Source: Steroidobacteraceae bacterium (lineage in GTDB: Bacteria; Pseudomonadota; Gammaproteobacteria; Steroidobacterales; Steroidobacteraceae). From it: DNA of 64,000 nt. The stretch spans positions 10,045-74,044 of the forward strand of contig JAHCAN010000013.1 of assembly GCA_019634915.1 (NCBI GenBank), written 5' to 3'. Under the pieces are notes generated by a model. That model was not told the DNA's origin. It did no database searches and saw only the letters and a list, made by a program, of their open reading frames with translations. Shown in pieces: positions 1 through 64,000 of this stretch; positions within the stretch are counted from its first letter, which is position 1; each line of letters opens with the position of its first letter. Both the position numbers and the translations under genes were made by a program.

Positions 1-628
1 TGATCTGCCGCTCGTCCGTGCCGTCGGAGTTCATCACCCAGAGGTCCATGTTGCCGTCGATCATGCGACCGAACACGATCCACTTGCCGTCGGGCGAAAC
101 GGTGACCTCGGCTTCGTAATAATCGTTGTTTGTCAGGCGCTTGACGTTGCCGCCGTCCCTGTCGGAAATATACAACTCCGCGCCCTGCGGGTAGTTTTGC
201 CAGTCGGACCAGTCGCCGACGAGCTTCACGCCGTCACCCATGTGGTCGCGCACCGAGGTCCAGATCAGGTGCTGGCCGTCCGGGAAGAAATAGGAGCAGG
301 CGTCGTAGCCCCGGTCGTTGACCAGCACGATGTCCTGGCCGGCATCGGTGAACGTGGTCGTCAGGAAGCCGGCGTGATCGTTGCGCCCGCCCTTCATTGC
401 CCTGGAATTCTGCACCTGCGCGATCAGATGGACGCTGTCCGGGCCGTAATAGGCCTCGGCCGCCTCGCCCATGTTGGGAATCTGCCAGGACGGCAGCTCA
501 CCCTCCCGGGTGGACACCTGGGCGCCCTCCGGCACGACGACTGCATTGGAAGGCCCGAAGCTGTCCCGTACGGAACAGGCACCGAGGACCATGACCACCA
601 CGAGGAACATGTTGCGCATTTGTCTCAT
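1..628 (-). CDS. PD40/TolB-like beta-propeller lipoprotein. The C-terminal part runs off the window, so it is absent from the ORF track.
   Basis: Manual reverse translation from ATG at 628 gives MRQMRNMFLVVVMVLGACSVRD (lipobox LGAC). PD40-type repeats follow (FPDGQHLIW, SPDGKWIVF, NSDGTDE). Confidence 0.6.
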   Translation of the reverse strand, partial: MRQMRNMFLVVVMVLGACSVRDSFGPSNAVVVPEGAQVSTREGELPSWQIPNMGEAAEAYYGPDSVHLIAQVQNSRAMKGGRNDHAGFLTTTFTDAGQDIVLVNDRGYDACSYFFPDGQHLIWTSVRDHMGDGVKLVGDWSDWQNYPQGAELYISDRDGGNVKRLTNNDYYEAEVTVSPDGKWIVFGRMIDGNMDLWVMNSDGTDERQI

Positions 629-716
629 CACATAGCCGATTGATATTGAACCCGAGTGTGCCGCCGCGTTAGCGTACAAGGCAAGGGGGACGCATGGTGC
701 GTCCACGGGGAGAACG

Positions 717-3200
717 ATGCGCATCACTACATTCCTGGCCGGGCTGGCCACGGTGTCACTGCTCGGCGGCACGGCGACAGCCGTGGCGGAACCCCAGGCA
801 GACAGCCTCGATGAGATCGTCGTCACGGCCCGCAAGGCCGAAGAGCGGCTGATCGACGTCCCTCTCGCCATCACGGCACTTTCCGACCGCGTCATCGAAG
901 AACGCGGCATCCGCAACCTCGACGACGTCGCGGCCAACACGCCGGGCCTGCAGTTCTCGAACGTGCTCGGCGAGTTCCTGCCGTCACCCGTGATCCGCGG
1001 CGTGGCGCCGATCGACATCCTCGGCGAGAACAACACCGCGATCTTCATCGACGGCATCTACGTGTCGGCGCGCGAAGGCCTCAACTTCAGCCAGCTCGAT
1101 CTCGAGCGCATCGAAGTCGTGAAGGGTCCGCAGGCGGCGATGTACGGCCGCAACAGCTTCAGCGGCGCGATCAACTACGTGACCGCCAAGCCGACCGACA
1201 CCTTCAAGGGCAAGACCGAGGTCACCTGGGGCAACGACGGCAAGCTGCTCGCGTCGATCTCGGCCAGCGGCCCGCTGATCGAAGGCGTGCTCAGGGGCCG
1301 CGCGGCGGTGCTGTACGACAACTTCGACGGCTCCTACAAGAACCAGTGGGCCGGCCCCGGCCCGGGCCCCGACATCGGCGGCTATCAGTACAAGACCTTC
1401 CAGGGCAGCCTGCTGTGGACACCGACCGACAACTTCGAGGGCGTCCTGAGCCTCTACGTGTCGGACGACCAGATCGACAACTCGGCGCTGAGCGCGGTTG
1501 CGTCCAATTGCGAGAACCGCAATGACGCGAATCCCGCCCTGTCGAGCCGCCTGCTCAACTACTGCGGCGAGCTGCCGTCGGTCGGCAGGAACGATCTGAG
1601 CGTGATCGCCGGCGCGACCGGCGAGGATCGTGACGCGACCCGCGCCACGATGTCGCTGAAGTGGACGCTTGGCAACGGCGGCACGATCAACTCGCTGAGC
1701 GGCTATTCCAACGTCAGCCAGTCGTTCTGGGTCGACGGCGGCCGCGGCGGCGGCAACGACCATATCTACACGTACCTGGCGACACCGATTATTCCGGCCT
1801 TCCTTGGCCCGCCGCCGGCGTTCAACAGCTCGGCGACCCGGGCGCAGTTCCAGACCGGCCTGCTGCAGATCGGACCCGGCGCGACGACCGAGGAGTTCAG
1901 CCAGGAACTGCGCTACTCGAGCGACCCCACGCAGCGGTTCACCTGGTCGATCGGCGGCTATTACTACGACACGACCAGCAAGGCCGGCATCGACGACGTG
2001 GTCGCGAACACGGCACTGCCGAACAACTTCGGTTCGTTCTGCCTCGCCTGCACGTATCTCGGGCCCGGCCTCGGTTGGGTCGATTTCGCGACCGGCGCCG
2101 GCGATGCCGCGTTCATGCCCTGGTTCACGAGCCCGACGGGCGCGTCGGTCGCCGGCAACGTGTTCCAGAACGACACGAAGGCGCCGTCCGCCTTCGCGCA
2201 GTTCGAGTTCGACCTCACCGACAAGCTCTCGTGGGGCGCGGAAGCCCGCTACACCAAGGAAGAAAAGACCTTTACGGACCACCAGGCGGGAGGCACGTCG
2301 CGCAAGGTCGACTCGGAGCTGGTCAACTGGCGCACCAACCTGCGCTACCAGCCGTCCGACAGCCTGACGTTCTACGGCGCGATCGCCCACGCCGAGAAGG
2401 GCGGCGGCTCGGATGCCGCACAGGTCCAGTTCAGGGACGCGCCCACGGTCTCCGAGACCGTGCTGGTCGGATTCGACCCGGAGGACCTGCTCAGCTACGA
2501 ACTCGGCCTGAAGAGCGAGTTCCTCAACCGCCGGCTGGGCATTGAGTTCGACGTCTATTACATGGACTGGTCGGAGATCGTGATCCCGCAGGTGCTCGAG
2601 GCGATCGATGGCCGTGAGCTGCAGATTCCGACGGCCTTCAGCGTCAACGGCGGCGATGCCTCGATCAAGGGCGCCGAGCTGGCGGTCACCGCACACCCGG
2701 TCGTCGGCCTCGACCTCAACCTGGGCCTCTCCTACATCGACGGCAAGTACGACGACGCGAAGGTCCAGTCGTTCATCGACTTCCCGAGCTTCGCGCCGGA
2801 TGGCGACGTGTCCGGCAAGAAGATCCTGCGCCAGTCGGAATGGCAGTGGAACGTGGGCGCGGGCTACAGCGCGATCGCACGGGGCGACACCAACTGGTTC
2901 GTCCGCACCGATGCGTCGTATCGCGGCAAGCAGTTTGCGGACTCCTCGAACCAGGCGATCCTGCCCGAGTCGCTGCTGCTCAACGCATCGCTCGGCCTGC
3001 GCGGCGACCGCTGGTCGCTCGAGCTGTGGGGCCGCAACCTGACCGACGAAGACGCTCCCACAGGCGCGTTCCGCGACGTGTACTTCACCAACACGCTCCC
3101 GGATGGCACCTCCGCGGGCGGCACCTTCTTCCCGCTCCGCTACACGGTGAACCACCCGCGTCTGCGCACCTATGGAATCACATGGCGCATGAAATTCTGA
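717..3200 (+). CDS. TonB-dependent outer-membrane receptor
   Basis: 827 aa with a signal peptide and plug-region motifs (DEIVVTARK, GVAPIDILGENNTAIFIDGIY, IEVVKGPQAAMYG). Long beta-barrel ending in a C-terminal aromatic residue (WRMKF). Confidence 0.9.
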   Translation: MRITTFLAGLATVSLLGGTATAVAEPQADSLDEIVVTARKAEERLIDVPLAITALSDRVIEERGIRNLDDVAANTPGLQFSNVLGEFLPSPVIRGVAPIDILGENNTAIFIDGIYVSAREGLNFSQLDLERIEVVKGPQAAMYGRNSFSGAINYVTAKPTDTFKGKTEVTWGNDGKLLASISASGPLIEGVLRGRAAVLYDNFDGSYKNQWAGPGPGPDIGGYQYKTFQGSLLWTPTDNFEGVLSLYVSDDQIDNSALSAVASNCENRNDANPALSSRLLNYCGELPSVGRNDLSVIAGATGEDRDATRATMSLKWTLGNGGTINSLSGYSNVSQSFWVDGGRGGGNDHIYTYLATPIIPAFLGPPPAFNSSATRAQFQTGLLQIGPGATTEEFSQELRYSSDPTQRFTWSIGGYYYDTTSKAGIDDVVANTALPNNFGSFCLACTYLGPGLGWVDFATGAGDAAFMPWFTSPTGASVAGNVFQNDTKAPSAFAQFEFDLTDKLSWGAEARYTKEEKTFTDHQAGGTSRKVDSELVNWRTNLRYQPSDSLTFYGAIAHAEKGGGSDAAQVQFRDAPTVSETVLVGFDPEDLLSYELGLKSEFLNRRLGIEFDVYYMDWSEIVIPQVLEAIDGRELQIPTAFSVNGGDASIKGAELAVTAHPVVGLDLNLGLSYIDGKYDDAKVQSFIDFPSFAPDGDVSGKKILRQSEWQWNVGAGYSAIARGDTNWFVRTDASYRGKQFADSSNQAILPESLLLNASLGLRGDRWSLELWGRNLTDEDAPTGAFRDVYFTNTLPDGTSAGGTFFPLRYTVNHPRLRTYGITWRMKF

Positions 3201-4417
3201 GACCCCTCGTCGTCGCCGCATGCTGGCTCGCCGCCGGCATGTCGGCGGCGGCCGGCGAGAACATCCTCGACCTCCCGATCGGCGACGCGAGCCGCGCCGA
3301 CCGGGAGATCGCGGTCACGCTGGACGGCGTGATCGACACCCGCGCCGGCGAGCTGATCACGCCGGCGGAGCTCGCCCGGCGCCTCGCCACCACCCGCGTG
3401 CTGTTCATCGGCGAGGAGCACACCACTCCCGAATTCCACGACGTCCAGCTCGCCACGATCAAGGCGCTGCACGACGCCGGCCGCGAGGTCCTGATCGGCC
3501 TCGAGATGTACCCCTACGACCAGCAGGCTCCGCTCGACCAGTGGATCGACGGCAAGCTCACCGAGCGCGGCTTCGTCGACCTGTCCGGCTGGTATGTCTA
3601 CTGGTCGCACCACTGGGGCTACTACCGCGACATCTTCAATTACGCCCGCGAGCAGGATCTCCGCATGTACGGCGTGAACATGCCGCGTGCGGCCGTCAAT
3701 CTCGCGCGCGAGAAGGGTTTCGATGCGCTCGACCCGGAGTCGCGCAGGCACCTGCCGCCGAAGATCGACCTGACGAACGCCGAGCATCGCCGGCTGTTCC
3801 GCGCCTACTTCTCCGACGACGACGCCCTGCATTCGCAGATGTCCGAAGCCGCGCTCGATTCACTGTATCGCGCGCAGGTGACCTGGGACGCCTCGATGGG
3901 CTGGAACGCCGCGCAGGCCCTCGAACGGCACGGCGGCAAGGACGCGATCATCGTGATCATGATCGGCGCGGGTCACGTCGCCTACAACCTCGGCGGCGTG
4001 CGCCAGCTCGCGGCGAACTACTCCGGCGAAGTGCGCTCGCTGATTCCGGTCGCCGTGCGCAATGGCGACGGCAGCGCCGTCGGGCCCGTGCGCGCCTCCT
4101 ACGCCGACTTCATCTGGGGCGTGCCCGGCCGCGACGGCCCGGGCCTGCCCGTGCTCGGCGTCTCGCTCGCCGGGCGCATCGGCAACGAACCCTCCAAAGT
4201 CATCCAGGTCGACAAGGACGGCAGCGCCGCACAGGCGGGCGTGCGGGTCGGCGACATACTGCTGCGCCTCGGCGACACGCCGATCACCTCGACGACCGAC
4301 CTGCAGCGCTCCACCGGTGAATACGCCTGGGGCGACGGCGTGCCACTCGAGATCCGCCGCGACGGCGTGCTGCAGACGCTCGACCTCGTTTTCCGACGAC
4401 CGACACCGAAGCAATGA
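3182..4417 (+). CDS. ChaN-like (haem-binding uptake / Tiki superfamily) protein with a C-terminal PDZ domain
   Basis: In-frame ATG at 3182 (MAHEILRPLVVAACWLAAG signal) overlaps the receptor stop. ChaN-like core: VLFIGEEHTTPEFHDVQL...LIGLEMYPYDQQ. PDZ-like tail: GVRVGDILLRLGDTPITSTTDL. Confidence 0.7.
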   Translation: MAHEILRPLVVAACWLAAGMSAAAGENILDLPIGDASRADREIAVTLDGVIDTRAGELITPAELARRLATTRVLFIGEEHTTPEFHDVQLATIKALHDAGREVLIGLEMYPYDQQAPLDQWIDGKLTERGFVDLSGWYVYWSHHWGYYRDIFNYAREQDLRMYGVNMPRAAVNLAREKGFDALDPESRRHLPPKIDLTNAEHRRLFRAYFSDDDALHSQMSEAALDSLYRAQVTWDASMGWNAAQALERHGGKDAIIVIMIGAGHVAYNLGGVRQLAANYSGEVRSLIPVAVRNGDGSAVGPVRASYADFIWGVPGRDGPGLPVLGVSLAGRIGNEPSKVIQVDKDGSAAQAGVRVGDILLRLGDTPITSTTDLQRSTGEYAWGDGVPLEIRRDGVLQTLDLVFRRPTPKQ

Positions 4418-7400
4418 AAAACATGCTGCCGATCCGGGCGGGCGCGCTCGCGCTCGCCGTCTTTGCCATGAGCGCCCGTGGCGCCGAACTGCCACCCGCC
4501 GCGGAGCTGCCGCAGTACACGCTCGACGTGCGCATCGAGCCGGCCACGCATCACCTTGCGGTGGATGCCACCCTCGCCTTCCCGGCGCAGTACGCCGGCC
4601 GCGACGTCGAGTTCCTGCTCGCCGCACCGCTCGCGATCGCAAACTCCACGCCCGCGATCGAACGCCTGCCCGCGGGCGACACCGGCGGCTTCACCGGCAT
4701 CAACGGCTCGAGCGCCGCGCTCGAGAAGTCGGGCCGCGCGGCGCGCTACCGGGTCACGCTGCCAAAGGACGCTCCGACGCTGCGCCTGAGCTACGCCGGT
4801 GCGGTCGACTTCGGCTTCGACACGCCCGAGGAGGAATACGCGCGCGGCTTCAGTGAGACCGCGGGCGTGATCGGCGAGCAGGGCGTCTATCTCGCCGGCA
4901 GCTCGCTGTGGTACCCCTACCTCGGCGACACGCTGTTCGTGCCCACCGTGCACGCCACGGCACCCGAGGGCTGGCACCTGATCACGGTCGACCCGGCCCC
5001 GGTCGACGAGCTGCCGCTCGCCGGCGGCCCGCTGACGCGCTACGCGGAGAGCGTGGGTGCGGTCGAAGCCCAGGTCTTCCTGCGCACGCCGGACGAGGCG
5101 CTGGCGCGCAAATACCTCGACGCCACCGCGCGCGACCTCGAGATGTACCGCCAGCTCGTCGGCCCCTACCCCTACTCGAAGTTCGCGCTGGTCGAGAACT
5201 TCTGGGAGACGGGCTACGGCATGCCCTCTTTCACGCTGCTCGGCCCGCAGATCATCCGCTTCCCGTTCATCCTGACCTCGTCCTACCCGCACGAGATCCT
5301 GCACAACTGGTGGGGCAATTCGGTCTTCGTCGACTACGCGACCGGCAACTGGTGCGAGGGCCTCACCGCCTACATGGCCGACCACCTGTTCAAGGAGCAG
5401 CAGGGCCAGGGCGCCGAGTACCGCCGCGACACGCTGAAGCGCTATCGCGACTACGTGAAGGACGCGCACGACTTCCCGCTGAACGAGTTCCGCTCGCGCC
5501 ACAGCGCGGCGACCGAGGCGGTCGGCTACGGCAAGACGCTGATGGGCTTCCACATGCTGCGCCGCCAGCTCGGCGACGACACCTTCAGGAAAGCCCTGCA
5601 GAGCCTCTATCGCAACCAGCGCGGGCAGCGCGTCGGCTTCACCGACGTCAGGCACGAATTCGAGAAGGCCGGTGGCGTCGATCTCGCGACCTTCTTCAGC
5701 CAGTGGGTCGACCGCGCCGGTGCCGCCGACCTGAGACTCGAGGGTGTGCGTCGCGACGGGCGCAGCGTGCGCGGCATCATCCGCCAGGCGCAGCGCAGCG
5801 GCCTGCTCGACATCGAGGTGCCGGTGTCGGTGCGGACCGCCACCGGTTACGTGGCGCAAACGGTGCGCCTGCGCGGCGCGACGACGCCGTTTCGCATCGC
5901 CGTCGACGCCGAACCGCTGCTGCTCGAGCTCGACCCCGAGTTCGACGTATTCCGCCTGCTCGACCCGCGCGAGACCGCGCCGTCGATCGGCCAGGTGTTC
6001 GGCGACACGGAGGTGCTCGCGGTGTTGCCGGCGCGTGCGAGCGCGGCCGAGCAGCAGGTCTATCGCGACATGCTCGCACGCTGGGTCAGCCCCGCCCAGA
6101 AAGTCGAGGTCAGCCTCGACAGCGACGTCGATGAACTGCCGGCCGATCGCGCGGTGTGGGTATTCGGGCGCGAAAACCGCTACGGCGGGCAGCTGCTGAA
6201 GGCGGCGTCGGCCGTCGAGCCGGCGCTTGCGCGCGACGACGCGAGCGTGACCTTCGTGCAGCGCCATCCGGGCAACCCCGCGAAAGCCGTGGGCTTCGTG
6301 GCATTCGGCAGCGCGGCGGCGGCGCCTGGCCTCGCGGGCAAATTGCCGCATTACGGCAAGTACTCGTATCTCGTGTTCGAGGGCGATGACGCGAAGAACA
6401 CGATCAAGGGTGAATGGAGCGCCGACGATTCGCCGCTGCGGGTCGACCTGCGCGGCAACGGCCAGCCGTCGCTCGCGCCGCTCGCGCACCCGGCGCGCGC
6501 GCCGCTCGCCGTGCTGCCGCCGGTGTTCAGCGCGCAGAAAATGGCCGCGCATGTGAACTACCTGGCGGCGCCGGAACGCGACGGCCGCGGCCTCGGAACG
6601 CGGGGCATCGAGGAGGCGGCCAACTACATCGTCGAGGCATTCAAGGCCGCCCGCCTGACCCCGGCCGGCGACGACGGTGGCTGGCTGCAGCACTTCCCGC
6701 AGGGCGCGAACGTGATCGGCGTGCTGCCCGGCGCGAATCCGGCGTTCATCGGCCAGGCGATCGTCGTGTCGGCCCACTACGACCACCTCGGACCGGATCA
6801 TCCCGGCGCAGACGACAACGCGAGCGGCGTCGCAGTGCTGATCGAGCTCGCACGTGCGCTGGCCTCGCAGCCCGCACCGCCCCGCACGATCGTGTTCGCG
6901 GCCTTCTCCGCCGAGGAGGCCGGCCTGATCGGCTCGCGCTGGTTCGCCGCGCATCCGGCGCCCGTGCCACTCGCCGGCATCCGCGCGAACCTGAACCTCG
7001 ACACCGTCGGCCGCCTCGGCAGCGGCCCCGTGCGTATCATCGCCACCGGCACCGCAAGCGAGTGGCCGCACGTCTTCCGCGGCGTCGGCTTCACGACCGG
7101 CATCGCGATCCAGAACATCGAAGGCGCCGGCCAGTCCTCGGACCAGCAGGCCTTCATCGAGCGCGGTATTCCCGGCGTGCAGCTGTTCGCCGGCGCGAGC
7201 CTCGATTACCACAAGCCGACCGACACACCCGACAAGATCGACGCCGCCGGCATGGTCAAGGTCGCGACCGTGGCGAAGGAAGCGATCGAGTATCTCGCCG
7301 CGCGCCCCGAGCCGCTGAACGCAACGATCAGCGCCGCCGCCGCCGCGCCCGCGCAGCCGCCACCCGGTACGCCGCGCGAGCGCCGCGCTTCGCTCGGCAT

Positions 7401-7644
7401 CGTGCCCGACTTCGCGTACACGGCGCGCGGCGTGCGCGCCGACAGCATCGTGCCCGACTCGCCGGCCGCGCATGCGGCGCTGCAGCCGGGCGACGTGCTG
7501 CTCACCGTCGCCGGCCAGCCGGTCGACGACATGCAGGCCTATTCGAACGTGCTGAAGACGCTGAAGATCGGCGACCTGGTCATGGTCGAGTACCGGCGCG
7601 GCGCGGCGGTCGAGACCGTGCAGGTGGAAGTCGGCGCGCGCTGA
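4414..7644 (+). CDS. Secreted tri-domain peptidase: M1 (gluzincin) + M28 aminopeptidase + PDZ
   Basis: The start overlaps the upstream stop (ATGA). HEILHNWWGN plus Glu 18 residues on (WCEG) gives HEXXH-X18-E. M28 motifs: VVSAHYDHLG, GADDNASGVAVLIELARAL, FSAEEAGLIGS. C-terminal PDZ: QPGDVLLTVAGQPVDDMQAY. Confidence 0.8.
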   Translation: MKNMLPIRAGALALAVFAMSARGAELPPAAELPQYTLDVRIEPATHHLAVDATLAFPAQYAGRDVEFLLAAPLAIANSTPAIERLPAGDTGGFTGINGSSAALEKSGRAARYRVTLPKDAPTLRLSYAGAVDFGFDTPEEEYARGFSETAGVIGEQGVYLAGSSLWYPYLGDTLFVPTVHATAPEGWHLITVDPAPVDELPLAGGPLTRYAESVGAVEAQVFLRTPDEALARKYLDATARDLEMYRQLVGPYPYSKFALVENFWETGYGMPSFTLLGPQIIRFPFILTSSYPHEILHNWWGNSVFVDYATGNWCEGLTAYMADHLFKEQQGQGAEYRRDTLKRYRDYVKDAHDFPLNEFRSRHSAATEAVGYGKTLMGFHMLRRQLGDDTFRKALQSLYRNQRGQRVGFTDVRHEFEKAGGVDLATFFSQWVDRAGAADLRLEGVRRDGRSVRGIIRQAQRSGLLDIEVPVSVRTATGYVAQTVRLRGATTPFRIAVDAEPLLLELDPEFDVFRLLDPRETAPSIGQVFGDTEVLAVLPARASAAEQQVYRDMLARWVSPAQKVEVSLDSDVDELPADRAVWVFGRENRYGGQLLKAASAVEPALARDDASVTFVQRHPGNPAKAVGFVAFGSAAAAPGLAGKLPHYGKYSYLVFEGDDAKNTIKGEWSADDSPLRVDLRGNGQPSLAPLAHPARAPLAVLPPVFSAQKMAAHVNYLAAPERDGRGLGTRGIEEAANYIVEAFKAARLTPAGDDGGWLQHFPQGANVIGVLPGANPAFIGQAIVVSAHYDHLGPDHPGADDNASGVAVLIELARALASQPAPPRTIVFAAFSAEEAGLIGSRWFAAHPAPVPLAGIRANLNLDTVGRLGSGPVRIIATGTASEWPHVFRGVGFTTGIAIQNIEGAGQSSDQQAFIERGIPGVQLFAGASLDYHKPTDTPDKIDAAGMVKVATVAKEAIEYLAARPEPLNATISAAAAAPAQPPPGTPRERRASLGIVPDFAYTARGVRADSIVPDSPAAHAALQPGDVLLTVAGQPVDDMQAYSNVLKTLKIGDLVMVEYRRGAAVETVQVEVGAR

Positions 7645-7650
7645 GCGCGA

Positions 7651-9027
7651 TCAGGCTTCGCGCAGATACCAGGCGTAGTCGAGCGACGTTACTTCAGCCG
7701 AGAAGCGCTCGCACTCCTGGCGCTTCACCGCAAGAAACACCTTCATGAAGCCCTCGCCGAGGGCGTCGTGCAGGAACTCCGACGCTGCGGCACGCTCGAT
7801 TGCCTCGTGCCAGGTGGCCGGGAATACCCGCGGGCGCGGCTGCGCGTAGGCGTTGCCCAGGGCCGGCGCGCCCGGATCGGCCCGCTGCGCGATACCCCGC
7901 TCGACGCCCGCAAGCACGGTGGCCACGGCCAGGTACAGGTTCGCATCGGCGCCGGCGATGCGGTGCTCGACGTGGCGCGACGCCGGCGGCCCTGCCGGCA
8001 CGCGCAGCGCCACGGTGCGATTGTTGATGCCCCAGGTGGGCGCGACCGGCGCGTAGCTCAAGCTGCGATGGCGGCGATAGGAATTCGCGTTCGGCGCAAA
8101 CACGAGGAAGCTCTCGGCCGCCGTCGTTGCCAGGCCGCCGATCGCCTGGCGCAGCAGCGGCGTGCCGGCCGCGTCGTCGGCCGCGAAGAGATTGTCGCCG
8201 CGCTCGTCCGCGAGGCTCACGTGCACGTGCAGCCCGCTGCCGGCGCGCTCGGCGAAGGGCTTCGCCATGAACGTCGCGATGCAGCCGTGCTTCTGCGCCA
8301 CGCCGCGCAGCAGCCGCTTGAAGAGGACGCCCTCGTCGACCGCGCGCACGGCGTCCGCGCGATGATGCAGCGTGATCTCGAACTGGCCCGGCGCATATTC
8401 GGCCATCAGCGTTTCGGCCGGCAGGCCTTGCGCCTTCGCGGCCGCGTACACGTCGGCGAACAGCGGCGCGAGATCGTCGAGCCTCGTGAGACTGTACGAG
8501 CCGATCGGCGCACGCTCGCCGAAGCGCCGCCCGCCGGGCTGGCCCCCGACGGCCGGTTCGAGGCGGCCGCGCGCTTCGCGCAGCAGGTAGAACTCGAGCT
8601 CGCAGGCGACGACCGGCCGCAGGCCGTGCGCCTCGAGGCGTGCCACGACGCGCGCAAGGGCGTGGCGCGGATCGCTGGCCGCCGGCGCGCCCTCGCCGTC
8701 GTGCATCGTCAGCATCAGCTGGCCGGTCGGCGGCCCGATCCACGGTGAGGGCAGCAGCGTGCCCGGCACCGGCCGGCACAGCCCGTCGGCATCGCCGACC
8801 TCCCAGACGAGGCCGGTGGCGTCCGCGTCCTCGCCGGTGATGTCGAGGCCCAGGATCGAGCCGGCGACGCGCCGGCCGTCGCGGTAAATCGCATCGAGCT
8901 CGCCCGCACGCACGCACTTGCCGCGCGCTACGCCGCTCGCGTCGGTGATGAAGACCTGCACCGCGTCGATGTCGGGATGCGCGGCGCGGAACCGCCGCAG
9001 TTCCTCGCTGTCGGCGGCGCCGTTCAA
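7651..9027 (-). CDS. Glutamine synthetase family protein (gamma-glutamyl-amine synthetase-like)
   Basis: 458 aa with a GS catalytic-domain-like sequence (FMAKPFAERAGSGLHVHVSL, NRTVALRVP, EHRIAGADANLYLA). Overlaps the upstream aminotransferase stop by 4 nt. Confidence 0.8.
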   Translation of the reverse strand: MNGAADSEELRRFRAAHPDIDAVQVFITDASGVARGKCVRAGELDAIYRDGRRVAGSILGLDITGEDADATGLVWEVGDADGLCRPVPGTLLPSPWIGPPTGQLMLTMHDGEGAPAASDPRHALARVVARLEAHGLRPVVACELEFYLLREARGRLEPAVGGQPGGRRFGERAPIGSYSLTRLDDLAPLFADVYAAAKAQGLPAETLMAEYAPGQFEITLHHRADAVRAVDEGVLFKRLLRGVAQKHGCIATFMAKPFAERAGSGLHVHVSLADERGDNLFAADDAAGTPLLRQAIGGLATTAAESFLVFAPNANSYRRHRSLSYAPVAPTWGINNRTVALRVPAGPPASRHVEHRIAGADANLYLAVATVLAGVERGIAQRADPGAPALGNAYAQPRPRVFPATWHEAIERAAASEFLHDALGEGFMKVFLAVKRQECERFSAEVTSLDYAWYLREA

Positions 9028-10343
9028 GCGAGCTCCCCGAGGCAGGCATCGAGCGTCGCCACGAGCCGGTCGATGTCGGCGGCGGTCGTCACCGGCGAGA
9101 CCAGCATCATGTTGTGGAACGGCGTGAGCAGCACGCCGCGGTTCAGCAGGTAGAGGTGCAGCGCGTGTTCGAGCTCGGGCCGCATCGCGGCGGCCGCCTG
9201 CGTGCCGTTGCGCGCCGGCTCGCCGTAGCCGAGCTCGAGCCGCGCGCCGACTCGCACGACATGCCAGTCGAGGCGGCGGCGCGCGAGCAGCGCGCGCAAC
9301 GCCCCGTCGAGCCGCTCCGCCCCGGCCAGCATCGGCGCGTAGGTCGCGGTCGTGTGCAGCGTCGTGAGCGCCGCGGCGAGCGCCGCCAGCGCGAGCGGAT
9401 TCGCCGCCAGCGTGGTGCCCATGCCGGTGTGCCCGTGCGCCTCGTGGCGCGCGGCGAGCACGCCGCGCATCCGCGCCTCGACGTCGGCCGTGAAGCCGTA
9501 GACCGCACAGGGCACGCCGCCGGCGAGCGCCTTGCCGCAGACGAGCACGTCGGGTTCGAGCGCGTGCGCGCGCGTATAGCCGCCGGGACCCGAGGACAGC
9601 GTGTGGGTCTCGTCGACGATCAGCAGCGCATCAAAGCGGCGCGTCAGCGCGCGCAGCTCGGCGTGCAGGCCCGGCTGCGGCAGCACCATGCCGGTGTTGG
9701 TCATCACCGGCTCGTAGAGCAGCGCCGCCACGTCGCCGGCCTCGAGCGCGGCTTCGACGCCGGCGAGGTCGTCGAATTCGACCGCGACCGCGGTCGCGCG
9801 CGCATCGAACGGCGCACCGACGCTGCCGGCGCGCAGCATCACGTCATCCACGGTGCCGTGGTAGCAACCCCTGAAAACCAGCGTCTTCGGCCGCCCCGTC
9901 AGCGCACGCGCCCAGCGCAGCGCAGCGCGATTGGCGTCGGTCGCGGTCTGCGTGAGCTGCCAGAACGGCAGGCCGAACAGCCGGGCGAGTCCCTCACCGA
10001 CTTCGGCGGTGCGCTCGTCGGGCAGCATCGCAGTCAGGCCGCGCGCGGACTGCAGCGCGAGCGCCTGGGCCACCGCCGGCGGGGAATGGCCGAACATCGC
10101 CCCGGTGTCGCCGAGGCAGAAGTCGATGTAGTCGCGCCCGTCGGCGTCGGTGACGCGCGCGCCGCGCGCCTCGCGCAGCACGAGCGGGAACGGTGTGCCC
10201 CAGTCGCGCATCCAGTGCATCGGCACGCCCTGCAGCCAGTGGGCGCCGAGACGCGTGGCCTGGGCGGCCGACGCTTCGTGTTCCGCCGCGAAGCGCGCGG
10301 CCTCGGCCCTGGCCAGCGACGCGATGCGGCGGGGGTCGAACAC
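9024..10343 (-). CDS. Class III (GSA-aminomutase-like) PLP aminotransferase
   Basis: 439 aa. Motifs LIVDETHTLSSGPGGY and VCGKALAGGVPC fit the aminotransferase class III fold. Confidence 0.8.
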   Translation of the reverse strand: MFDPRRIASLARAEAARFAAEHEASAAQATRLGAHWLQGVPMHWMRDWGTPFPLVLREARGARVTDADGRDYIDFCLGDTGAMFGHSPPAVAQALALQSARGLTAMLPDERTAEVGEGLARLFGLPFWQLTQTATDANRAALRWARALTGRPKTLVFRGCYHGTVDDVMLRAGSVGAPFDARATAVAVEFDDLAGVEAALEAGDVAALLYEPVMTNTGMVLPQPGLHAELRALTRRFDALLIVDETHTLSSGPGGYTRAHALEPDVLVCGKALAGGVPCAVYGFTADVEARMRGVLAARHEAHGHTGMGTTLAANPLALAALAAALTTLHTTATYAPMLAGAERLDGALRALLARRRLDWHVVRVGARLELGYGEPARNGTQAAAAMRPELEHALHLYLLNRGVLLTPFHNMMLVSPVTTAADIDRLVATLDACLGELA

Positions 10344-10345
10344 GA

Positions 10346-10753
10346 TTACCGGCGTCCCTTGCGGGCCACCTTCGCCCTGGGCCTGGTCTTCGGCTTTGCC
10401 CTGGGCTTGGCCTTGGATTTGGACTCCGCCTTGGGCCCGGTCTTCGGCTCAGCTTTGGGGTCGGCCTTGGCCTCGCCCTTCGGCTCTTCCTTGGACTTGG
10501 ACTCGTCCTTCGGCGCTTCCTTCTTCTCCTCGTCCTTGCGCTCGTCGACGAGATTGCGCTTCTGTTCCTTGTCGGACTTGAAGTCGGTCTCGTACCAGCC
10601 GCTGCCCTTCAACCGGAAGACCGGCGCCGACAGCAGCTTCTTCAGCGCCAGCCTGCCGCACTCGGGGCATTTGCGCAGCGGCGCGTCGGTGATCTTCTGC
10701 ATGGCCTCGAGCTGGTGGCCACAGTTCGAACATTGATACTCATAGAACGGCAT
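10346..10753 (-). CDS. FmdB-family zinc-ribbon protein with a K/E/P/A-rich tail
   Basis: N-terminus MPFYEYQCSNCGH...KCPECG has the CxxC-CxxC zinc ribbon typical of the FmdB family. The C-terminal half is low-complexity (KAEPK/KSK repeats). Confidence 0.8.
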   Translation of the reverse strand: MPFYEYQCSNCGHQLEAMQKITDAPLRKCPECGRLALKKLLSAPVFRLKGSGWYETDFKSDKEQKRNLVDERKDEEKKEAPKDESKSKEEPKGEAKADPKAEPKTGPKAESKSKAKPRAKPKTRPRAKVARKGRR

Positions 10754-10798
10754 TGCTCCTCCCGCAGCCGATTCTACGGGGAATTCAGCCCGCGCGGA

Positions 10799-13378
<2,580 letters not shown>

Positions 13379-13430
13379 GACGGGTCCTTATCGGGGCGCT
13401 GCGGTGAATTTCAACCCACCCCCCCTTGGT

Positions 13431-13451
13431 CCCCCCCACTTCGTGGGGGGG
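13431..13451. other. 9-bp G/C homopolymer hairpin (CCCCCCCAC-TTC-GTGGGGGGG) in the ZIP/clpB intergenic region
   Basis: Read directly. Flanked by further C8 and G7 runs (13417-13467). No U-tract follows on either strand. Confidence 0.4.
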
Positions 13452-13463
13452 ATACAGGGGGGG

Positions 13464-14270
13464 TTAGTGCGCAGACATCTCTACGAGCGCTATGGTCAGC
13501 ACCCCCACCCCGATCAGCCCCACCTGCAGCAGGCTCGAGCGCGGGTCGAAGCGCCGGTGCAGGCCCGGGATCAGGTCGGCCACCGCGACATACAGCAGGC
13601 TCGCCGCAGCGACGGCGAGCACATAGGGCAACGCACCGATCACCGGCCGCAGCGCGAACCAGGCGGCCACGCCGCCGATCACGGCGGCGAGGCTCGTCCC
13701 GAGGTTGAACCACAGCGCGCGACGGCGCGACCAGCCGGCATTCAGCAGCACCGCGAAGTCGCCGACTTCCTGCGGGATCTCGTGCGCCGCGACCGCGATC
13801 GCGGTCGCGATCCCGAGGCTGGTGTCGGTCAGGAACGCCGCGGCGATCAGCACGCCGTCGAGCGCGTTGTGGAGCGTGTCGCCGGCGAGCACGAGCCAGG
13901 CCGCCGACTGGTCGGCCCGGCCGTGCGGATCGTGATGGCCGTGACCATGGCCATGGCCGGTGTGCGCCTCCCACTGCTCGCCATGACAATGCCGCCACAG
14001 CACGAACTTTTCGAGCATGAAGAACGCGAGCAGGCCGGCGACGAGCGCGGCGCCGATCGCGTGCTCGCCACCCGGCCCCGCCGATTCGATCGCATGCGGC
14101 AGCAGCGCGAGCAGCGCCGCGCCGAGCAGCGCGCCGGTCGCGTAGCTGACGAGGAACGGCAGGCTGCGCGCGCGCGCGCCGTCGGGCAGCAGCAGCACGA
14201 GGCCCGCGCAGGCGGCGCTGACGAGGCCGCCGAGGGCCGTGGCAAGCACGATGATCGCGAGCGTGGTCAT
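13464..14270 (-). CDS. ZIP-family divalent metal transporter
   Basis: Internal start MTTLAIIVLATALGG (ATG at 14270) overlaps the pgeF stop (ATGA). Multi-TM protein with a His-rich loop (HCHGEQWEAHTGHGHGHGHHDPHG) and the motif HEIPQEVGDFAVL. Confidence 0.85.
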   Translation of the reverse strand: MTTLAIIVLATALGGLVSAACAGLVLLLPDGARARSLPFLVSYATGALLGAALLALLPHAIESAGPGGEHAIGAALVAGLLAFFMLEKFVLWRHCHGEQWEAHTGHGHGHGHHDPHGRADQSAAWLVLAGDTLHNALDGVLIAAAFLTDTSLGIATAIAVAAHEIPQEVGDFAVLLNAGWSRRRALWFNLGTSLAAVIGGVAAWFALRPVIGALPYVLAVAAASLLYVAVADLIPGLHRRFDPRSSLLQVGLIGVGVLTIALVEMSAH

Positions 14271-15016
14271 CGCGGCTCCATCCAGACGAGAGCTGCCATC
14301 CTGCCGCACTGGCCATCGCGGCGGTAGGAGAAGAAGCGTTCGCGGTCGGCGTAAGTGCAGGAGCCGTCGGCGCTCACTTCGGCCACGCCGAGCGCCTCGA
14401 GGCGCTGGCGCGCGAGCCTCGCGAGATCGCACCACCATCGATCTGCCGCGCCGGCCCGGAACGCCGCGCCGGCCGCGGCATCGTGCGCGAGAAACGCCGC
14501 GCGCACCTCGTCGCCGACCTCGAAGTGCGCCGGGCCGATCGCCGGGCCGAGCCAGGCAAGCAGCTCCCGGCCAGGCAGCGCCATCGCGCGCACCGTGGCC
14601 TCGAGCACGCCCGCGGCGAGCCCGCGCCAGCCCGCGTGCGCGGCGCCAACCGTGCGGCCGTCACGCGCCGCGAACAGCACCGGCAAGCAGTCGGCCACCA
14701 TGATCGCGCACACCTGGCCGGGCGCTCTCGTGAACGCGGCATCGGCCGGAGCGCGTGGCGCGGCGCCGCCCGGCACGATCTCGTGCACCGCCGTGCCATG
14801 CACCTGCTGCAGCCAGACGGGGCCCGACGGCAGCCCGAGCGCCTCGGCGACGCGGCGCCGGTTCGCGGCGACCCGCAGCGGATCGTCGCCCACGTGCGCG
14901 CCGAGATTGAGCGTATCGAAGGGCGCGGCACTCGTGCCGCCCGTGCGCAGCGTGAACGCGGCACGCACCCCGGGGGGCGCTGCCCATTGCGGCATGATCC
15001 ACATGAAATGCATCAT
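14267..15016 (-). CDS. pgeF: Peptidoglycan editing factor PgeF (YfiH / DUF152 laccase-domain protein)
   Basis: Motifs VMVADCLPVLF, AAHAGWRG and CTYADRERFFSYRR. The exact start among several N-terminal Met codons is uncertain. Confidence 0.85.
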   Translation of the reverse strand: MMHFMWIMPQWAAPPGVRAAFTLRTGGTSAAPFDTLNLGAHVGDDPLRVAANRRRVAEALGLPSGPVWLQQVHGTAVHEIVPGGAAPRAPADAAFTRAPGQVCAIMVADCLPVLFAARDGRTVGAAHAGWRGLAAGVLEATVRAMALPGRELLAWLGPAIGPAHFEVGDEVRAAFLAHDAAAGAAFRAGAADRWWCDLARLARQRLEALGVAEVSADGSCTYADRERFFSYRRDGQCGRMAALVWMEPR

Positions 15017-15045
15017 CGGGTGTCGGCCCGACGAATGCGAGGGGT

Positions 15046-17084
<2,039 letters not shown>

Positions 17085-17088
<4 letters not shown>

Positions 17089-17264
17089 TCCGCCGCCTGC
17101 GCGCGTGGCTCGCGCTGCTGCGCCGCTGCAGCGGCGACGACGCCTATGAGCGCTTCGTCGCCCACCGCCATGCGGTGCACCCGGGCGAGCCGCTGCCGTC
17201 GCGGCGCGAATTCTGGTGCGGCGAGGTCGAGCGCAAATGGCAAGGCGTGAACCGGTGCTGCTGA
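17085..17264 (+). CDS. ybdD: YbdD/YjiX-family small protein (DUF466)
   Basis: ATG at 17085 overlaps the cstA stop (ATGA). The 59-aa product MIRRLRAWLALLRRCSGDDAYERFVAH...EVERKWQGVNRCC is typical of the cstA-coupled small protein. Confidence 0.85.
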
Positions 17265-18295
17265 GGCGCGCGCTGCCCGTGCTCGCGGCGATCGCCGTGC
17301 AGGCCGTCTGCGGTGCCGCCGCAGGCGAGCCCGCCGCCACGCCCGCGACCACTACCGCAGCCACGCCGGCCGGCGCCTGGCACCAGCGCGAGGCGGCGAT
17401 CATGGGCACGCGCATCGCGGTCGAGCTGTGGTCTGAAGACGCGGCCCAGGGCGAGGCCGCGATCGACGCGGTGATGGCCGAGATGCACCGCATCGACGCG
17501 CTGATGAGCCATTACAAGCCGGACAGCCAGATCTCGCAGATCAATGCGCGCGCGGCCATCGAGCCGGTGCGGGTCGACCGCGAGCTGTTCGACCTGATCG
17601 CGCGCTCGCTCGAGTTCTCGCGCCTGACCGAAGGCGCCTTCGACATCACCTATGCGAGCGTCGGCTATCTCTACGATTATCGCAGGCACGTCCGGCCCGA
17701 CGAGGCGACGATCGAGGCCCATCTCGGCGCGGTCGACTGGCACAGCATCGAGCTCGACGCGGCGCACTCGACCGTGCGCTTCGGTCGCCCGGGCATGCGC
17801 ATCGATCTCGGCGGCTTCGCCAAGGGGTATGCCGTCGATCGCGGCATTGAACTCCTGAAGGCCCGCGGCATCGAACACGCATCGGTCAGCGCCGGCGGGG
17901 ATTCGAGGATCATCGGCGACCGGTTCGGCAGACCCTGGGTGATCGGCATCCGCCACCCCGACGACCCGGACCGCATGATCCTCAGGATGCCGCTCGAAGA
18001 CGTCGCGCTGTCGACCTCGGGGGACTACGAGCGTTATTTCGATGAGAACGGCGTGCGCTACCACCACATCATCGACCCGCGCACCGGCCATTCGGCGAGC
18101 AAGGTGCGCAGCGCCACCATCATCGGGCCGACCGCCACGCAGACCGACGGCCTGTCGAAGACCGCCTTCGTGCTCGGGCCGCAGAAGGCACTCGAGATCA
18201 TCGCCCGCATTCCCGACATCGACGCGGTATTCGTCGATCCCGAAGGCAAGGTCTACTACTCCCCCGGCCTCGAGCCGCCGCCCGATCGGCCCTAG
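17237..18295 (+). CDS. apbE: FAD:protein FMN transferase ApbE
   Basis: Motifs IMGTRIAVELW, GAFDITY, IDLGGFAKGYAVD, LSTSGDYERYF and HHIIDPRTG. Start taken at the ATG at 17237 (MARREPVLL, signal-like). Confidence 0.9.
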   Translation: MARREPVLLRRALPVLAAIAVQAVCGAAAGEPAATPATTTAATPAGAWHQREAAIMGTRIAVELWSEDAAQGEAAIDAVMAEMHRIDALMSHYKPDSQISQINARAAIEPVRVDRELFDLIARSLEFSRLTEGAFDITYASVGYLYDYRRHVRPDEATIEAHLGAVDWHSIELDAAHSTVRFGRPGMRIDLGGFAKGYAVDRGIELLKARGIEHASVSAGGDSRIIGDRFGRPWVIGIRHPDDPDRMILRMPLEDVALSTSGDYERYFDENGVRYHHIIDPRTGHSASKVRSATIIGPTATQTDGLSKTAFVLGPQKALEIIARIPDIDAVFVDPEGKVYYSPGLEPPPDRP

Positions 18296-18304
18296 GCACC
18301 CTGC

Positions 18305-18931
18305 TTGAGCCCGCGGATCGTCGTCGCCGCGATCGTCGGGCTCGTGCACCTCGCGCTGGTCGCGGCACTGCTCACGCTCACACTGCGATCACGCGGCAGC
18401 GCGCTGGCGGAGTTCGTCACGACGACCCTGTTCTTCGCGCCGCCCGAGGACATGCCGCCGCCGCAGGGCCCGCTGCCGCCACCCGAAGCGGCGTCTGCGG
18501 CACGCGCGCGGGTGACGGCGCCGATGCCGCTTGCGACCCGTCCCGCCGGCGCTCCCCCGGAGCTGCCCGCGCCGGCCAGCACGGCGATCACCGTGCACGA
18601 CTGGTACGACTCCGCGAAGTCCGCCGCACAGGCCGAAGTCCTCGCCGGGGAGGATCGCGCGCGGCGCGCGGCGTCGATGGGCCGGGCGGCGATCGACGCG
18701 CGCAGCCTCGCCGAAGCGCCGGAGAAGCGCGGCCCCGAGTTCACCTGGTCGAAGGCGCACACACAGCGGATCGAGCGCACCGAGGACGGCGCGACGATCC
18801 TGCGCCTCACCGAGCGGTGCATGCTGGTCAATTTCGTGCTGCCGTTCTGCCATCTCGCGAAGGAGAAGCCGCGCGGCGATCTGTTCGACGGCATGAAGGA
18901 GCCGCCCGAGATGGGAGACTGGAAGGACTAG
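18305..18931 (+). CDS. Hypothetical membrane-anchored protein with a Pro-rich linker
   Basis: N-terminal TM segment ([21 protein letters not shown]), then a [11 protein letters not shown] linker. No family recognised. Confidence 0.4.
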
Positions 18932-19911
18932 CTTTCCCGATGCGGCGCGCCGCCTGCGGCGCGCGCGTCCTCCCGCAGGACATCGATCAGCGCTTGCAGA
19001 TCCGCCGGCACGGGCGCCTCGAACTCGAGCGGCTCGCCGGTGACCGGATGCTCGAACGCGAGCCGCCCGGCATGCAGCGCCTGGCGCCTGAACGCCTGCA
19101 GCGCCTCGAGCAGCGCCGGTGACGCGCCGGCCGTCAGGCGCCGCCGACCGCCGTACACGGGGTCGCCGACGATCGGATAGCCGGCGTGCGCGAGATGCAC
19201 GCGGATCTGGTGCGTGCGCCCGGTCTCCAGCGTCACCCGCAGCAGCGTGTGTGAACGGAAGCGCTCGACGAGCCGGTAGTGGGTAATCGCCTCGCGGCCG
19301 TCGGCGCGCACCGCCATCTTCACGCGCGCCGAGCGGTGCCGGCCGATCGGCTCGGCTATCGTGCCGCCACCGGTCAGCACACCGGTGACGATCGCGAGGT
19401 ACTCGCGCGAGACCTCGCGCGCCGCGAGCATCGCGACGAGCGCGGCGTGCGCTTCGATCGTGCGCGCGACGACCATCAGGCCGCTCGTGTCCTTGTCGAG
19501 GCGGTGCACGAGCCCGGCGCGCGGCAGCTGCGCGAGGCGCGGATCACGGGCCAGCAGGCCATTCAGCAGGGTCCGGTCGCGGTTACCGGCGCCCGGGTGC
19601 ACGACGAGGCCCGGCGGCTTGTCGATCACGAGCAGGTCCCCGTCTTCGTAGACGACCTGCAGCGCCATGGCCTGCGGCGCGGCGTGCGTTTCGACCGGCA
19701 CCTCCCCCTCGACGCCCACCTGCTCGCCGCCCGTCACGCGGTCGCGGGCGCGCGCGATCCGCCCGTCGATCGTCACGCTGCCCTGCTCGATCCACCCCTG
19801 GATGCGAGAGCGGGAGTATTGCGGCAGGGCGCGCGCGAGCGCCTGGTCGAGCCTGAGCCCCGCGAGGCCCGGGTCCAGCTGCAAGGCGTGCCTGCGGAAC
19901 TCGGCTGTCAT
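18928..19911 (-). CDS. rluD: 23S rRNA pseudouridine synthase RluD
   Basis: Start taken at MTAEF (ATG at 19911). S4 domain followed by the RluA-family core ([28 protein letters not shown]). Confidence 0.9.
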
Positions 19912-19966
19912 TATTTGTCTATACTGTCGGTTTCGTGGCCACATTCCAACGAGAGGCCCCCCTTCG

Positions 19967-20770
19967 ATGCCCGCTGCCCTCGCGCCGCCCCGCGGCCGCC
20001 TGATCCTGTTGGCGCTGCTCGCCGCGCTGGTCGCGGTTTCCGGCTGCCGCACCCGCGGCGCCGACCGCTATGCCCGCACGAATCCCGAGGTGCTGTACCA
20101 GGACGCCCACAAGCGCCTCTTGAGCCAGGACTTCGGCACCGCGATCGCGATGTACGAGGCGCTGACCGCGCGCTACCCGTTCGCGCCGGAATCGCGCCAG
20201 GCCCGCCTCGACCTGATCTACGCGTACTACCGCGGCCGCGAGGCCGAGAGCGCGATCGACGCCGCCGAGACCTTCGTGCGCGAGAACCCGACCCACCCGC
20301 GGGTCGACTACGCGTGGTACATCAAGGGCCTCGTCGACTTCGAGCGCATGCCGAACCGGCTCGAGAAGCTGTTCCACGTCGATCTGTCCGAGCGCCCGCC
20401 GCAGACGGCCGCGCGCGCGTTCGCGTCGTTCAAGGTGGTCGTCGAGCAGTATCCGGCGAGCGAGTACGCGCACGACTCGCAGCGGCGCATGGTGTACCTG
20501 CGCAACCGGCTCGCCGACTACGAGCTGTACGTCGCGCGCTACTACATGAAGCGCGGCGCCTGGGTCGCGGCGGCGCAGCGCGCCAAGCAGACGATCGAGC
20601 AATACGACGGCGCGCCCGCGGTGCGCGAAGCACTCGAGATCCTCGTCGAAGCCTACGACCGGCTCGGCATGAAAGAGCTCGCCGGCCAGGCGCGCCAGGT
20701 CTACGCGCTCAATTTCCCCGGCAGCCAGCAGCGGGTCGAGGAAAAGAAATCCTGGTGGAAGTTCTGGTGA
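19967..20770 (+). CDS. bamD: Outer membrane protein assembly factor BamD
   Basis: Start at 19967. Lipoprotein signal [13 protein letters not shown]-like body, and divergent from rluD as in E. coli (yfiO-rluD). Confidence 0.9.
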
Positions 20771-20816
20771 CGCGCGCGATGCGCGCGCCCGGCCGGGCCC
20801 GGCACCTGCGGCCGTT

Positions 20817-22448
20817 TCAGCGCCGGTAACCGTTGGTGATCGGGTAGCGCCAGTCACGGCCGAACGCGCGGCGGCTCACGCGCACGCCGGGCGGCGTCTG
20901 CCGCCGCTTGTATTCGTTGCGCTTGACCAGATCGAGCACGCGACCGACGGTCGCGCGATCGAAGCCGCGCGCGCAGATCTCGTCGACCGTGAGATCCTCC
21001 TCGATGAACGCGGCGAGGATCGCATCGAGCACCTCGTACGGCGGCAATGAATCGCTGTCCTTCTGGTTCGGCCGCAGCTCCGCCGACGGCGGCCGGTCGA
21101 TCACCCGCTGCGGAATCGCCGGCGAGAGGCTGTTGCGGTAGTCGGCGAGCCGGTAGACGAGCTGCTTGCCGCAGTCCTTGATCGGCGCGAAACCGCCGGC
21201 CATGTCGCCGTAGAGCGTGGCGTAGCCGACCGCCATCTCGCTCTTGTTGCCGGTCGTCAGCAGCATGCGCCCGGTCTTGTTCGAGATGCCCATCAGCAGC
21301 AGCATGCGGCAGCGCGACTGGATGTTCTCCTCGGTCGCGTCGGGCGCGCGGCCGGCGAACTCGTCCTTCAGCGTCGCGAGCGTCGCCTCGAACATCGCCT
21401 CGATCGGCAGCACGCTGTAGCGCACGCCGAGCAGCTCGGCCTGGGCCTTCGCATCCTCGAGGCTCATGCCCGAGGTGTAGCGCGACGGCATCATCACCGC
21501 ATGCACCTGGTCGGCGCCGAGCGCATCGACCGCGATCGCGAGCGTCAGCGCCGAGTCGACGCCGCCCGACAGGCCGATCACGACGCCGGGAAAGCGGTGC
21601 TTAGTCACGTAGTCGCGCACGCCGAGTACCAGCGCACCATAGACGCTCGCGACTTCGGGCAGCTCGGCGGCGACCTCACCGGCCGCCGGCTCGATCGCGC
21701 CGCTCGCGGCGCGCCGGAAATCCACGCAGTGCAGCCCTTCCGCATAGGCCGGCGCGCGCATCGCGAGCGTGCCTCCTGCGCCCATCACGAACGACTGCCC
21801 GTCGAACACCAACTCGTCCTGGCCGCCGACGAGATTCACGTACGCGAGCGGCAGCTCGACATCGAGCACGGTCTCGCGCGCCACGCGCTCGCGGTCACGC
21901 TGCTTGTGCAGCTGGAACGGCGAGGCGTTGCTGACCACCAGCAGCTCGGCGCCGGCGGACTTCGCGAGTTCGGCGCTCTCGCGCTCCCAGATATCCTCGC
22001 AGACGAGCACGCCGACCCGCATGCCGCCGACCTCGACGACCGTCGGCTGCGCGCCGGCGCTGAAGTAGCGCTTCTCGTCGAACACCTGGTAGTTCGGCAG
22101 CTCGCTCTTGCGGTGCATCGCCTGCACGGCACCGCGCGCGACCAGCGCGGCCGAATTGAAGATCTGCGTGCCGCTGTATTCCGGCAGGCCGACGATCACC
22201 GCCACGTCGCCGACGCCGCGGCAGACCTCGGCGAGCCCTGCCTCGATCTGCAGGCGAAAGCCACGGTGGAACAGCAGGTCCTCGGGCGGATAGCCCGACA
22301 GCGCGAGCTCGGGGAAGACCACGAGGCCCGCGCCCTGCGCCGCCGCCTCACGCGCCGTGTCGACGACCCGCGCCACGTTGCCGTGCACGTCGCCAACCAG
22401 GAAATCGAGTTGAGCCAGTGCGATCCGCAGCGGCGCGGGGTCGGTCAT
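20817..22448 (-). CDS. nadE: Glutamine-dependent NAD+ synthetase
   Basis: Start [16 protein letters not shown] (ATG at 22448). N-terminal nitrilase/CN-hydrolase domain ([24 protein letters not shown]) plus the NAD synthase P-loop region ([13 protein letters not shown]). Confidence 0.9.
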
Positions 22449-23536
22449 TTGGGTTTGCGGGCCCGCCGCGCCGTGACTTTGCGCTTCGCCGCGACCTTGC
22501 GCTTTGCCGTGACCTTGCGCTTTGCCGTGACCTTGCGCTTCAGCGTGGCCTTGCGCTTGGTTACGACCTCGCGCTTCGCTGGCGCCTTGCGTTGCGCGGC
22601 CGCCTTGCGTTGCGCCGCCGCCGGCCGCGGCGTTATCTGCCGCGCCTTCGCCGCGCTCTTGCGGCGCTTGAACAGCAGCTCGTGCATCGCGCTGCCTAGA
22701 TCGGCCGGCGATTTCACGGTGCGCACGCCGGCGCGGTCGAGCGCGAGGTACTTGTCGGCCGCCGTGCCCTTGCCGCCGGCGACGATCGCGCCGGCATGGC
22801 CCATACGCTTGCCGGGCGGCGCCGTCACGCCGGCGATGTAGGCGACGACCGGCTTCGAGACGAAGCGGCGGATGAATTCCGCGCCGGCCTCCTCGTCGCT
22901 GCCGCCGATCTCGCCGACCATGATGATGCCCTCGGTGCCCGGATCGCGCTCGAACAGCTCGAGCACGTCGACGAAGTTCATGCCGCGCACCGGATCGCCG
23001 CCGATGCCGACGCAGGTGCTCTGGCCGAGGCCGTTGTTGGTGGTCTGGAACACGGTCTCGTAGGTGAGCGTGCCCGAACGCGAGACGATGCCGATCGCGC
23101 CCTTCTTGTGGATGAAGCCGGGCATGATGCCGATCTTGCATTCATCGGGCGTGATCACGCCCGGGCAGTTCGGGCCGACCAGGCGCGTGCCGGTGCCGGC
23201 GAGCGCGGCCTTCACTTTCACCATGTCGTTGACCGGAATGCCCTCGGTGATGCAGACGACCAGCTCGATGCCGGCATCGGCCGCCTCGAGGATCGCATCG
23301 GCCGCGTACGGCGGCGGCACGTAGATCATGCTCGCGGTGGCGCCGGTCTGACGGACCGCATCGTGCACGGTGTCGAACACCGGCAGGCCGAGGTGCTGAT
23401 CGCCGCCGCGGCCAGGCGTGACGCCGCCGACCAGACGTGTGCCGTAGTCGAGGCACTGCTTCGAATGGAACGAACCCTGCTTGCCGGTGAAGCCCTGGCA
23501 GATGACCTTCGTGTTCTTGTTGACGAGAATGCTCAT
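22445..23536 (-). CDS. sucD: Succinyl-CoA synthetase alpha subunit with a roughly 75-aa polybasic repeat tail
   Basis: Starts [24 protein letters not shown] and has the phosphohistidine loop (MGHAGAIV). After the canonical end ([10 protein letters not shown]) comes [11 protein letters not shown]...(KRKVTA)n...RRARKPK. The stop overlaps the nadE start. Confidence 0.9.
22470..22577. repeat. Six tandem 18-bp units (consensus GCCGTGACCTTGCGCTTT) encoding the KRKVTA hexapeptide repeats of the SucD tail
   Basis: Units read directly at 22470, 22488, 22506, 22524, 22542 and 22560. More degenerate units continue to about 22630. Confidence 0.85.
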
Positions 23537-24720
23537 GCCTTGTCCTTCCTGATCGAACGCCCCGCCGCCAGCGCGACCACGTTCCGGGCCGCATCGGTCA
23601 GATCGGCGGCCGGCGTCAGCGCGAGCCCGCTGCCGGCCAGCATCGCGCGCGCCTTGTCGGCGTTGGTGCCCTGAAGGCGCACGACCACCGGCACCGAGAC
23701 GCCGAGCTGCTTCGCGGCCGTGATGATGCCCTCGGCGATCAGGTCGCAGCGCACGATGCCGCCGAAGATGTTGACGAGGATCGCGCGCACGTTGGGGTTC
23801 GAGAGGATCAGCTGGAACGCCGCGGTCACGCGCTCGGCGGTCGCGCCGCCGCCAACGTCGAGGAAGTTCGCCGGCCGCCCGCCGTGCAGCTTGATCAGGT
23901 CCATCGTCGCCATCGCAAGCCCGGCGCCATTGACCATGCAGGCGATGTCGCCGTCGAGCGAGACGTAGTTCAGGTCGTGCTCGCTCGCCTTCACTTCCAT
24001 CGCGTCTTCCTGCGCGACGTCGCGCAGCGCGGCCAGCTCGGCCTGGCGGAACAGCGCATTCGGGTCGATGTTGATCTTCGCGTCGAGCGCCACGAGCTCG
24101 CCGGTCTTCGTGACGATCAGCGGGTTCACTTCGAGCAGGCTCGCATCGCGCTCGAGATACAGCCGGTAGAGCGCCATCGCGATCTGCTGGAACTGACCGA
24201 TCTGCTTGCCGCTGAAGCCGAGCGCGAACGCCATCTCGCGGCACTGGTAGGGCTGCAGGCCCGCCGCCGGATGCACGTTCACGGTGATGATCTTCTCCGG
24301 CGTGTGCTCGGCGACCTCCTCGATGTCCATGCCACCCGCCGACGAGCCGATCAGCGCGATGCGCCCCTTCTCGCGGTTCAGGGTCAGCGACAGGTAGATC
24401 TCGCGCTCGATCGCCGAGCCGCCCTCCACGTACACCGCATCGATCGGCAGGCCCTCGGCGCCGGTCTGTTTGGTGACGAGGCGCTGGCCCAGCATCGCCG
24501 CGGCAGCCTCGCGGACCGCCTGCGGGTCACGCGCCAGCTTCACGCCGCCGGCCTTGCCGCGCCCGCCGGCGTGCACCTGCGCCTTGACCACCCACACCCC
24601 GCCGCCGATCGCCTCGGCCGCCGCCACCGCTTCGTCGGCACTGCGCGCCACGCGCCCCTCGGGCACGGGTACGCCGTACTGGCGGAAGACTGCCTTCGCC
24701 TGGTATTCGTGAAGATTCAT
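23533..24720 (-). CDS. sucC: Succinyl-CoA synthetase beta subunit
   Basis: Start [20 protein letters not shown] (ATG at 24720). ATP-grasp domain plus ligase-CoA domain. Overlaps the sucD start. Confidence 0.95.
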
Positions 24721-24792
24721 GGACCCGCCGGATAGCAAAAAGAACCGCTATTCTCGCGGAAAGTGGCACGCTAGAGAAGCAGTAGCGCGGGA

Positions 24793-26430
24793 ATGCTAAA
24801 GTCCGGCGAAATGGCCGTAGCGCGCAACGACGACACCTCGACCCTCGGCGATCTCGGCTGGCGCATCGTCGGCCTGCTGAATCTCTACCGGCTGCTGATC
24901 CCGCCGGTGCTGCTCGGAATCCACGCGATCACGATGCCGCAGCCGACCGTCGGCGCGCAATATCCGCGGCTGTTTTTCACGGTCTGCGGCGCCTATCTGC
25001 TCGCCGCGATCGTGCTGGTGCTGGCCCAGCGCCTGCGCCGGATCCCGGGGCGCGTCCTGCTGCTCGCGCACGCGCTGGTCGACTCGGTCGCGATCGGCCT
25101 GCTGCTCTACTCGAGCGGCGGCGTCGCGAGCGGCATGGGCATCCTGCTCGTCGTGCCGGTCGGCTCGGTCGCGCTGCTCGCCGAGGGCCGTCAGACGCTG
25201 CTGATCGCCGCGATCGCCGTCGTCGCGGTGCTCGCGCAGCAGGTCCTCGGGCAGATCTCCGGCAGCGCCTCCTCGGCCGACTATCCGACCGCCGGCGTGC
25301 TCGGCATGGTGATCTTCCTGGTCGCACTCGCGAGCTGGCCGCTGACCGCGCGCCTGCAGGAAAGCGAGGCGCTGATCAAGCGCCGCGAAGTCGATCTCGC
25401 CGATCTCGCCGAACTCTCGCAGTACATCGTGCAGCACCTGCGCGAGAGCCTGCTGGTGATCGATCACGAGGACCGCATCCGCCTGATCAACGAATCGGCG
25501 GCGCGTATCCTCGGCGACCGCAGCGCCTACCCCGGCGCGCTGGTCGGTGAGGCCTCGCCGCGGCTGCTGTACCTGCTGTCGACCTGGCGCCAGAGCGGCG
25601 CGCGCCCCAAGGACACCGGCGCGACGCTGATCGCGAGCGACGGCGCGAGCGAGATCCTGCCGCACTTCGCGCCGCTCGGAAACCAGGATCCGCCGCCGGT
25701 GATCGTGTTCCTCGAGGACACCACCGAGGTGGCGGGCAAGCTGCAGCAGCTGAAGCTCGCCGCGCTCGGCCGGCTGTCGGCGAGCATCGCGCACGAGATC
25801 AGGAACCCGGTCGGCGCGATGAGCCACGCGGCGCAGCTGCTCGCCGAGTCGAGTGATCTCGACGATGGCGATCGCCGCCTCGTCGAGATCGTGCGCACGA
25901 ACGCCGCGCGCGTCAGCGAAATCATCGACAACGTGCAGTCGATGTCGCGTCGCGAGCCGATGCGCGCCGAGCAGTTCGTGCTCGGGCCGTGGCTGCAGGA
26001 ATTCCGCACCGAGTTCTGCGCCACGCTGCCCTGCCCCACCGAGCGCGTGCAGGTCCACGAGGAGACCACCGACCTCGAAGTGCGCTGCGACCGCAGCCAG
26101 CTGCGCCAGATCGTCTGGAACCTCGCCGACAACGCGCTCAAGCACAACGGCGACAGCCCCGGCCCGATCGAGCTGCGCGCCGGCCGGCTCGCCTCGGCGC
26201 AACGGCCGTATCTCGAGGTCGCCGACCGCGGCAACGGCATCCCCGAGTCGCTCGTCGAGCGCATCTTCGAACCGTTCGTGACCAGCGCGCCGCGCGGCAC
26301 CGGCCTCGGCCTGTTCCTCGCCCGCGAGCTGGCCCAGGCCAATGGCGCGACGCTGATTTATGAACCACGTCCCGGTGGCGGCAGCCTCTTTCGCCTGGTG
26401 TTCTCCGATCCGTTACGCTGGCGGGCATGA
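24793..26430 (+). CDS. pilS: Sensor histidine kinase, PilS-like
   Basis: About 6 N-terminal TM segments. H-box LSASIAHEIRNPV, N/G boxes (NLADNALKH, DRGNGIP, GTGLGLFLAREL). Directly precedes pilR with a 4-nt overlap. Confidence 0.8.
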   Translation: MLKSGEMAVARNDDTSTLGDLGWRIVGLLNLYRLLIPPVLLGIHAITMPQPTVGAQYPRLFFTVCGAYLLAAIVLVLAQRLRRIPGRVLLLAHALVDSVAIGLLLYSSGGVASGMGILLVVPVGSVALLAEGRQTLLIAAIAVVAVLAQQVLGQISGSASSADYPTAGVLGMVIFLVALASWPLTARLQESEALIKRREVDLADLAELSQYIVQHLRESLLVIDHEDRIRLINESAARILGDRSAYPGALVGEASPRLLYLLSTWRQSGARPKDTGATLIASDGASEILPHFAPLGNQDPPPVIVFLEDTTEVAGKLQQLKLAALGRLSASIAHEIRNPVGAMSHAAQLLAESSDLDDGDRRLVEIVRTNAARVSEIIDNVQSMSRREPMRAEQFVLGPWLQEFRTEFCATLPCPTERVQVHEETTDLEVRCDRSQLRQIVWNLADNALKHNGDSPGPIELRAGRLASAQRPYLEVADRGNGIPESLVERIFEPFVTSAPRGTGLGLFLARELAQANGATLIYEPRPGGGSLFRLVFSDPLRWRA

Positions 26431-27845
26431 GCAAACCGGTCGTACTGGTCGTCGACGACGAGCCCGACCTCGTCGAGCTGGTCAGCCTGACGCTCTCGCG
26501 GATGAACCTCGACACCGCGTCGGCCGGTGACCTCACGGGCGCCCGCGCGCTGCTGAAGAGCCGGCATTTCGACCTGTGCCTCACGGACATGCGCCTGCCG
26601 GACGGCGACGGCCTCGACCTCGTCGCCTGGATCCAGGAGAACAAGGCGCTGGTGCCGGTCGCGGTGATCTCGGCGCACGGCAACGTCGAATCGGCGGTGC
26701 GCGCGCTCAAGCTCGGCGCGTTCGATTTCGTCTCGAAGCCGCTCGACCTCGGCGTGCTGCGCAAGCTTGTCGCGAGCGCGATCAAGCTCGGCGAGCGCGC
26801 CGACGGCGAGCTCACGATGCAGGGCCCGCGCCTGATCGGCCACAGCCCGGTCATGGACACTCTGCGCACGATGATTTCGCGCGTCGCGCGCAGCCAGGCG
26901 CCGGTGCACATCTCCGGCGAGTCGGGCACCGGCAAGGAGCTGGTCGCGCGGCTGATCCACGGCTCCGGCTCGCGCGCCGAGGCGCCTTTCATACCGGTCA
27001 ACTGCGGCGCCATTCCGACCGAGCTGATGGAGAGCGAACTGTTCGGCTACAAGCGCGGCAGCTTCACCGGCGCGGTTGCCGACAGCAAGGGCCTGATCCA
27101 GTCGGCCGAGGGCGGCACGCTGTTCCTCGACGAAGTCGCCGACCTGCCGTTGCACATGCAGGTCAAGCTGCTGCGCGTGATCCAGGAGAAGACCGTGCGC
27201 CCGCTCGGCGAGGCGCGCGAAGTGCCGGTCGACGTGCGCATCCTGTCGGCCACGCACAAGGATCTCGCCGCGCTGGTGCGCGACGGACGCTTCCGCGAGG
27301 ACCTGTACTACCGCATCAACGTGATCGACATACGCGTGCCCGCGCTGCGCGAGCGCGCCGAGGACATCCCGGATCTCGCCGCGGCGATCCTGCGGCGCCT
27401 GTCGCGCCGCATGGGAGTCGAAGCGCCCGACATCAGCGATGCAGCACTCGCCGTGCTCGCCGCACACAGCTTTCCCGGCAACGTGCGCGAACTCGAGAAC
27501 GTGCTCGAGCGCGCGCTGACGCTGTGCATCACCGATACGATCGAGGCGGGCGACATCCAGGTGCGCGCGCCGGTGCTGGACGAGCCGGTGGCAACCGTGG
27601 CATTCGCCAGCGGCAACGGTAACGGTAACGGTAACGGCGGTGACCACGGCAGCAGCCGCGGCGGCGATGAGGCAGCCGCGACGGTCGGCGGCGGCGCACT
27701 CGGCGATCAGCTCGACAGCATCGAGCGCGACGCGATCGTCAAGGCGCTCGAGCAGACCCGCTACAACAAGACCGCCGCCGCGAAGCTCCTCGGCATGAGC
27801 TTTCGCGCGCTGCGCTACCGGATCAAGAAACTCGGGATCGAATAG
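26427..27845 (+). CDS. pilR: Sigma54-dependent response regulator PilR
   Basis: Receiver domain (LVVDDEPD, DLCLTDMRLPDGDG). AAA+ sigma54 activator core (GESGTGKELVARLIH, ESELFGYKRGSFTGA). C-terminal Fis-type HTH (NKTAAAKLLGMSFRALRYRIKKLGI). Confidence 0.9.
   Translation: MSKPVVLVVDDEPDLVELVSLTLSRMNLDTASAGDLTGARALLKSRHFDLCLTDMRLPDGDGLDLVAWIQENKALVPVAVISAHGNVESAVRALKLGAFDFVSKPLDLGVLRKLVASAIKLGERADGELTMQGPRLIGHSPVMDTLRTMISRVARSQAPVHISGESGTGKELVARLIHGSGSRAEAPFIPVNCGAIPTELMESELFGYKRGSFTGAVADSKGLIQSAEGGTLFLDEVADLPLHMQVKLLRVIQEKTVRPLGEAREVPVDVRILSATHKDLAALVRDGRFREDLYYRINVIDIRVPALRERAEDIPDLAAAILRRLSRRMGVEAPDISDAALAVLAAHSFPGNVRELENVLERALTLCITDTIEAGDIQVRAPVLDEPVATVAFASGNGNGNGNGGDHGSSRGGDEAAATVGGGALGDQLDSIERDAIVKALEQTRYNKTAAAKLLGMSFRALRYRIKKLGIE
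27612..27635 (+). repeat. In-frame hexanucleotide microsatellite (GGYAAC x4) encoding GNGNGNGN in the PilR linker
   Basis: Read directly: ggcaac ggtaac ggtaac ggtaac. Confidence 0.9.
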
Positions 27846-27846
27846 G

Positions 27847-28143
27847 CTATGCGGCTATCCGCAGCTCGACATGCCGCCCGAGTGCGACCGCAGCGCGACT
27901 GATCGTCGTCAAAGTCACTGCCGGATCGTTCTCGTTCAAAAGGCGATGAACGACGGCTCGGCTCGTTCTCATGCGGCGGGCCAACTCGGCGCGTGAAACC
28001 TTGTCCTTCTTCATCGCCTTCGCCAATTCCCAGGCCAGCACACGCTTGATTGCGAGCGCAGTCGCCTCTTCCAGCAGGCCCTCTTCCGCGAGAAACGCCT
28101 CAAAACTGCTACCGACGTGCGGGTTCTCCCGCTTGCGTGCCAT
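27847..28143 (-). CDS. XRE-family HTH antitoxin (HigA-like partner of the Gp49 toxin)
   Basis: 98 aa containing DKVSRAELARRMRTSRAVVHRLLN. Sits 2 nt downstream of the Gp49-like toxin gene, and its stop abuts the pilR stop. Confidence 0.75.
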   Translation of the reverse strand: MARKRENPHVGSSFEAFLAEEGLLEEATALAIKRVLAWELAKAMKKDKVSRAELARRMRTSRAVVHRLLNENDPAVTLTTISRAAVALGRHVELRIAA

Positions 28144-28145
28144 CG

Positions 28146-28508
28146 CTATTTGCCTCCAGCCGCACGGCGCACCTGCCGGGCCCGCACCCGGGCCACACGC
28201 AAATCGGACGGCGGTGTCTTCCTGCTCTTCTTGATGAAGCCGTGAACCAGTACAGCTTCAGTGTGATCTATCGTAAACATCAACCTCGCCGCTCTCCTGT
28301 GTAGATGCACGCGAATCTCCCAGAGACTGCCATCGATCTTGCGGACCAGTGGCATACCCACAGGCCAGCCGAATTGCAGCGTGCGAAGCTCTTCGCCAAT
28401 GATCCTGCGATCTTCCGGTGGCAGCGCCTTCAACCAATCGCGAACTGGCTCTACACCCGCTCGCTCACAAAAGAACCTCACTGCCAGCTTTGGCAGGGGT
28501 CGCCCCAT
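28146..28508 (-). CDS. RelE/HigB-superfamily toxin, phage Gp49-like
   Basis: Sequence FFCERAGVEPVRDWLKALPPEDRRIIGEELRTLQFGWPVGMPLVRKIDGSLWEIRVH...VLVHGFIKKSRKTPPSDL. Start taken at the ATG at 28508; 28529 is an alternative. Confidence 0.75.
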   Translation of the reverse strand: MGRPLPKLAVRFFCERAGVEPVRDWLKALPPEDRRIIGEELRTLQFGWPVGMPLVRKIDGSLWEIRVHLHRRAARLMFTIDHTEAVLVHGFIKKSRKTPPSDLRVARVRARQVRRAAGGK

Positions 28509-28575
28509 AGTGTATCTTTTTTGATTCATAGGCAAGCTCTGGTGCGCAAACAGCATGCGCCGAGCGCCATGTGGG

Positions 28576-28591
28576 CGATACGTACGTATCG
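28576..28591. promoter_or_regulatory. Perfect 16-bp palindrome CGATACGTACGTATCG upstream of the Gp49/XRE operon (candidate operator)
   Basis: Read directly. Lies about 50-70 nt upstream of the toxin start on the minus strand. Confidence 0.4.
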
Positions 28592-28624
28592 GGCGTGAAT
28601 CCGCACATATGCCACGGCCAGGAG

Positions 28625-29029
28625 TCAGGGCGCGAGCCAGTTCTCCACCCGCAGCCCGCCGACGCGGCGGAATTCCCTCACATTGCGAGTGACCAGCACC
28701 GCCTCCAGCGCCAGCGCGTGCGCCGCAATCAGCGTATCGAGAGGCCCGATTGGCGTACCACCTGCGCTCAGGCGCTGCCTCACGGGTCCGTAGGCAGACG
28801 CCGCGGCAGCATCGAATGATGCGGTAACGAATGCCTCCAGGAACGCCTTGAGCGCGTTCGCATTCTCCCGCGGTCGCGAACTGCGGGCGACGCCGAAATT
28901 CAGCTCGGCCAACGTGATGCTCGACAATCCGATCTGCCCCACGGGCCGCGAATTGACCCTCCGGTCGAGGCGCGGAGAGGAACCGTGCATCAACGCGATG
29001 ACGGTATCCGTGTCGAGCAGCCAGCGCAC
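28625..29029 (-). CDS. vapC: PIN-domain toxin VapC
   Basis: Sequence MRWLLDTDTVIALM...LSSITLAELNFG...DTLIAAHALALEAVLVTRNVREF carries the acidic PIN residues. Overlaps the vapB stop by 1 nt. Confidence 0.85.
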   Translation of the reverse strand: MRWLLDTDTVIALMHGSSPRLDRRVNSRPVGQIGLSSITLAELNFGVARSSRPRENANALKAFLEAFVTASFDAAAASAYGPVRQRLSAGGTPIGPLDTLIAAHALALEAVLVTRNVREFRRVGGLRVENWLAP

Positions 29030-29259
29030 TACAGCAGCTCGCGCTCTTCAGCCTCGGCAGGCTGTTCCCGCTCGCGCATGAAGTCCGGCGTGAATCTCGA
29101 ACGCGCGGCCCTCATGGACTCCCACGAGGTCTCCTTGGGGCGCAGCACCACGGCATTACCGGACTTGCTGATCCAGACCTCCGTGCCCGGCAGGCGAAAC
29201 TCCTTCGGCAGCCGCACAGCCTGACTGTCGCCATTTCTGAACAGCTTGGCGGTTCTCAT
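29029..29259 (-). CDS. vapB: AbrB/MazE(SpoVT)-fold antitoxin VapB
   Basis: Begins MRTAKLFRNGDSQAVRLPKEFRLPG, the typical swapped-hairpin antitoxin N-terminus. Confidence 0.85.
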   Translation of the reverse strand: MRTAKLFRNGDSQAVRLPKEFRLPGTEVWISKSGNAVVLRPKETSWESMRAARSRFTPDFMREREQPAEAEERELL

Positions 29260-29441
29260 GATTACCCCGATTCATATATATCTATTATATATATCTTAAG
29301 CATCCGGCCCTGTCGATGCGCAAATCCTGCGTCATCGCACCGATTGGCGGCCCGCGCAGCAGCCCGGGCATGTTGTGACGCATTCGACGACTCCCGGCAT
29401 CCACACTTGGCCGAGCGCGGCCATGCACACAAGATCGGGGC

Positions 29442-30185
29442 ATGACAAAAGCCGCTCTGGGCATCGCCATGCTGTGGGCCGGCTCGGCGATGGCACAGCC
29501 CGCGCCGAACGTGCAGATCGAGCTGTACGACGTCGACCCCGCGGGCGTCACGACCGTGCCGCCGCACACCAACGTGTACGGGCGCATCGTCTACACGACC
29601 GACGCCCCGGTGCGCCTCGTGCTGGTGCCGTACCGCAACGGCGAGCCCGTGCAGGATGGCTTCTACAACTCCGGCTCGCCGCAATACGCGCCGGGCAGCG
29701 GCGAGACCGTCGCCTGGTTCGGCTTCGACAAGCCCCAGACCATCGACGAGATCCGCGCGGTCGCCAATGATTTTCACGGCAAGGTCTTCGCCGAGGACTC
29801 GATCGAGCAGACGCTGCGCTGGCGCGAAGGAGCGACCAAGCCGCAGAAGGCGGCCTGGGTGGAACCCCTGCTGAAGGCCGAGAAGAACGTGATCGTGCCG
29901 CCGCCCGCCGAGTTCGGCTGGTTCGCGGCCGCCATCACGCAGTTGTTCTTCCTGCTGGTGCCGCTGTCGGTCGGTCTGCAGATCTATGCCTGGTACAAGC
30001 TCGACGGCGGCCCCGGCCGGCTCGCCCGCCTGTCGGGTTATGCGATGGGAGCCCTGTGGGTGTTCGTGATCCTGACCGGGATCGCAGGCAGCAATCTGTC
30101 GCCGATATGGCTCGTATTCCTGAGCCCGCTGTTCGCGATGTTTCTCGTCGGACTGCTCGTCGTCGCGCGTGCCCGGAGACGCTAG
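29442..30185 (+). CDS. Hypothetical exported/membrane protein
   Basis: Signal peptide (AMLWAGSAMAQP), a soluble domain of about 140 aa, then 3 predicted TM segments. No family recognised. Confidence 0.5.
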   Translation: MTKAALGIAMLWAGSAMAQPAPNVQIELYDVDPAGVTTVPPHTNVYGRIVYTTDAPVRLVLVPYRNGEPVQDGFYNSGSPQYAPGSGETVAWFGFDKPQTIDEIRAVANDFHGKVFAEDSIEQTLRWREGATKPQKAAWVEPLLKAEKNVIVPPPAEFGWFAAAITQLFFLLVPLSVGLQIYAWYKLDGGPGRLARLSGYAMGALWVFVILTGIAGSNLSPIWLVFLSPLFAMFLVGLLVVARARRR

Positions 30186-30544
30186 GCCACTGCCCGCAGA
30201 TCGAAGTCGGCGTGGATGATGTCGTACGGCACCAGATACTTGCCGTCCTGGCGCCGCTCGATCAACCCGTATTCCATGAGTCTGACGACATCCTCATGCA
30301 CACGCTTGACGTCGCGCCCGAGCTCCCGCGCCAGGCCACGCACGCTGCAAGGGCCCAGCTTCTGAGCCCGCTCGATCAGCTCCCAGCGCTTGGGTGACAA
30401 CACACGAAACAGGGCGGTCGGTGACTCGAACTGCAGCAGATCGCCCTGGGCTCTGCCCGTCTTCCATGCCTTGACGAAGTGCACACCCATCTCGCCGAGC
30501 GCGCGTTTCGGATTCGGGCGGATGCGTATCTCGACTTTCCTCAT
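30182..30544 (-). CDS. Winged-helix DNA-binding protein (MarR/ArsR-like), third gene after brnT-brnA
   Basis: Start MRKVEIRIRPNP (ATG at 30544). wHTH region CSVRGLARELGRDVKRVHEDVVRLMEYGLIERRQDGKY. Confidence 0.6.
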   Translation of the reverse strand: MRKVEIRIRPNPKRALGEMGVHFVKAWKTGRAQGDLLQFESPTALFRVLSPKRWELIERAQKLGPCSVRGLARELGRDVKRVHEDVVRLMEYGLIERRQDGKYLVPYDIIHADFDLRAVA

Positions 30545-30572
30545 TTCGATCCCATCACCTCCACGTCTCGAA

Positions 30573-30848
30573 TCAGCGGGCGTGCTTACGCCTTCTCGGC
30601 TTGGACCTGGCAAGCACCTCGGCCATACGGGTCTGCCAGCCAGGACCCGTCGCTTTCCATGAGGCGATCACCTCCGGTGCAAGGCGGAGTGAAAGAAGCT
30701 GTTTGGGGCTTTCGAGCCTCGGGCGCCCGCGACGGACCAATCTATTTCCGTGGTGCAAATCCGCCTCGGCTACCCAGATCTCTGTGATCTCCGGTGCCTC
30801 AGTGCTGCGTCGGGAAGTGCGGGCGGAGTAATTTCGCTTCACGCTCAT
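30573..30848 (-). CDS. brnA: BrnA-family antitoxin
   Basis: Sequence GRPRLESPKQLLSLRLAPEVIASWKATGPGWQTRMAEVL matches the BrnA pattern (GRP..K..VSLRLD..V...FK..G.GWQTR). The start is uncertain because the ORF overlaps brnT by 50 nt. Confidence 0.7.
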   Translation of the reverse strand: MSVKRNYSARTSRRSTEAPEITEIWVAEADLHHGNRLVRRGRPRLESPKQLLSLRLAPEVIASWKATGPGWQTRMAEVLARSKPRRRKHAR

Positions 30849-31080
30849 GACGATGCCTCATGCTGATAATTCGCCTGGCAATGCCTCGTGGAGTCCAGAC
30901 GAACACTACCAGTCTCGAATCGAGCCACCCAACCGTTACAAGACGAAGCTCACCGTAGTCGCCACGGTCATCCGTTCGCGTGAAATGGAACCCCGCAAAG
31001 ATCTCTCTGGCCCGGCGCATATCGAGGCCTCGCTCCTGAAGCGTGCGCTGGCGCTTCAGCGGATCGCAGGTAATGCGCAT
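30799..31080 (-). CDS. brnT: BrnT-family (DUF497) toxin
   Basis: Sequence CDPLKRQRTLQERGLDMRRAREIF...DYGELRLVTVGWLDSRLVVFVWTPRG..RRIISMRHRHEREAK follows the typical DUF497 pattern. Confidence 0.75.
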   Translation of the reverse strand: MRITCDPLKRQRTLQERGLDMRRAREIFAGFHFTRTDDRGDYGELRLVTVGWLDSRLVVFVWTPRGIARRIISMRHRHEREAKLLRPHFPTQH

Positions 31081-31259
31081 ATTTATTGTAGCTACGTTTA
31101 ATAACGATCGCAAGCGGCTGCTTTATGGAACCACCGGGATTACGCGAATCCGTACGATAGAACGACACGCATTCACCACGCGATCGCCCGGAAACTGGAA
31201 TAGAGCCCGAAACGGGCCGCGCTACTCTCGATCAAGACGGAATATTCCGCCGTGTTGGC

Positions 31260-31616
31260 TCAGCCTTTCATGACCCCCAGGCCGCGAGCCGCCGACGCGA
31301 GCCTCCCGTCGAGTGTCCACAGGCCGACGCCGGAAAGCCTGGCGGAAGCGAGCAGATGGATGTCGATCCATCCGAGACCACGACCATGAAGCTCGTGCGC
31401 CGCGAGGAAGTGCATTGCCTCCTCGTGGGAAACCTCAGGGCATCCCGGCAAATCCGCCAGCAGGGAAAGAATCGTGTCGCGCCGGCCGAGAGAACCGCAG
31501 GCAAGCTCACCGATGACGAGGGGGTGAGTTCGCACGTCTCCATCGTCGAGCAGTGTGGACAACGCTGGTGATCCGCGGCGCAGGTGCTCGATCCAGACGG
31601 AGGTATCGACGAGCAT
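31260..31616 (-). CDS. vapC: PIN-domain toxin VapC (second copy, different subfamily)
   Basis: Sequence MLVDTSVWIEHLRRG...HPLVIGELACGSL...WIDIHLLASARL. Confidence 0.85.
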   Translation of the reverse strand: MLVDTSVWIEHLRRGSPALSTLLDDGDVRTHPLVIGELACGSLGRRDTILSLLADLPGCPEVSHEEAMHFLAAHELHGRGLGWIDIHLLASARLSGVGLWTLDGRLASAARGLGVMKG

Positions 31617-31622
31617 CAGGGC

Positions 31623-31823
31623 TCATGCACGCCCGGAAGGGCGGCGTCGGGGAACGGGTTTGAGTTTCGGCGACGTACCGCCGAGTGCCGCGAGGCGACG
31701 GGCGCTCTCGCGCTCGATCAGCGCCCTGAGGCCAGCGTGGACCAGCGCCGTCTTTTCCGTGATGCCGGCCAGCCTGGAGGCTTTGCTCACCAGATCGCCA
31801 TCGAGATTCATGGTAGTTCTCAT
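31623..31823 (-). CDS. vapB: VapB-type (DUF2191-like) antitoxin
   Basis: Sequence MRTTMNLDGDLVSKASRLAGITEKTALVHAGLRALIERESARRLAALGG. The start is either 31823 or 31811. Confidence 0.75.
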   Translation of the reverse strand: MRTTMNLDGDLVSKASRLAGITEKTALVHAGLRALIERESARRLAALGGTSPKLKPVPRRRPSGRA

Positions 31824-31864
31824 ATGTATCAGTATGTATTTCCGATGCATATAGGGCAAATCGG

Positions 31865-32059
31865 GTGATTTATGCGGACTCGAATTATTCAGCCTATGTC
31901 CCAGACCTGCCTGGCTGTGTCGCAACTGGCGATACCCTGGCGGAGACAGAGGCGGCTATCCGCGAGGCTATCGCCTTCCACCTCGATGGGCTGCGCGAAG
32001 ATGGCTCACCCATTCCCCCTCCCTCGAGCAAGGTCGAATACGTCGAGGTTGCCGCGTAG
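31865..32059 (+). CDS. hicB: HicB-family antitoxin, with no hicA partner
   Basis: Contains YSAYVPDLPGCVATGDTLAETEAAIREAIAFHLDGLREDGSPIP. There is no room for a HicA-sized ORF on the + strand upstream. Confidence 0.75.
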   Translation: MIYADSNYSAYVPDLPGCVATGDTLAETEAAIREAIAFHLDGLREDGSPIPPPSSKVEYVEVAA

Positions 32060-32090
32060 CAAATTCCCGATGCGTCGCTAGAGCACGCAC

Positions 32091-32120
32091 TTTGCGCCGA
32101 CTCGCCACCAGTTCAGCGGC
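32091..32120. repeat. 30-bp direct repeat, copy 1 (TTTGCGCCGACTCGCCACCAGTTCAGCGGC)
   Basis: 29/30 identical to 34115-34144, read directly. Confidence 0.85.
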
Positions 32121-32388
32121 AATGAAGATGTCGCGGTTTTCGTCGATCGTGTAGATGACGAGATGGGATTCGACCGGATGCATACGCATCGGCGGCGTGA
32201 TTTCCAGGCGTTCACGGGCCGCTTCGGGATTCCCGGCGAAGAACCGGAACGTTCTTTACAGCAGCTCGTGATAGCGCTCCGCCTGCAGCGCGCCGAACTG
32301 CCGCGCCCCGCAGACGAATTGGGCCGGGCTCTCCAGCACGGCGTTGATGCCGCGAAAGAGTACGATCCTCGTCGTCGTGTTTCTATGC
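32091..32388 (-). pseudogene. ParE/RelE-like toxin remnant: no start codon and an in-frame TAA at 32256-32258
   Basis: Manual translation gives ...FGALQAERYHELL*RTFRFFAGNPEAARERLEITPPMRMHPVESHLVIYTIDENRDIFI..., which resembles ParE (WG..QA..Y...L...F..L...P..G....H.I.Y). The reading frame opens immediately after the upstream small gene. Confidence 0.5.
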
Positions 32389-32390
32389 CG

Positions 32391-32588
32391 TTACTTTTTG
32401 TGCCCGCCTACGAGTTCGCGGACTTTCGGAACCAGATCTCGCGGCACTTCCATGAGAGTACTGGCGTCGTTTCCCCCAGCCGCTTCATCCTCAGCGACCG
32501 CTTCGTCCTCGGATTGGGACTCGTAATGGTCGAGCACGCGCTGGACACGTTGCTTGTCCCAGCCACGCGGGAACTTGCTCTGTTTCAT
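32391..32588 (-). CDS. Small acidic protein, putative antitoxin of the decayed ParE-like gene
   Basis: 65 aa (KFPRGWDKQRVQRVLDHYESQSEDEAVAEDEAA). Sits immediately upstream of the toxin remnant. The family assignment is tentative. Confidence 0.45.
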   Translation of the reverse strand: MKQSKFPRGWDKQRVQRVLDHYESQSEDEAVAEDEAAGGNDASTLMEVPRDLVPKVRELVGGHKK

Positions 32589-32929
32589 GGACGTATTCTG
32601 CGCCTCTTGTCCATAAATGTGTGGACCACCAGTCTGCGGGCCGATGATGGCACGACAAGATGCACAGCAACGTGCAGCGCGTCGGCGGCCATCATGGGCG
32701 TGTCTCCAGCCAGACCGGATACGCGACGCCGATCACGGCGGGTGCGCACACCGGCCTGAAATACCCGCTGCCGGGGATGTGCTGCGCCGCATCGAACGGC
32801 GTACATGCCTGCATCACCATGAGCTGCCAACGCACCGTGCCATAGTGGCTCGCCAGCCATTACATGCGGCAGAACACCGCGCCGGGCATGAACGCCACGG
32901 CGTCGCCAGCGGCAGGCCGGGACGTCCGG

Positions 32930-34096
32930 CTATTTCTTGCGCTTCCTGGGAAGCCGCGTCCCGCGCGATTCGATCTGCCGCTGCGTGTTCTCCAGCTCCC
33001 TTTGCAACAGCTCGGCATCGGGCAGCACGATCTTGTAGTTCGCCGCCATCACCTTGTTGGGCAAGCCTTCGAGCGCATACCGCGCCAAAGCGTGCCCCTT
33101 GTCGGCGCACAGGATCAGGCCCACGGGCGGGTTCTCGTCGGCCACCATCCAATGCTCCTTCGCATAGTTGCAATACAGGTGCATCTGGCCCACGTCCGCA
33201 TGGGTCAGCGCGCCGAGCTTCAAATCGATGATGACCAGGCAGCGCAAGCGCCGGTGGAAAAACAACAGATCGACGCGATACCAAGTCTGGTCGATGCGCA
33301 AGCGCCGCTGCCGCCCGGCGAAGGTAAATCCGTCACCCAGCTCCAGCAGAAAATCCTCCAGTCGCCGGATCAAGGCTTGTTCGAGGTCGGATTCGGAACA
33401 CTCATCCTTGATGTCAAGGAACTCCAGTACATACGGGTCTTTGATGGCGTCATCCGGCGTGACGGCATCTTCCGGCTTCGGCACGGCGCCCTTGACCAGC
33501 ATCGCCGCCTTGTTCTTCGACAGCGCCGTGCGTTCGTAGAACTGGCTGTTGATCTGCCGGTCGAGCTGGCGCACGCTCCAGCCACCGTGCAGGGCTTCGG
33601 CCTCATAGAATCGACGCGCGTGCTCGTCCTTGACCACCAGCAGCCGCGCATAGGCCGACCACGGTAGCGCGAAGAACTGCGCCAATTCGACAAGGCCCAA
33701 ATTCCCGGACACCGTCTGGGATTTCCCGACCGACAGCGCGCCCCCAGATTTCCCAGACAGTGTCTGGGAAATTGCGGGACGGGGATACGCGAGGAAGAAG
33801 CGCCGCATGTTCTCCAGGTTGTTGACGCCGAACCCGCGCCCGAACTGCGCGGTCAAGTCGGCAGACAGGCGCTCCATCAACTGCTCGCCATAGCCCGCGC
33901 GGCGCTTGCCCCGCTGCTCGGCTTCGACGATGCGGCGGCCTATTTCCCAATAGCTCGCCGTCATCAGCGCATTGACGCTGCGCGCCGCCGCCTGGCGCGC
34001 AGCGTCCAGCAAATCGACGATGCCGCTGTGGATGCCAGCATAGCCAGCCGGCAAGGCGGCGGATTTCCCCACCGCCGAAAGTTTCTTGTTGGTCAC
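32930..34096 (-). CDS. YhcG-family (DUF1016) PDDEXK nuclease-domain protein
   Basis: N-terminal region (AARSVNALMTASYWEIGRRIVEAEQ). C-terminal restriction-endonuclease-like core (IDLLFFHRRLRCLVIIDLKLG). Start placed at the GTG at 34096, downstream of the terminator-like hairpin inside the longer ORF. Confidence 0.8.
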   Translation of the reverse strand: MTNKKLSAVGKSAALPAGYAGIHSGIVDLLDAARQAAARSVNALMTASYWEIGRRIVEAEQRGKRRAGYGEQLMERLSADLTAQFGRGFGVNNLENMRRFFLAYPRPAISQTLSGKSGGALSVGKSQTVSGNLGLVELAQFFALPWSAYARLLVVKDEHARRFYEAEALHGGWSVRQLDRQINSQFYERTALSKNKAAMLVKGAVPKPEDAVTPDDAIKDPYVLEFLDIKDECSESDLEQALIRRLEDFLLELGDGFTFAGRQRRLRIDQTWYRVDLLFFHRRLRCLVIIDLKLGALTHADVGQMHLYCNYAKEHWMVADENPPVGLILCADKGHALARYALEGLPNKVMAANYKIVLPDAELLQRELENTQRQIESRGTRLPRKRKK

Positions 34097-34114
34097 AAAG
34101 CCCCTGCGAATCGT

Positions 34115-34144
34115 TTTGCGCCGATTCGCCACCAGTTCAGCGGC
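34115..34144. repeat. 30-bp direct repeat, copy 2 (TTTGCGCCGATTCGCCACCAGTTCAGCGGC)
   Basis: 29/30 identical to 32091-32120. Confidence 0.85.
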
Positions 34145-34175
34145 CTCGCGCACCGGATCATCCTCGGTGTGAATG

Positions 34176-34201
34176 AAAAAACCGCCCGAAGGCGGCTTTT
34201 T
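34176..34201 (-). terminator. Rho-independent-type hairpin (CCGCC-loop-GGCGG) flanked by A6 and T5 runs, downstream of mazEF
   Basis: Read directly: aaaaaaccgcccgaaggcggcttttt. On the minus strand the stem is followed by T6. Confidence 0.5.
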
Positions 34202-34360
34202 CGTCCCAGGCCAAAGCCAAGTGAATGACCCGGCCAAGGAGGAGTGGTGCGAATACTGTGCCTACCGCTTCCGCGCCTATCAAGCCGATTTTCCGTCTTC
34301 AGGGCACTGAATCTCCGCATCCACCACCAGTGTCACGCCGTGCAGGCCGCCGTATGCCGT

Positions 34361-34705
34361 TTATCCCGCTCCTCCCAGTATCCGCCCTACCCGCTTCATG
34401 ACTTGTCCGAGCACGGCAGCGCTGACGACACCGATCTTCCCGGCGGCAGCCGAATCGATCGTGGCGATCTTCGCCGTGCGGATGACCGACGGCACGGGCA
34501 GACCCGCCGAAGCGAGATCACGCACGGCGACGTCATCAGGCCAGCCGCGATTCTCCGCGCTGGTAATCATCAGGACCCAGGCGAGACCATGTACATCATG
34601 AAGCCGGGCATCCGAGATCACGAGAGCCGGGCGCCATTGCCGGGTGGCGCGGTCGGCGCGCGCGAACGGGACCTTGATGACATCGCCCCGGCTAAAGCTT
34701 TCCAT
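34361..34705 (-). CDS. mazF: PemK/MazF-family toxin
   Basis: Start MESFSRGDVIKVPF (ATG at 34705), followed by RPALVISD...WVLMITSAENRGW...PSVIRTAKIATID. Confidence 0.85.
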   Translation of the reverse strand: MESFSRGDVIKVPFARADRATRQWRPALVISDARLHDVHGLAWVLMITSAENRGWPDDVAVRDLASAGLPVPSVIRTAKIATIDSAAAGKIGVVSAAVLGQVMKRVGRILGGAG

Positions 34706-34910
34706 AGGCCTTGCGGTCGGCGGCGGATTCCCATTCATGGAATGCCCGGAACGGCTCATCGCCTGCGCCATCCCGCTTCACCCTGGAGAGCACGACGCGC
34801 TCGCCATCGATCTCGTACAGCAGCTCGTCCCCCTTCTGCAGGCGCAGCGCCGCGCGCACCGGCTGGGGAATCGTGGTCTGGGCCTTGCTGGTCAGTTTGC
34901 TCGTGATCAT
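34692..34910 (-). CDS. mazE: AbrB/MazE-family antitoxin
   Basis: Start MITSKLTSKAQTTIPQPVRAALRLQKGDEL (ATG at 34910). Overlaps mazF by 14 nt. Confidence 0.8.
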   Translation of the reverse strand: MITSKLTSKAQTTIPQPVRAALRLQKGDELLYEIDGERVVLSRVKRDGAGDEPFRAFHEWESAADRKAYGKL

Positions 34911-35348
34911 CGGGGAAGCTCGCGTGGAGTACCCCGGATGGTAAGGATTTTCCTTACGCACTTCCAGCCGGGCTCGATCACGCACGGAGGATCCGTTGTG
35001 GCGGTGATATCAGCCACGGACGTTTCGGGTGTGAATGTTCTGAATTGGGAGTACGACGTCAGCGCCACCATCGTTGACGCTGCACCATTGGCAGCCGGAG
35101 TACGGACCCAGGAGGGCGGAAGCAGAACTGGCTGCGAGAGCCCGCCCTGCAGTCACCCGTAAGCTCATAATTTATTGATATATATGTATATTTTTACATC
35201 GTGCGTCGCAGAGAGCCCACGAACTATACCCATCCGTGCCTGAGTCGCGACGCTGACCACCTGTGAGCCTCCTCACGTCAGACTTCGACCGCTTCTGACC
35301 TAATACGATTTAACAGTTGGTCGGAACCCGTCAGCGAGAAGTCCCGGA

Positions 35349-36323
35349 ATGCGCGTCTACACCACAGGCGTTTTCGACATCCTTCACCGTGGGCACCTGA
35401 ACATCCTCACTCAGGCCGCCGCCCTGGGTGAACTCACGGTTGGAATCATGAGTGACCAGGGCGTCGAATCCACCAAAGGTACGCGGCCCATCCTGAGCAT
35501 CGATGAGAGGGAAGCGCAGATCCGCTCGCTCCCCTTCGTGACCGAGGTAATCCGCTATACGGACGTAGATCAGCGGCAGAACTACACCGCCATCAAGCCC
35601 GACATCGTCGTGCAGGGAGACGACTGGCTCTTCTCGGAGGATCGCACGAGCGCCATCGGCTATCTGCGCGAGCACGGAATACGCCTTGTGTTGTTGCCGC
35701 GTACCCAGGGCATTTCCACGACCGAGATCCGAAAGCGCGTCGCCCGGTCCGGACGACGGGACGAACGCTTCCTGCGCGAATGCCTACGCATGATCCCGGC
35801 AACCCGGTTGAAGCGCTACGAAGCCTTCGACGAGCCCAAGGTTCTGAAACTGATGCAAAAGATCTCGAGTGAGGGCGTCTTCTTCAACCCCATCTCGATC
35901 GTCAAGGAAATGGTAGTCATCGACGGGGCAAACCGGTTCGAAGCACTGTGCCGACTCGGAGCCCGTGACGTGCCCTGCGTCGTCTACGACTACTCGGATA
36001 TCGACCTGCTGGGCAATGTGCACTTCATCAACGACGGGGTACGCACCCGCTTGTCCGAGTTCGCGCGCGAGGAGGGCGAGCGTATCGAGTTCCCGCGCCG
36101 CACTCCCAAAGACATCCTGGACGCCGCGGAGCAAGGCAGCCTGATACCCAATGGCGAGACGTTTCACCGCGTGCCCCAAAGCGTCGTCCGCTTGCCGATC
36201 CCTCTCGAGAGTCTGGTCGCTGCCCAGCCGTTCGATCTCGGCGCGCATATTGATCAGCTCATCCACGAAGGGCAGATCCGCTTCTATCAGTCGAGTGTCT
36301 ATATCTGCGACGAGTGGCAATGA
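35349..36323 (+). CDS. TagD-like cytidylyltransferase fused to a ParB/sulfiredoxin-like domain
   Basis: N-terminus: TTGVFDILHRGHLNIL (HxGH), VVQGDDW, LPRTQGISTTEIRKR, aligning by eye with B. subtilis TagD. C-terminus: PISIVKEMVVIDGANRFEALCRLGARDVPCVVYDY, resembling the ParB N-terminal domain motif (..IDG.HR.eA...LG....P..V.d). Confidence 0.75.
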   Translation: MRVYTTGVFDILHRGHLNILTQAAALGELTVGIMSDQGVESTKGTRPILSIDEREAQIRSLPFVTEVIRYTDVDQRQNYTAIKPDIVVQGDDWLFSEDRTSAIGYLREHGIRLVLLPRTQGISTTEIRKRVARSGRRDERFLRECLRMIPATRLKRYEAFDEPKVLKLMQKISSEGVFFNPISIVKEMVVIDGANRFEALCRLGARDVPCVVYDYSDIDLLGNVHFINDGVRTRLSEFAREEGERIEFPRRTPKDILDAAEQGSLIPNGETFHRVPQSVVRLPIPLESLVAAQPFDLGAHIDQLIHEGQIRFYQSSVYICDEWQ

Positions 36324-36922
36324 ACATGTCGACGAAGGTGGCAACGGAATTCTGGACATCGCAGAAGCGCTATCCGTTTTCATTCACACGCAAGCGCCGG
36401 CTGCACGAGCTCAATTACCTGGTCCCGCGCCTGGAAAAGCTCGGAGGAAAGCGATTGCTCGACCTCGGCTGCGGCGACGGCTCCCTGCTGGAGTGCCTCC
36501 TCAGGATCACGGATTACGAGGAACTCCATGGATACGATGTCGCAGCGGACCTGCTTGCCGGCATCGATCCGCGCATCAGCACGCGCGTCTACGACATCTC
36601 TGATCCTGGCCCGCTGCCGGAAGTCGATGCCACGATCGTTGCCGGCGTCATCCAGTATGTATTCGATGATGATGTGGTTGACCGCGTATTGTCGCTCGTC
36701 CGCTCACCGATGATCTGGTTGCGCTCCACCTGCACGCTGAAGCCGGAGTGCGAGAGCGTGGAGAGGGACGACTATGCATCGAAATATCGCACCATCGACG
36801 AAACCCGCGCCCTGATCGCGAAGCATTTCAATGTGACCTCCGTCGAGCGCGTATACCCTGACGAGCTCGAGTCGGCCTACGGAACCAAGCAGTTCTACTT
36901 CGAGGGCACGCGGAGACTCTGA
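36314..36922 (+). CDS. Class I SAM-dependent methyltransferase
   Basis: Motif I KRLLDLGCGDGSLLE and post-I acidic residue (LHGYDV). Overlaps the upstream gene by 10 nt. Confidence 0.7.
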   Translation: MAMNMSTKVATEFWTSQKRYPFSFTRKRRLHELNYLVPRLEKLGGKRLLDLGCGDGSLLECLLRITDYEELHGYDVAADLLAGIDPRISTRVYDISDPGPLPEVDATIVAGVIQYVFDDDVVDRVLSLVRSPMIWLRSTCTLKPECESVERDDYASKYRTIDETRALIAKHFNVTSVERVYPDELESAYGTKQFYFEGTRRL

Positions 36923-36926
36923 CGGC

Positions 36927-38192
36927 ATGGGAATCCGAGCCCGCCACGCCCCTGCTCTATTCCTTCTGGTCGCGTGCCTGCACGCACCTGGCGCGCTGGC
37001 TTACATAGATCCGGGTACTGGCAGCGCGCTGTTCTATGTCGTCACCGGAATCGTCGTCTCCGCCTACTTCGCTCTCCGCGGCCTCTACTACCGGACGATC
37101 GAGTTTGCATTCCGGGTCCGCACCCAGGCACAGCATTGCACTGTGGCAATCCATTGTGAGGATCCACGGTATGAGAGCACTTTCATGCCCATCATCCGCC
37201 ACCTTGTGCGCAAAGGCGTGGAACCCACGCTTTTCACCATGTATGAGCGGGACAATACTTATGAGCCACTACCCGCCGGTGTTGCCCATCGAGCCATCTC
37301 CCCGGGCATGCTGGGCTACGCATACCTGAACAATATCGTCGCGGACGTCCTCGTAACGACGACGCCGCAGCTCGATGTCATGACCTTTCGCCGCTCGCCT
37401 CGCGTCAGGCACTACGCCATCGTTCAGCATGCGCTCGGCGAATCCCGCTACGTCCGGCCCTTCGCATACGACAATTACGACTCGGTATTTTGCTGCGGGG
37501 ACATTCTCAAGCAGAACCTTCGACGCATGGAGGAGATTCGTGGGCTGCCTGCCAAGGAATTGTTCGAAGTAGGCCTTCCCCACTACGAAGAACTCTTTCA
37601 GAGAGCGAAGAGCGCACCGCCTCCGCCCGCAGACCGACCGACGGTGCTCGTGGCACCGAGTTGGGGGCCGCTGAGCATGTTCGAATCGTTTGGTGTCGAC
37701 TTCATCTCGGAGATCGCGCGGCAGTATCGGGTGATAGTGCGCCCCCACCCGCAGATGAAAGTCTCACAGCCGGATCTCTACAGGAGGATCGTCGCGCTCG
37801 ATGGAGTTTCCGTCTCGACGCACCGTACGCCGATCGAGGCAATGTCCGAGGCTCACATACTGCTCAGCGATATCTCCGGCATCGCGCATGAGTTCGCATT
37901 CATCTTCGAACGGCCAGTAGTCGTACTTGACCAGAAGCAGGCCGTGGGTGGCCTCGAAGGCGAGCTGCTCGGGGGAGACAGCGAGGTAAAGGCCCGCTGC
38001 AGGGAATTCATCGTACCCGTCGCCCCAGCAGAGATGCCGCGCATCGTGCAACACATCGGACGGGCGCTTCGGCACCACTCGGCCGCCAGGGTGACCGAGG
38101 TCAGGGATCAGCTCATCTACAACTTTGGCAATGCAAGCGAAGTTGCGGCACAGCAGATCGCAGTCTTGCTCGGACGCATGAGGAGTACCTGA
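36927..38192 (+). CDS. CDP-glycerol glycerophosphotransferase family (TagB/TagF-like) enzyme with an N-terminal membrane anchor
   Basis: N-terminal TM (SALFYVVTGIVVSAYFAL). Sequence PTVLVAPSWG...VIVRPHPQ...AHILLSDISGIAHEFAFIFERPVVVLD parallels the YAPTWR / HP / L(I)TDYSS motifs of TagF-family enzymes. Confidence 0.7.
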   Translation: MGIRARHAPALFLLVACLHAPGALAYIDPGTGSALFYVVTGIVVSAYFALRGLYYRTIEFAFRVRTQAQHCTVAIHCEDPRYESTFMPIIRHLVRKGVEPTLFTMYERDNTYEPLPAGVAHRAISPGMLGYAYLNNIVADVLVTTTPQLDVMTFRRSPRVRHYAIVQHALGESRYVRPFAYDNYDSVFCCGDILKQNLRRMEEIRGLPAKELFEVGLPHYEELFQRAKSAPPPPADRPTVLVAPSWGPLSMFESFGVDFISEIARQYRVIVRPHPQMKVSQPDLYRRIVALDGVSVSTHRTPIEAMSEAHILLSDISGIAHEFAFIFERPVVVLDQKQAVGGLEGELLGGDSEVKARCREFIVPVAPAEMPRIVQHIGRALRHHSAARVTEVRDQLIYNFGNASEVAAQQIAVLLGRMRST

Positions 38193-38196
38193 CCTG

Positions 38197-38898
38197 ATGA
38201 AGTCAGCCCTCGACATATTCATACAGCCGCTATTCCAGATCTACGCGTCGTTCTTTGCGTGGCTGCCCCCCTCAGTCGAGCCGGGGATGGCAGTGATCCT
38301 GTTTGGCATCGCACTGAACCTCGCCCTTACGCCGTTCTACAACCACATCGAACGCGGATTGGGCGACAGGCGCCTGAAGCGTGAACGCGTACGGGAGGAC
38401 GTTGCGCGGATGAAGCGCCATTTCCGCGGGCGCGAGCGCTACTTCTACATTCGCGCCGTTCATCGCCAGCATCGCTACCATCCGATCTCCGAACTTGCCG
38501 GTTCGGCTGATCTGTTCCTGCAGGTATTCGTTTTCATCACGGTGTATCACTTCCTGGTCGATTTGCCATTGCTGAATGGAGCATCCTTCGGGCCGATCAG
38601 TGACCTCAGCCAGCCCGACCACCTGCTTCTTGGCATCAACCTGCTGCCGATCGCCATGACAGGCATCAACGCGATCTCGGTGCTGGCGTACATCGATGAG
38701 CCGCGCAAGCGATTGCAGGCGATCTCGTTGGGGCTGATCTTCCTCGTCCTGCTGTATCGCAGCCCATCCGGGATGGTGCTCTACTGGACGACCAACAACC
38801 TGTTTTCGCTGGTACGAACGGTCATCCAGCGCCGACAGCTTTTCCGGCTGCCGGCCTCGCTGCGGGAATTCATCGGCCGCCTGTCGCTGCAACAATGA
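38197..38898 (+). CDS. Short YidC/Oxa1-family membrane insertase-like protein
   Basis: 233 aa, about 5 TM segments. Basic loop (RLKRERVREDVARMKRHFRG) and C-terminal signature GMVLYWTTNNLFSLVRTVIQRR, resembling the conserved YidC (60KD_IMP) core. Confidence 0.6.
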   Translation: MKSALDIFIQPLFQIYASFFAWLPPSVEPGMAVILFGIALNLALTPFYNHIERGLGDRRLKRERVREDVARMKRHFRGRERYFYIRAVHRQHRYHPISELAGSADLFLQVFVFITVYHFLVDLPLLNGASFGPISDLSQPDHLLLGINLLPIAMTGINAISVLAYIDEPRKRLQAISLGLIFLVLLYRSPSGMVLYWTTNNLFSLVRTVIQRRQLFRLPASLREFIGRLSLQQ

Positions 38899-40946
38899 CC
38901 TTGCTGTTGTTTCTCATCGATGCCGCATTGTTGTTTGCGGCTTTTCGCCTCCTCAGCTCGCCGCGCCACAGGCTGCCCACGCTCTGGAGATTCGCTGCCG
39001 CTGCGCTGCTGCTTTTCATCGTCTCGGCAGCAAGCCTCTGGGTCGCTTGCCGTGAGGAGACTGGGCTCGCGCTCGCCCTGGCAGCTGCCACCGGTAGTCT
39101 GGGCATACATGGACGGGGGCTTGCAGACTTCACGGCAGCTCTGGGTCGATGGCGATTGCCGGTCTTCCTATTGTCCGCCTCGACGATCATCGCGCTGACG
39201 TTCTTCGCCATTCCGGTCGCGACGTTTCTCAGTTCCCCGGAGGAACTGCAGATCGGCACAGATTTCCTCCTCGAGACCAACGCACGCAAGGCCGTGCTTT
39301 TCCTCTATGCCGCGCTCATTGCCTATGCGCTGGCATTTACCCCGCGCATGCGCACGTTGCTGACCATGGCTGCGCTGTGGCTGCTCGTTGTCGTACTGGT
39401 ATACGCATACATACTCCCACTTGGTTATCCGATCATGTCGGGCCTTGCGTTCGAGCAGCTGCCGACGGCGACCGATGTCCTGATCCTCAGGTCTGCCGCG
39501 GACCTGGTTCTGGTGTCGTTGCTGGCCGCAGCCGTCAGCCTGCTCGTATTGAAAATCGATCCGCGCCGCCTGACGCTGTGCGTAGGCTTGCTTGGTCTTT
39601 CCATCTTCGCTACGGCCGGTGCGGGATTGCTTCGGGCGGCAAGTACAAACGCCGTACCTGCGGGCAGCGACGAGATCGAGGCGATGCAACCTCTGGCCTA
39701 CTCTGCGAATCATCCCAATGCCCTCGTACTGTTCCTGGACCGATTCATGGGCTCCTATGTGGAGACGATTCTGGAACGTGACCCCGAGCTTCGCGATCGA
39801 CTGAGTGGCTTCGTCTGGTATCCGAGGACCGTGTCGGCGGGTCAGAATTCGATCGCTGGGGTACACCCGATGTTTGGCGGCTACGACTACACGCCGGACG
39901 CAATGAACGCCCGCGGCCGGCCACTGAAGGATCTGTCCGTCGAAGCCTTTTCGATCCTCCCCTACAACTTCTCGAAAAAAGGCTATCAGGTCAATGTCGT
40001 GAACCCTCGCGGCCTCGGGTTCACGGTGATGGGCGATTGTTCGAGGATACAAATCGCCAATGTCCGCTGCACGCACCTGCCCACGTCCGTGCTCGCACAA
40101 GAGGCGAAAGCCATGGACTTTCCATTGGGCGAGATCGCCAAGTCCGGATATACGGATCTGCTGGTGCTCCTGGCCTCCATGCGCGCGGCCCCCTATTCCA
40201 TCAAGGAAGTCATCTACCAGAAGGGCCCATGGAGGCAATTCCTGGATCACTCTGCAGGCACTACGTTCAAGGAGTGGGCCGCGCTGAAAGCCTTGCCCAG
40301 GCTCTCCACCGTGTCGGAGAGGCCCCCAACGCTCAACATCCTCTCCAACATCCTCCCGCACGAACCCTACTACCTCGGCGAAGACTGTCGGCCGCATCAG
40401 CATCGGCTCGATCTACCGCTCGAGCAAGTACGCCAGCGTGGCGAAACGAGCCTGTTTGGCCTGCAGCACGCCATTGCCGCCAGATGTGCGCTGCTGCTCG
40501 TCGCCGATTACATCGATTTCCTGAAGCGATCCAACGTGTATAACAACACGAAGATCGTCATCGTATCCGACCATGGCATCGTCGGAAACGTCGAGGACAC
40601 ATCAAGCCGCGCGGTGGCCGGTGGTACAACATCGAACGATTACGTACGCACAAGATCGGTACTGCTGGTCAAGCCGATAGGCGCAACTGGCCCGCTGCGG
40701 GTCTCCGAGGATTTCATGCCGAACGCCGAAGTTCCCCGGATCGTTTGCGAAGACATTGGCGGCTGCGTCAACCCTTACCTGGCGGACAAGCCGATCGACA
40801 CTGCGGGGCGTAACGATCCGTTCCGAGTATTCGTCGTGCCGTGGCAGTTCAGGGCCCAGAATGCCGACTCATTCGTCATCCGGCGTGAGCTCGAGTTGCG
40901 CGGCAAGGATCCCTATGCCGCCAGCGGCTGGCACGTCGTAAAGTGA
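38895..40946 (+). CDS. Polytopic membrane protein with a C-terminal alkaline-phosphatase/sulfatase-fold domain (LtaS/OpgB-like phosphotransferase)
   Basis: The start overlaps the upstream stop (ATGA). About 270 aa of TM helices, then NALVLFLDRFMGSY, SAGQNSIAGVHPMFGG, LPHEPYY and KIVIVSDHG. Confidence 0.6.
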   Translation: MTLLLFLIDAALLFAAFRLLSSPRHRLPTLWRFAAAALLLFIVSAASLWVACREETGLALALAAATGSLGIHGRGLADFTAALGRWRLPVFLLSASTIIALTFFAIPVATFLSSPEELQIGTDFLLETNARKAVLFLYAALIAYALAFTPRMRTLLTMAALWLLVVVLVYAYILPLGYPIMSGLAFEQLPTATDVLILRSAADLVLVSLLAAAVSLLVLKIDPRRLTLCVGLLGLSIFATAGAGLLRAASTNAVPAGSDEIEAMQPLAYSANHPNALVLFLDRFMGSYVETILERDPELRDRLSGFVWYPRTVSAGQNSIAGVHPMFGGYDYTPDAMNARGRPLKDLSVEAFSILPYNFSKKGYQVNVVNPRGLGFTVMGDCSRIQIANVRCTHLPTSVLAQEAKAMDFPLGEIAKSGYTDLLVLLASMRAAPYSIKEVIYQKGPWRQFLDHSAGTTFKEWAALKALPRLSTVSERPPTLNILSNILPHEPYYLGEDCRPHQHRLDLPLEQVRQRGETSLFGLQHAIAARCALLLVADYIDFLKRSNVYNNTKIVIVSDHGIVGNVEDTSSRAVAGGTTSNDYVRTRSVLLVKPIGATGPLRVSEDFMPNAEVPRIVCEDIGGCVNPYLADKPIDTAGRNDPFRVFVVPWQFRAQNADSFVIRRELELRGKDPYAASGWHVVK

Positions 40947-41077
40947 CGCGCACGACTGATAGCCCAGCCTGCTGCACCGGGCTGGGTGTGAGCCACCTCT
41001 AGAAAACGCCGCTCGAGATCCGGCCTGCAGATGTGATTTGATATAAGACGACGATCACTGGCACTGCTGGTTCCCGC

Positions 41078-43147
41078 ATGCACGCCCCGTTGCAGTCACC
41101 ATCGACCCGTCCCCGGTTGCAGGGGCTGGGCGTTGCATGCGCACTCGGGATCGCATTCATGCTCCTCTCGTTCCTGAGGACGCTTGGCGATACGGGGTCC
41201 ATGAAATTCGGCGACATTGCCATACGCACAGCCATGGAGACACCGCTGTGGGGCACTTCGCTCGGGCGCAGCCTGGCGTATTTCGTGTTCGCGCAGCTGC
41301 TCGCACACCTTACGTTCGCCGCGCTGTGTTGGGCACTCGCCTGTCTGACGCACTACGCATGGCCGGGCACGAGCGTGACACGTCGGCAATGGGTTCTGAT
41401 CTGGTTCATCGCAGGCGCAGCTTGGGTGATGCTCGCAAATGCGTCTCTGTTTCCGACCTCGTCGCTCGGCGAGCCCTACTCCAGCGTTGGCACCATGCAT
41501 GTATTCGGACTGCCGCTGTACTTGGTGGCAGGCTTGGGTCTCGCGGTTGCGATCTCGATCTGCCTGATACGTTGCCTCGCAAATCCCCCGTTGCGTCGGA
41601 CGCGCATAGGCGGGATAGCTGTATTGAGCGTGATCATCGGCGCCGGCGTACTAGGCGTCTTTGCAATGGCAGCCCCATCCAACCCGCCGCAAGCCACGCA
41701 GACGAACAGGCCGCACGTAATCATCATCGGGATCGATTCACTGCGTGCTGATCTCGCGACTGGGCCTGATGCGGCCATGGTCATGCCGAATCTGGCTGCT
41801 TTCCTGACTGAGTCGGTTGTATTCAACGACGCAATGACGCCACTTGCCCGGACGTTTCCGAGTTGGGTATCGATACTCACCGGCAAGCACCCACACACGA
41901 CCGGCGCGGTCGTCAACCTGCTGCCGCGGGAGATGATCAGGACCGGAACGACATTGCCACAGGCACTGCGCGATCACGGCTATCAGGCCTTTTACGCCAT
42001 AGACGAGTCGCGTTTCTCGAATATCGACGAGACTTATGGATTTGATCGCATTGCCGCACCGCCTTTTGGTGCAGCAGACTTCCTGCTCAGCACCATCAGC
42101 GACGCGCCGCTGACGAACCTTATTGTGAACACGCGCCTGGGCGCCTGGCTCACCCCGAATTCGTATGCCAATCGGGGTGCGGCCATGCTTTATGACCCCG
42201 ATACGTTCATCGACAGGGTGAGTCACGAGGCGCAGTTTGATCGCCCCACTTTCCTGGCTGTTCACCTGACCCTGGCACACTGGCCATTTACATGGGCCAG
42301 GTCGCCCCGCCTACACGAAACTCACGGGCCGCCACGACTGCGCGAGAAGTACTACAACGCCGCACACAGGGTGGACCGGCAATTTGGTGACCTGCTCGAA
42401 TTGCTACGTAGTAAGGGCGCCTTCGAGAACGCCGTCGTCGTCGTTCTCTCGGATCATGGCGAAGCCTTGGGCGATCCGGACGAAACGCGCTACCCGTACG
42501 AGATCATGGGGGAGAATCGTGACACCGTTCAAATCAACGGACATGGTACGAGTGTGTTCTCGCCGCATCAGTATCAGGTGCTGTTCGCGATGCGTTCCTT
42601 CGGGAATAGCCTGCTGAAATCGCGGTGCGGCCCAGCGATCAATGCCCCCGTGTCGGTGATCGACGTCTACCCCACAATGATGGATGCGTTGGGTATCGAA
42701 TCCCAGGAACAATTCGATGGCAGATCGCTGGTTCCGCTTCTGGCGCAATCGGCCTCGACGGCTTGCGCAACTTTCCAGGATCGCATCCGCTTCACCGAAA
42801 CGGAGTTCAATCCTCCCGGCATTACGCCCGACGGTCCGATCTCCGCGAGCGCCATCGAAAAAGTACGGTACTACTACGATGTACTACCGTCGAACGGCCG
42901 AATGCAGATCCGCCGTGAGATCGTACCGACGCTGCTCAAGCAACGGCAGTACGCGGCGATCATGGGAGAGTCGATGGTTGCCGCTGTACCGGTTCCTGGC
43001 GATTCGAGATTCCGGTACTTCATAAGCGACCAGAAAACCCGGATGCCTCGTGAGATCGCTGGAGCACCCGACTCCGCCAGCGATCCGGTCGTGAGCAAAC
43101 TGTACGAAGCACTGCAATTCCGATTTTCGCTTGCGCCGCGAAGCTGA
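41078..43147 (+). CDS. Polytopic membrane protein with a sulfatase-fold domain (phospho-headgroup transferase-like)
   Basis: TM-rich N-terminus, then RPHVIIIGIDSLRADL, TPLARTFPSWVSILTGKHPHTTG, VVVVLSDHGEALGD and NGHGTS, which are classical sulfatase/AP-superfamily metal and nucleophile motifs. Confidence 0.7.
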   Translation: MHAPLQSPSTRPRLQGLGVACALGIAFMLLSFLRTLGDTGSMKFGDIAIRTAMETPLWGTSLGRSLAYFVFAQLLAHLTFAALCWALACLTHYAWPGTSVTRRQWVLIWFIAGAAWVMLANASLFPTSSLGEPYSSVGTMHVFGLPLYLVAGLGLAVAISICLIRCLANPPLRRTRIGGIAVLSVIIGAGVLGVFAMAAPSNPPQATQTNRPHVIIIGIDSLRADLATGPDAAMVMPNLAAFLTESVVFNDAMTPLARTFPSWVSILTGKHPHTTGAVVNLLPREMIRTGTTLPQALRDHGYQAFYAIDESRFSNIDETYGFDRIAAPPFGAADFLLSTISDAPLTNLIVNTRLGAWLTPNSYANRGAAMLYDPDTFIDRVSHEAQFDRPTFLAVHLTLAHWPFTWARSPRLHETHGPPRLREKYYNAAHRVDRQFGDLLELLRSKGAFENAVVVVLSDHGEALGDPDETRYPYEIMGENRDTVQINGHGTSVFSPHQYQVLFAMRSFGNSLLKSRCGPAINAPVSVIDVYPTMMDALGIESQEQFDGRSLVPLLAQSASTACATFQDRIRFTETEFNPPGITPDGPISASAIEKVRYYYDVLPSNGRMQIRREIVPTLLKQRQYAAIMGESMVAAVPVPGDSRFRYFISDQKTRMPREIAGAPDSASDPVVSKLYEALQFRFSLAPRS

Positions 43148-43301
43148 GCTTACTGCCGAGCCAACACTGACAATATTCGTCAGTTTGTGACCAGATCCGC
43201 AGCTCGATGTCGCGTCGGGCGGACATCGGGCTCTACCTGTAGCGAACTCCCCCGGGGAAGACATCGTGAGCCATCAACAACTTAGAAGCGCATCACGCTA
43301 A

Positions 43302-43317
43302 TGGCACGCCCGTTGCT
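43302..43317 (+). promoter_or_regulatory. Sigma54 (-24/-12) promoter of pilA: TGGCAC-GCCCG-TTGCTT
   Basis: Matches the consensus TGGCAC-N5-TTGCW exactly in the GG/GC dinucleotides and spacing. Lies about 80 nt upstream of the pilA ATG, and PilS/PilR is encoded in the same window. Confidence 0.7.
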
Positions 43318-43395
43318 TCATCATTTCTCGCAGGCGGAAATGCGCCGCGATTTTGGTTATCGACTTAAAGTTTCGGACTCAAGGAGTTTTTTCAC

Positions 43396-43899
43396 ATGAA
43401 GACCATGCAGAAGGGTTTCACCCTCATCGAGTTGATGATCGTCGTGGCGATCATCGGCATTCTCGCCGCGATCGCGATCCCGGCGTATCAGGACTACACG
43501 ATCCGCTCGCAGGTAACGGAGGGTCTCAACCTCGCATCGGCCGTCAAGGCGGGCGTTGCGGAGGCTTATGCGAATACGGGCGTGTGGCCGGCGGATCTGG
43601 ACGCCGCCGGTGGCGATAATGCCAACCCGCCGTCGGGCAAGTATGTCGCCGGTATCGAGGTCAACGACGGCACGATCGAGATCACCTACGGTGGCCAGGC
43701 CAACGCCAACATTTCGGGTGCAAACAACCTGCTCGCGTTGCGCCCTGTCATCAGCCCGAACGATGACGTGGTCTGGCTCTGCGGCAACAACGACGGCACG
43801 GGCGCCAGCGGCCTCACGGACCCGTCGAGCGGTGGGTCGCCGACAACCGCCACCACGGTACTGCCCAAGTACCTGCCGCAGTCCTGCCGCGCGCAGTAA
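43396..43899 (+). CDS. pilA: Type IVa major pilin PilA
   Basis: AAGGAG ribosome-binding site. Leader MKTMQKG / [27 protein letters not shown] (G-1, F+1, E+5). Two C-terminal Cys residues (LC...SCRAQ) bound a Ser/Thr-rich loop. Confidence 0.95.
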
Positions 43900-43941
43900 T
43901 AGCGCCCGGTTGACATCGGCTGACCTCGACTCTGAGGTCGA

Positions 43942-43975
43942 GAAAGCCCCTCCCCTGGAGGGGCTTTCTTTATTT
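43942..43975 (+). terminator. Rho-independent terminator after pilA
   Basis: 11-bp stem GAAAGCCCCTC / GAGGGGCTTTC with loop CCCTG, followed by TTTATTT. A second small hairpin lies just upstream (43922-43940). Confidence 0.8.
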
Positions 43976-44100
43976 GGGAGCCGAATCACGCAGGCCCCCG
44001 GCCCTCTGTGCGACCATCCCGCCAGATTTGACAATTGCCCGGAGGCTACCCTCCGGTACACTACCGGTTTGACGGATCGCTGGCCGCTTGCTGCAAGTGC

Positions 44101-45843
44101 ATGAACGATAACGCTTCTCTCGCCATCGGGGGCTCCCGCTCCGCCCTCGGCGGGCTGCCTCAGCGGCTCGTCCAGGACGGGCTCGTCGACGAGCCGACGA
44201 TGCACTCGGCGCTGCAGAACGCCCGGGACCGCAAGTCGGGGTTCGTCACCCAGTTGATCGGGATGGGCGCCGCGAGGGCCCGCGATATCGCGGTCTCGGC
44301 CTCGCACGAATTCGGTGTACCTCTGCTCGACCTCGACAGCCTGGCGGTCGACCTCGACCTGGTCCGGCTCGTCAACGACAAGCTGCTTGCCAAGCATCGC
44401 GTGCTGCCGCTGTACCGGCGCGGCAAGCGCCTGTTCCTCGCGGTCGCCGACCCGACCAACCTGCATGCGATCGACGAGATCAAGTTCGCGACCGGCCTCG
44501 GCATCGACGCGATCGTCGTCGAGGACGACAAGCTGCAGCGCGCCGTCGACAAGGCGATCGAACAGGTCGACACGCAGATGCCGAACCTCACGGATGAGGA
44601 AGGCATGGACCTCGAGGGCCTCGAGGTCAGCGGCGGCGACGACGATGCCGGCGAAGCCGTCACGCGCGACGACGTGGACGATGCGCCGATCGTCAAGTTC
44701 GTCAACAAAGTGATGCTCGACGCGATCCGGCGCGGCGCCTCGGACATCCATTTCGAGCCCTACGAGAAGATGTACCGGGTGCGCTATCGCATGGACGGCG
44801 TGCTGAAGGAAGTCGCGCAGCCGCCGGTGCAGCTCTCGCAGAAGATCTGCGCGCGCATCAAGGTGATGTCGCGGCTCGACATCGCCGAGCGCCGCGTGCC
44901 GCAGGACGGCCGCATCAAGATGAAGCTGTCGAAGACGCGGGCGATCGACTTCCGCGTCAGCACCTGCCCCACGCTCTACGGCGAGAAGATCGTCGCGCGT
45001 ATCCTCGATCCCTCGCAGGCGATGCTCGGCATCGACGCGCTCGGCTACGAGCCGTTCCAGAAGGAGCTCTACCTCAAGTACCTGGAGAAGCCGCAGGGCA
45101 TGATCCTGGTCACGGGCCCGACCGGCAGCGGCAAGACCGTGTCGCTCTACACCGGCCTCAATATCCTGAACCGGGAAGACACGAACATCTCGACCGCGGA
45201 GGACCCGGCGGAAATCAACCTGCCCGGTGTCAACCAGGTGAACGTGAACCCGAAGGTGGGTCTCACGTTCGCTTCCGCGCTGCGCGCCTTCCTGCGCCAG
45301 GACCCGGACGTCGTAATGGTCGGCGAGATCCGCGACCTCGAAACGGCGGAGATCGCGATCAAGGCCGCCCAGACGGGCCACCTGGTGCTCTCGACGCTGC
45401 ACACGAACGATGCGCCGCAGACCCTGACCCGCATGATCGACATGGGCGTGAAGCCCTATGCGATCGCGACCTCGGTGAGCCTGATCATCGCGCAGCGCCT
45501 CGCGCGGCGCCTGTGCACACAGTGCAAGCACCTCGTCGACATTCCGGCCGAGGCGCTGATCAAGGAAGGCTTCTCGAAGGAAGACGTCGCGGCGGGCATC
45601 AAGGTCTACGGCCCCAAGGGCTGCCAGGCCTGCACCGACGGCTACAAGGGCCGCATGGGCATATACCAGGTGCTGCCGGTCACAGACGAAATCGGCCGGA
45701 TCATCATGGAAGGCGGCAACGCGATCCAGATCGGCGATGAAGCGAAGAAAATGGGTGTCTGGGACCTGCGCCGCTCCGGGCTCGAGAAAGTGAAACAGGG
45801 CATGACGAGCCTCGAAGAGATCAACAGCGTCACGATCGAGTGA
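44101..45843 (+). CDS. pilB: Type IV pilus assembly ATPase PilB
   Basis: Start MNDNASLAI. Walker A GPTGSGKT, Asp/His boxes, and a tetracysteine motif (CTQCK...CQAC). Confidence 0.95.
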   Translation: MNDNASLAIGGSRSALGGLPQRLVQDGLVDEPTMHSALQNARDRKSGFVTQLIGMGAARARDIAVSASHEFGVPLLDLDSLAVDLDLVRLVNDKLLAKHRVLPLYRRGKRLFLAVADPTNLHAIDEIKFATGLGIDAIVVEDDKLQRAVDKAIEQVDTQMPNLTDEEGMDLEGLEVSGGDDDAGEAVTRDDVDDAPIVKFVNKVMLDAIRRGASDIHFEPYEKMYRVRYRMDGVLKEVAQPPVQLSQKICARIKVMSRLDIAERRVPQDGRIKMKLSKTRAIDFRVSTCPTLYGEKIVARILDPSQAMLGIDALGYEPFQKELYLKYLEKPQGMILVTGPTGSGKTVSLYTGLNILNREDTNISTAEDPAEINLPGVNQVNVNPKVGLTFASALRAFLRQDPDVVMVGEIRDLETAEIAIKAAQTGHLVLSTLHTNDAPQTLTRMIDMGVKPYAIATSVSLIIAQRLARRLCTQCKHLVDIPAEALIKEGFSKEDVAAGIKVYGPKGCQACTDGYKGRMGIYQVLPVTDEIGRIIMEGGNAIQIGDEAKKMGVWDLRRSGLEKVKQGMTSLEEINSVTIE

Positions 45844-45860
45844 GCTGACGGAGATTCAGT

Positions 45861-47099
45861 ATGGCGAACATCGCTGCAACCGCATCGGTCCGCACCATCA
45901 GGCGGGACATCCCGTTCAGTTGGGAGGGCATGGACAAGCGTGGCAACCGGGTAAAGGGTAAGAGTCTTGCCCCCGACGAGGCCGCGCTGCGGGCCGATCT
46001 GCGCCGACAGGGCATCGCGCCATCGAAGGTCAAGAAGCAATCGCAAGCCTTCAAGACGAGCGGCAAGGTCAAGCCGGAAGATATCGCGGTTTTCAGCCGC
46101 CAGCTCGCGACCATGCTCGCATCGGGCATTCCGCTGGTGCAGGCCTTCGAAATCGTCGGCAACGGCCACGAGAAGCCTTCGGTGCAGAAGCTGATCCTCG
46201 ACATCAAGCAGGACATCGAGGGCGGCACTTCGCTGCATGAGGCGCTCGCGAAACACCCGCTGCACTTCGACGATCTGTACGTGAACCTCGTCGAAGCGGG
46301 CGAACAAGCGGGCGCGCTCGAAAGTCTGCTCGACAAGGTCGCGACCTACAAGGAAAAGACCGAAGCGATCAAGAAGAAGGTCAAGAAGGCGCTGTTCTAC
46401 CCGGCGGCCGTGCTGGTGGTCGCGGTGGTCGTCACGCTGATCCTGCTGATCTTCGTGATCCCTCAGTTCGAGAGCCTGTTCAAGGGCTTCGGTGCCGAGC
46501 TGCCGGCTTTCACCCAGATGATCATCAACCTGTCGAAGTTCGTACAGGACAAGGGCATCTACCTGGCCATCGTGCTGGGCGCCGCAGCCTACGCGTTCAT
46601 GTATTTCAAGAAGCGCTCGCGGAAGATGCGCGAGGTGCTGGATCGCATCTCGCTGAAACTGCCGATCATCGGGCCGATCCTCGTGAAATCCGCGATTGCA
46701 CGCTATGCGCGCACGCTGTCGACGATGTTCGCCGCCGGCGTGCCGCTGGTCGAGGCGCTCGAATCGGTCGCTGGCGCCACGGGCAATGTGGTCTATGAGA
46801 ATGCCGTGATGAAGATGCGCGACGAAGTCGCGACCGGCCAGCGCCTGCAGCGCGCGATGGAGAACACGAGCCTGTTCCCGAACATGGTGAACCAGATGGT
46901 CGCGGTCGGCGAGGAAGCCGGCGCGCTCGACCAGATGACCGCCAAGGTCGCCGACTTCTACGAGGCCGAGGTCGACAACGCGGTCGACAGCATGTCGAGC
47001 CTGCTCGAGCCGCTGATCATGGCGATCCTCGGCGTGCTGGTCGGCAGCCTCGTGATCGCGATGTACCTGCCGATCTTCAAGCTCGGCGCGGTCGTGTGA
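45861..47099 (+). CDS. pilC: Type IV pilus platform protein PilC
   Basis: 412 aa with two GspF-type repeats (FSRQLATMLASGIPLVQA / YARTLSTMFAAGVPLVEA). Confidence 0.95.
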   Translation: MANIAATASVRTIRRDIPFSWEGMDKRGNRVKGKSLAPDEAALRADLRRQGIAPSKVKKQSQAFKTSGKVKPEDIAVFSRQLATMLASGIPLVQAFEIVGNGHEKPSVQKLILDIKQDIEGGTSLHEALAKHPLHFDDLYVNLVEAGEQAGALESLLDKVATYKEKTEAIKKKVKKALFYPAAVLVVAVVVTLILLIFVIPQFESLFKGFGAELPAFTQMIINLSKFVQDKGIYLAIVLGAAAYAFMYFKKRSRKMREVLDRISLKLPIIGPILVKSAIARYARTLSTMFAAGVPLVEALESVAGATGNVVYENAVMKMRDEVATGQRLQRAMENTSLFPNMVNQMVAVGEEAGALDQMTAKVADFYEAEVDNAVDSMSSLLEPLIMAILGVLVGSLVIAMYLPIFKLGAVV

Positions 47100-47941
47100 T
47101 CGCAGCCTGCTTCGTTCTGGGGCTGCTGGTCGGCAGCTTCCTGAACGTGGTGATCCATCGCACGCCGGTCATCCTCGATCGGCAGTGGCGGCGCCAGTGC
47201 GACGAACTCGCGGGCCGGGAGACACCAGAGGCGCCGCGCTACAACCTCGTCGTGCCGCGCTCGGCCTGCCCCTCGTGCAAGGCGCCGATCAGGGCGATCC
47301 ATAACGTGCCGGTGCTCAGCTGGCTCGCGCTACGCGGCAAGTGCGCGGCCTGCAAGGCGAAGATCAGCCCGCGCTATCCGCTGGTCGAGCTGCTGACCGC
47401 GGTGTTGTCCGCCGCCGTTGCGTGGCAATTCGCGCCGCTTGGCCTGCCGGTCATGGGCGCAGCGATCGTGCTCACCTGGTTCCTGATCGCTCTCACCTTC
47501 ATCGACTTCGACACGCAGTTGCTGCCCGACGCGCTGACACTGCCGCTGCTGTGGCTCGGGCTCGCGGCCAGCGTGCTCGGCCTGACGCCCGTGGAGCCGC
47601 GCTCGGCGATCATCGGCGCGCTCGCCGGCTACCTCTCGCTGTGGTCCGTCTATCACCTGTTCCGTCTCGCGACGGGCAAGGAAGGCATGGGCTACGGCGA
47701 CTTCAAGCTGCTCGCCGCGCTCGGCGCGTGGCTCGGCTGGCAGATGCTGCTGCCGATCATCCTGCTGTCCGCCGCAGTGGGCGCGGTGACCGGCATCGCG
47801 CTGATCGTCGTGCGCGGCGGCCGCGATCGCAACGTGCCGATCCCGTTCGGCCCCTTCCTCGCCGCGGCCGGCTGGATCGCGTTGATGTGGGGGCCACAGA
47901 TCGTCTCGGGTTATCTCGGGATGTATGGGCGGGGAATGTAG
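47096..47941 (+). CDS. pilD: Prepilin peptidase / N-methyltransferase PilD
   Basis: Cys-rich N-terminal region (CPSC...CAAC). A24 peptidase Asp motifs (FIDFDTQLLPD; GMGYGDFKLLAALG). Confidence 0.95.
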   Translation: MIAACFVLGLLVGSFLNVVIHRTPVILDRQWRRQCDELAGRETPEAPRYNLVVPRSACPSCKAPIRAIHNVPVLSWLALRGKCAACKAKISPRYPLVELLTAVLSAAVAWQFAPLGLPVMGAAIVLTWFLIALTFIDFDTQLLPDALTLPLLWLGLAASVLGLTPVEPRSAIIGALAGYLSLWSVYHLFRLATGKEGMGYGDFKLLAALGAWLGWQMLLPIILLSAAVGAVTGIALIVVRGGRDRNVPIPFGPFLAAAGWIALMWGPQIVSGYLGMYGRGM

Positions 47942-47944
47942 CCG
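47861..47944 (+). repeat. pilD 3'-end repeat, copy A (the functional end of pilD)
   Basis: 84 bp, 80/84 identical to 48655-48738 by manual alignment. Confidence 0.9.
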
Positions 47945-47984
47945 TCCGAGGTCACCAGAACGGGCGATTGTCAATCAGGGGTGT

Positions 47985-48395
47985 TCAACGCCGTACGCGC
48001 CGGGCCCGGTGAATGGAACGTCGGCGCTGAACTGCCGGTTTCGATATCGTCGCCACCTCGGACCGATTTACGGTATCAGCGATAGCCGCAAATCCCTTGA
48101 TCCGCACTGGTTCGCGATCGGGAAATCGAACGGTCAACACGAGTTCACCGCCCATTTGCCCGATGTAGTCACGCAGAGTGGACAGCAACATGTCGCTTCG
48201 TTGCTCGAGGCGGGAAATGCTGTGCTGCCTGACTCCCAACCGCTTCGCCATTTTCTGTTGTGTGAGCTGACGAGCCTGCCGCAGATCACGCAGTGACTTC
48301 TCCTCTGCGACCAACTCCGCCGTGCGACCAGCGATGCGATCGCGGCGCGCGGGCGCAAGTTCGGCCATCAGTTCTTCGTGAGTCCTGCCCACCAC
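47985..48395 (-). CDS. XRE-family HTH antitoxin (cassette 1); the toxin upstream is decayed
   Basis: Contains LRDLRQARQLTQQKMAKRLGVRQHSISRLEQRSDMLLSTLRDYIGQMGGELVLTVRFPD. GTG start preceded by AGGAG. Confidence 0.7.
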   Translation of the reverse strand: MVGRTHEELMAELAPARRDRIAGRTAELVAEEKSLRDLRQARQLTQQKMAKRLGVRQHSISRLEQRSDMLLSTLRDYIGQMGGELVLTVRFPDREPVRIKGFAAIADTVNRSEVATISKPAVQRRRSIHRARRVRR

Positions 48396-48617
48396 AATCT
48401 CCTATTCCTCGAATGTCGTCAGGTGCACGTCGAATCGTGCGTCGGCTTTCGCGATCAATTGCTTGTAAAACCGCCTCTCGCTACCACCCGATACGGGATT
48501 ATGCCCTCAAAAGGATATCCATTCAAGAGGATATATTGTCGTGAGCACATTGGCGGTACGTCGGCGAATTTAATCGTGCGAGCCGCCTCGCGCGATCCGC
48601 GAATCCATGCTGCTGCA

Positions 48618-48632
48618 CCCGAAATTGCGCAC
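48618..48632. repeat. 15-nt core CCCGAAATTGCGCAC, copy 1 of 3
   Basis: Identical 15-mers at 48618, 50808 and 51705. Flanks to the left are also similar (GCGATYCG...AATCC). Confidence 0.9.
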
Positions 48633-48654
48633 GCCTGGCCACGAGACAATCATC

Positions 48655-48738
48655 GCCGCGGCCGGCTGGATCGCGCTGATGTGGGGGCCGCAGATCGTCT
48701 CGGGGTATCTCGGGATGTATGGGCGGGGGATGTAGCCG
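48655..48738 (+). repeat. pilD 3'-end repeat, copy B (displaced, non-functional)
   Basis: Encodes the same peptide AAAGWIALMWGPQIVSGYLGMYGRGM* as copy A. All 4 nucleotide differences are synonymous. Confidence 0.9.
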
Positions 48739-48807
48739 GGGGCAAATCTGCTCGAACACAGGTGAAATGCCAGCTGACGGCTATAGGCAGTGGCTACATC
48801 ATGAGCC

Positions 48808-49047
48808 ATGAGCCCGACGGTCCTACGCGATCGAGGATATCGGTTTTACTTCTTCTCGCGCGAAGAGCTCCGGATGCATGTCCATGTACATGGTCCTGAT
48901 GGCGAGGCCAAGTTCTGGCTGGAGCCCCGCGTCGAATTGGCGCACAATCTTGGCTTGAAACCTCAAGATATGCGAACCATCAAGGCTTTTGTTGAGGATA
49001 ACGCCCATGTCTTCCGCAACGCCTGGAAAAGACACTTCAGCGGTTGA
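48808..49047 (+). CDS. DUF4160-family protein
   Basis: Sequence RGYRFYFFSREELRMHVHVHGPDGEAKFWLEP follows the typical DUF4160 pattern. Confidence 0.7.
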   Translation: MSPTVLRDRGYRFYFFSREELRMHVHVHGPDGEAKFWLEPRVELAHNLGLKPQDMRTIKAFVEDNAHVFRNAWKRHFSG

Positions 49048-49276
49048 AGTTACGAACGTATCGCCCCACGGCTTCTGGCTGCTGCTCGGTGGCGAGGAGC
49101 TGTTCCTCGCGTTTGAAGACTTCCCGTGGTTCAGGAACTCGACCATCGGCCAGCTCTCGCATGTCGAGAGGCCCGCGCCGCATCACTTGTATTGGCCGGA
49201 GCTCGACATCGACCTTGCGGTGGAATCCATCCGGTACCCGGAGGCGTTCCCGCTCGTATCCAAGGCCGGCGCATAG
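49007..49276 (+). CDS. DUF2442-family protein
   Basis: Contains VEVTNVSPHGFWLLLGGEELFLAFEDFPWFRNSTIGQL...LYWPELDIDL. Overlaps the DUF4160 gene, as is usual for this pair. Confidence 0.7.
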   Translation: MSSATPGKDTSAVEVTNVSPHGFWLLLGGEELFLAFEDFPWFRNSTIGQLSHVERPAPHHLYWPELDIDLAVESIRYPEAFPLVSKAGA

Positions 49277-49298
49277 CGCCGCCTGACCGGGCTGGGCT

Positions 49299-49760
49299 TC
49301 AGAATAGCCGCGTGTCCAGCACGAAGGCCTCCACGCTGGCGATCCGTATGGCGGCAGCCGCAGGGTGCCGATGATTGACGAGCACGATTTCGTCCGGCGA
49401 ATCCCGTAGCGGCACTATCGCGGAAGGCACACGCAACAGCGGCGTGGCGAGCGCCGCGTGCCACTCGTCGCCACGCTGTTGGGTCCGGCTCTCCTGCAAC
49501 CTCCACGCATCTGGCAGGGTGGCAAAGGCCACAGTCTCGGCCTGCAGGCCGTTCGGCACGTCATATCGCACCATCACGAGAGCCGGCAGCAGTTCCGGGT
49601 CCTGCACATGCGCGAGCTTCTCGAGCACGCACAGCGAAGGCGAAGTGGCGCAGTAGGTCACCGCATGGCCGGCGCTGTTCCAGCGGCCGTCGTAATGCAG
49701 CCCGTAGCCACCGTCGAACGCGCGCGCATGCGCTGCGCCGGACAGTCGCCAGAGAATCAT
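49299..49760 (-). CDS. RES-domain toxin (NAD+-degrading family)
   Basis: Contains GGYGLHYDGRWNSAGHAVTYCATSPSLCVLE...LRVPSAIVP, carrying the R, E and S signature residues. Confidence 0.85.
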   Translation of the reverse strand: MILWRLSGAAHARAFDGGYGLHYDGRWNSAGHAVTYCATSPSLCVLEKLAHVQDPELLPALVMVRYDVPNGLQAETVAFATLPDAWRLQESRTQQRGDEWHAALATPLLRVPSAIVPLRDSPDEIVLVNHRHPAAAAIRIASVEAFVLDTRLF

Positions 49761-50305
49761 CAGGCGGCGGCACCCCAGGCGATCTTGGCGAGGATGGTTT
49801 CGACCACGCGCGCACCGGTCTCGGTCTGGGCGAAGTCCAGCGGGGCTGCGCCACGCAGTTCGGCCAGCGGGCGGCGCAGCCAGATATTGCCCTTGTCACG
49901 GCTGCCGAACACATTCTCGGCCACGGTCTGAATGCGCAGCATCCGCACGGCGCGGTCGGACTCCTCCAGGGTGAGCGGCTGTTTCTTCCCGGCGCGATGA
50001 CGGCGCGTGCGCTGCGGGATCACGAAGCGATCGATCTCGCTTTCCGAAAAGCCGGCCGCAGCCAGCCCCCTAAGTGCCGCCAGCGGCAAGCGCCGGCCAA
50101 TGGCGAGCGCCAGATCGGCCTGGGAGCGTACAGCCGCACCCAGCACGGACTCGCCACCGAGCTTGCGGGCGACTTCGTCGATGACAGTGGGCACGCGGGC
50201 TCCTTGGGCGAGGCGGCAATATGCCCAACTATAGACGGCATATTGCCGAGCAACAACCCTCAAGGGCATATCGATTCTTGCTGCGGAACTCATCCGGCGC
50301 CCCAT
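49760..50305 (-). CDS. Xre/MbcA/ParS-type antitoxin (DUF2384 toxin-binding domain)
   Basis: C-terminus reads LTLEESDRAVRMLRIQTVAENVFGSRDKGNIWLRRPLAELRGAAPLDFAQTETGARVVETILAKIAWG. Its stop overlaps the RES start by 1 nt, and its ATG overlaps the higA stop (ATGA). Confidence 0.8.
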   Translation of the reverse strand: MGRRMSSAARIDMPLRVVARQYAVYSWAYCRLAQGARVPTVIDEVARKLGGESVLGAAVRSQADLALAIGRRLPLAALRGLAAAGFSESEIDRFVIPQRTRRHRAGKKQPLTLEESDRAVRMLRIQTVAENVFGSRDKGNIWLRRPLAELRGAAPLDFAQTETGARVVETILAKIAWGAAA

Positions 50306-50670
50306 CAGGCCCGCAAACGCGGCAACTTTCGGATGTCGGCGCCGGATTCCTGTTCGGCCACCCGCAATTCGTACAGCTTCTGCAGATTCAACCAGAACTC
50401 GCCACTCGTGCCGAAGAAATGCCCGAGCCGCAGCGCCGTATCTCCGGTGACCGCGCGCTGCCCGTTGATGATCTGCGTGACCCTGTTGGTGGGCACGCGT
50501 ATCTGGCGAGCAAGCTCGGCAGCGCTCATTCCCAGAACCTCGAGTTGTTCGGCGAGATGTTCGCCGGGGTGAATGGCAGTACGCACTTTTCTGGCCTTAA
50601 TGTGCTCCGCGGAATATTCCGTCGAATGCCTTGACCCCGAAGCTCGCCGCAAACCTTCGTGTTCGCGCAT
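50305..50670 (-). CDS. higA: HigA-family antitoxin (no intact higB)
   Basis: Contains IHPGEHLAEQLEVLGMSAAELARQIRVPTNRVTQIINGQRAVTGDTALRLGHFFGTSGEFWLNLQ. The roughly 30-aa N-terminal extension may be spurious. Confidence 0.8.
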   Translation of the reverse strand: MREHEGLRRASGSRHSTEYSAEHIKARKVRTAIHPGEHLAEQLEVLGMSAAELARQIRVPTNRVTQIINGQRAVTGDTALRLGHFFGTSGEFWLNLQKLYELRVAEQESGADIRKLPRLRA

Positions 50671-50807
50671 CGCGATAACCCAGAATCATGCCTTATTACC
50701 TTGTGCCGTTATACGCATTACGTCAAGCGTAACTACTATCCATGAGACCGATGGTGAATGTAATTGTGAGCATTGGCTCACGCGATCGGTGAAACCTGTG
50801 TCATTGC

Positions 50808-50822
50808 CCCGAAATTGCGCAC
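50808..50822. repeat. 15-nt core CCCGAAATTGCGCAC, copy 2, followed by a degenerate pilD 3'-end fragment (50838-50866)
   Basis: GCCGCGGTCGACATCGCGCTGATGTGGGA compares with GCCGCGGCCGGCTGGATCGCGCTGATGTGGGG in copies A and B. Confidence 0.8.
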
Positions 50823-50917
50823 TTGCTGGCGCAGGGTGCCGCGGTCGACATCGCGCTGATGTGGGACCGCCTCAGACCATCAGGCCCGCAGGTATAGCAG
50901 TGCCTCCAGCGAGGCAA

Positions 50918-51133
50918 CTACGTCGTGCGCACTTTCACCACTTCACCTCTCGAGGTGGGCTGAGGAACTGGTTGCCCTGATTCGCGTAGCGCTTCGATGT
51001 GAAGGGCAATGGCGTCGCGAATGAGCCTCACAGCGTCGCGGTGGGTGTCGGAAGCTGCGATACAACCGGGCAGATCCGGCACATATGCTCCGTAGCTGGA
51101 TGCGCCCTTCTCCACAATAACGAGATATTCCAT
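50918..51133 (-). CDS. hicB: HicB-family antitoxin (second orphan)
   Basis: Contains MEYLVIVEKGASSYGAYVPDLPGCIAASDTHRDAVRLIRDAIALHIEALRESGQPVP. Only a 14-codon ORF lies upstream. Confidence 0.8.
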   Translation of the reverse strand: MEYLVIVEKGASSYGAYVPDLPGCIAASDTHRDAVRLIRDAIALHIEALRESGQPVPQPTSRGEVVKVRTT

Positions 51134-51184
51134 GGCCCGGCCCTCAGTCCTTCTTGAGCCTCACGCTCTTCAGAATAGGGTGTT

Positions 51185-51511
51185 TCATCCGGCGGCGACA
51201 GTTATGCCGTGCCGCCGCGCGTGCCGGATGGGACGTACAACGATCTCGACATGTTGATCCAGGGCCACCAACGCGTGCATCAGCCGTTCGAGCGAGATGT
51301 TCTGCAATTTGTAGCAACGAACCTGGGATATTTTTGGCTGGGTCATGCCAATGACGGCAGCTGCTTCGATCTGTTTGAGGCCGCGCTCGTCGATCAACTC
51401 ATTCAACCTGACCGCAAGCGCGGCCTTGGCCGACAGCTCCTCCGCATCGTCGAAGCCAAGGTCGAGTAATACGTTGGCAGTACCTCGAGAGCCCTGCTTG
51501 CGTGACATCAT
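51185..51511 (-). CDS. XRE-family (HTH_37-like) antitoxin
   Basis: Contains VLLDLGFDDAEELSAKAALAVRLNELIDERGLKQIEAAAVIGMTQPKISQVRCYKLQNISLERLMHALVALDQHVEIVV. Confidence 0.75.
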   Translation of the reverse strand: MMSRKQGSRGTANVLLDLGFDDAEELSAKAALAVRLNELIDERGLKQIEAAAVIGMTQPKISQVRCYKLQNISLERLMHALVALDQHVEIVVRPIRHARRHGITVAAG

Positions 51512-51704
51512 GATCTCCTGCTGCTCCCATAACGGGCGAGCAATGCCTCAAATCACCAGTTTGCATTTCGCGCTCGTGATTATATCTGTTCGGATATAGA
51601 GTGCAAACCGCTGATTCCATGCGGTGATTGCATCGCGGTCGACCTCGCCACGAAACTTGATCACGAGAATCACCCCAGGCGATTCGCTAATCCACGCCAT
51701 CGAA

Positions 51705-51719
51705 CCCGAAATTGCGCAC
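51705..51719. repeat. 15-nt core CCCGAAATTGCGCAC, copy 3, about 70 nt upstream of coaE
   Basis: Read directly. Confidence 0.9.
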
Positions 51720-51789
51720 CCACGACCGCAAGGCAATAATCGATGCAATGCACACCTTCGCCGCAACCAGTCTCTCGCGGTAACCCCCG

Positions 51790-52434
51790 ATGCAGAAGAC
51801 CTTCCGCGTCGGCCTCACCGGCGGCATCGCCAGCGGCAAGACCACGGTCGCCAATCTCTTCGCCGCGCTCGGCGTGCCGGTCATCGACACCGACCAGATC
51901 TCGCGCGACGTCACGGCCCCAGGCTCGCCGCTACTCGTGCAGCTGCGCGACGCTTTCGGCCCCGACATCCTGACGCCCGACGGCGCGCTCGACCGCAAGG
52001 CGCTGCGCGCGCGCGTGTTCGGCGATAGCCCCGAGGCGACCGCGGCACGCCGCCGGCTCGAAGCGCTGACCCATCCGGCGATCCTCGCCGAGATGGAGGC
52101 GCGCTCGGCGCGGGCCGGCGGGCCCTATCAGATCCTCGCGATCCCGCTGCTCACCGAGGGCCAGTCGCGCTCGCGCGTCGATCGCGTGCTGGTCGTCGAC
52201 GCCGACGAGGCCACGCAGATCCGCCGCCAGCAGGCCCGCGACGGCTCGACCCTCACCGAGGCGCGCGCGGTGCTCGCGGCGCAGGCCGACCGGGCCACGC
52301 GGCTCGCGGCCGCCGACGACGTGATCCGCAACGACGGCGACATTGGCGCGCTCGCGGCCCAGGTCGAGCGGCTGCATGCGGCCTATCTGGCCGCCGCGGG
52401 CGTTTACGGGGGCGGACGGCGTCAAGCACAATAG
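51790..52434 (+). CDS. coaE: Dephospho-CoA kinase
   Basis: P-loop VGLTGGIASGKTTV. Conserved position between pilD and zapD. Confidence 0.9.
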   Translation: MQKTFRVGLTGGIASGKTTVANLFAALGVPVIDTDQISRDVTAPGSPLLVQLRDAFGPDILTPDGALDRKALRARVFGDSPEATAARRRLEALTHPAILAEMEARSARAGGPYQILAIPLLTEGQSRSRVDRVLVVDADEATQIRRQQARDGSTLTEARAVLAAQADRATRLAAADDVIRNDGDIGALAAQVERLHAAYLAAAGVYGGGRRQAQ

Positions 52435-52438
52435 CCGG

Positions 52439-53245
52439 ATGTCCGACGATCCGGCGAAGGCCGAGGCCGCTGTGGCCGAGGAGACCGAACTCGTGTTCGA
52501 GCAGCCGCTCAACGAGCGGATGCGTACTTTCCTGCGTATCGACTTCCTGTACGGGCAGGCCACCTACCACAACGAGCGCGCCAGCGAATGGGGCAGCCGC
52601 GCCGCGGTCGCGAGCCTGATCGACATCCTCGCGATCATCACGCGCGGCGACACGCGCGCCGATGCGCTGAAGGATCTCGAGCGCCACCTGACGCTGCTGA
52701 ACGAGTTCCAGGCGAAGCCGAAGGTCGACGGCGCCCGGCTGCGCACCGTGATGTCGACGCTGATCCGCCTGCGCACCGAGCTGCTCGCGGCGGGCTCGGC
52801 CTGGCTGCAGCCGCTCAAGGAGTCCGAGTTCCTCGCGGCGATCAAGCATCGCAGCGCGATCCCGGGCGGCACCTGCGAGTTCGACCTGCCCGATTATTTC
52901 TACTGGCTGCAGCAACCCGCCGAGGTCCGCGCGCAGACGTTCAACGAATGGCTCACGCGGCTGCGCCCGCTGTGCGATTCGATCTCGGAGCTGCTGTGGC
53001 TGACCCGCCAGAACGGTCGCGCCCGCGACGAGGTCGCGAAGGGCGGCGTGTTCCACATCACCTTCGACCGCGAATCCCCGGTGCAGCTGCTGCGCATCAG
53101 CCTGCCGCAGTCGCTAGGGCTCTACCCCGAAATCAGCGGCAGCCACTACCGCTCGAGCGTGCGATTCCTCACCTGGAACGGCCTCGATGCACGCCCGACG
53201 CAGACCACGGCCGACGTGCCGTTTCGCCTGAGCTGCTGCAGTTGA
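52439..53245 (+). CDS. zapD: Cell division protein ZapD (YacF)
   Basis: Start MSDDPAKA (ATG at 52439). Contains [19 protein letters not shown] and sits between coaE and yacG. Confidence 0.85.
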
Positions 53246-53436
53246 AGGTCGCCTGCCCCACCTGCAAGCGCGAGACCGAGTGGTCGGCCGACGCGCCCTA
53301 CCGGCCGTTCTGCAGCGAACGCTGCCGGCTGATCGACCTCGGCGCCTGGCTCAGCGAGGAACACGCGATTCCCGGCGAAGAGCTGCCGCGGGAGATCGAC
53401 GAGGAGGCTAATTCTCCCCCTCACCGGACACGCTGA
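53242..53436 (+). CDS. yacG: DNA gyrase inhibitor YacG (zinc finger)
   Basis: Contains [10 protein letters not shown]...[23 protein letters not shown]. The probable TTG start overlaps the zapD stop. Confidence 0.8.
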
Positions 53437-53800
53437 GGGCGGCGATCGCTCGGCGCAATACTGCGGCATCCATTTGGTCCTTGGGTCTGACGCCTTGCTT
53501 GGTCAGCAATAACCCTTCGAGGCTCAATACCTGCAACGGGACGCCGTCCATAAAGACATCCGCTTCCGCCCCGAGCTCCCTCACGGCGCCATCGGGCAGG
53601 CGGCCGAGTGCCAATACCCAGCGGCGGGCGTTCTCGGCACCAGGCTCGACCAGTATGTCGATATCCTCGGAGAAACGATTGAGCCCATGCGCGGCGATTG
53701 CATAGCCGCCGACGAGTGCATATTCGACACCGGCATCCGCGAGATACCTGGCCAGCTCTCGCAGATCGTCCCAGGTCGCCGGTCGCGTGTACTCAGCCAC
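53408..53800 (-). CDS. Small nucleotidyltransferase-fold protein (AbiEii/MNT-like)
   Basis: Contains [29 protein letters not shown]. Its 3' end overlaps the yacG 3' end by 29 nt (convergent). Confidence 0.6.
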
Positions 53801-54050
53801 GCTCCGACCGGCGCGCGATCATTGCATCGATGGTCCAGCGCTCGCGATCGCGCGCCATCTCCTCGTGAGTCCGATAGACGAAGACACCCTTTGGCGCCCG
53901 TGTCAGGTAGCGCGCATTCGCGGTCATCGCATCGCGGGCTGCTCTCGACGGCAATTGGCCAATCGGCGGCGCCACTCGCCGCCCGACGATTCGCTGAATC
54001 GGTTGCTGGTCCGGTGCGATCGAGGGCGCGGCGGGTACGGCGCGTTTCAT
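53793..54050 (-). CDS. Small hypothetical protein, putative partner of the nucleotidyltransferase
   Basis: 85 aa, overlaps the nucleotidyltransferase start by 8 nt. C-terminus reads KGVFVYRTHEEMARDRERWTIDAM. No family assigned. Confidence 0.4.
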   Translation of the reverse strand: MKRAVPAAPSIAPDQQPIQRIVGRRVAPPIGQLPSRAARDAMTANARYLTRAPKGVFVYRTHEEMARDRERWTIDAMIARRSERG

Positions 54051-54066
54051 GGCAGGATTATATGCC

Positions 54067-56235
54067 TCAGCCCGCCGGCTGCGCCGCCGCCGTCGCAGGC
54101 ACCGGCACGCCGAGCGCCTTCGCGGCGAACGCCCACTCGTCAGCGAAATCCTCGATCTGCATCCATACCGGCTTGCCGGCGCCGTGGCCGGCGCGGGTCT
54201 CGATGCGGATCAGGATCGGATTGGCGCAGCCCTGCGCGGCCTGCAGCGCCGCGGCGAACTTGTAGCTGTGCCACGGCACGACGCGGTCGTCGCGATCAGC
54301 GGTCGTCACGAGCGTCGGCGGATAGCAGACGCCCTTCTTCACGTTGTGCACCGGTGAATAGGCGCGCAGCGCCTTGAACTGCTCGGGGTCCTCGCTGAGC
54401 CCGAAGTCGCCCGACCATTGGCGCGCGTTCGCGCTCGCGTACTGGTAGCGCAGCATGTCGTGCACGCCGACGCCGGGCAGCGCCGCGCCGAACAGCTCCG
54501 GCCGCTGCAGCATCACCGCACCGACCAGCAGCCCACCGTTGCTGCGCCCGTTGATCACGAGGCGCGAAGGCTGTGTGTATTTCTCGCGGATCAGGTATTC
54601 GGCCGCGGCGATGAAGTCGTCGAACACGTTCTGCTTGTGCAGCACCGTGCCGGCGTCGTGCCAGGCCTCGCCGTACTCGCCGCCGCCGCGCAGATTCGCC
54701 TCGGCGTACACGCCACCCATTTCGAGCCACGCGAGCACCGTGGGGCGGAACGCCGGCGTCAGCGAAATGTTGAAGCCGCCGTAGCCATAGAGCAGCACTG
54801 GCTGATTGCCGTCGCGCGGCATGTCGCGCCGATGCGTGATGAACATCGGGATGCGCGTGCCGTCCTTGCTCGGATAGAACACCTGCTCGGTGACGAAGGC
54901 CGACGTATCCGCGTCGATCTTCGGCGCGCGGAACGTGCTGACGGCGTTCTTCGCCGTATCGAGCCGCAGGATGCGGGTCGGCGCGAGGAAGTCGGAGAAC
55001 GCAAAAAACGCTTCCGGATCGTCGCTGTCGGTCTCGAAGCCGCCCGCCGAGCCCGGCCCCGGCAGCGGCACCTCGCCGACCGGCTTGCCATCGCGCTCGA
55101 AGAGTTGCACGACATTGCGCGCATCCTGCAGGTAGCTGACGACGATCCGGTCGCCGGATATCGCCGCGTCGCCAATCGCGGTGTCCGCCTCGGGCACGAC
55201 CGTGCGCGCACTCGCGGCCGACGGGGCCTTGCGATCCACCGCGAGCACGCGCCAGTTGGGCGCGCCCGCATTGGTGGTGAAATAGAGGAAGTCGGCGTCA
55301 TCGCCGGCGAAGCCGTAGTTCGCGTCGAAGCCGGTGAACAGCTTCGTGACCGCGCCGTCGGGGCGCGAGATGTCCTTCAGCACGACACCGTCACGGCGCG
55401 TGTCTTCGTAGATCGAAATCACGAGCAGCTTGCCGTCGCCGGTGATGTCGGCCGACGGCGCGCGCGTCGGGTGATCGGTCACCGCATAGACCAGTGCGTC
55501 GCGCTCCTGCGGCTCACCGAGGCGATGGAAGTACACGGCGGGCCGGGCGGCATCGTCGCCATGGCCGTCAGCGCGCGCCGGATAGCGGCTGTAGTAGACG
55601 CCCGAGCCATCCTTCGCCCAGCTCAGCTGCCAGAACTTCACGCGCCGCAGTTCATCGGGCAGATCAGTGCCGTCGTCGACACGGCGGAATTTCCAGATCT
55701 CCCAGTCGGTGCCGCCGTCGGACAGTGAATACGCGACCAGCTTGCCGTCGGCGCTCGGCTCGACGCGAGCGAGCGCCACGGTCGCATCCTGGCTCGCGGC
55801 ATTGGGATCGAACAGCACGCGGCCCGTCGCGTCGATCGAATCGCTGACATAGAGCACGCTCTGGTTCTGCGTGCCGTCGTTGCGCAGGTAGAAGTAGCGG
55901 CCACCGGCCTTCTTCGGCACGCCGAAGCGCTCGTAGTTCCACAGCTTCGTGAGCCGCTCCTTGACCCAGGCGCGTTGCGGAATCGCCTCGAGCCACGGCT
56001 GCGCGAGCGCATTCTCGGCCGCGACCCACTTCTTCGTGGCGGGCGAGTCGAGCTGCTCGAACCAGCGATAGGGATCGGCGACGCGGGTGCCGAAGTAGTC
56101 GTCGACGACCGGGCCGCGCGGGGCAGCGGGGTAACGCAGGGCGGAGCCGGCGACCGCCGCGGCGCCGAGCGCCACCGCGCCGAGCGCGAGGGCACGGGAC
56201 ACACGACGATGGCGCATCGTTTGGCGGAGCTTCAT
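54067..56235 (-). CDS. Prolyl oligopeptidase (S9A)
   Basis: 722 aa with a signal peptide and beta-propeller. Catalytic region [21 protein letters not shown] and GHGAGKP. Confidence 0.9.
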
Positions 56236-56291
56236 TTTATACCTACACTTGAAGCCTGCAGATGCCGCAGTTTAGCAAAGGGATCGCCCGT

Positions 56292-58550
56292 ATGACCGCA
56301 CCTCGCCCGGTGTGCTTCGTCGTATTTCTGCTGTGCCTCGGCGCGCTGCCGGCCTTCGCCGCGGACCTGACGGTCGAGCGCCTGTTCGCCGCCCCCGATC
56401 TGTCCGGCCCGACGCTGCGCGGCGCGGCATTCACGCCGGACGGCAAGCGCATCACTTACCTGCGCGCGAAATCGGACGCGAAGGATGTCTACGACCTCTG
56501 GGCCTACGACATCGGCTCTCGCCGCCACGCGCTGCTGGTCGACTCCTCGCGGCTCGCGACCGCGGGCCAGGCGCTGTCCGCCGAGGAAGAGGCGCGGCGC
56601 GAGCGCCAGCGCACCTCCTCGCTCGGCGGCATCGTCGAGTACGACCTGTCCGCTGATGGCCGGCACATCCTGATCCCGCTCGGCGGCGATCTCTATCTGT
56701 ACGATCTCGGCGCGCCGGCCGGGCGCGCAGTGCGACGCCTCACCGAAACGGCCGCCTACGAAACCGACGCGAAATTCTCACCGCGCGGGCGGTATGTGAG
56801 CTTTGTCCGCGACCAGAACCTGCACGCGATCGAACTGGCGAGCGGCCGCGAAATCGCACTCACGACCGGCGGAGGCGGCCTCGTCTCGTACGGCATGGCG
56901 GAGTTCATCGCGCAGGAGGAGATGAACCGCAACACCGGCTACTGGTGGTCACCCGACGAGGCGTACATCGCGTACGCACGCGTCGACGAGTCTGCGGTCG
57001 CCGAAGTCGAGCGCTTCGAGATCTACGCCGATCGCATCGCGGTCGTGAAGCAGCGCTATCCGGCGACCGGTGCGCGCAACGCCGAGGTGCAACTGCACGT
57101 CGCGCCGCTCGGTGGCGGCGCTGCCGTGCAGGTCGATCTCGGCGCCAATCCCGATATCTATCTCGCGCGGGTGAAGTGGTTCCCGGACAGCAGCGCACTC
57201 GCCGTACAGCGCCAGAGCCGCGACCAGAAGACGCTGACGCTGCTGAAAGCCGATCCGGCGAGCGGCATTGCGCGCACGCTGCTCGAGGAGCATTCCGACA
57301 CCTGGGTCGACATCGTCGACGATTTCGTGTTCGTGTCGGATCGCGGCGATTTCCTGTGGGGATCGAGCCGCTCGGGCTTCCAGCATCTCTATCTCTACGC
57401 GCCCGACGGCACATTACGCCACGCGGTCACGAGCGGCGAGTGGATGGTCACGGCAGAGGACCGTGGCGACTCGCTGCGCGCGATCCGCGGCGTCGATCGC
57501 GCGCGCGGCCTCGTGTATTTCATCGCGAACCTCGCCTCGCCGATCGAGCGGCAGCTCTACGTGACCTCCTGGCGCCGGCCGGGCGAGCCGCGCCGCGTCT
57601 CGCAACAGGCGGGCTGGCACACGGTGCGCATGTCTCCCGATGCGCGCTACTACCTCGACACCTGGTCCGACAGCGAACACCCGCCCACGGTCACGCTGCG
57701 TAACGTCGATGGTCGAGCGCGTGACGTGCTGGTCGCGAACGCACTCGACGCCGCGCACCCCTACGCGCCCTACCTCGACTCGCACCAGCCGGCGCAGTTC
57801 GGCACGCTCGAGGCGAGCGACGGGCAGACGCTTTACTACCAGCTCACGCTGCCGAAAGGCCTGCAGCCCGGCAAGCGCTACCCGGTGATCGTCGAGGTGT
57901 ACGGCGGGCCGAGCGTGCTCGGCCGCGTGCGCAACGCCTGGGGCAATCTCTACCGCGAATACCTCGCGCAGTCGGGCTATGTCGTGTTCACGCTCGACAA
58001 CCGCGGCACCGCGTTTCGCGGCATGAAATTCGACACCGCGGCCTGGCATCACCTCGGCTCGGTCGAGGTCGAGGACCAGGTGCGCGGCGTGGAATTCCTG
58101 CGCACGCTGCCGTTCGTCGACCCGGCGCGCATCGGCATCTGGGGCTGGAGCTACGGCGGCTACATGACGCTGATGTGCATGACGCAGGCGCCCGGGCATT
58201 TCGCGGCGGGCGTGGCGGGCGCGCCGGTCACCGACTTCCGCCTCTACGACACGCACTACACCGAGCGCTACATGGGCACCCCGGCGGAGAACCCCGCCGG
58301 CTACGAGGCCGCGAGCGTGATGACGCACGCCGAAGGCCTCGCCGGCCCGCTGCTGGTCATGCACGGCATGGCCGACGACAACGTGCTCTTCACCAACAGC
58401 ACGGCGCTCTTCAAGCGCCTGCAGGACCTCGGCAAGCCTTTCGATGTGATGGTCTATCCCGGCGCGAAGCACGGGCTGACCCGGCACGCGGACACCGGGC
58501 CGCATGCGCTGTCGATGGTGAAGCGCTTCTTCGACGAGAAACTGAAGTAG
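56292..58550 (+). CDS. Dipeptidyl-peptidase IV family (S9B)
   Basis: Signal peptide MTAPRPVCFVVFLLCLGALPAFA (an alternative ATG is at 56262). DPP-IV N-terminal propeller, catalytic GWSYGGYM, and DDNV/HG. Confidence 0.9.
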   Translation: MTAPRPVCFVVFLLCLGALPAFAADLTVERLFAAPDLSGPTLRGAAFTPDGKRITYLRAKSDAKDVYDLWAYDIGSRRHALLVDSSRLATAGQALSAEEEARRERQRTSSLGGIVEYDLSADGRHILIPLGGDLYLYDLGAPAGRAVRRLTETAAYETDAKFSPRGRYVSFVRDQNLHAIELASGREIALTTGGGGLVSYGMAEFIAQEEMNRNTGYWWSPDEAYIAYARVDESAVAEVERFEIYADRIAVVKQRYPATGARNAEVQLHVAPLGGGAAVQVDLGANPDIYLARVKWFPDSSALAVQRQSRDQKTLTLLKADPASGIARTLLEEHSDTWVDIVDDFVFVSDRGDFLWGSSRSGFQHLYLYAPDGTLRHAVTSGEWMVTAEDRGDSLRAIRGVDRARGLVYFIANLASPIERQLYVTSWRRPGEPRRVSQQAGWHTVRMSPDARYYLDTWSDSEHPPTVTLRNVDGRARDVLVANALDAAHPYAPYLDSHQPAQFGTLEASDGQTLYYQLTLPKGLQPGKRYPVIVEVYGGPSVLGRVRNAWGNLYREYLAQSGYVVFTLDNRGTAFRGMKFDTAAWHHLGSVEVEDQVRGVEFLRTLPFVDPARIGIWGWSYGGYMTLMCMTQAPGHFAAGVAGAPVTDFRLYDTHYTERYMGTPAENPAGYEAASVMTHAEGLAGPLLVMHGMADDNVLFTNSTALFKRLQDLGKPFDVMVYPGAKHGLTRHADTGPHALSMVKRFFDEKLK

Positions 58551-58637
58551 CGCGGCGACTCGCAGCTTGCTCGTTCCCGTGTAATCATATATGCTCTCAA
58601 GAGCGTATTAAGTAGATTAATATACACTTGAGCGCAT

Positions 58638-58979
58638 ATGCCAGCACGTAATACACTTACGGCGGCGGCGCCGTACCCCGTGGAACAGGCGCTCAAGCGC
58701 CTGGGCGCCAACCTGCGCACGGCCCGGCTGCGGCGAAATCTGACTATCGAGAACGTCGCACAGAAGATCGGTACCGGGCCGAGGCCCGTCGCCGACGCCG
58801 AGAAGGGCAAGGTTTCAACGAGCGCTGCGGTCTACATGGCGCTGCTGTGGGCTTACGACCTGCTGGCTCCGGTGGACTCTATTGCCGACCCCGCCCTCGA
58901 TCGCGAGGGGCTCGCACTGTCCATCCGACGCAAACGCGCACGGACGCAGCGCTCGCAGGAGCTGGACAGTGACTTCTGA
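58638..58979 (+). CDS. hipB: XRE-family antitoxin HipB-like
   Basis: HTH region LGANLRTARLRRNLTIENVAQKIG. Immediately precedes and overlaps hipA. Confidence 0.75.
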   Translation: MPARNTLTAAAPYPVEQALKRLGANLRTARLRRNLTIENVAQKIGTGPRPVADAEKGKVSTSAAVYMALLWAYDLLAPVDSIADPALDREGLALSIRRKRARTQRSQELDSDF

Positions 58980-60210
58980 GTGCTTCGTCCACATCGTGCT
59001 GCCTGGTGAAACCGGATTCGTTCCGGCAGGGCGATTTCGCCTCGACATCGATCGCCACGGCATCGCGACGGGCAGGTTCGTCTACGGCAAGAGCTATCTG
59101 GCGCGCGACAACGCCGTGCCAATCGATCCGATCGAACTCAAACTCGCTTCCGGCAGCTTCGAGACACGTCTGCTGAAAGGCGTCTTCGGCGCAATCCGCG
59201 ATGCGAGCCCCGACTCCTGGGGCCGCCGCGTGATCGAAAAGCGTGCCGGTAAAGCCCCACTCGGCGAGGTCTATTACCTGCTCCAGTCGCCCGACGACCG
59301 AGCGGGCGCACTCGGCTTCAGCCTCGAGGCCGAGCCTCCCGGGCCGCACCCGGAATTCAACGGCACGACGAGCCTGCAAAGGCTTCAGAACTTCGCGGAC
59401 CGGATCATTGCCGACGAAGACCTTCCTCAAGAATTGCTCCTCGAAGGCACATCGATGGGTGGCGCCCGCCCCAAGGTCGTGGTCGAGGACGACGGCGCGC
59501 TGTGGATCGTGAAATTCAACCGGCCGGACGATCAGTGGAACCATGCGCGCATCGAGCGCGCGACGCTCGAGCTTGCCCGCGCCTGCGGCATTCATACCGC
59601 CGACACGCGGCTGACATCGATCGGCGATCGCGACGCGTTGCTCGTCAAGCGCTTCGACCGCGGGTGGACCAGCCAGGGCTACCGGCGCGCACGCATGCTG
59701 AGCGCACTCACGCTGCTGCGCGCGGAGGACACGCATACCGATCGCGCGAAATGGTCGTATGTGCTGCTCGCCGAGGAACTGCGACGTCTTTCAGCGCGCC
59801 CGCAAGACGACGCACCCGAGCTGTTCAGACGGATGTGCTTCAACGCGCTGATCAGCAACAGCGACGATCATCCGCGCAATCACGCGGTGATCGCGATGGA
59901 AAGCGCCTGGCGTCTGTCCCCCGCGTACGATCTGATCCCGAGTCCGCAGATCAGCCTCGAACACCGCGATCTCGCACTGGCCTGTGGCGACATGGGCCGC
60001 TACGCACATGCGGACAATCTGCTGTCGCAAAGCGCGCGCTTCCTCGTGAGCCGCGAAGACGCCGTCACGATCATCGATACGATGGAGCAAACGGTCAGGG
60101 AGCGCTGGCACGAGATCGCCCGCCGCGAAGGCGTCACGGCAAGGGACTGCGAGGCGATCAGCGGCGCGTTCGCGTATCCGGGATTCCGGCTCGCGCTGCC
60201 GCGGAACTAG
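58969..60210 (+). CDS. hipA: HipA-family Ser/Thr kinase toxin
   Basis: GTG at 58969 overlaps hipB by 11 nt. Motifs SMGGARPKVVV, WIVKF and FNALISNSDDHPRNHAV (catalytic loop). Confidence 0.85.
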   Translation: MTSECFVHIVLPGETGFVPAGRFRLDIDRHGIATGRFVYGKSYLARDNAVPIDPIELKLASGSFETRLLKGVFGAIRDASPDSWGRRVIEKRAGKAPLGEVYYLLQSPDDRAGALGFSLEAEPPGPHPEFNGTTSLQRLQNFADRIIADEDLPQELLLEGTSMGGARPKVVVEDDGALWIVKFNRPDDQWNHARIERATLELARACGIHTADTRLTSIGDRDALLVKRFDRGWTSQGYRRARMLSALTLLRAEDTHTDRAKWSYVLLAEELRRLSARPQDDAPELFRRMCFNALISNSDDHPRNHAVIAMESAWRLSPAYDLIPSPQISLEHRDLALACGDMGRYAHADNLLSQSARFLVSREDAVTIIDTMEQTVRERWHEIARREGVTARDCEAISGAFAYPGFRLALPRN

Positions 60211-60217
60211 GCCACGG

Positions 60218-60610
60218 TCAAGGCAGCTTCAGCTTGCCGCCCGGGCCCGGGCCCATCGGGCCGAGCCCGCCCGCTTCCGGTACGACGATGCGCGAGGCCG
60301 CCTCGCGGCGGTATTCGCGCGCCTCGTCGATCGCCTGCTCGAGCGCGTTCTTGACCGAATCGGCGAACTTCGCGAGCGCCTCGTCCATCGTCTTAGCGTC
60401 GATCTCGAACACGAGCGGCAGCACGCCGCCCGGCGTCAGCAACTGGGTCTGCCCCGACCAGAGCACGTCGCGCGCGGGGTCGTCGCTGCCGTCGGACTTG
60501 ATCGGCACGAGCCGCCGCAGCGTGCCGGCCTTGCGATCGGTGAACACCTCTTCGCGGTAGAGACCGTTCGCGTCGAGCTGGATGTCGGGCAGGTTCGGGT
60601 CGGTAGCCAT
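60218..60610 (-). CDS. Conserved-looking hypothetical cytoplasmic protein
   Basis: Start MATDPNLPDIQLD (ATG at 60610). 130 aa, no recognisable motif. Confidence 0.45.
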   Translation of the reverse strand: MATDPNLPDIQLDANGLYREEVFTDRKAGTLRRLVPIKSDGSDDPARDVLWSGQTQLLTPGGVLPLVFEIDAKTMDEALAKFADSVKNALEQAIDEAREYRREAASRIVVPEAGGLGPMGPGPGGKLKLP

Positions 60611-60719
60611 GGCAAGCCTGTCGTGGGAAAGGCGCGCATTGTATCGCGCATTTCCGGTCCCCGGCGCCTGGCTGCCGCGCACGGCCACCACGCGCGGATC
60701 GAGCTCGTCGGCTGAAGCC

Positions 60720-62561
60720 TCAGCGGGCCGGGGCCGCGTTCTCTTCGGCGAGCACCGCCACGGTGTTCGGTGTACCGGTCTGGCGCAGCAGCGCCTTGGT
60801 GCGGAAGAAGCGCAGGAAGCCGGCCGGGCCCATGCGCGAGCCGCCGAGGCCGGAGAGCTTGAACGAGTTCTTTTCCGCCTCGTGCATGATCGCCGTCAGC
60901 GAGCAATCGTTGAGGCTCACCGCGCCGACCTCGAGCTGGCGACCGATCACCTCGGCCTCCTCGAGCGAGCCCGCGAGCACCGCGCCCGACAGCCCGTACA
61001 CGCCCTCGTTCGCGAGGCGGATCGCCTCCTCGATCGTGTCGAACGCGACCACCGGGATCACCGGGCCGAAGGTCTCTTCGGTGATCACCTGCATGTCCTG
61101 CGTCACGTCGACGAGCACGGTCGGGCGCAGCCAGTCGCCACCGTGACGCTCGATCTCGCCACCGGCGAGCACTTTCGCGCCCTTCGCGACCGCGTCCGCG
61201 ATCTGCTGCTCGACGACGCGCGCCTGGCCGCCCCAGATGAACGGGCCGACGATGCCGCGATGGATGTCGGGCCAGTTGATGTCGGCCGCGCGCGCCTTCG
61301 CGACGAGCGCTTCGACGAAGCGGTCGTGCAGGCGGCGATCGACGTATACGCGCTCGAGCGACTGGCAGGCCTGGCCGCTCGCGGTGATCGCCGCGCGCAG
61401 CACGACGTCGGCAGCGCGCTCCGGATCGTAGTCGGCGGTGATGATCACCGGGTCCTTGCCGCCGAGCTCGAGGAACGACGGAATGAAATGCTGCGCGGCA
61501 TTGGCGCCGACCAGGCGCCCGGTCTTGACGCTGCCGGTGAAGCATACGACGTCGACCAGCCCGACGAGCGCCTCGCCCGCCTCGCGTCCGCCGGGACAGA
61601 CCGCGAGCACCGCGGCGAGCTCGGGCACCGCCTCGATCGCGCGGCGCACGGGCTCGACCCAGCGCGGCGTGACTTCGCTTGGCTTGACCAGCGCCGCGCA
61701 GCCCGCGAGCAGCGCGGGCACCGCATCGATGAACGCGAGCGTGAACGGAAAATTCCACGGACTGATCGCGCCCATCAGCGTGTAGGGCACGAGCTGGTAA
61801 TCGAAATGGATCGAGGGCTGCGCCTCGGAGCGCCCCGCGCGCTTCGGCGTGAGGCCGGGCGCATTGCGGCACCAGCGATCGACCGCGCCGAGCATCGACT
61901 GCGCCTCGCCGATCGAGATCAGGTGGCGGCCCGTGTCCTGCGTGAGAGCCGCGACGATCTCGTCCATGCGCCGCTCGAGCTCCGCGCGCCAGCGCCGCAG
62001 CACCTCGATGCGGTGCTCGAGCCCGGCGTCGCGCCACGCGGGCTGCTGCGCGCGCAGCGCCGCGGCGATGCGGCCCATTTCGGCGGCGGTCGGCGCGGTG
62101 AAGTGGTAATCCACTTCGCCGGTGCGGGGGTTGCGCACATCGAAGGTCTGGGCTGCGGTCATCTCGATTCCGGGAAGTGCGCCGAGCGCGCGTATGAAAG
62201 GTTCATCGGCCGGCAGGATATCCCATTCCCGCAGCCGCTTTGGAGCCGCCCAGGCCAGTTGCTGTCCGTCGAGCGGTCGTGGTTCACCGCTCCATGATTC
62301 GACGAGCCAGAGCGCGAGTTCCACTTCGCGATCGTCGTAACGATAGCGGACCGTCATGAACGGCCGCGCCGCGTACACGGTCACGCCGAGCTCTTCGGCC
62401 AGCTCGCGCGCGAGCGCGTCACGCGCGCTCTCGCCCGCGACCCGCTTGCCGCCCGGAAATTCCCAGCGGCCGGCCATGTGCTTGCCTGCGGGGCGATCGG
62501 CGATCAGCACGCGGCCCTGCGCATCGAACAGCGCAGCGGCGACGACCCGGACGAGGCTCAC
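60720..62561 (-). CDS. Nudix (MutT-like) hydrolase fused in-frame to an aldehyde dehydrogenase
   Basis: GTG at 62561 overlaps the secA stop (GTGA). Nudix box [34 protein letters not shown], then after about 133 codons [12 protein letters not shown]...ISPWNFP...LELGGKDP...EETFGPV (ALDH motifs). There is no stop codon between the two domains. Confidence 0.7.
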
Positions 62562-64000
62562 TCCGCCTGGGCCAGAGCGCCGTGGCAGTGCTTGTATTTC
62601 TTGCCCGAGCCGCACGGACAGGGCTCGTTGCGACCGACCTTGCGCTCGGCGCGCACCATCGGCGTATGCGATTCGGCCGGCGCTGCCGGCGCGCGCCCGG
62701 GCAGGCGGGTCACGCTCGCGGGGCCCGCCGGCGCTTCGGCAGCCGGCTCGCCACCGGCCTCGAGGGCCGACTCGGCGGCCGCATGCTGCGCCTGCAGCGC
62801 CTGCATCAGGCGCTGGCGGCGGCGCTCCTCCTCGCGATCGATCTCCTCCTGCGTGCGCACCTCGATCTTCGAGAGGAGCGACGCGGTCTCGAACTTGACG
62901 CGATCGAGCATCGCCGAGAACAGCTCGAAGGCTTCGCGCTTGTACTCGTAGCGGTAATCCTTCTGCGCATAGCCGCGCAGATGGATGCCCTGGCGCAGGT
63001 AATCCATCGCGGCGAGGTGATCGCGCCAGTGCTGGTCGAGCGTGCGCAGCATCACGTCCTTCTCGACGTGGCGCATCAGCTCCTCGCCGATGCGCCCGAC
63101 CTTCTCGTCGTAGGCCGCCTCGATCGCCTGCTCGATGCGCTCGCGGAAGCTCGCTTCGTCGAGCTCGGGCTCCTTCTCGAGCCATTCCTTCGGCGTGATG
63201 CGCGTGTTGAAGTCCTTCAGCACGGCCTCGGTGAGCCCCTCGAGATCCCAGTCGGTGGGGCCGGCGTTCTTCGGCACGAACTGGTCGACCAGCGTGCCGG
63301 CCGCGTCGGCGCGGATGCCGCGGATCGCGGCGGCCACGTCGGTCTTCGCCATGATCTCGGTGCGCTGCTGGTAGATCACCCGGCGCTGGTCGTTCGCGAC
63401 GTCATCGAACAGCAGCAGCTGCTTTCTGATGTCGAAGTTGTGCGACTCGACCTTGCGCTGCGCTTTCTCGATGCGGCCCGAGAGCATGCGGCTCTCGATC
63501 ACCTCGCCCTGCTTCATGCCCGCCATCGTCAGCAGGCGCTTGGTGAAGTTCGGATCGCCGAAGATCCGCATCAGGTTGTCTTCCATCGACAGGTAGAAGC
63601 GGCTCGAGCCGGCGTCACCCTGCCGGCCCGAACGGCCGCGCAGCTGGTTGTCGATGCGACGGGACTCGTGGCGCTCGGTGCCGATGATGTGCAGGCCGCC
63701 GGCGGCGAGCACCTTGTCGTGGCGCGCCTGCCATTCGGCCCGGACGCGCCCGCGATCCGCATCCGTGGCTTCCGGCGGCAGCGCCGCGAGCTCGGCCTCG
63801 AGGTTGCCGCCGAGCACGATGTCGGTGCCGCGGCCGGCCATGTTGGTCGCGATCGTGATCGCGCCGGGGCGGCCCGCCTGGGTGATGATCAGCGCCTCGC
63901 GCTCGTGCTGCTTCGCGTTCAGCACCTGGTGCGTGACGCCTTCCTTCTGCAGCAGCGACGAGATGTACTCGGAGGTCTCGATCGAGGTGGTGCCGACCAG
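62558..64000 (-). CDS. secA: Preprotein translocase ATPase SecA (C-terminal part; the 5' end is off the window)
   Basis: Contains [37 protein letters not shown], and the C-terminal zinc motif [14 protein letters not shown]. Confidence 0.95.

What the first reader, a model, noticed from the sequence alone, without database searches (positions are those of the whole stretch)
35161..43147. Teichoic-acid-like phospho-polyol transfer cluster between pilR and pilA: candidate pilin or envelope phosphoform system
Seen in sequence:
- Six same-strand ORFs. Five are separated by 4 nt or less or overlap (35349-40946), and one follows after 131 nt.
- G+C is visibly lower than the flanks, and an AT-rich stretch begins the segment (35161-35215).
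- Motif-based calls: a TagD-like cytidylyltransferase (HxGH, LPRTxGISTT), a SAM methyltransferase, a TagB/TagF-type glycerophosphotransferase, a short YidC-like insertase, and two polytopic proteins with periplasmic sulfatase-fold domains (DSLRAD / SDHGE).

Established knowledge:
- TagD makes CDP-glycerol and TagB/TagF polymerise glycerol phosphate in Gram-positive wall teichoic acid synthesis.
- LtaS, OpgB, EptA and PptA-type AP-superfamily enzymes transfer phospho-headgroups to extracytoplasmic acceptors.
- Neisseria PptA and PptB decorate pilin with phosphoethanolamine, phosphocholine or phosphoglycerol.
- In Pseudomonas, pilin-specific modification genes lie next to pilA.

Inference: the cluster ends 150 nt before the sigma54 pilA promoter, and the pilin has a Ser/Thr-rich C-terminal loop. 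A pilin (or cell-envelope) glycerophosphate or related phosphoform decoration pathway is therefore plausible. I know of no described pathway with this gene composition in a Gram-negative pilus locus.
Basis: partly seen in the sequence, partly recalled or inferred. Interest (0 to 1): 0.85.

Follow-up and report, generated by a model that had tools for sequence, protein, structure and literature searches.

The report
Pilin-linked phospho-headgroup transfer gene cluster
Next to the type IV pilin gene lie two separable things, a pilin-locus membrane phosphotransferase gene and a mobile five-gene cassette that probably makes a CDP-activated head group and passes it across the inner membrane; the cassette's three transfer genes sit beside pilin genes in three bacterial families, so an undescribed pilin (or envelope) decoration pathway is likely, but no experiment shows it.

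Summary
In detail: there are six same-strand ORFs, five of them translationally coupled, with low G+C and the predicted domains.

The segment is two units, not one.
- **O6** (41078-43147) is a membrane alkaline-phosphatase (AP)-superfamily enzyme with a Thr nucleophile. It belongs to the pil locus. In 80 metagenome loci, a pilin lies within 1 kb of the relative in 63. No locus with enough flank lacks a pilin.
- **O1-O5** (35349-40946) is a relocating cassette:
  - a cytidylyltransferase fused to a SerK/SbnI-like kinase domain;
  - a methyltransferase;
  - a membrane-anchored TagF-like transferase;
  - a YidC-like protein that lacks the groove arginine;
  - an 8-TM AP-superfamily protein.

The invariant part is O3-O4-O5. 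This triad also lies beside pilin genes in Hydrogenophaga and Xanthomonas, with different or no activation genes. In about six Steroidobacteraceae-type loci it sits far from pil genes. O4 and O5 are fused in many relatives.

A pilin phospho-form pathway is the best reading (about 0.55). The chemical group is unknown, and glycerophosphate is not established. The cluster is not directly next to pilR: a 7.3-kb toxin-antitoxin island intervenes.

The parts
24793..26430 (+). pilS sensor kinase
   Evidence: tblastn with Povalibacter PilS: 50% identity over residues 10-540.
26427..27845 (+). pilR sigma54 activator
   Evidence: tblastn with Povalibacter PilR: 63% identity over its full length. Translation.
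27846..35160 (-). Island of small toxin-antitoxin and nuclease genes lying between pilR and the cluster; not part of the system
   Evidence: Pfam hits: HTH + Gp49, PIN, HVO_A0114, BrnT, PIN, YhcG/DUF1016, PemK and PrlF/MazE. G+C is 0.624. No Rfam match in 27500-44200 and no tRNA in the window.
35161..35215 (.). AT-rich stretch (31% G+C) at the upstream edge of the cassette
   Evidence: No sigma70-type consensus was found by the simple scan.
35349..36323 (+). O1: cytidylyltransferase (residues 1-133) fused to a SerK/SbnI-like ParB-fold domain (residues 142-324)
   Evidence: - PF01467, E 9e-18.
- Profile against PDB: ECT 3elb, TagD 1coz and 5x3d for the N-domain.
- Profile against PDB: SbnI 5ujd/6nr6 at E 8e-13 over both halves, and SerK 5x0b at 1e-8, for the C-domain.
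- 66-88% identical in 120 listed homologues.
36314..36922 (+). O2: SAM-dependent methyltransferase (probable start at the ATG at 36320)
   Evidence: - Weak Methyltransf_12/23/25 hits.
- Conserved at 64-73% identity in all cassettes.
- Distantly related (24-27%, E 6e-5 and 6e-8) to the methyltransferases of the Hydrogenophaga-type loci L100 and L105, which are 36-37% identical to the L103 one.
36927..38192 (+). O3: TagB/TagF-like phosphotransferase (GT-B fold) with two N-terminal hydrophobic helices joined by an invariant YIDPGTGS loop
   Evidence: - Glyphos_transf 19.5 bits, below threshold; the Xanthomonas orthologue scores 23.8, above threshold.
- AF2 model pLDDT 81.7.
- Top three Foldseek PDB hits are TagF 3l7k/3l7l/3l7j at E 4e-12; TarL 8va1 also matches.
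- Hydropathy; alignment.
38197..38898 (+). O4: short YidC/Oxa1-family protein with invariant Asn41 where YidC has its groove arginine
   Evidence: - PF02096, 59 bits.
- Profile against PDB YidC structures at E 2e-9; the alignment puts Asn on the Arg of the T. maritima and E. coli YidC.
- Fused to O5 in P0273, P0279 and P0354 and in distant relatives.
38895..40946 (+). O5: protein with about eight N-terminal membrane helices (residues 1-251) and an AP-superfamily domain outside the membrane (residues 265-683); candidate catalytic residues D282, S319, D559, H560
   Evidence: - AF2 model pLDDT 85.
- Foldseek: phosphonate monoester hydrolase, YejM/PbgA (full length) and LtaS at E about 1e-6.
- The candidate residues are invariant in 14 and in 29 sequences.
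- Many homologues carry PF00884.
41078..43147 (+). O6: pil-locus accessory gene; 5-6 membrane helices plus an AP-superfamily domain; D220, T259 (in ARTFPSW), D459/H460 and H489 invariant
   Evidence: - PF00884 at E 1.5e-30 and Phosphodiest at 2.6e-16.
- Alignment A2.
- Relatives lie within 1 kb of a pilin gene in 63 of 80 metagenome loci.
43302..43316 (+). sigma54-type -24/-12 element of pilA
   Evidence: It is the only TGGCAC-N5-TTGC match in the window; 0.06 are expected by chance.
43396..43899 (+). pilA, major type IV pilin, with a Gly/Ser/Thr-rich loop between the two C-terminal cysteines
   Evidence: Translation. 61% identical to the Povalibacter pilin. C-terminal regions compared.
44035..47941 (+). 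pilB, pilC, pilD
   Evidence: ORFs. These ORFs, used as tblastn queries, find 52-85% identical genes in the related loci; in the annotated ones (L002, L018) those genes carry the pilB, pilC and pilD Pfam domains.

Best explanation
The segment holds two units that probably work on the same substrate.

**Unit 1: O6.** O6 is a membrane-anchored alkaline-phosphatase (AP)-superfamily transferase with a Thr nucleophile. It is a standing accessory gene of the pilA locus in this lineage. By analogy with PptA, PptB and EptA, it most likely moves a phospho-head group from a membrane lipid onto the pilin on the periplasmic side.

**Unit 2: O1-O5.** This is a translationally coupled cassette for a cytoplasm-to-periplasm phospho-head-group relay.
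1. The SerK/SbnI-like domain of O1 phosphorylates a small hydroxyl compound.
2. The cytidylyltransferase domain of O1 turns the product into a CDP-activated form.
3. The O2 methyltransferase modifies it.
4. O3 is a TagF-like enzyme held at the inner face of the membrane by a helical hairpin. It transfers the phospho-group from the CDP donor to a membrane-bound acceptor.
5. O4 is a YidC-like protein without the groove arginine. It works as the partner of O5, either moving the lipid-linked intermediate across the membrane or building and holding O5.
6. The external AP-type domain of O5 (Ser nucleophile) delivers the group to its final target.

The most likely target is the major pilin PilA.

**Shown:**
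- domain and fold assignments;
- conservation of catalytic-type residues;
- operon structure;
- synteny;
- O4-O5 fusions.

**Inferred:**
- every chemical step;
- the identity of the head group;
- the role of O4;
- the target.
For: **Domains and folds**
- O1.
- O3.
- O4.
- O5.
- O6.

**Operon structure.** O1-O5 are coupled by gaps of 4 nt or less, or by overlaps.

**O6 and pilA**
- A pilin lies within 1 kb in 63 of 80 loci and within 1.9 kb in 3 more.
- The other 14 loci are all cut by a contig end within 750 bp on at least one side.
- In 34 loci the O6-type gene lies directly downstream of pilA on the same strand, like known pilin accessory genes.
- O6 evolves fast: median identity 40%, against 74% for PilB.

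**The triad and pilin genes in three families**
- Steroidobacteraceae-type loci: window, L002, L007, L008, L009, L018, in both orientations.
- Hydrogenophaga sp. H7 and a relative, with a different activation set: methyltransferase, SerB-like HAD and IspD-type nucleotidyltransferase.
- Xanthomonas sp. XNM01: pilA, two sulfatase-family genes (the first one scanned is OpgB-like), O3-O4-O5, then a free-standing SerK-like domain.

**O4 and O5 as partners**
- They are fused in three close relatives.
- They are fused in all eight long distant relatives that were tested.

**Literature**
- PptA is an AP-superfamily enzyme that puts phosphoethanolamine or phosphocholine on pilin, and its donor pathway is unknown (PMC10434233).
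- PptB adds phosphoglycerol to PilE Ser93 (PMC8445170).
- Insertases, YidC included, scramble lipids (10.1101/2023.09.01.555937).
Against: - No biochemical or mass-spectrometric data exist for any member.
- Among loci found through cassette proteins, about six have no pilin gene within 10 kb: P. soli, the S. gossypii type, L004/L014, L006, L017 and L103.
- Distant YidC-AP fusion relatives occur in Spirochaetales, so the wider family is not specific to pili.
- The pilR-pilA gap also holds a toxin-antitoxin island here and transposases in L018. It may simply be a place where foreign DNA lands.
- The low GC3 of O1-O6 fits horizontal acquisition.
- Steroidobacteraceae loci are not phylogenetically independent.
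- O3 and O5 reach family thresholds only through orthologues or predicted folds.
- The Ser/Thr content of pilin C-termini differs only slightly between cassette-linked pilins (0.17-0.27) and other pilins (0.12-0.22).
Confidence: 0.55

Rival explanations
1. The cassette decorates another envelope molecule with a phospho-head group, for example LPS core or lipid A, periplasmic glucans, an exopolysaccharide or a membrane lipid. It lies near pilA only because the variable region around pilA is a landing site for acquired DNA. O6 may still act on pilin.
For: - About six of the loci found through cassette proteins are far from any pilin gene.
- One of them lies near an MprF-type lipid-modification gene.
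- The same gap holds toxin-antitoxin genes and transposases.
- GC3 is low.
- Related YidC-AP fusions occur in Spirochaetales.
- Characterised relatives of the AP-type fold act on lipid A, glucans, cellulose or teichoic acids (established knowledge; PMC10525099 and PMC3818809 were listed but not read).
- A TagF-type gene lies in a Xanthomonas LPS cluster (PMC12573098).
Against: - The same triad, and no other recurrent cargo, sits beside pilin genes in three families with unrelated local architectures.
- In L105 and in Xanthomonas XNM01 it stands in one same-strand array that starts at the pilin gene.
- Pilin modification genes need not be linked to the pilin gene; to my recollection Neisseria pptA is not next to pilE (not checked here). 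Unlinked copies therefore do not exclude pilin as the target.
Confidence: 0.3
2. The cassette makes a teichoic-acid-like poly(glycerol phosphate) or poly(polyol phosphate) chain, as the first reader's TagD/TagF reading implies. The chain is polymerised by O3 on a lipid anchor and then exported or attached by O5.
For: - The best structural matches of O3 are the polymerases TagF and TarL.
- The O1 N-domain matches TagD (1coz, E 1e-17).
- The LtaS fold is among the O5 matches.
Against: - O1 reaches only 64 bits against the 165-bit cut-off of the glycerol-3-phosphate cytidylyltransferase equivalog. It matches ECT and RfaE domain II as well or better.
- The fused SerK-like kinase domain and the ever-present methyltransferase have no role in CDP-glycerol synthesis.
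- The cluster has no TagO/TagA-type primer enzymes and no TagGH or KpsMT-type ABC exporter.
- The fold search cannot tell a polymerase from a single-addition enzyme such as TagB.
Confidence: 0.1
3. O4 is only a dedicated insertase or chaperone for the polytopic O5. It has no part in moving a lipid-linked intermediate, and O5 takes its head group from an ordinary phospholipid, as EptA and LtaS do. O1-O3 would then supply a special phospholipid head group at the inner leaflet.
For: - O4 is a clear YidC/Oxa1 family member.
- Fusion to O5 fits a built-in assembly factor as well as it fits a catalytic partner.
- AP-type transferases characterised so far use phospholipid donors (established knowledge; PMC10434233).
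Against: - The groove arginine of YidC is replaced by an invariant Asn in all 16 O4 sequences. That suggests a changed function.
- The cell presumably has its own housekeeping YidC. This is an inference; none lies in the window.
Confidence: 0.35

Closest known systems
Neisseria pilin phospho-form transferases PptA (phosphoethanolamine/phosphocholine) and PptB (phosphoglycerol)
   Same: - Both are membrane enzymes acting on the type IV pilin outside the cytoplasm.
- PptA is an AP-superfamily protein (PMC10434233). O6 and O5 have the same superfamily fold and catalytic-type residues.
- The donor pathway for phosphocholine on pilin is still unknown.
   Different: - O6 gave no hit to any EptA, CptA or PEtN-transferase model in Pfam or NCBIfam. 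Its domain is nearest to true sulfatases in sequence.
- The Neisseria enzymes work alone; to my recollection they use phospholipid head groups and are not next to pilE.
- Here there is in addition a CDP-dependent cytoplasmic branch with a TagF-like enzyme and a YidC-like protein.
Wall teichoic acid enzymes TagD, TagB and TagF (CDP-glycerol pathway)
   Same: - The cytidylyltransferase has the HxGH and RTxGISTT motifs.
- O3 has a GT-B fold whose best PDB matches are TagF and TarL.
- As in the teichoic acid pathway, the reaction would take place at the inner face of the membrane on a membrane-bound acceptor; this placement is inferred.
   Different: - O1 is below the equivalog cut-off for TagD and is fused to a kinase-like domain.
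- A methyltransferase is always present.
- There are no TagO/TagA/TagGH partners.
- The host is Gram-negative.
- The downstream partners are a YidC-like protein and an AP-type transferase instead of an ABC exporter and an LCP ligase.
Three-component extracytoplasmic glycosylation systems (GtrA/GtrB/GtrC; CsbB/GtcA/YfhO)
   Same: The logic I propose is the same. A cytoplasmic-face transferase loads a lipid carrier from a nucleotide-activated donor. A small membrane protein moves the loaded carrier across. A large polytopic enzyme transfers the group outside.
   Different: - None of the proteins is homologous.
- The group moved would be a phospho-alcohol, not a sugar.
- The resemblance is a working analogy from my own knowledge and was not tested here.
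Pilin accessory genes next to pilA in Pseudomonas (TfpO, TfpW, TfpX/Y/Z = FimB-like)
   Same: - Gene position: directly downstream of pilA on the same strand in 34 loci.
- Fast divergence along with the pilin.
- FimB-like genes sit between the pilin and the AP-type genes in Hydrogenophaga. TfpO and TfpW modify pilin and block pilus phages (PMC11841053).
   Different: The Pseudomonas proteins are glycosyltransferases or assembly factors, not AP-superfamily phosphotransferases. In the papers I searched, no AP-type pilA neighbour is described.
Free serine kinases SerK and SbnI (ParB/Srx fold)
   Same: - The O1 C-domain aligns to both halves of SbnI (E 8e-13) and to SerK (E 1e-8).
- The Glu and Asp that I recall as catalytic (SbnI E20 and D58; SerK E30) align with the invariant E158 and D192 of O1. 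The paper could not be opened.
   Different: - Scores are far below the NCBIfam equivalog cut-offs (35 bits against 380).
- O1 is fused to a cytidylyltransferase.
- The substrate is unknown.

Membership tests
Cytidylyltransferase-like (PF01467), O1 N-domain | Pfam domain above the gathering score, with the HxGH and RTxGISTT motifs | tested here: met
   65.3 bits against a threshold of 21. HRGH at residues 13-16 and RTQGISTT at 118-125; in alignment A1, H13, G15, H16, R118, I122, S123 and T124 are invariant and T119 and G121 nearly invariant.
TagD, glycerol-3-phosphate cytidylyltransferase (TIGR01518 equivalog), O1 | Score above the curated equivalog cut-off | tested here: not met
   64 bits against a cut-off of 165.4. 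RfaE domain II scores higher (81.8 bits), and ECT 3elb and 5x3d match better than TagD 1coz.
SerK/SbnI free serine kinases, O1 C-domain | Full-length similarity plus the catalytic Glu/Asp | tested here: inconclusive
   The profile hits both halves of SbnI at E 8e-13, but NCBIfam scores are 35 and 27 bits against cut-offs of 380 and 350. The aligned Glu and Asp are invariant; their catalytic role is recalled from memory, not read.
TagB/TagF CDP-glycerol glycerophosphotransferases (PF04464), O3 | Pfam domain above the gathering score | tested here: inconclusive
   The window protein scores 19.5 bits against 22.1. The Xanthomonas orthologue scores 23.8; the Hydrogenophaga-type orthologues score 19.8 and 20.3, always on profile region 149/158-291. 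Some homologues carry a precomputed PF04464.
TagB/TagF, O3 | GT-B fold closest to TagF | tested here: met
   The model has pLDDT 81.7. The top three PDB hits are TagF at E 4e-12 with TM 0.53-0.56, and TarL also matches; generic GT-B enzymes follow closely.
TagB/TagF, O3 | Use of CDP-glycerol as donor | not testable with these tools
   This needs an enzyme assay.
YidC/Oxa1 insertases (PF02096), O4 | Pfam domain above the gathering score | tested here: met
   59.4 bits against 35. The profile hits YidC structures at E 2e-9.
YidC/Oxa1 insertases, O4 | Conserved arginine in the hydrophilic groove (E. coli R366, by my recollection of the numbering) | tested here: not met
   Asn41 is invariant in all 16 O4 sequences and aligns with that Arg in the T. 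maritima and E. coli YidC.
Alkaline-phosphatase superfamily / Sulfatase (PF00884), O5 | Domain match, fold, and metal-ligand and nucleophile positions | tested here: met
   - The window protein has no Pfam hit at threshold, but many orthologues and fused relatives carry PF00884.
- The fold matches phosphonate monoester hydrolase, YejM and LtaS at E about 1e-6.
- D282, S319, D559 and H560 are invariant. Their assignment as ligands and nucleophile is by spacing and is an inference.
Sulfatases proper (formylglycine enzymes), O6 | C/S-x-P-x-R motif at the nucleophile position | tested here: not met
   The motif reads T-F-P-S-W; T259 is invariant in 7 sequences. PF00884 itself is met at E 1.5e-30.
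PptA/EptA-type phosphoethanolamine transferases, O6 | Similarity to EptA/CptA family models, including the N-terminal membrane domain | tested here: not met
   No EptA, CptA or PEtN-transferase model was hit in Pfam or NCBIfam. In contrast, the pilin-linked gene of L105 hits CptA at E 1e-44.
Pilin accessory gene (operational definition), O6 | Conserved position next to the major pilin gene | tested here: met
   63 of 80 loci are within 1 kb. No locus with enough flank lacks a pilin.
Wall teichoic acid gene cluster, whole segment | Presence of a primer glycosyltransferase (TagO/TagA type) and an ABC exporter (TagGH type) | tested here: not met
   None is among the six ORFs or their neighbours. 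The rest of the genome could not be checked.

The most novel reading that the evidence does not exclude
The O3-O4-O5 triad is a new kind of three-component relay for decorating proteins outside the cytoplasm.
- A TagF-like enzyme loads a phospho-head group from a CDP donor onto a lipid at the inner leaflet.
- An arginine-less YidC-like protein, often fused to its partner, has been recruited from protein insertion to move that lipid-linked group across the membrane.
- An AP-superfamily enzyme puts the group on the type IV pilin.

The head group would be a methylated amino-alcohol phosphate made de novo, of the phosphocholine or N-methyl-phosphoethanolamine kind. That would supply the donor pathway that is still missing for phosphocholine on pilins.
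Probability: 0.2. Interest if true: 0.9.

Novelty: new variant of a known kind. Interest (0 to 1): 0.7.

Why it matters
**Background.** Pilin decorations change pilus bundling, adhesion, immune recognition and phage attachment. Only glycosylation (TfpO, TfpW, PglL) and the single-enzyme Neisseria phospho-forms (PptA, PptB) are understood.

**If this reading is right:**
- AP-superfamily transferase genes are common, fast-evolving pilA accessory genes in environmental Proteobacteria. That would be a whole class not covered by current pilin-accessory schemes.
- A CDP-dependent, multi-protein route to an extracytoplasmic phospho-form exists. It joins teichoic-acid-type chemistry to a YidC-like membrane partner.

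**YidC-AP fusions.** The YidC-AP fusion family has hundreds of 50%-identity clusters and reaches into Spirochaetales. It would give a concrete case in which to test whether an Oxa1-family protein has taken on lipid handling.

**Testability.** Culturable carriers exist: Hydrogenophaga sp. H7, Xanthomonas sp. XNM01, Peristeroidobacter soli JW-3 and Steroidobacter gossypii S1-65. The hypothesis can therefore be tested directly.

Tried and rejected
- **An RNA operon or pseudogenised pilS/pilR in 27.8-35.2 kb.** This was considered because the stretch has no long ORFs. Rejected: no Rfam family and no tRNA, and the small ORFs are toxin-antitoxin and nuclease genes.
- **Exact-sequence look-up of O3.** Nothing is on record.
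- **Sequence profiles against PDB.** O3 found nothing and O5 found only the SDHG region. Predicted structures were therefore used.
- **Plasmid search with O3.** No match.
- **Repeats flanking the cluster as insertion scars.** None flanks O1-O6.
- **Simple promoter and terminator scan.** No sigma70-type site, and terminator-like sites at the chance level.
- **Ser/Thr richness of pilin C-termini.** Tested as a signature of cassette-linked pilins. The difference is too small to use.
- **Substrate of O1 and O2.** The models do not discriminate.
- **SbnI paper.** It could not be opened, so the catalytic residues are quoted from memory.
- **Literature searches.** None of seven searches of the held library turned up a paper describing this cassette or AP-type pilA neighbours. 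Subscription journals are mostly missing from that library.

Full report
**1.

- O1 to O5 are joined by overlaps or 4-nt gaps. The O4/O5 junction is an ATGA overlap, and O2 has an in-frame ATG at 36320 that would overlap the O1 stop in the same way.
- O6 follows O5 after 131 nt.
- The segment has 0.60 G+C, against 0.663 for the window. Its GC3 is 0.70-0.78, against 0.85-0.91 in pilA-D and pilS/R. The stretch 35161-35215 is 31% G+C.
- The quoted motifs are present.
- Pfam and NCBIfam give CTP_transf_like plus a ParB/SerK-like tail for O1, weak methyltransferase hits for O2, a sub-threshold Glyphos_transf hit for O3, 60KD_IMP for O4, nothing at threshold for O5, and Sulfatase/Phosphodiest for O6.
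- The only TGGCAC-N5-TTGC site in the window is at 43302-43316, 154 nt after O6 and 80 nt before pilA.

One point is wrong. pilS and pilR lie at 24793-27845. The 7.3 kb between pilR and the cluster hold small minus-strand toxin-antitoxin and nuclease genes: HTH/Gp49, two PIN, BrnT, HVO_A0114, YhcG/DUF1016 and PemK with PrlF/MazE. This stretch has no Rfam match (27500-44200 searched) and the window has no tRNA gene.

**2. The segment is two units**

*The cassette O1-O5.* Homologues of O1 are 66-88% identical (one is 99%), and the named ones come from Steroidobacteraceae (Peristeroidobacter soli, Povalibacter, Steroidobacter). Where a whole cassette is on the contig, O1-O5 occur complete and in the same order in all of these loci. 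Their location varies.
- Between pilR and pilA, in either orientation: the window, L002 (Povalibacter), L007, L008, L009 and L018. In L018 transposases stand where pilR would be.
- About 4 kb from pilS, beyond sucCD and nadE: L019.
- With no pilin gene within 10 kb:
  - ligA-[cassette]-ppiC in P. soli;
  - mscL-[cassette]-epimerase in L006;
  - a serpin context in L004 and L014;
  - a malectin/molybdopterin context in L017;
  - a PhoH/peptidase context in Steroidobacter gossypii.

*O6.* O6-like genes appear only where a pilin gene is present. They never accompany the cassette when it is elsewhere. I therefore scanned metagenome contigs with an O6 alignment.
- Of the 80 best loci, 63 have a pilin within 1 kb of the O6-like gene, and 3 more within 1.9 kb.
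- The other 14 are all cut by a contig end less than 750 bp from the gene on at least one side.
- Only 5 of the 80 carry cassette genes.
- The usual order is pilS pilR pilA O6 pilB pilC pilD. The O6-like gene is downstream of pilA on the same strand in 34 loci, upstream on the same strand in 15, divergent in 13 and convergent in 1. Thirteen loci have two or three copies.
- O6 relatives are 34-50% identical (median 40%), while PilB in the same loci has a median of 74%. That is the pattern expected of a gene that co-evolves with a variable pilin.

**3. What the proteins are**

*O1.*
- The N-domain matches cytidylyltransferases of several specificities about equally: 5x3d, human ECT, TagD and CCT in PDB, and RfaE domain II best in NCBIfam. 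It is far below the TagD equivalog cut-off.
- The C-domain aligns with both halves of the free serine kinase SbnI (E 8e-13) and with archaeal SerK.
- The Glu and Asp that I recall as catalytic in those enzymes align with the invariant E158 and D192. I could not open the paper to confirm this.

*O3.*
- It has two N-terminal hydrophobic helices joined by an invariant YIDPGTGS loop, followed by a GT-B domain.
- The predicted structure (pLDDT 81.7) finds TagF as its three best PDB matches, and also TarL.
- The Xanthomonas orthologue passes Pfam's Glyphos_transf threshold.

*O4.* It is a short YidC/Oxa1 protein. In all 16 orthologues an Asn stands where YidC has its groove arginine.

*O5.*
- It has about eight membrane helices and an AP-superfamily domain. 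The model has pLDDT 85 and matches phosphonate monoester hydrolase, full-length YejM/PbgA and LtaS.
- D282, S319, D559 and H560 are invariant.

*O6.*
- It has five or six membrane helices and an AP domain that is closest to true sulfatases in sequence.
- It carries Thr259 (ARTFPSW) where sulfatases have the formylglycine Cys/Ser. D220, D459/H460 and H489 are also invariant. That points to phospho-transfer, not sulfate ester hydrolysis.

**4. The invariant core is O3-O4-O5, and it meets pilins again in other families**

O3 homologues include Hydrogenophaga sp. H7 and a Moraxellaceae MAG.
- **Hydrogenophaga sp. H7 (L100).** O3-O4-O5 are followed by a 253-aa methyltransferase, a SerB-like HAD-IB protein and an IspD/NTP_transf_3 nucleotidyltransferase. 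They converge on a sulfatase-family gene, a FimB-like gene and two pilin genes.
- **A relative (L105).** The whole set lies on one strand: pilin, pilin, FimB-like gene, an AP-like 469-aa gene, a CptA/EptA-like transferase, two spermidine-synthase-like membrane proteins, O3-O4-O5, methyltransferase, HAD, nucleotidyltransferase.
- **Xanthomonas sp. XNM01 (L104).** pilA is followed on the same strand by two sulfatase-family genes. The first is OpgB-like (E 2e-67 to phosphoglycerol transferase I, below the cut-off), and the second is its 46%-identical paralogue. Then come O3-O4-O5 and a free-standing 133-aa protein homologous to the O1 C-domain, with pilB further on. No cytidylyltransferase or methyltransferase is nearby.
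- **L103.** It has a 255-aa methyltransferase and a stand-alone PF01467 enzyme (38% identical to the O1 N-domain) before O3-O4-O5, with no pilin in reach.

The methyltransferases of L100, L103 and L105 form one family, and those of L100 and L105 are weakly related to O2.

So a methyltransferase, a cytidylyltransferase of changing type and a kinase-like or phosphotransferase-like protein recur with the triad. That is hard to square with plain CDP-glycerol. It points to a modified, probably methylated, phospho-alcohol. I cannot say which one.

**5. O4 and O5 belong together**

- Three close O5 relatives are O4-O5 fusions of 837-847 aa.
- An exhaustive search with O5 finds 2164 cluster representatives at E<0.001 and 338 at E<1e-30. 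Most of the more distant ones are 850-1250 aa, with the O5-like part starting near residue 250-430.
- All eight long ones tested have an N-terminal 60KD_IMP domain, and seven also have a Sulfatase domain.
- The two with informative names come from Spirochaetales and Candidatus Haliotispira prima. An unfused 614-aa relative occurs in Pseudomonas putida-group species.
- The wider family is therefore not tied to pili.

**6. Mechanism I think most likely**

- O1 and O2 make a CDP-activated head group in the cytoplasm.
- O3 is anchored by its hairpin with the catalytic domain inside. It puts the phospho-group on a membrane-bound acceptor.
- O4 and O5 handle that intermediate, and O5 transfers the group outside the membrane.
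- O6 and its counterparts in the other families (CptA-like, OpgB-like) are pilin-locus transferases of the PptA/PptB kind.
- The YidC-like partner may flip the intermediate, since insertases including YidC scramble lipids (10.1101/2023.09.01.555937). Or it may simply assemble O5.
- All chemical steps are inferences.

**7. Comparison with what is known**

- PptA is an AP-superfamily enzyme that adds phosphoethanolamine or phosphocholine to Neisseria pilin, and its phosphocholine donor pathway is unknown (PMC10434233).
- PptB adds phosphoglycerol to PilE Ser93 (PMC8445170).
- The known pilA-adjacent accessory proteins are glycosyltransferases or TfpY/FimB-like assembly factors (PMC11841053).
- None of my seven searches of the held library turned up a paper describing AP-type pilA neighbours or this cassette. 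Much of the subscription literature is not held.
- O6 is not a PptA/EptA family member by sequence.
- O1 is not a TagD equivalog.
- O4 fails the groove-arginine test for YidC.

**8. Weighing the pilin link**

Loci found through O1, O3 or O5 avoid the bias of the O6 scan.
- Nine of them are beside a pilin gene: the window, L002, L007, L008, L009, L018, L100, L104 and L105.
- One (L019) is near pilS.
- About six have no pilin gene within 10 kb.

A pilin neighbourhood of 20 kb is roughly 0.4% of a 5-Mb genome (the genome size is assumed), so the enrichment is large. Three families with different local layouts give some independence.

Against this:
- the Steroidobacteraceae loci share ancestry;
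- the pilA region also collects toxin-antitoxin genes and transposases;
- the cluster looks horizontally acquired.

I put the pilin target at about 0.55 and another envelope target at about 0.3.

**9. Verdict**

- It is best classed as a new variant of a known kind: extracytoplasmic phospho-form decoration, probably of pilin.
- Two sub-findings are worth following up on their own: the widespread pilA-linked AP-type accessory genes and the YidC-like/AP-type partnership.

Noticed in passing
window 27846-35160: A 7.3-kb island of minus-strand toxin-antitoxin and nuclease genes lies between pilR and the cluster. Pfam gives HTH + Gp49, two PIN, BrnT, HVO_A0114, YhcG/DUF1016 and PemK + PrlF/MazE. 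G+C is 0.624. The pilR-pilA gap looks like a landing site for acquired DNA.
   Followed up: partly
window 32091-32120 and 34115-34144: A 30-nt direct repeat (97% identical, 2024 nt apart) brackets most of the YhcG/DUF1016 gene. The second copy lies inside the gene's 5' part. It may be an insertion scar.
   Followed up: no
window 29442-30185: A 247-aa + strand ORF inside the toxin-antitoxin island has a hydrophobic C-terminal half and no Pfam match.
   Followed up: no
L104 4841-7942 (Xanthomonas sp. XNM01): Two sulfatase-family genes lie directly downstream of pilA on the same strand. The first is OpgB-like (phosphoglycerol transferase I, E 2e-67, below the cut-off), and the second is 46% identical to it. 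Both are candidate PptB-like pilin phosphoglycerol transferases in a plant-associated genus.
   Followed up: partly
L105 5759-8020: Two membrane proteins with spermidine-synthase (aminopropyltransferase)-like domains sit between the CptA-like transferase and the O3-O4-O5 triad, in the same-strand array that starts at the pilin genes. Their role is unexplained.
   Followed up: no
proteins P0373-P0508; P0396 from Candidatus Haliotispira prima: There is a large family of 850-1250-aa proteins with an N-terminal YidC-like domain fused to a polytopic AP-superfamily part. The named members come from Spirochaetales and are annotated only as 'YidC/Oxa1 family insertase'. One member also carries an NPCBM domain. 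Their gene neighbourhoods could not be inspected.
   Followed up: partly
L077 1279-7384; L015 3-449: Two incomplete cassettes. L077 has O6-like genes followed by O3-O4-O5, with O1 and O2 missing. L015 has only the 3' half of O1, at the contig start and abutting ppiC (the P. soli context). These are either deletions or assembly errors.
   Followed up: no
L005 (CAYSKN010000176.1): A 6.7-kb contig whose O1-O5 proteins are 99-100% identical to the window's is filed under 'uncultured Gemmatimonas sp.'. All other close relatives are Steroidobacteraceae or Pseudomonadota, so this is probably a binning error.
   Followed up: no
window 40947-41000: A GC-rich stem-loop (CCCAGCC...GGGCTGGG) lies directly after the O5 stop, without a T-run. 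It may separate transcription of O1-O5 from O6. It was seen by eye and was not picked up by the terminator scan.
   Followed up: no

Follow-up and report, generated by a model that had tools for sequence, protein, structure and literature searches.

How did 3.85 kb of DNA come to lie between the prepilin peptidase gene pilD and coaE in the 64,000-nt stretch of Steroidobacteraceae DNA analyzed here (the window)? The host has been called a soil bacterium, coaE an essential gene and pilD a pilus gene. Comparison of pilD-coaE junctions, which the original prediction had proposed as a check, revealed an empty site in approximately 70 of the 74 related species in which both genes were seen: there coaE directly adjoins or overlaps pilD (in the closest GTDB relative the overlap is ATGA), and the intervening DNA of the window is therefore an insertion. 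Its content varies between strains. The G+C content of the insert is 0.56-0.63 over most of its length, with the exception of one 600-nt segment at 0.68, and lies below that of coaE and the genes beyond (0.67-0.75); the segment holding most of pilD has a value of 0.68. The insert is foreign DNA, a strain-variable stack of small toxin-antitoxin (TA) blocks, and the islet is a small, integrase-less variant of the known pile-up of genomic islands at gene ends.

Table 1. Features of the pilD-coaE region (positions in the window; D, copies of the pilD 3' end; M, junction modules)
Feature	Position	Strand	Basis
pilD, prepilin peptidase, 281 aa	47096..47941	+	ORF list; Pfam A24_N_bact and Peptidase_A24
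D0, working pilD 3' end, left repeat copy	47856..47944	+	89-nt repeat; translation
Cassette 1 antitoxin, HTH_37/XRE type	47985..48395	-	Pfam HTH_37
Cassette 1 toxin remnant, RelE/ParE-Gp49; 234 bp deleted at 48491	48396..48490	-	tblastn; L102
Promoter-like site of cassette 1 TA operon, TTGAAT-17-CATAAT	48498..48526	-	consensus match
M1, 15-mer at 48618-48632, ends ...AATCATCG	48563..48654	+	alignments to M2/M3; multiple alignment
D1, displaced intact pilD 3' end plus 14 nt past stop	48650..48752	+	repeat; translation; L105 orthology
DUF4160 (48808-49047) and DUF2442 (49007-49276) pair	48808..49276	+	Pfam; follows pilD in L105
RES toxin (49299-49760) and Xre/ParS-type antitoxin (49760-50194)	49299..50194	-	Pfam RES, Xre-like-HTH, Xre_MbcA_ParS_C
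HigA-like HTH_3 antitoxin, without partner toxin	50305..50670	-	Pfam
M2, 15-mer at 50808-50822, lacks 7 nt at right end	50753..50837	+	alignments
D2, decayed pilD 3' end copy with indels	50837..50880	+	local alignment z = 4.8-6.0
HicB-like antitoxin, without hicA	50918..51133	-	Pfam HicB_lk_antitox
Second HTH_37 antitoxin	51185..51511	-	Pfam
Promoter-like site of second HTH_37 gene, TTTGCA-17-TATAAT, 10/12	51579..51607	-	consensus match
M3, 15-mer at 51705-51719, ends ...AATAATCG	51679..51742	+	alignments; multiple alignment
Spacer X, 47 nt before coaE	51743..51789	+	no recognisable pilD remnant
coaE, dephospho-CoA kinase	51790..52434	+	Pfam CoaE

The gene content originally described agrees with the precomputed Pfam matches, which are, in order, HTH_37, DUF4160/DUF2442, RES plus Xre_MbcA_ParS_C, HTH_3 (HigA-like), HicB-like and HTH_37 (Table 1). 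In most of the TA blocks the toxin has been lost or is undetectable. Plasmid homologues of the cassette 1 antitoxin lie directly downstream of RelE/ParE toxins, and a tblastn search matched toxin residues 90-112 (the last 23 codons) at 48420-48488. The corresponding region of strain L102 contains 234 extra bases at the position of 48491 and a called Gp49 gene, with the promoter-like site of cassette 1 directly upstream of the toxin start; the window lost this toxin by a 234-bp deletion, and the gene is kept in L102. Dead toxins had been proposed for cassettes 1 and 3: the former is the RelE/ParE-Gp49 remnant, whereas no toxin remnant was detected beside the second HTH_37 antitoxin in cassette 3. 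Upstream of the HigA-like gene there is no minus-strand ORF of at least 40 aa. The RES and Xre/ParS pair appears, from its sequence, to be intact.

The pilD 3' end recurs in a direct repeat of 89 nt with 94% identity (47856-47944 versus 48650-48738). The alignment and translation of this repeat bear out the recurrence of the last 84 bp of pilD with four synonymous differences (47882 T/C, 47896 A/G, 47911 T/G and 47935 A/G, for D0/D1), although the extent needs correction, as the pilD stop codon ends at 47941 and the 84 bp include 3 nt beyond it. Both copies encode AAAGWIALMWGPQIVSGYLGMYGRGM followed by the stop; under random substitution, the probability that all four differences are synonymous is 0.003. 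The 84-nt pilD part of D1 in the window is identical to D0 of the 95%-identical strain L104, while D0 of L102 differs at one further position, and D1 in both L102 and L104 carries nonsynonymous changes or a stop. The four differences are better explained by changes in the working D0 under selection, D1 of the window having remained as in D0 of L104. Relative to L102 and L104, D0 and D1 of the window carry each other's base at one variable site, which may hint at an exchange inside the repeat; a parallel mutation could produce the same pattern (chance roughly estimated at 0.05).

The third, degenerate copy of the pilD end (D2) is real, as approximately 50837-50880 aligns to the pilD end well above shuffled sequences. 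After the third 15-mer (see below), no such copy is recognisable (z ~1). Alignment to the pilD end detected no remnant adjoining coaE in the window, and spacer X matches neither pilD nor the hicBA block of L104 significantly. The first codons of coaE vary among strains.

As originally reported, the 15-mer CCCGAAATTGCGCAC is present three times (at 48618, 50808 and 51705); no other site in the window matches it with 2 or fewer mismatches, and none of 100 shuffles reached three matches. The similarity noted to its left was also recovered: 48563-48694 aligns to 50753-50876, and 48592-48655 to 51679-51742, with scores far above all shuffles, so that similarity reaches 26-55 nt to the left of the 15-mer and approximately 22 nt to the right. 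The 15-mer sits inside a cassette-borne junction module of 60-130 nt (M), whose end, ATCG, is the exact start point of the pilD homology. M1 and M3 are 72% identical over 64 nt without gaps, M1 and M2 align with gaps, and an invariant AATTGCGCAC is common to the homologous modules at the right ends of unrelated cassettes. A core homologous to M3 is located directly upstream of hicB-hicA in L104.

The 15-mer had been regarded as a shared core. Neither pilD itself nor any of the 80 relatives contains it, and it was rejected as a crossover core because pilD lacks it. In the collections searched, it was not encountered beyond this species. M is DNA brought by the cassette, not a crossover site. 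Neither pilD nor the intact DUF2442 gene resembles M significantly, and searches of 80 related species, JGI metagenomes, IMG/VR, plasmids and phages gave no M-like site; the JGI metagenome scan for the 15-mer pattern gave 6 matches, about as many as chance would produce, and their similarity stopped at the pattern. In the thin sampling available, M-D joints are limited to one species-level lineage.

The direct orientation and common register of the repeats would fit a purely local origin, in which the pilD end and a downstream segment were tandemly duplicated by unequal crossing-over and then diverged, with no horizontal insertion, and a second DUF2442 stump in L104, just upstream of M-like sequence, hints at unit content that was once shared. 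This explanation, which we judge very improbable, is largely refuted. A tandem duplication with identical content, the alternative named in the original prediction, is not what the array holds: cassette contents are unrelated, and even the two HTH_37 antitoxins are so (BLASTP E = 0.74). D0 of L104 equals D1 of the window over 84 nt, yet M1 resembles M2 and M3 only in part, and one duplication age cannot account for both. The lower G+C content of the insert than of coaE and the genes beyond, the related species lacking any insert and the dissimilarity of M to pilD and the DUF2442 gene also count against it.

Comparison of strains revealed how the array changes. In L104 the array is different: a hicA stump and hicB stand in place of the partly deleted RES/ParS, and the right part of the third cassette is replaced by the DUF2442 stump, an M core and an intact hicB-hicA pair. 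The differences from the window lie inside cassettes, not at the repeats, and strain-to-strain differences mostly disregard unit borders. In L105 (87% PilD identity) pilD runs straight into the DUF4160-DUF2442 pair, and positions 10758-11380 are collinear with 48650-49266 of the window, D1 (to the working pilD end of L105) and cassette 2 being orthologous. The difference is therefore exactly one unit, namely cassette 1, M1 and one D copy. Its direction is unpolarised: a crossover between D0 and D1 would remove this very unit, so that L105 could have lost it instead of the window lineage having gained it. L105 retains an older displaced pilD fragment ending in GMFASGR and a stop, the C-terminal type of other clades, whereas the working pilD of the window's clade ends in GRGM; relative to the junction in the window, the start of this fragment lies approximately 140 nt farther towards the pilD 5' end. 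These sequences support the view that insertion at the pilD 3' end, with a replacement end and displacement of the old one, occurred more than once.

The explanation that we prefer, with about even confidence, is a stepwise accretion of small foreign TA blocks at the pilD 3' end, which would involve host recombination, a promoter in M and later decay. One unit would comprise a pilD-end copy (D), TA genes and M. The incoming D would join the existing end of pilD along approximately 100 bp common to both, which begin with the TCG of codon 254 and finish 14 nt after the stop codon, and would become the working end, pushing the previous end downstream; D1 (intact) and D2 (decayed) would be direct repeats left by earlier pilD ends. 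Joining could proceed by host general recombination across the pilD-end repeat, either (i) from a circle entering by a single crossover, or (ii) by allelic replacement with DNA taken up from a strain bearing the unit. The founding M/D joint would have been an illegitimate join at the TCG microhomology. Afterwards, toxins would have been deleted while antitoxins persisted, and the content may have been remodelled by deletions and replacements crossing unit borders.

Accretion without a recombinase is opposed by the position of the M1/D1 and M2/D2 joints, which fall at the same nucleotide, and by the homologous M at the right ends of unrelated cassettes, which is exactly what a site-specific recombinase acting at an M-D site predicts. 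The failure to detect a pilD remnant beside coaE and the restriction of M-D joints to one lineage also count against the accretion. Such a tyrosine or serine recombinase, encoded elsewhere and using M plus the pilD end as its att site, would insert and excise circular cassettes in the manner of attC/attI, and would also account for the invariant AATTGCGCAC, the single unit separating the window from L105 and the variation of arrays between strains. We nevertheless consider this dedicated capture unlikely, if clearly the strongest competitor. As stated originally, no integrase was detected: recombinase Pfam families had no match in a scan of called genes and chosen ORFs that covered the window to approximately 62.4 kb except for approximately 18.3-19.4 kb, nor within 10 kb on either side of the L104 and L105 arrays. 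The 15-mer, missing from pilD, cannot serve as a common core, the collections searched yielded no M-like site, and M folds no more favourably than its shuffles (z = -0.2 to -1.45), in agreement with the original view that no attC-type structure is recognisable. The newest duplication, with approximately 100 identical bases, exceeds a typical core. Of the serial site-specific capture originally proposed, the stepwise accretion is upheld by the one-unit difference of L105 and the displaced ends, whereas site-specificity is not demonstrated, in view of the lack of a recombinase in the sequence scanned, the L105 junction approximately 140 nt away and the L104 differences inside cassettes. Nor do these data establish a dedicated integron-like capture system.

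Chromosomal integron cassette arrays, such as the Vibrio superintegron, often hold TA cassettes. The pilD islet resembles them in its small, mostly unrelated cassettes, each ending in a related junction sequence, in TA genes with their own promoters and in variation between strains. Unlike integrons, it has no detected intI, attI or Pc, its M junctions lack the R''/R' motif and a favourable single-strand fold of attC, what is repeated is a housekeeping gene's coding end, and genes lie on both strands. In the pdif modules of Acinetobacter plasmids, TA genes are bounded by 28-bp XerC/XerD sites. These are likewise small TA modules between short repeated recombination sites, moved without a recombinase of their own; in the islet, only a GTGCGCA stretch resembles a XerC arm by eye, and there is no XerD arm.

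Tandem accretion of integrative elements and cis-mobilizable elements (CIMEs) at a gene 3' end is known, for example, from the ICESt1/ICESt3 family at fda of Streptococcus thermophilus (PMC5704250). As in those elements, insertion at pilD is into the end of a conserved gene, whose working 3' end then comes from the newcomer, and the old one remains as a direct repeat; like CIMEs, the pilD units are stacked in tandem without integration and transfer genes. They differ in being tiny (0.8-2.2 kb), in carrying TA-type genes only, in having no known integrase-bearing partner element, in the repeat of approximately 100 bp and the conserved non-coding module at right ends, and in a later turnover that disregards unit borders. 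Islands stacked at RNA genes share the repeated insertion at one gene end and the serial direct repeats as bounds, but encode integrases of their own and span many kilobases. Each unit might itself be the stump of a large integrative element (ICE/IME or prophage) with its own integrase, of which only the TA genes next to the right att site survived, in a classic tandem accretion of cis-mobilizable remnants; the replacement 3' end with a displaced old end is a hallmark of such elements, and TA modules resist deletion while the toxin is active. We regard this as quite improbable, since no fragment of a phage, transfer or integrase gene occurs in the three arrays, whose non-coding gaps could not accommodate one, the units are so small, and searches of IMG/VR, phage records and plasmids gave no full-length relative with this pilD end.

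The accretion favoured here has a closer parallel in homology-facilitated illegitimate recombination during natural transformation, reportedly described by de Vries and Wackernagel in 2002. This process has been demonstrated in the laboratory in Acinetobacter, Pseudomonas stutzeri and Streptococcus, not for this family. It similarly has a one-sided anchor in a conserved gene and a few-base microhomology at the other end, uses no dedicated recombinase, and allows junction positions to vary, as between the window and L105; alone, it leaves the recurrence of the same junction module unexplained.

The core of M, TTGCGC-17-AAT[A/C]AT with an ATTGC...GCAAT dyad, would act as a rightward promoter/operator, keeping downstream plus-strand genes transcribed, ultimately the essential coaE, which would have been severed from the pilBCD operon by the insert. 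This promoter reading is weak: the core matches 7-8 of 12 consensus positions, it was not flagged in the promoter consensus scan of the insert, and M2 retains the 15-mer despite missing the second hexamer. The cores that keep this hexamer face plus-strand genes (M1 towards DUF4160, M3 towards coaE and M3'b of L104 towards hicBA), whereas M2 faces none.

The pilD and coaE genes are separated by an islet of 3.85 kb, which contains a repeat, at 94% identity, of the terminal 89 nt of the pilD region. The working pilD 3′ end (D0) and this displaced, intact copy (D1) differ at four positions over 26 codons and the stop, all of them synonymous (an outcome with a chance of 0.003 under random substitution), and both encode AAAGWIALMWGPQIVSGYLGMYGRGM followed by the stop. 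A further copy, decayed and containing indels (D2), was also recognized (z = 4.8-6.0). The duplication and the degenerate third copy, both put forward in the original prediction, were thus confirmed. PilD of the window is 281 aa long owing to one extra glycine (VVRGGRDRN, 47815-47826); it has 280 aa, without this residue, in the ENA and Logan copies and in the three closest database homologues.

Three related loci were particularly informative: L102 (Logan SRR34578578; ~95.5% nucleotide identity), L104 (GCA_045864705.1; PilD 98%) and L105 (GCA_902826575.1; PilD 87%). D1 of the window is identical over 84 nt to D0 of L104, with D0 of L102 one further position apart, and the four differences are therefore changes that arose in the working copy of the window, under selection. 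At an overall divergence of ~5% between strains, about four changes are to be expected in 84 nt. In L102, L104 and one JGI sample, D1 has gathered nonsynonymous changes or a stop, and this copy is there, judging from its substitutions, free of selection. At one variable site the states are swapped (D0 of the window and, in the other strains, D1 have T; the opposite copies have G), which weakly suggests exchange within the D0/D1 repeat.

Features of the pilD-coaE islet, of other variable stretches of the window and of the corresponding loci of relatives
Feature	Locus	Position (nt)	Strand	Basis or remark
pilD	window	47096-47941		
D0, working pilD end	window	47856-47944		
HTH_37 antitoxin (cassette 1)	window		-	Pfam
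Toxin remnant (cassette 1)	window	48420-48488		last 23 codons, RelE/ParE-Gp49 toxin
Toxin-removing deletion	window	48491		L102 reverse complement 812-1046
Promoter-like site	window	48498-48526		
15-mer of M1	window	48618		
D1, displaced intact pilD end	window	48650-48738		
DUF4160 and DUF2442 (cassette 2)	window		+	Pfam
RES toxin and Xre/ParS-type antitoxin (cassette 2)	window		-	Pfam
HigA-like HTH_3 (cassette 2)	window		-	Pfam
15-mer of M2	window	50808		
D2, decayed pilD end	window	~50837-50880		
HicB-like; second HTH_37 (cassette 3)	window		-	Pfam
15-mer of M3	window	51705		
coaE	window	51790-52434		
coaE start compared	window	51790-51804		MQKTF
coaE start compared	L104	14558-14563		MY
coaE start compared	L105	13532		MRIF
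Displaced older pilD fragment	L105	11667-11825		
HigBA, Fic gene, HigB/HigA remnants	L024	10894-13450		pilD-coaE junction
Orphan HigA	L022	3791-4201		abuts coaE
Second toxin-antitoxin-rich stretch	window	27850-35300		between pilR and pilin-accessory genes
30-nt repeat	window	32091 and 34115		within 27850-35300
130-aa + 85-aa gene pair	window	53408-54050	-	unannotated; between yacG and peptidase S9 gene
hipB-like (HTH_31) + HipA_C gene pair	window	~58680-60210		downstream of peptidase genes

The 15-mer CCCGAAATTGCGCAC occurs three times in the islet and at no other place in the 64 kb, a number of matches reached in 0 of 100 shuffles. Each copy lies within a wider junction module (M1, M2 and M3): 48563-48694 aligns with 50753-50876, and 48592-48655 with 51679-51742, in both cases far above all shuffles. 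The invariant part of M is AATTGCGCAC; the module ends in AAT(C/A)ATCG, exactly where the pilD-end homology (TCG CCG CGG...) starts in units 1 and 2, a unit being one D copy with the toxin-antitoxin genes and the M that follow it. M1 terminates with ..AATCATCG on the right, cassette 1 begins with TAGCCGTCCGAGGTCACC, and precise deletion of the unit would bring GGGGGCAAATCTGCTCG directly against pilD. Between the third 15-mer and coaE lie 70 nt, with no detectable pilD-like sequence; the three sites had been foreseen correctly, and the pairing with pilD-end copies holds for the first two of them. The 15-mer had further been described as a shared core; it cannot be the crossover core, because it is absent from pilD.

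As to the origin of M, one weak lead was obtained: in one frame, all copies read AI(R/G/L)E(S/T)....PKLRT, and an M-like stretch of L104 comes after a DUF2442 stump. The M1-D1 reading frame, used as a protein query, returned only two short ORFs, both from this species. Several other sources were rejected. M is not a toxin-gene remnant, as the RelE/ParE toxin match is confined to 48420-48488 and the toxin of L102 ended to the left of the operon promoter; alignments with pilD upstream of the repeat, or with the intact DUF2442 gene, did not rise above shuffles. The 105-nt stretches around the three 15-mers showed no attC-like structure on either strand (z = -0.19 to -1.45 versus shuffles; no shared hairpin) and M matched no Rfam family, even at E values up to 1. 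Inverted 15-mers at the left ends of the cassettes were represented only by matches with 3-4 mismatches, no more than the window-wide rate predicts. The 47-nt spacer before coaE could not be identified significantly as a hicA remnant (45/500 shuffles). The 15-mer was found in 0/80 pilD-coaE loci of GTDB species and M in no plasmid or phage record; the JGI metagenomes gave six matches (about the chance expectation, with no similarity beyond the pattern), and IMG/VR none for M and none for the pilD-end pattern.

The cassettes carry Pfam-recognized genes (matches precomputed for the identical NCBI contig; the sequence of the window, from a member of the Steroidobacteraceae, also matches MAG GCA_026125335.1). 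Type II toxin-antitoxin systems are recognized by neighbouring small genes that encode a toxin and an antitoxin from known families, and such genes are present: RES and Xre_MbcA_ParS_C constitute an intact pair, and DUF4160/DUF2442 is only presumed to be a pair. The two HTH_37 genes, the HTH_3/HigA-like gene and the HicB-like gene belong to antitoxin families and lack a toxin; the two HTH_37 proteins are unrelated to one another (E = 0.74). Over most of its length the insert has a G+C content of 0.56-0.63 (0.68 in one 600-nt interval), compared with 0.67-0.75 in coaE and the genes beyond and 0.68 in the interval holding most of pilD.

The original prediction placed a dead toxin in cassettes 1 and 3; only the former retains one, no remnant having been found in cassette 3. 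Most of the Gp49 toxin gene of L102 lies in 234 bases that the window does not have, and the toxin of the window was therefore removed by a deletion. The same 234 bp are missing from L104, and in both arrays the antitoxin remains. The deletion joined the operon promoter region to the last codons of the toxin; the promoter-like site located there is the toxin-antitoxin operon's own. In L102 the toxin is longer than in the window, with only 84 aa called; homologues at a greater distance have 117 aa. For the cassette 1 antitoxin, the more distant homologues occur in unrelated loci, e.g. next to a peptidase S9 gene, with no integrase nearby. A look-up of a ClpB-like ORF gave no result.

In most relatives the junction is empty, as had been anticipated. 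Of the 80 GTDB species loci surveyed, 74 had both genes in view, and in ~70 of these they lie 0-90 nt apart; in the closest species (PilD 86%) they overlap at ATGA. None of the 80 loci contains a downstream duplicate of its own pilD end. Another clade (L024, L022) has independently acquired toxin-antitoxin genes at this junction; in L024 a ~58-nt stretch of the HigB 5′ end is repeated at 12870 and 13261, and neither locus carries a pilD duplicate.

The content of the array was expected to vary between strains, which proved to be the case. L102 has the same pilD / cassette 1 / M1 / D1 layout as the window, and L104 is collinear with it through cassette 1, M1, D1 and DUF4160-DUF2442. In L104 a hicA stump and hicB then take the place of RES/ParS, and the two arrays again share HigA, M2 (one mismatch in the 15-mer of L104), D2 and HicB at 88% identity. 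Window positions 51153-51803 are replaced in L104 by (i) the DUF2442 stump, (ii) a fourth M core, CTCAATTGCGCAC-22 nt-AATAATCG, identical to M1 and M3 at 27-28 of 33 positions (0/500 shuffles), and (iii) a plus-strand hicB-hicA pair, intact and reaching up to coaE. The breakpoints lie inside cassettes and inside the first coaE codons, not at the M/D borders. The first codons of coaE differ among close strains (see the table; MTY in L005), and replacement breakpoints therefore reach the 5′ end of an essential gene.

In the case of L105, the working pilD end leads straight into DUF4160-DUF2442, and 10758-11380 are collinear with window 48650-49266 (82%). The window therefore differs by exactly one unit of 794 bp, composed of cassette 1, M1 and one D copy. 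Neither M nor the 15-mer was found in L105. About 280 nt after DUF2442, L105 carries a displaced older pilD fragment (codons ~204-254, a 57-nt gap, then GMFASGR and the stop), whose C-terminus is of the type found in other clades (GMFAAGR, GMFAPGR, GMFAS), the clade of the window ending in GRGM; replacement of the pilD end therefore accompanied an earlier insertion as well. The left junction of that insertion lies ~140 nt further upstream. Between the fragment and coaE we noted an AAA_14/DUF4143 ATPase gene and a putative HipA C-terminal fragment (read from the translation; no Pfam match on record).

Sequence comparison of these arrays demonstrates that the pilD 3′ end has received insertions more than once and was given replacement ends by them, that lineages differ by exactly one unit, that the content varies from strain to strain and that a toxin was lost by deletion. 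Local tandem duplication, the simple explanation against which the original prediction was to be judged, fits worse, as the cassette contents are unrelated and the ages of D and M are discordant. The notion that the units are stumps of large integrative elements also fits worse, gene fragments of such elements being absent from every array.

We favour general recombination across the ~100-bp pilD-end repeat as the joiner of the units, either by entry and exit of circles or, once DNA has been taken up, by allelic replacement; the first M|D joint would have arisen illegitimately at the TCG microhomology. This preference is based on four observations: the newest duplication was long, and identical when the strains split; junction positions vary between events; turnover ignores unit borders; and no attP-bearing element was found in the collections searched. 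Its main rival is a site-specific recombinase acting in trans, which would account for an M|D joint that is identical in two units and for homologous M modules on unrelated cassettes. No recombinase family (Phage_integrase or other) appeared among the Pfam matches for called genes and selected ORFs at ~0.7-18.3 and 19.4-62.4 kb of the window, nor within +/-10 kb in L104 and L105. It seems to us rather unlikely that the M-D joint is the attachment site of an unlinked recombinase and the pilD end a landing pad that takes in small toxin-antitoxin cassettes, reshuffles them and gives them up again, with an outward promoter protecting the essential downstream gene; if true, the coding end of a housekeeping gene would be the anchor of a cassette platform other than an integron.

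Such a promoter may reside in M. AATTGCGCAC includes TTGCGC, AAT(A/C)AT follows 17 nt further on, and ATTGC...GCAAT forms a dyad. Wherever the second hexamer is preserved, the M copy points towards plus-strand genes (DUF4160-DUF2442, coaE and, in L104, hicB-hicA); M2, without this hexamer, faces none. The match extends to only 7-8 of 12 consensus positions and was not flagged by a consensus scan. As an outward promoter/operator, M would rescue transcription of the essential coaE, and would show how insertions inside an operon avoid silencing an essential downstream gene. The region upstream of a plasmid hicB-hicA homologue was uninformative in this respect, the pair being located 11 nt after a Tn3 transposase gene.

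Tn7-like insertion involves tnsABCD-type genes, terminal repeats and a 5-bp target duplication, and does not duplicate the target gene end. It was rejected here, since no transposase families were matched in the scanned parts of the window and ~100 bp of coding sequence are duplicated. A dif/pdif site (28 bp, with a XerC and a XerD arm on either side of a 6-bp centre; TTATGTTAAAT-like) was also discounted, M having no XerD arm on comparison by eye, without statistics; its minus strand reads GTGCGCAATTT-CGGGTG-CAGCAGCATGG, with a left arm that by eye is partly XerC-like. The array is not an integron, which comprises intI with adjacent attI and a cassette promoter: intI was not detected in the scanned parts of the window, and no GTTRRRY/RYYYAAC pair is visible, in contrast to attC sites with their imperfect inverted repeats (R''-L''/L'-R') and single-strand folding. 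The original description, integron-like in outcome with neither integrase nor attC, holds for the ~0.7-18.3 and 19.4-62.4 kb covered.

By analogy, the closest known pattern is that of integrative and cis-mobilizable elements, whose tandem accretion takes place at the 3′ end of a gene (PMC5704250). In both, a conserved gene end is entered, a replacement is supplied and the old end is displaced (D0, D1, D2), and L105 repeats this, with a working end orthologous to D1 of the window and its own displaced older fragment. CIMEs are defined as units bounded by direct repeats and devoid of integration and transfer genes (PMC5704250); the units here are likewise repeat-bounded, with a Pfam content of toxin-antitoxin or HTH genes only, although the right repeat of the third is unrecognisable. 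No integrase-bearing element of the same attachment specificity was found in the 80 related species, the JGI metagenomes, IMG/VR, or phage or plasmid records.

The locus provides an unusually clean series for the pile-up and decay of toxin-antitoxin genes at one conserved operon junction, from the empty site through one block with the old gene end to three blocks, and from a nearly full-length toxin through a deleted one to the antitoxin alone. It bears on the origin of orphan antitoxins and small islets, and on the question whether a duplicated gene end lets general recombination act as a cassette-exchange device; it also indicates that a replacement 3′ end with a displaced old end, the signature of integrative elements, is possible for units of less than 1 kb to 2 kb where no integrase was detected locally. 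The short-read assembly of the same strain at ENA has contigs NODE_628 and NODE_335 (overlap ~105 nt), which break exactly at the repeated pilD end (window 48650-48780); such arrays are therefore easily missed, and likely under-reported, in metagenome-assembled genomes.

The window contains other variable stretches. The one upstream, of lower G+C content, encodes HTH_26/Gp49, PIN/MazE, BrnT/BrnA, PIN/VapB, HicB, YhcG and PemK/MazE; its counterpart is AbiEi/AbiEii in L104 and only a 247-aa gene in L105. It includes no M module or pilD-end copy. The 130-aa + 85-aa gene pair, present in the window and in the ENA assembly and absent from L104, represents another strain-variable islet, and the HTH_31 and HipA_C pair is one more of the toxin-antitoxin modules with which the window is densely populated.
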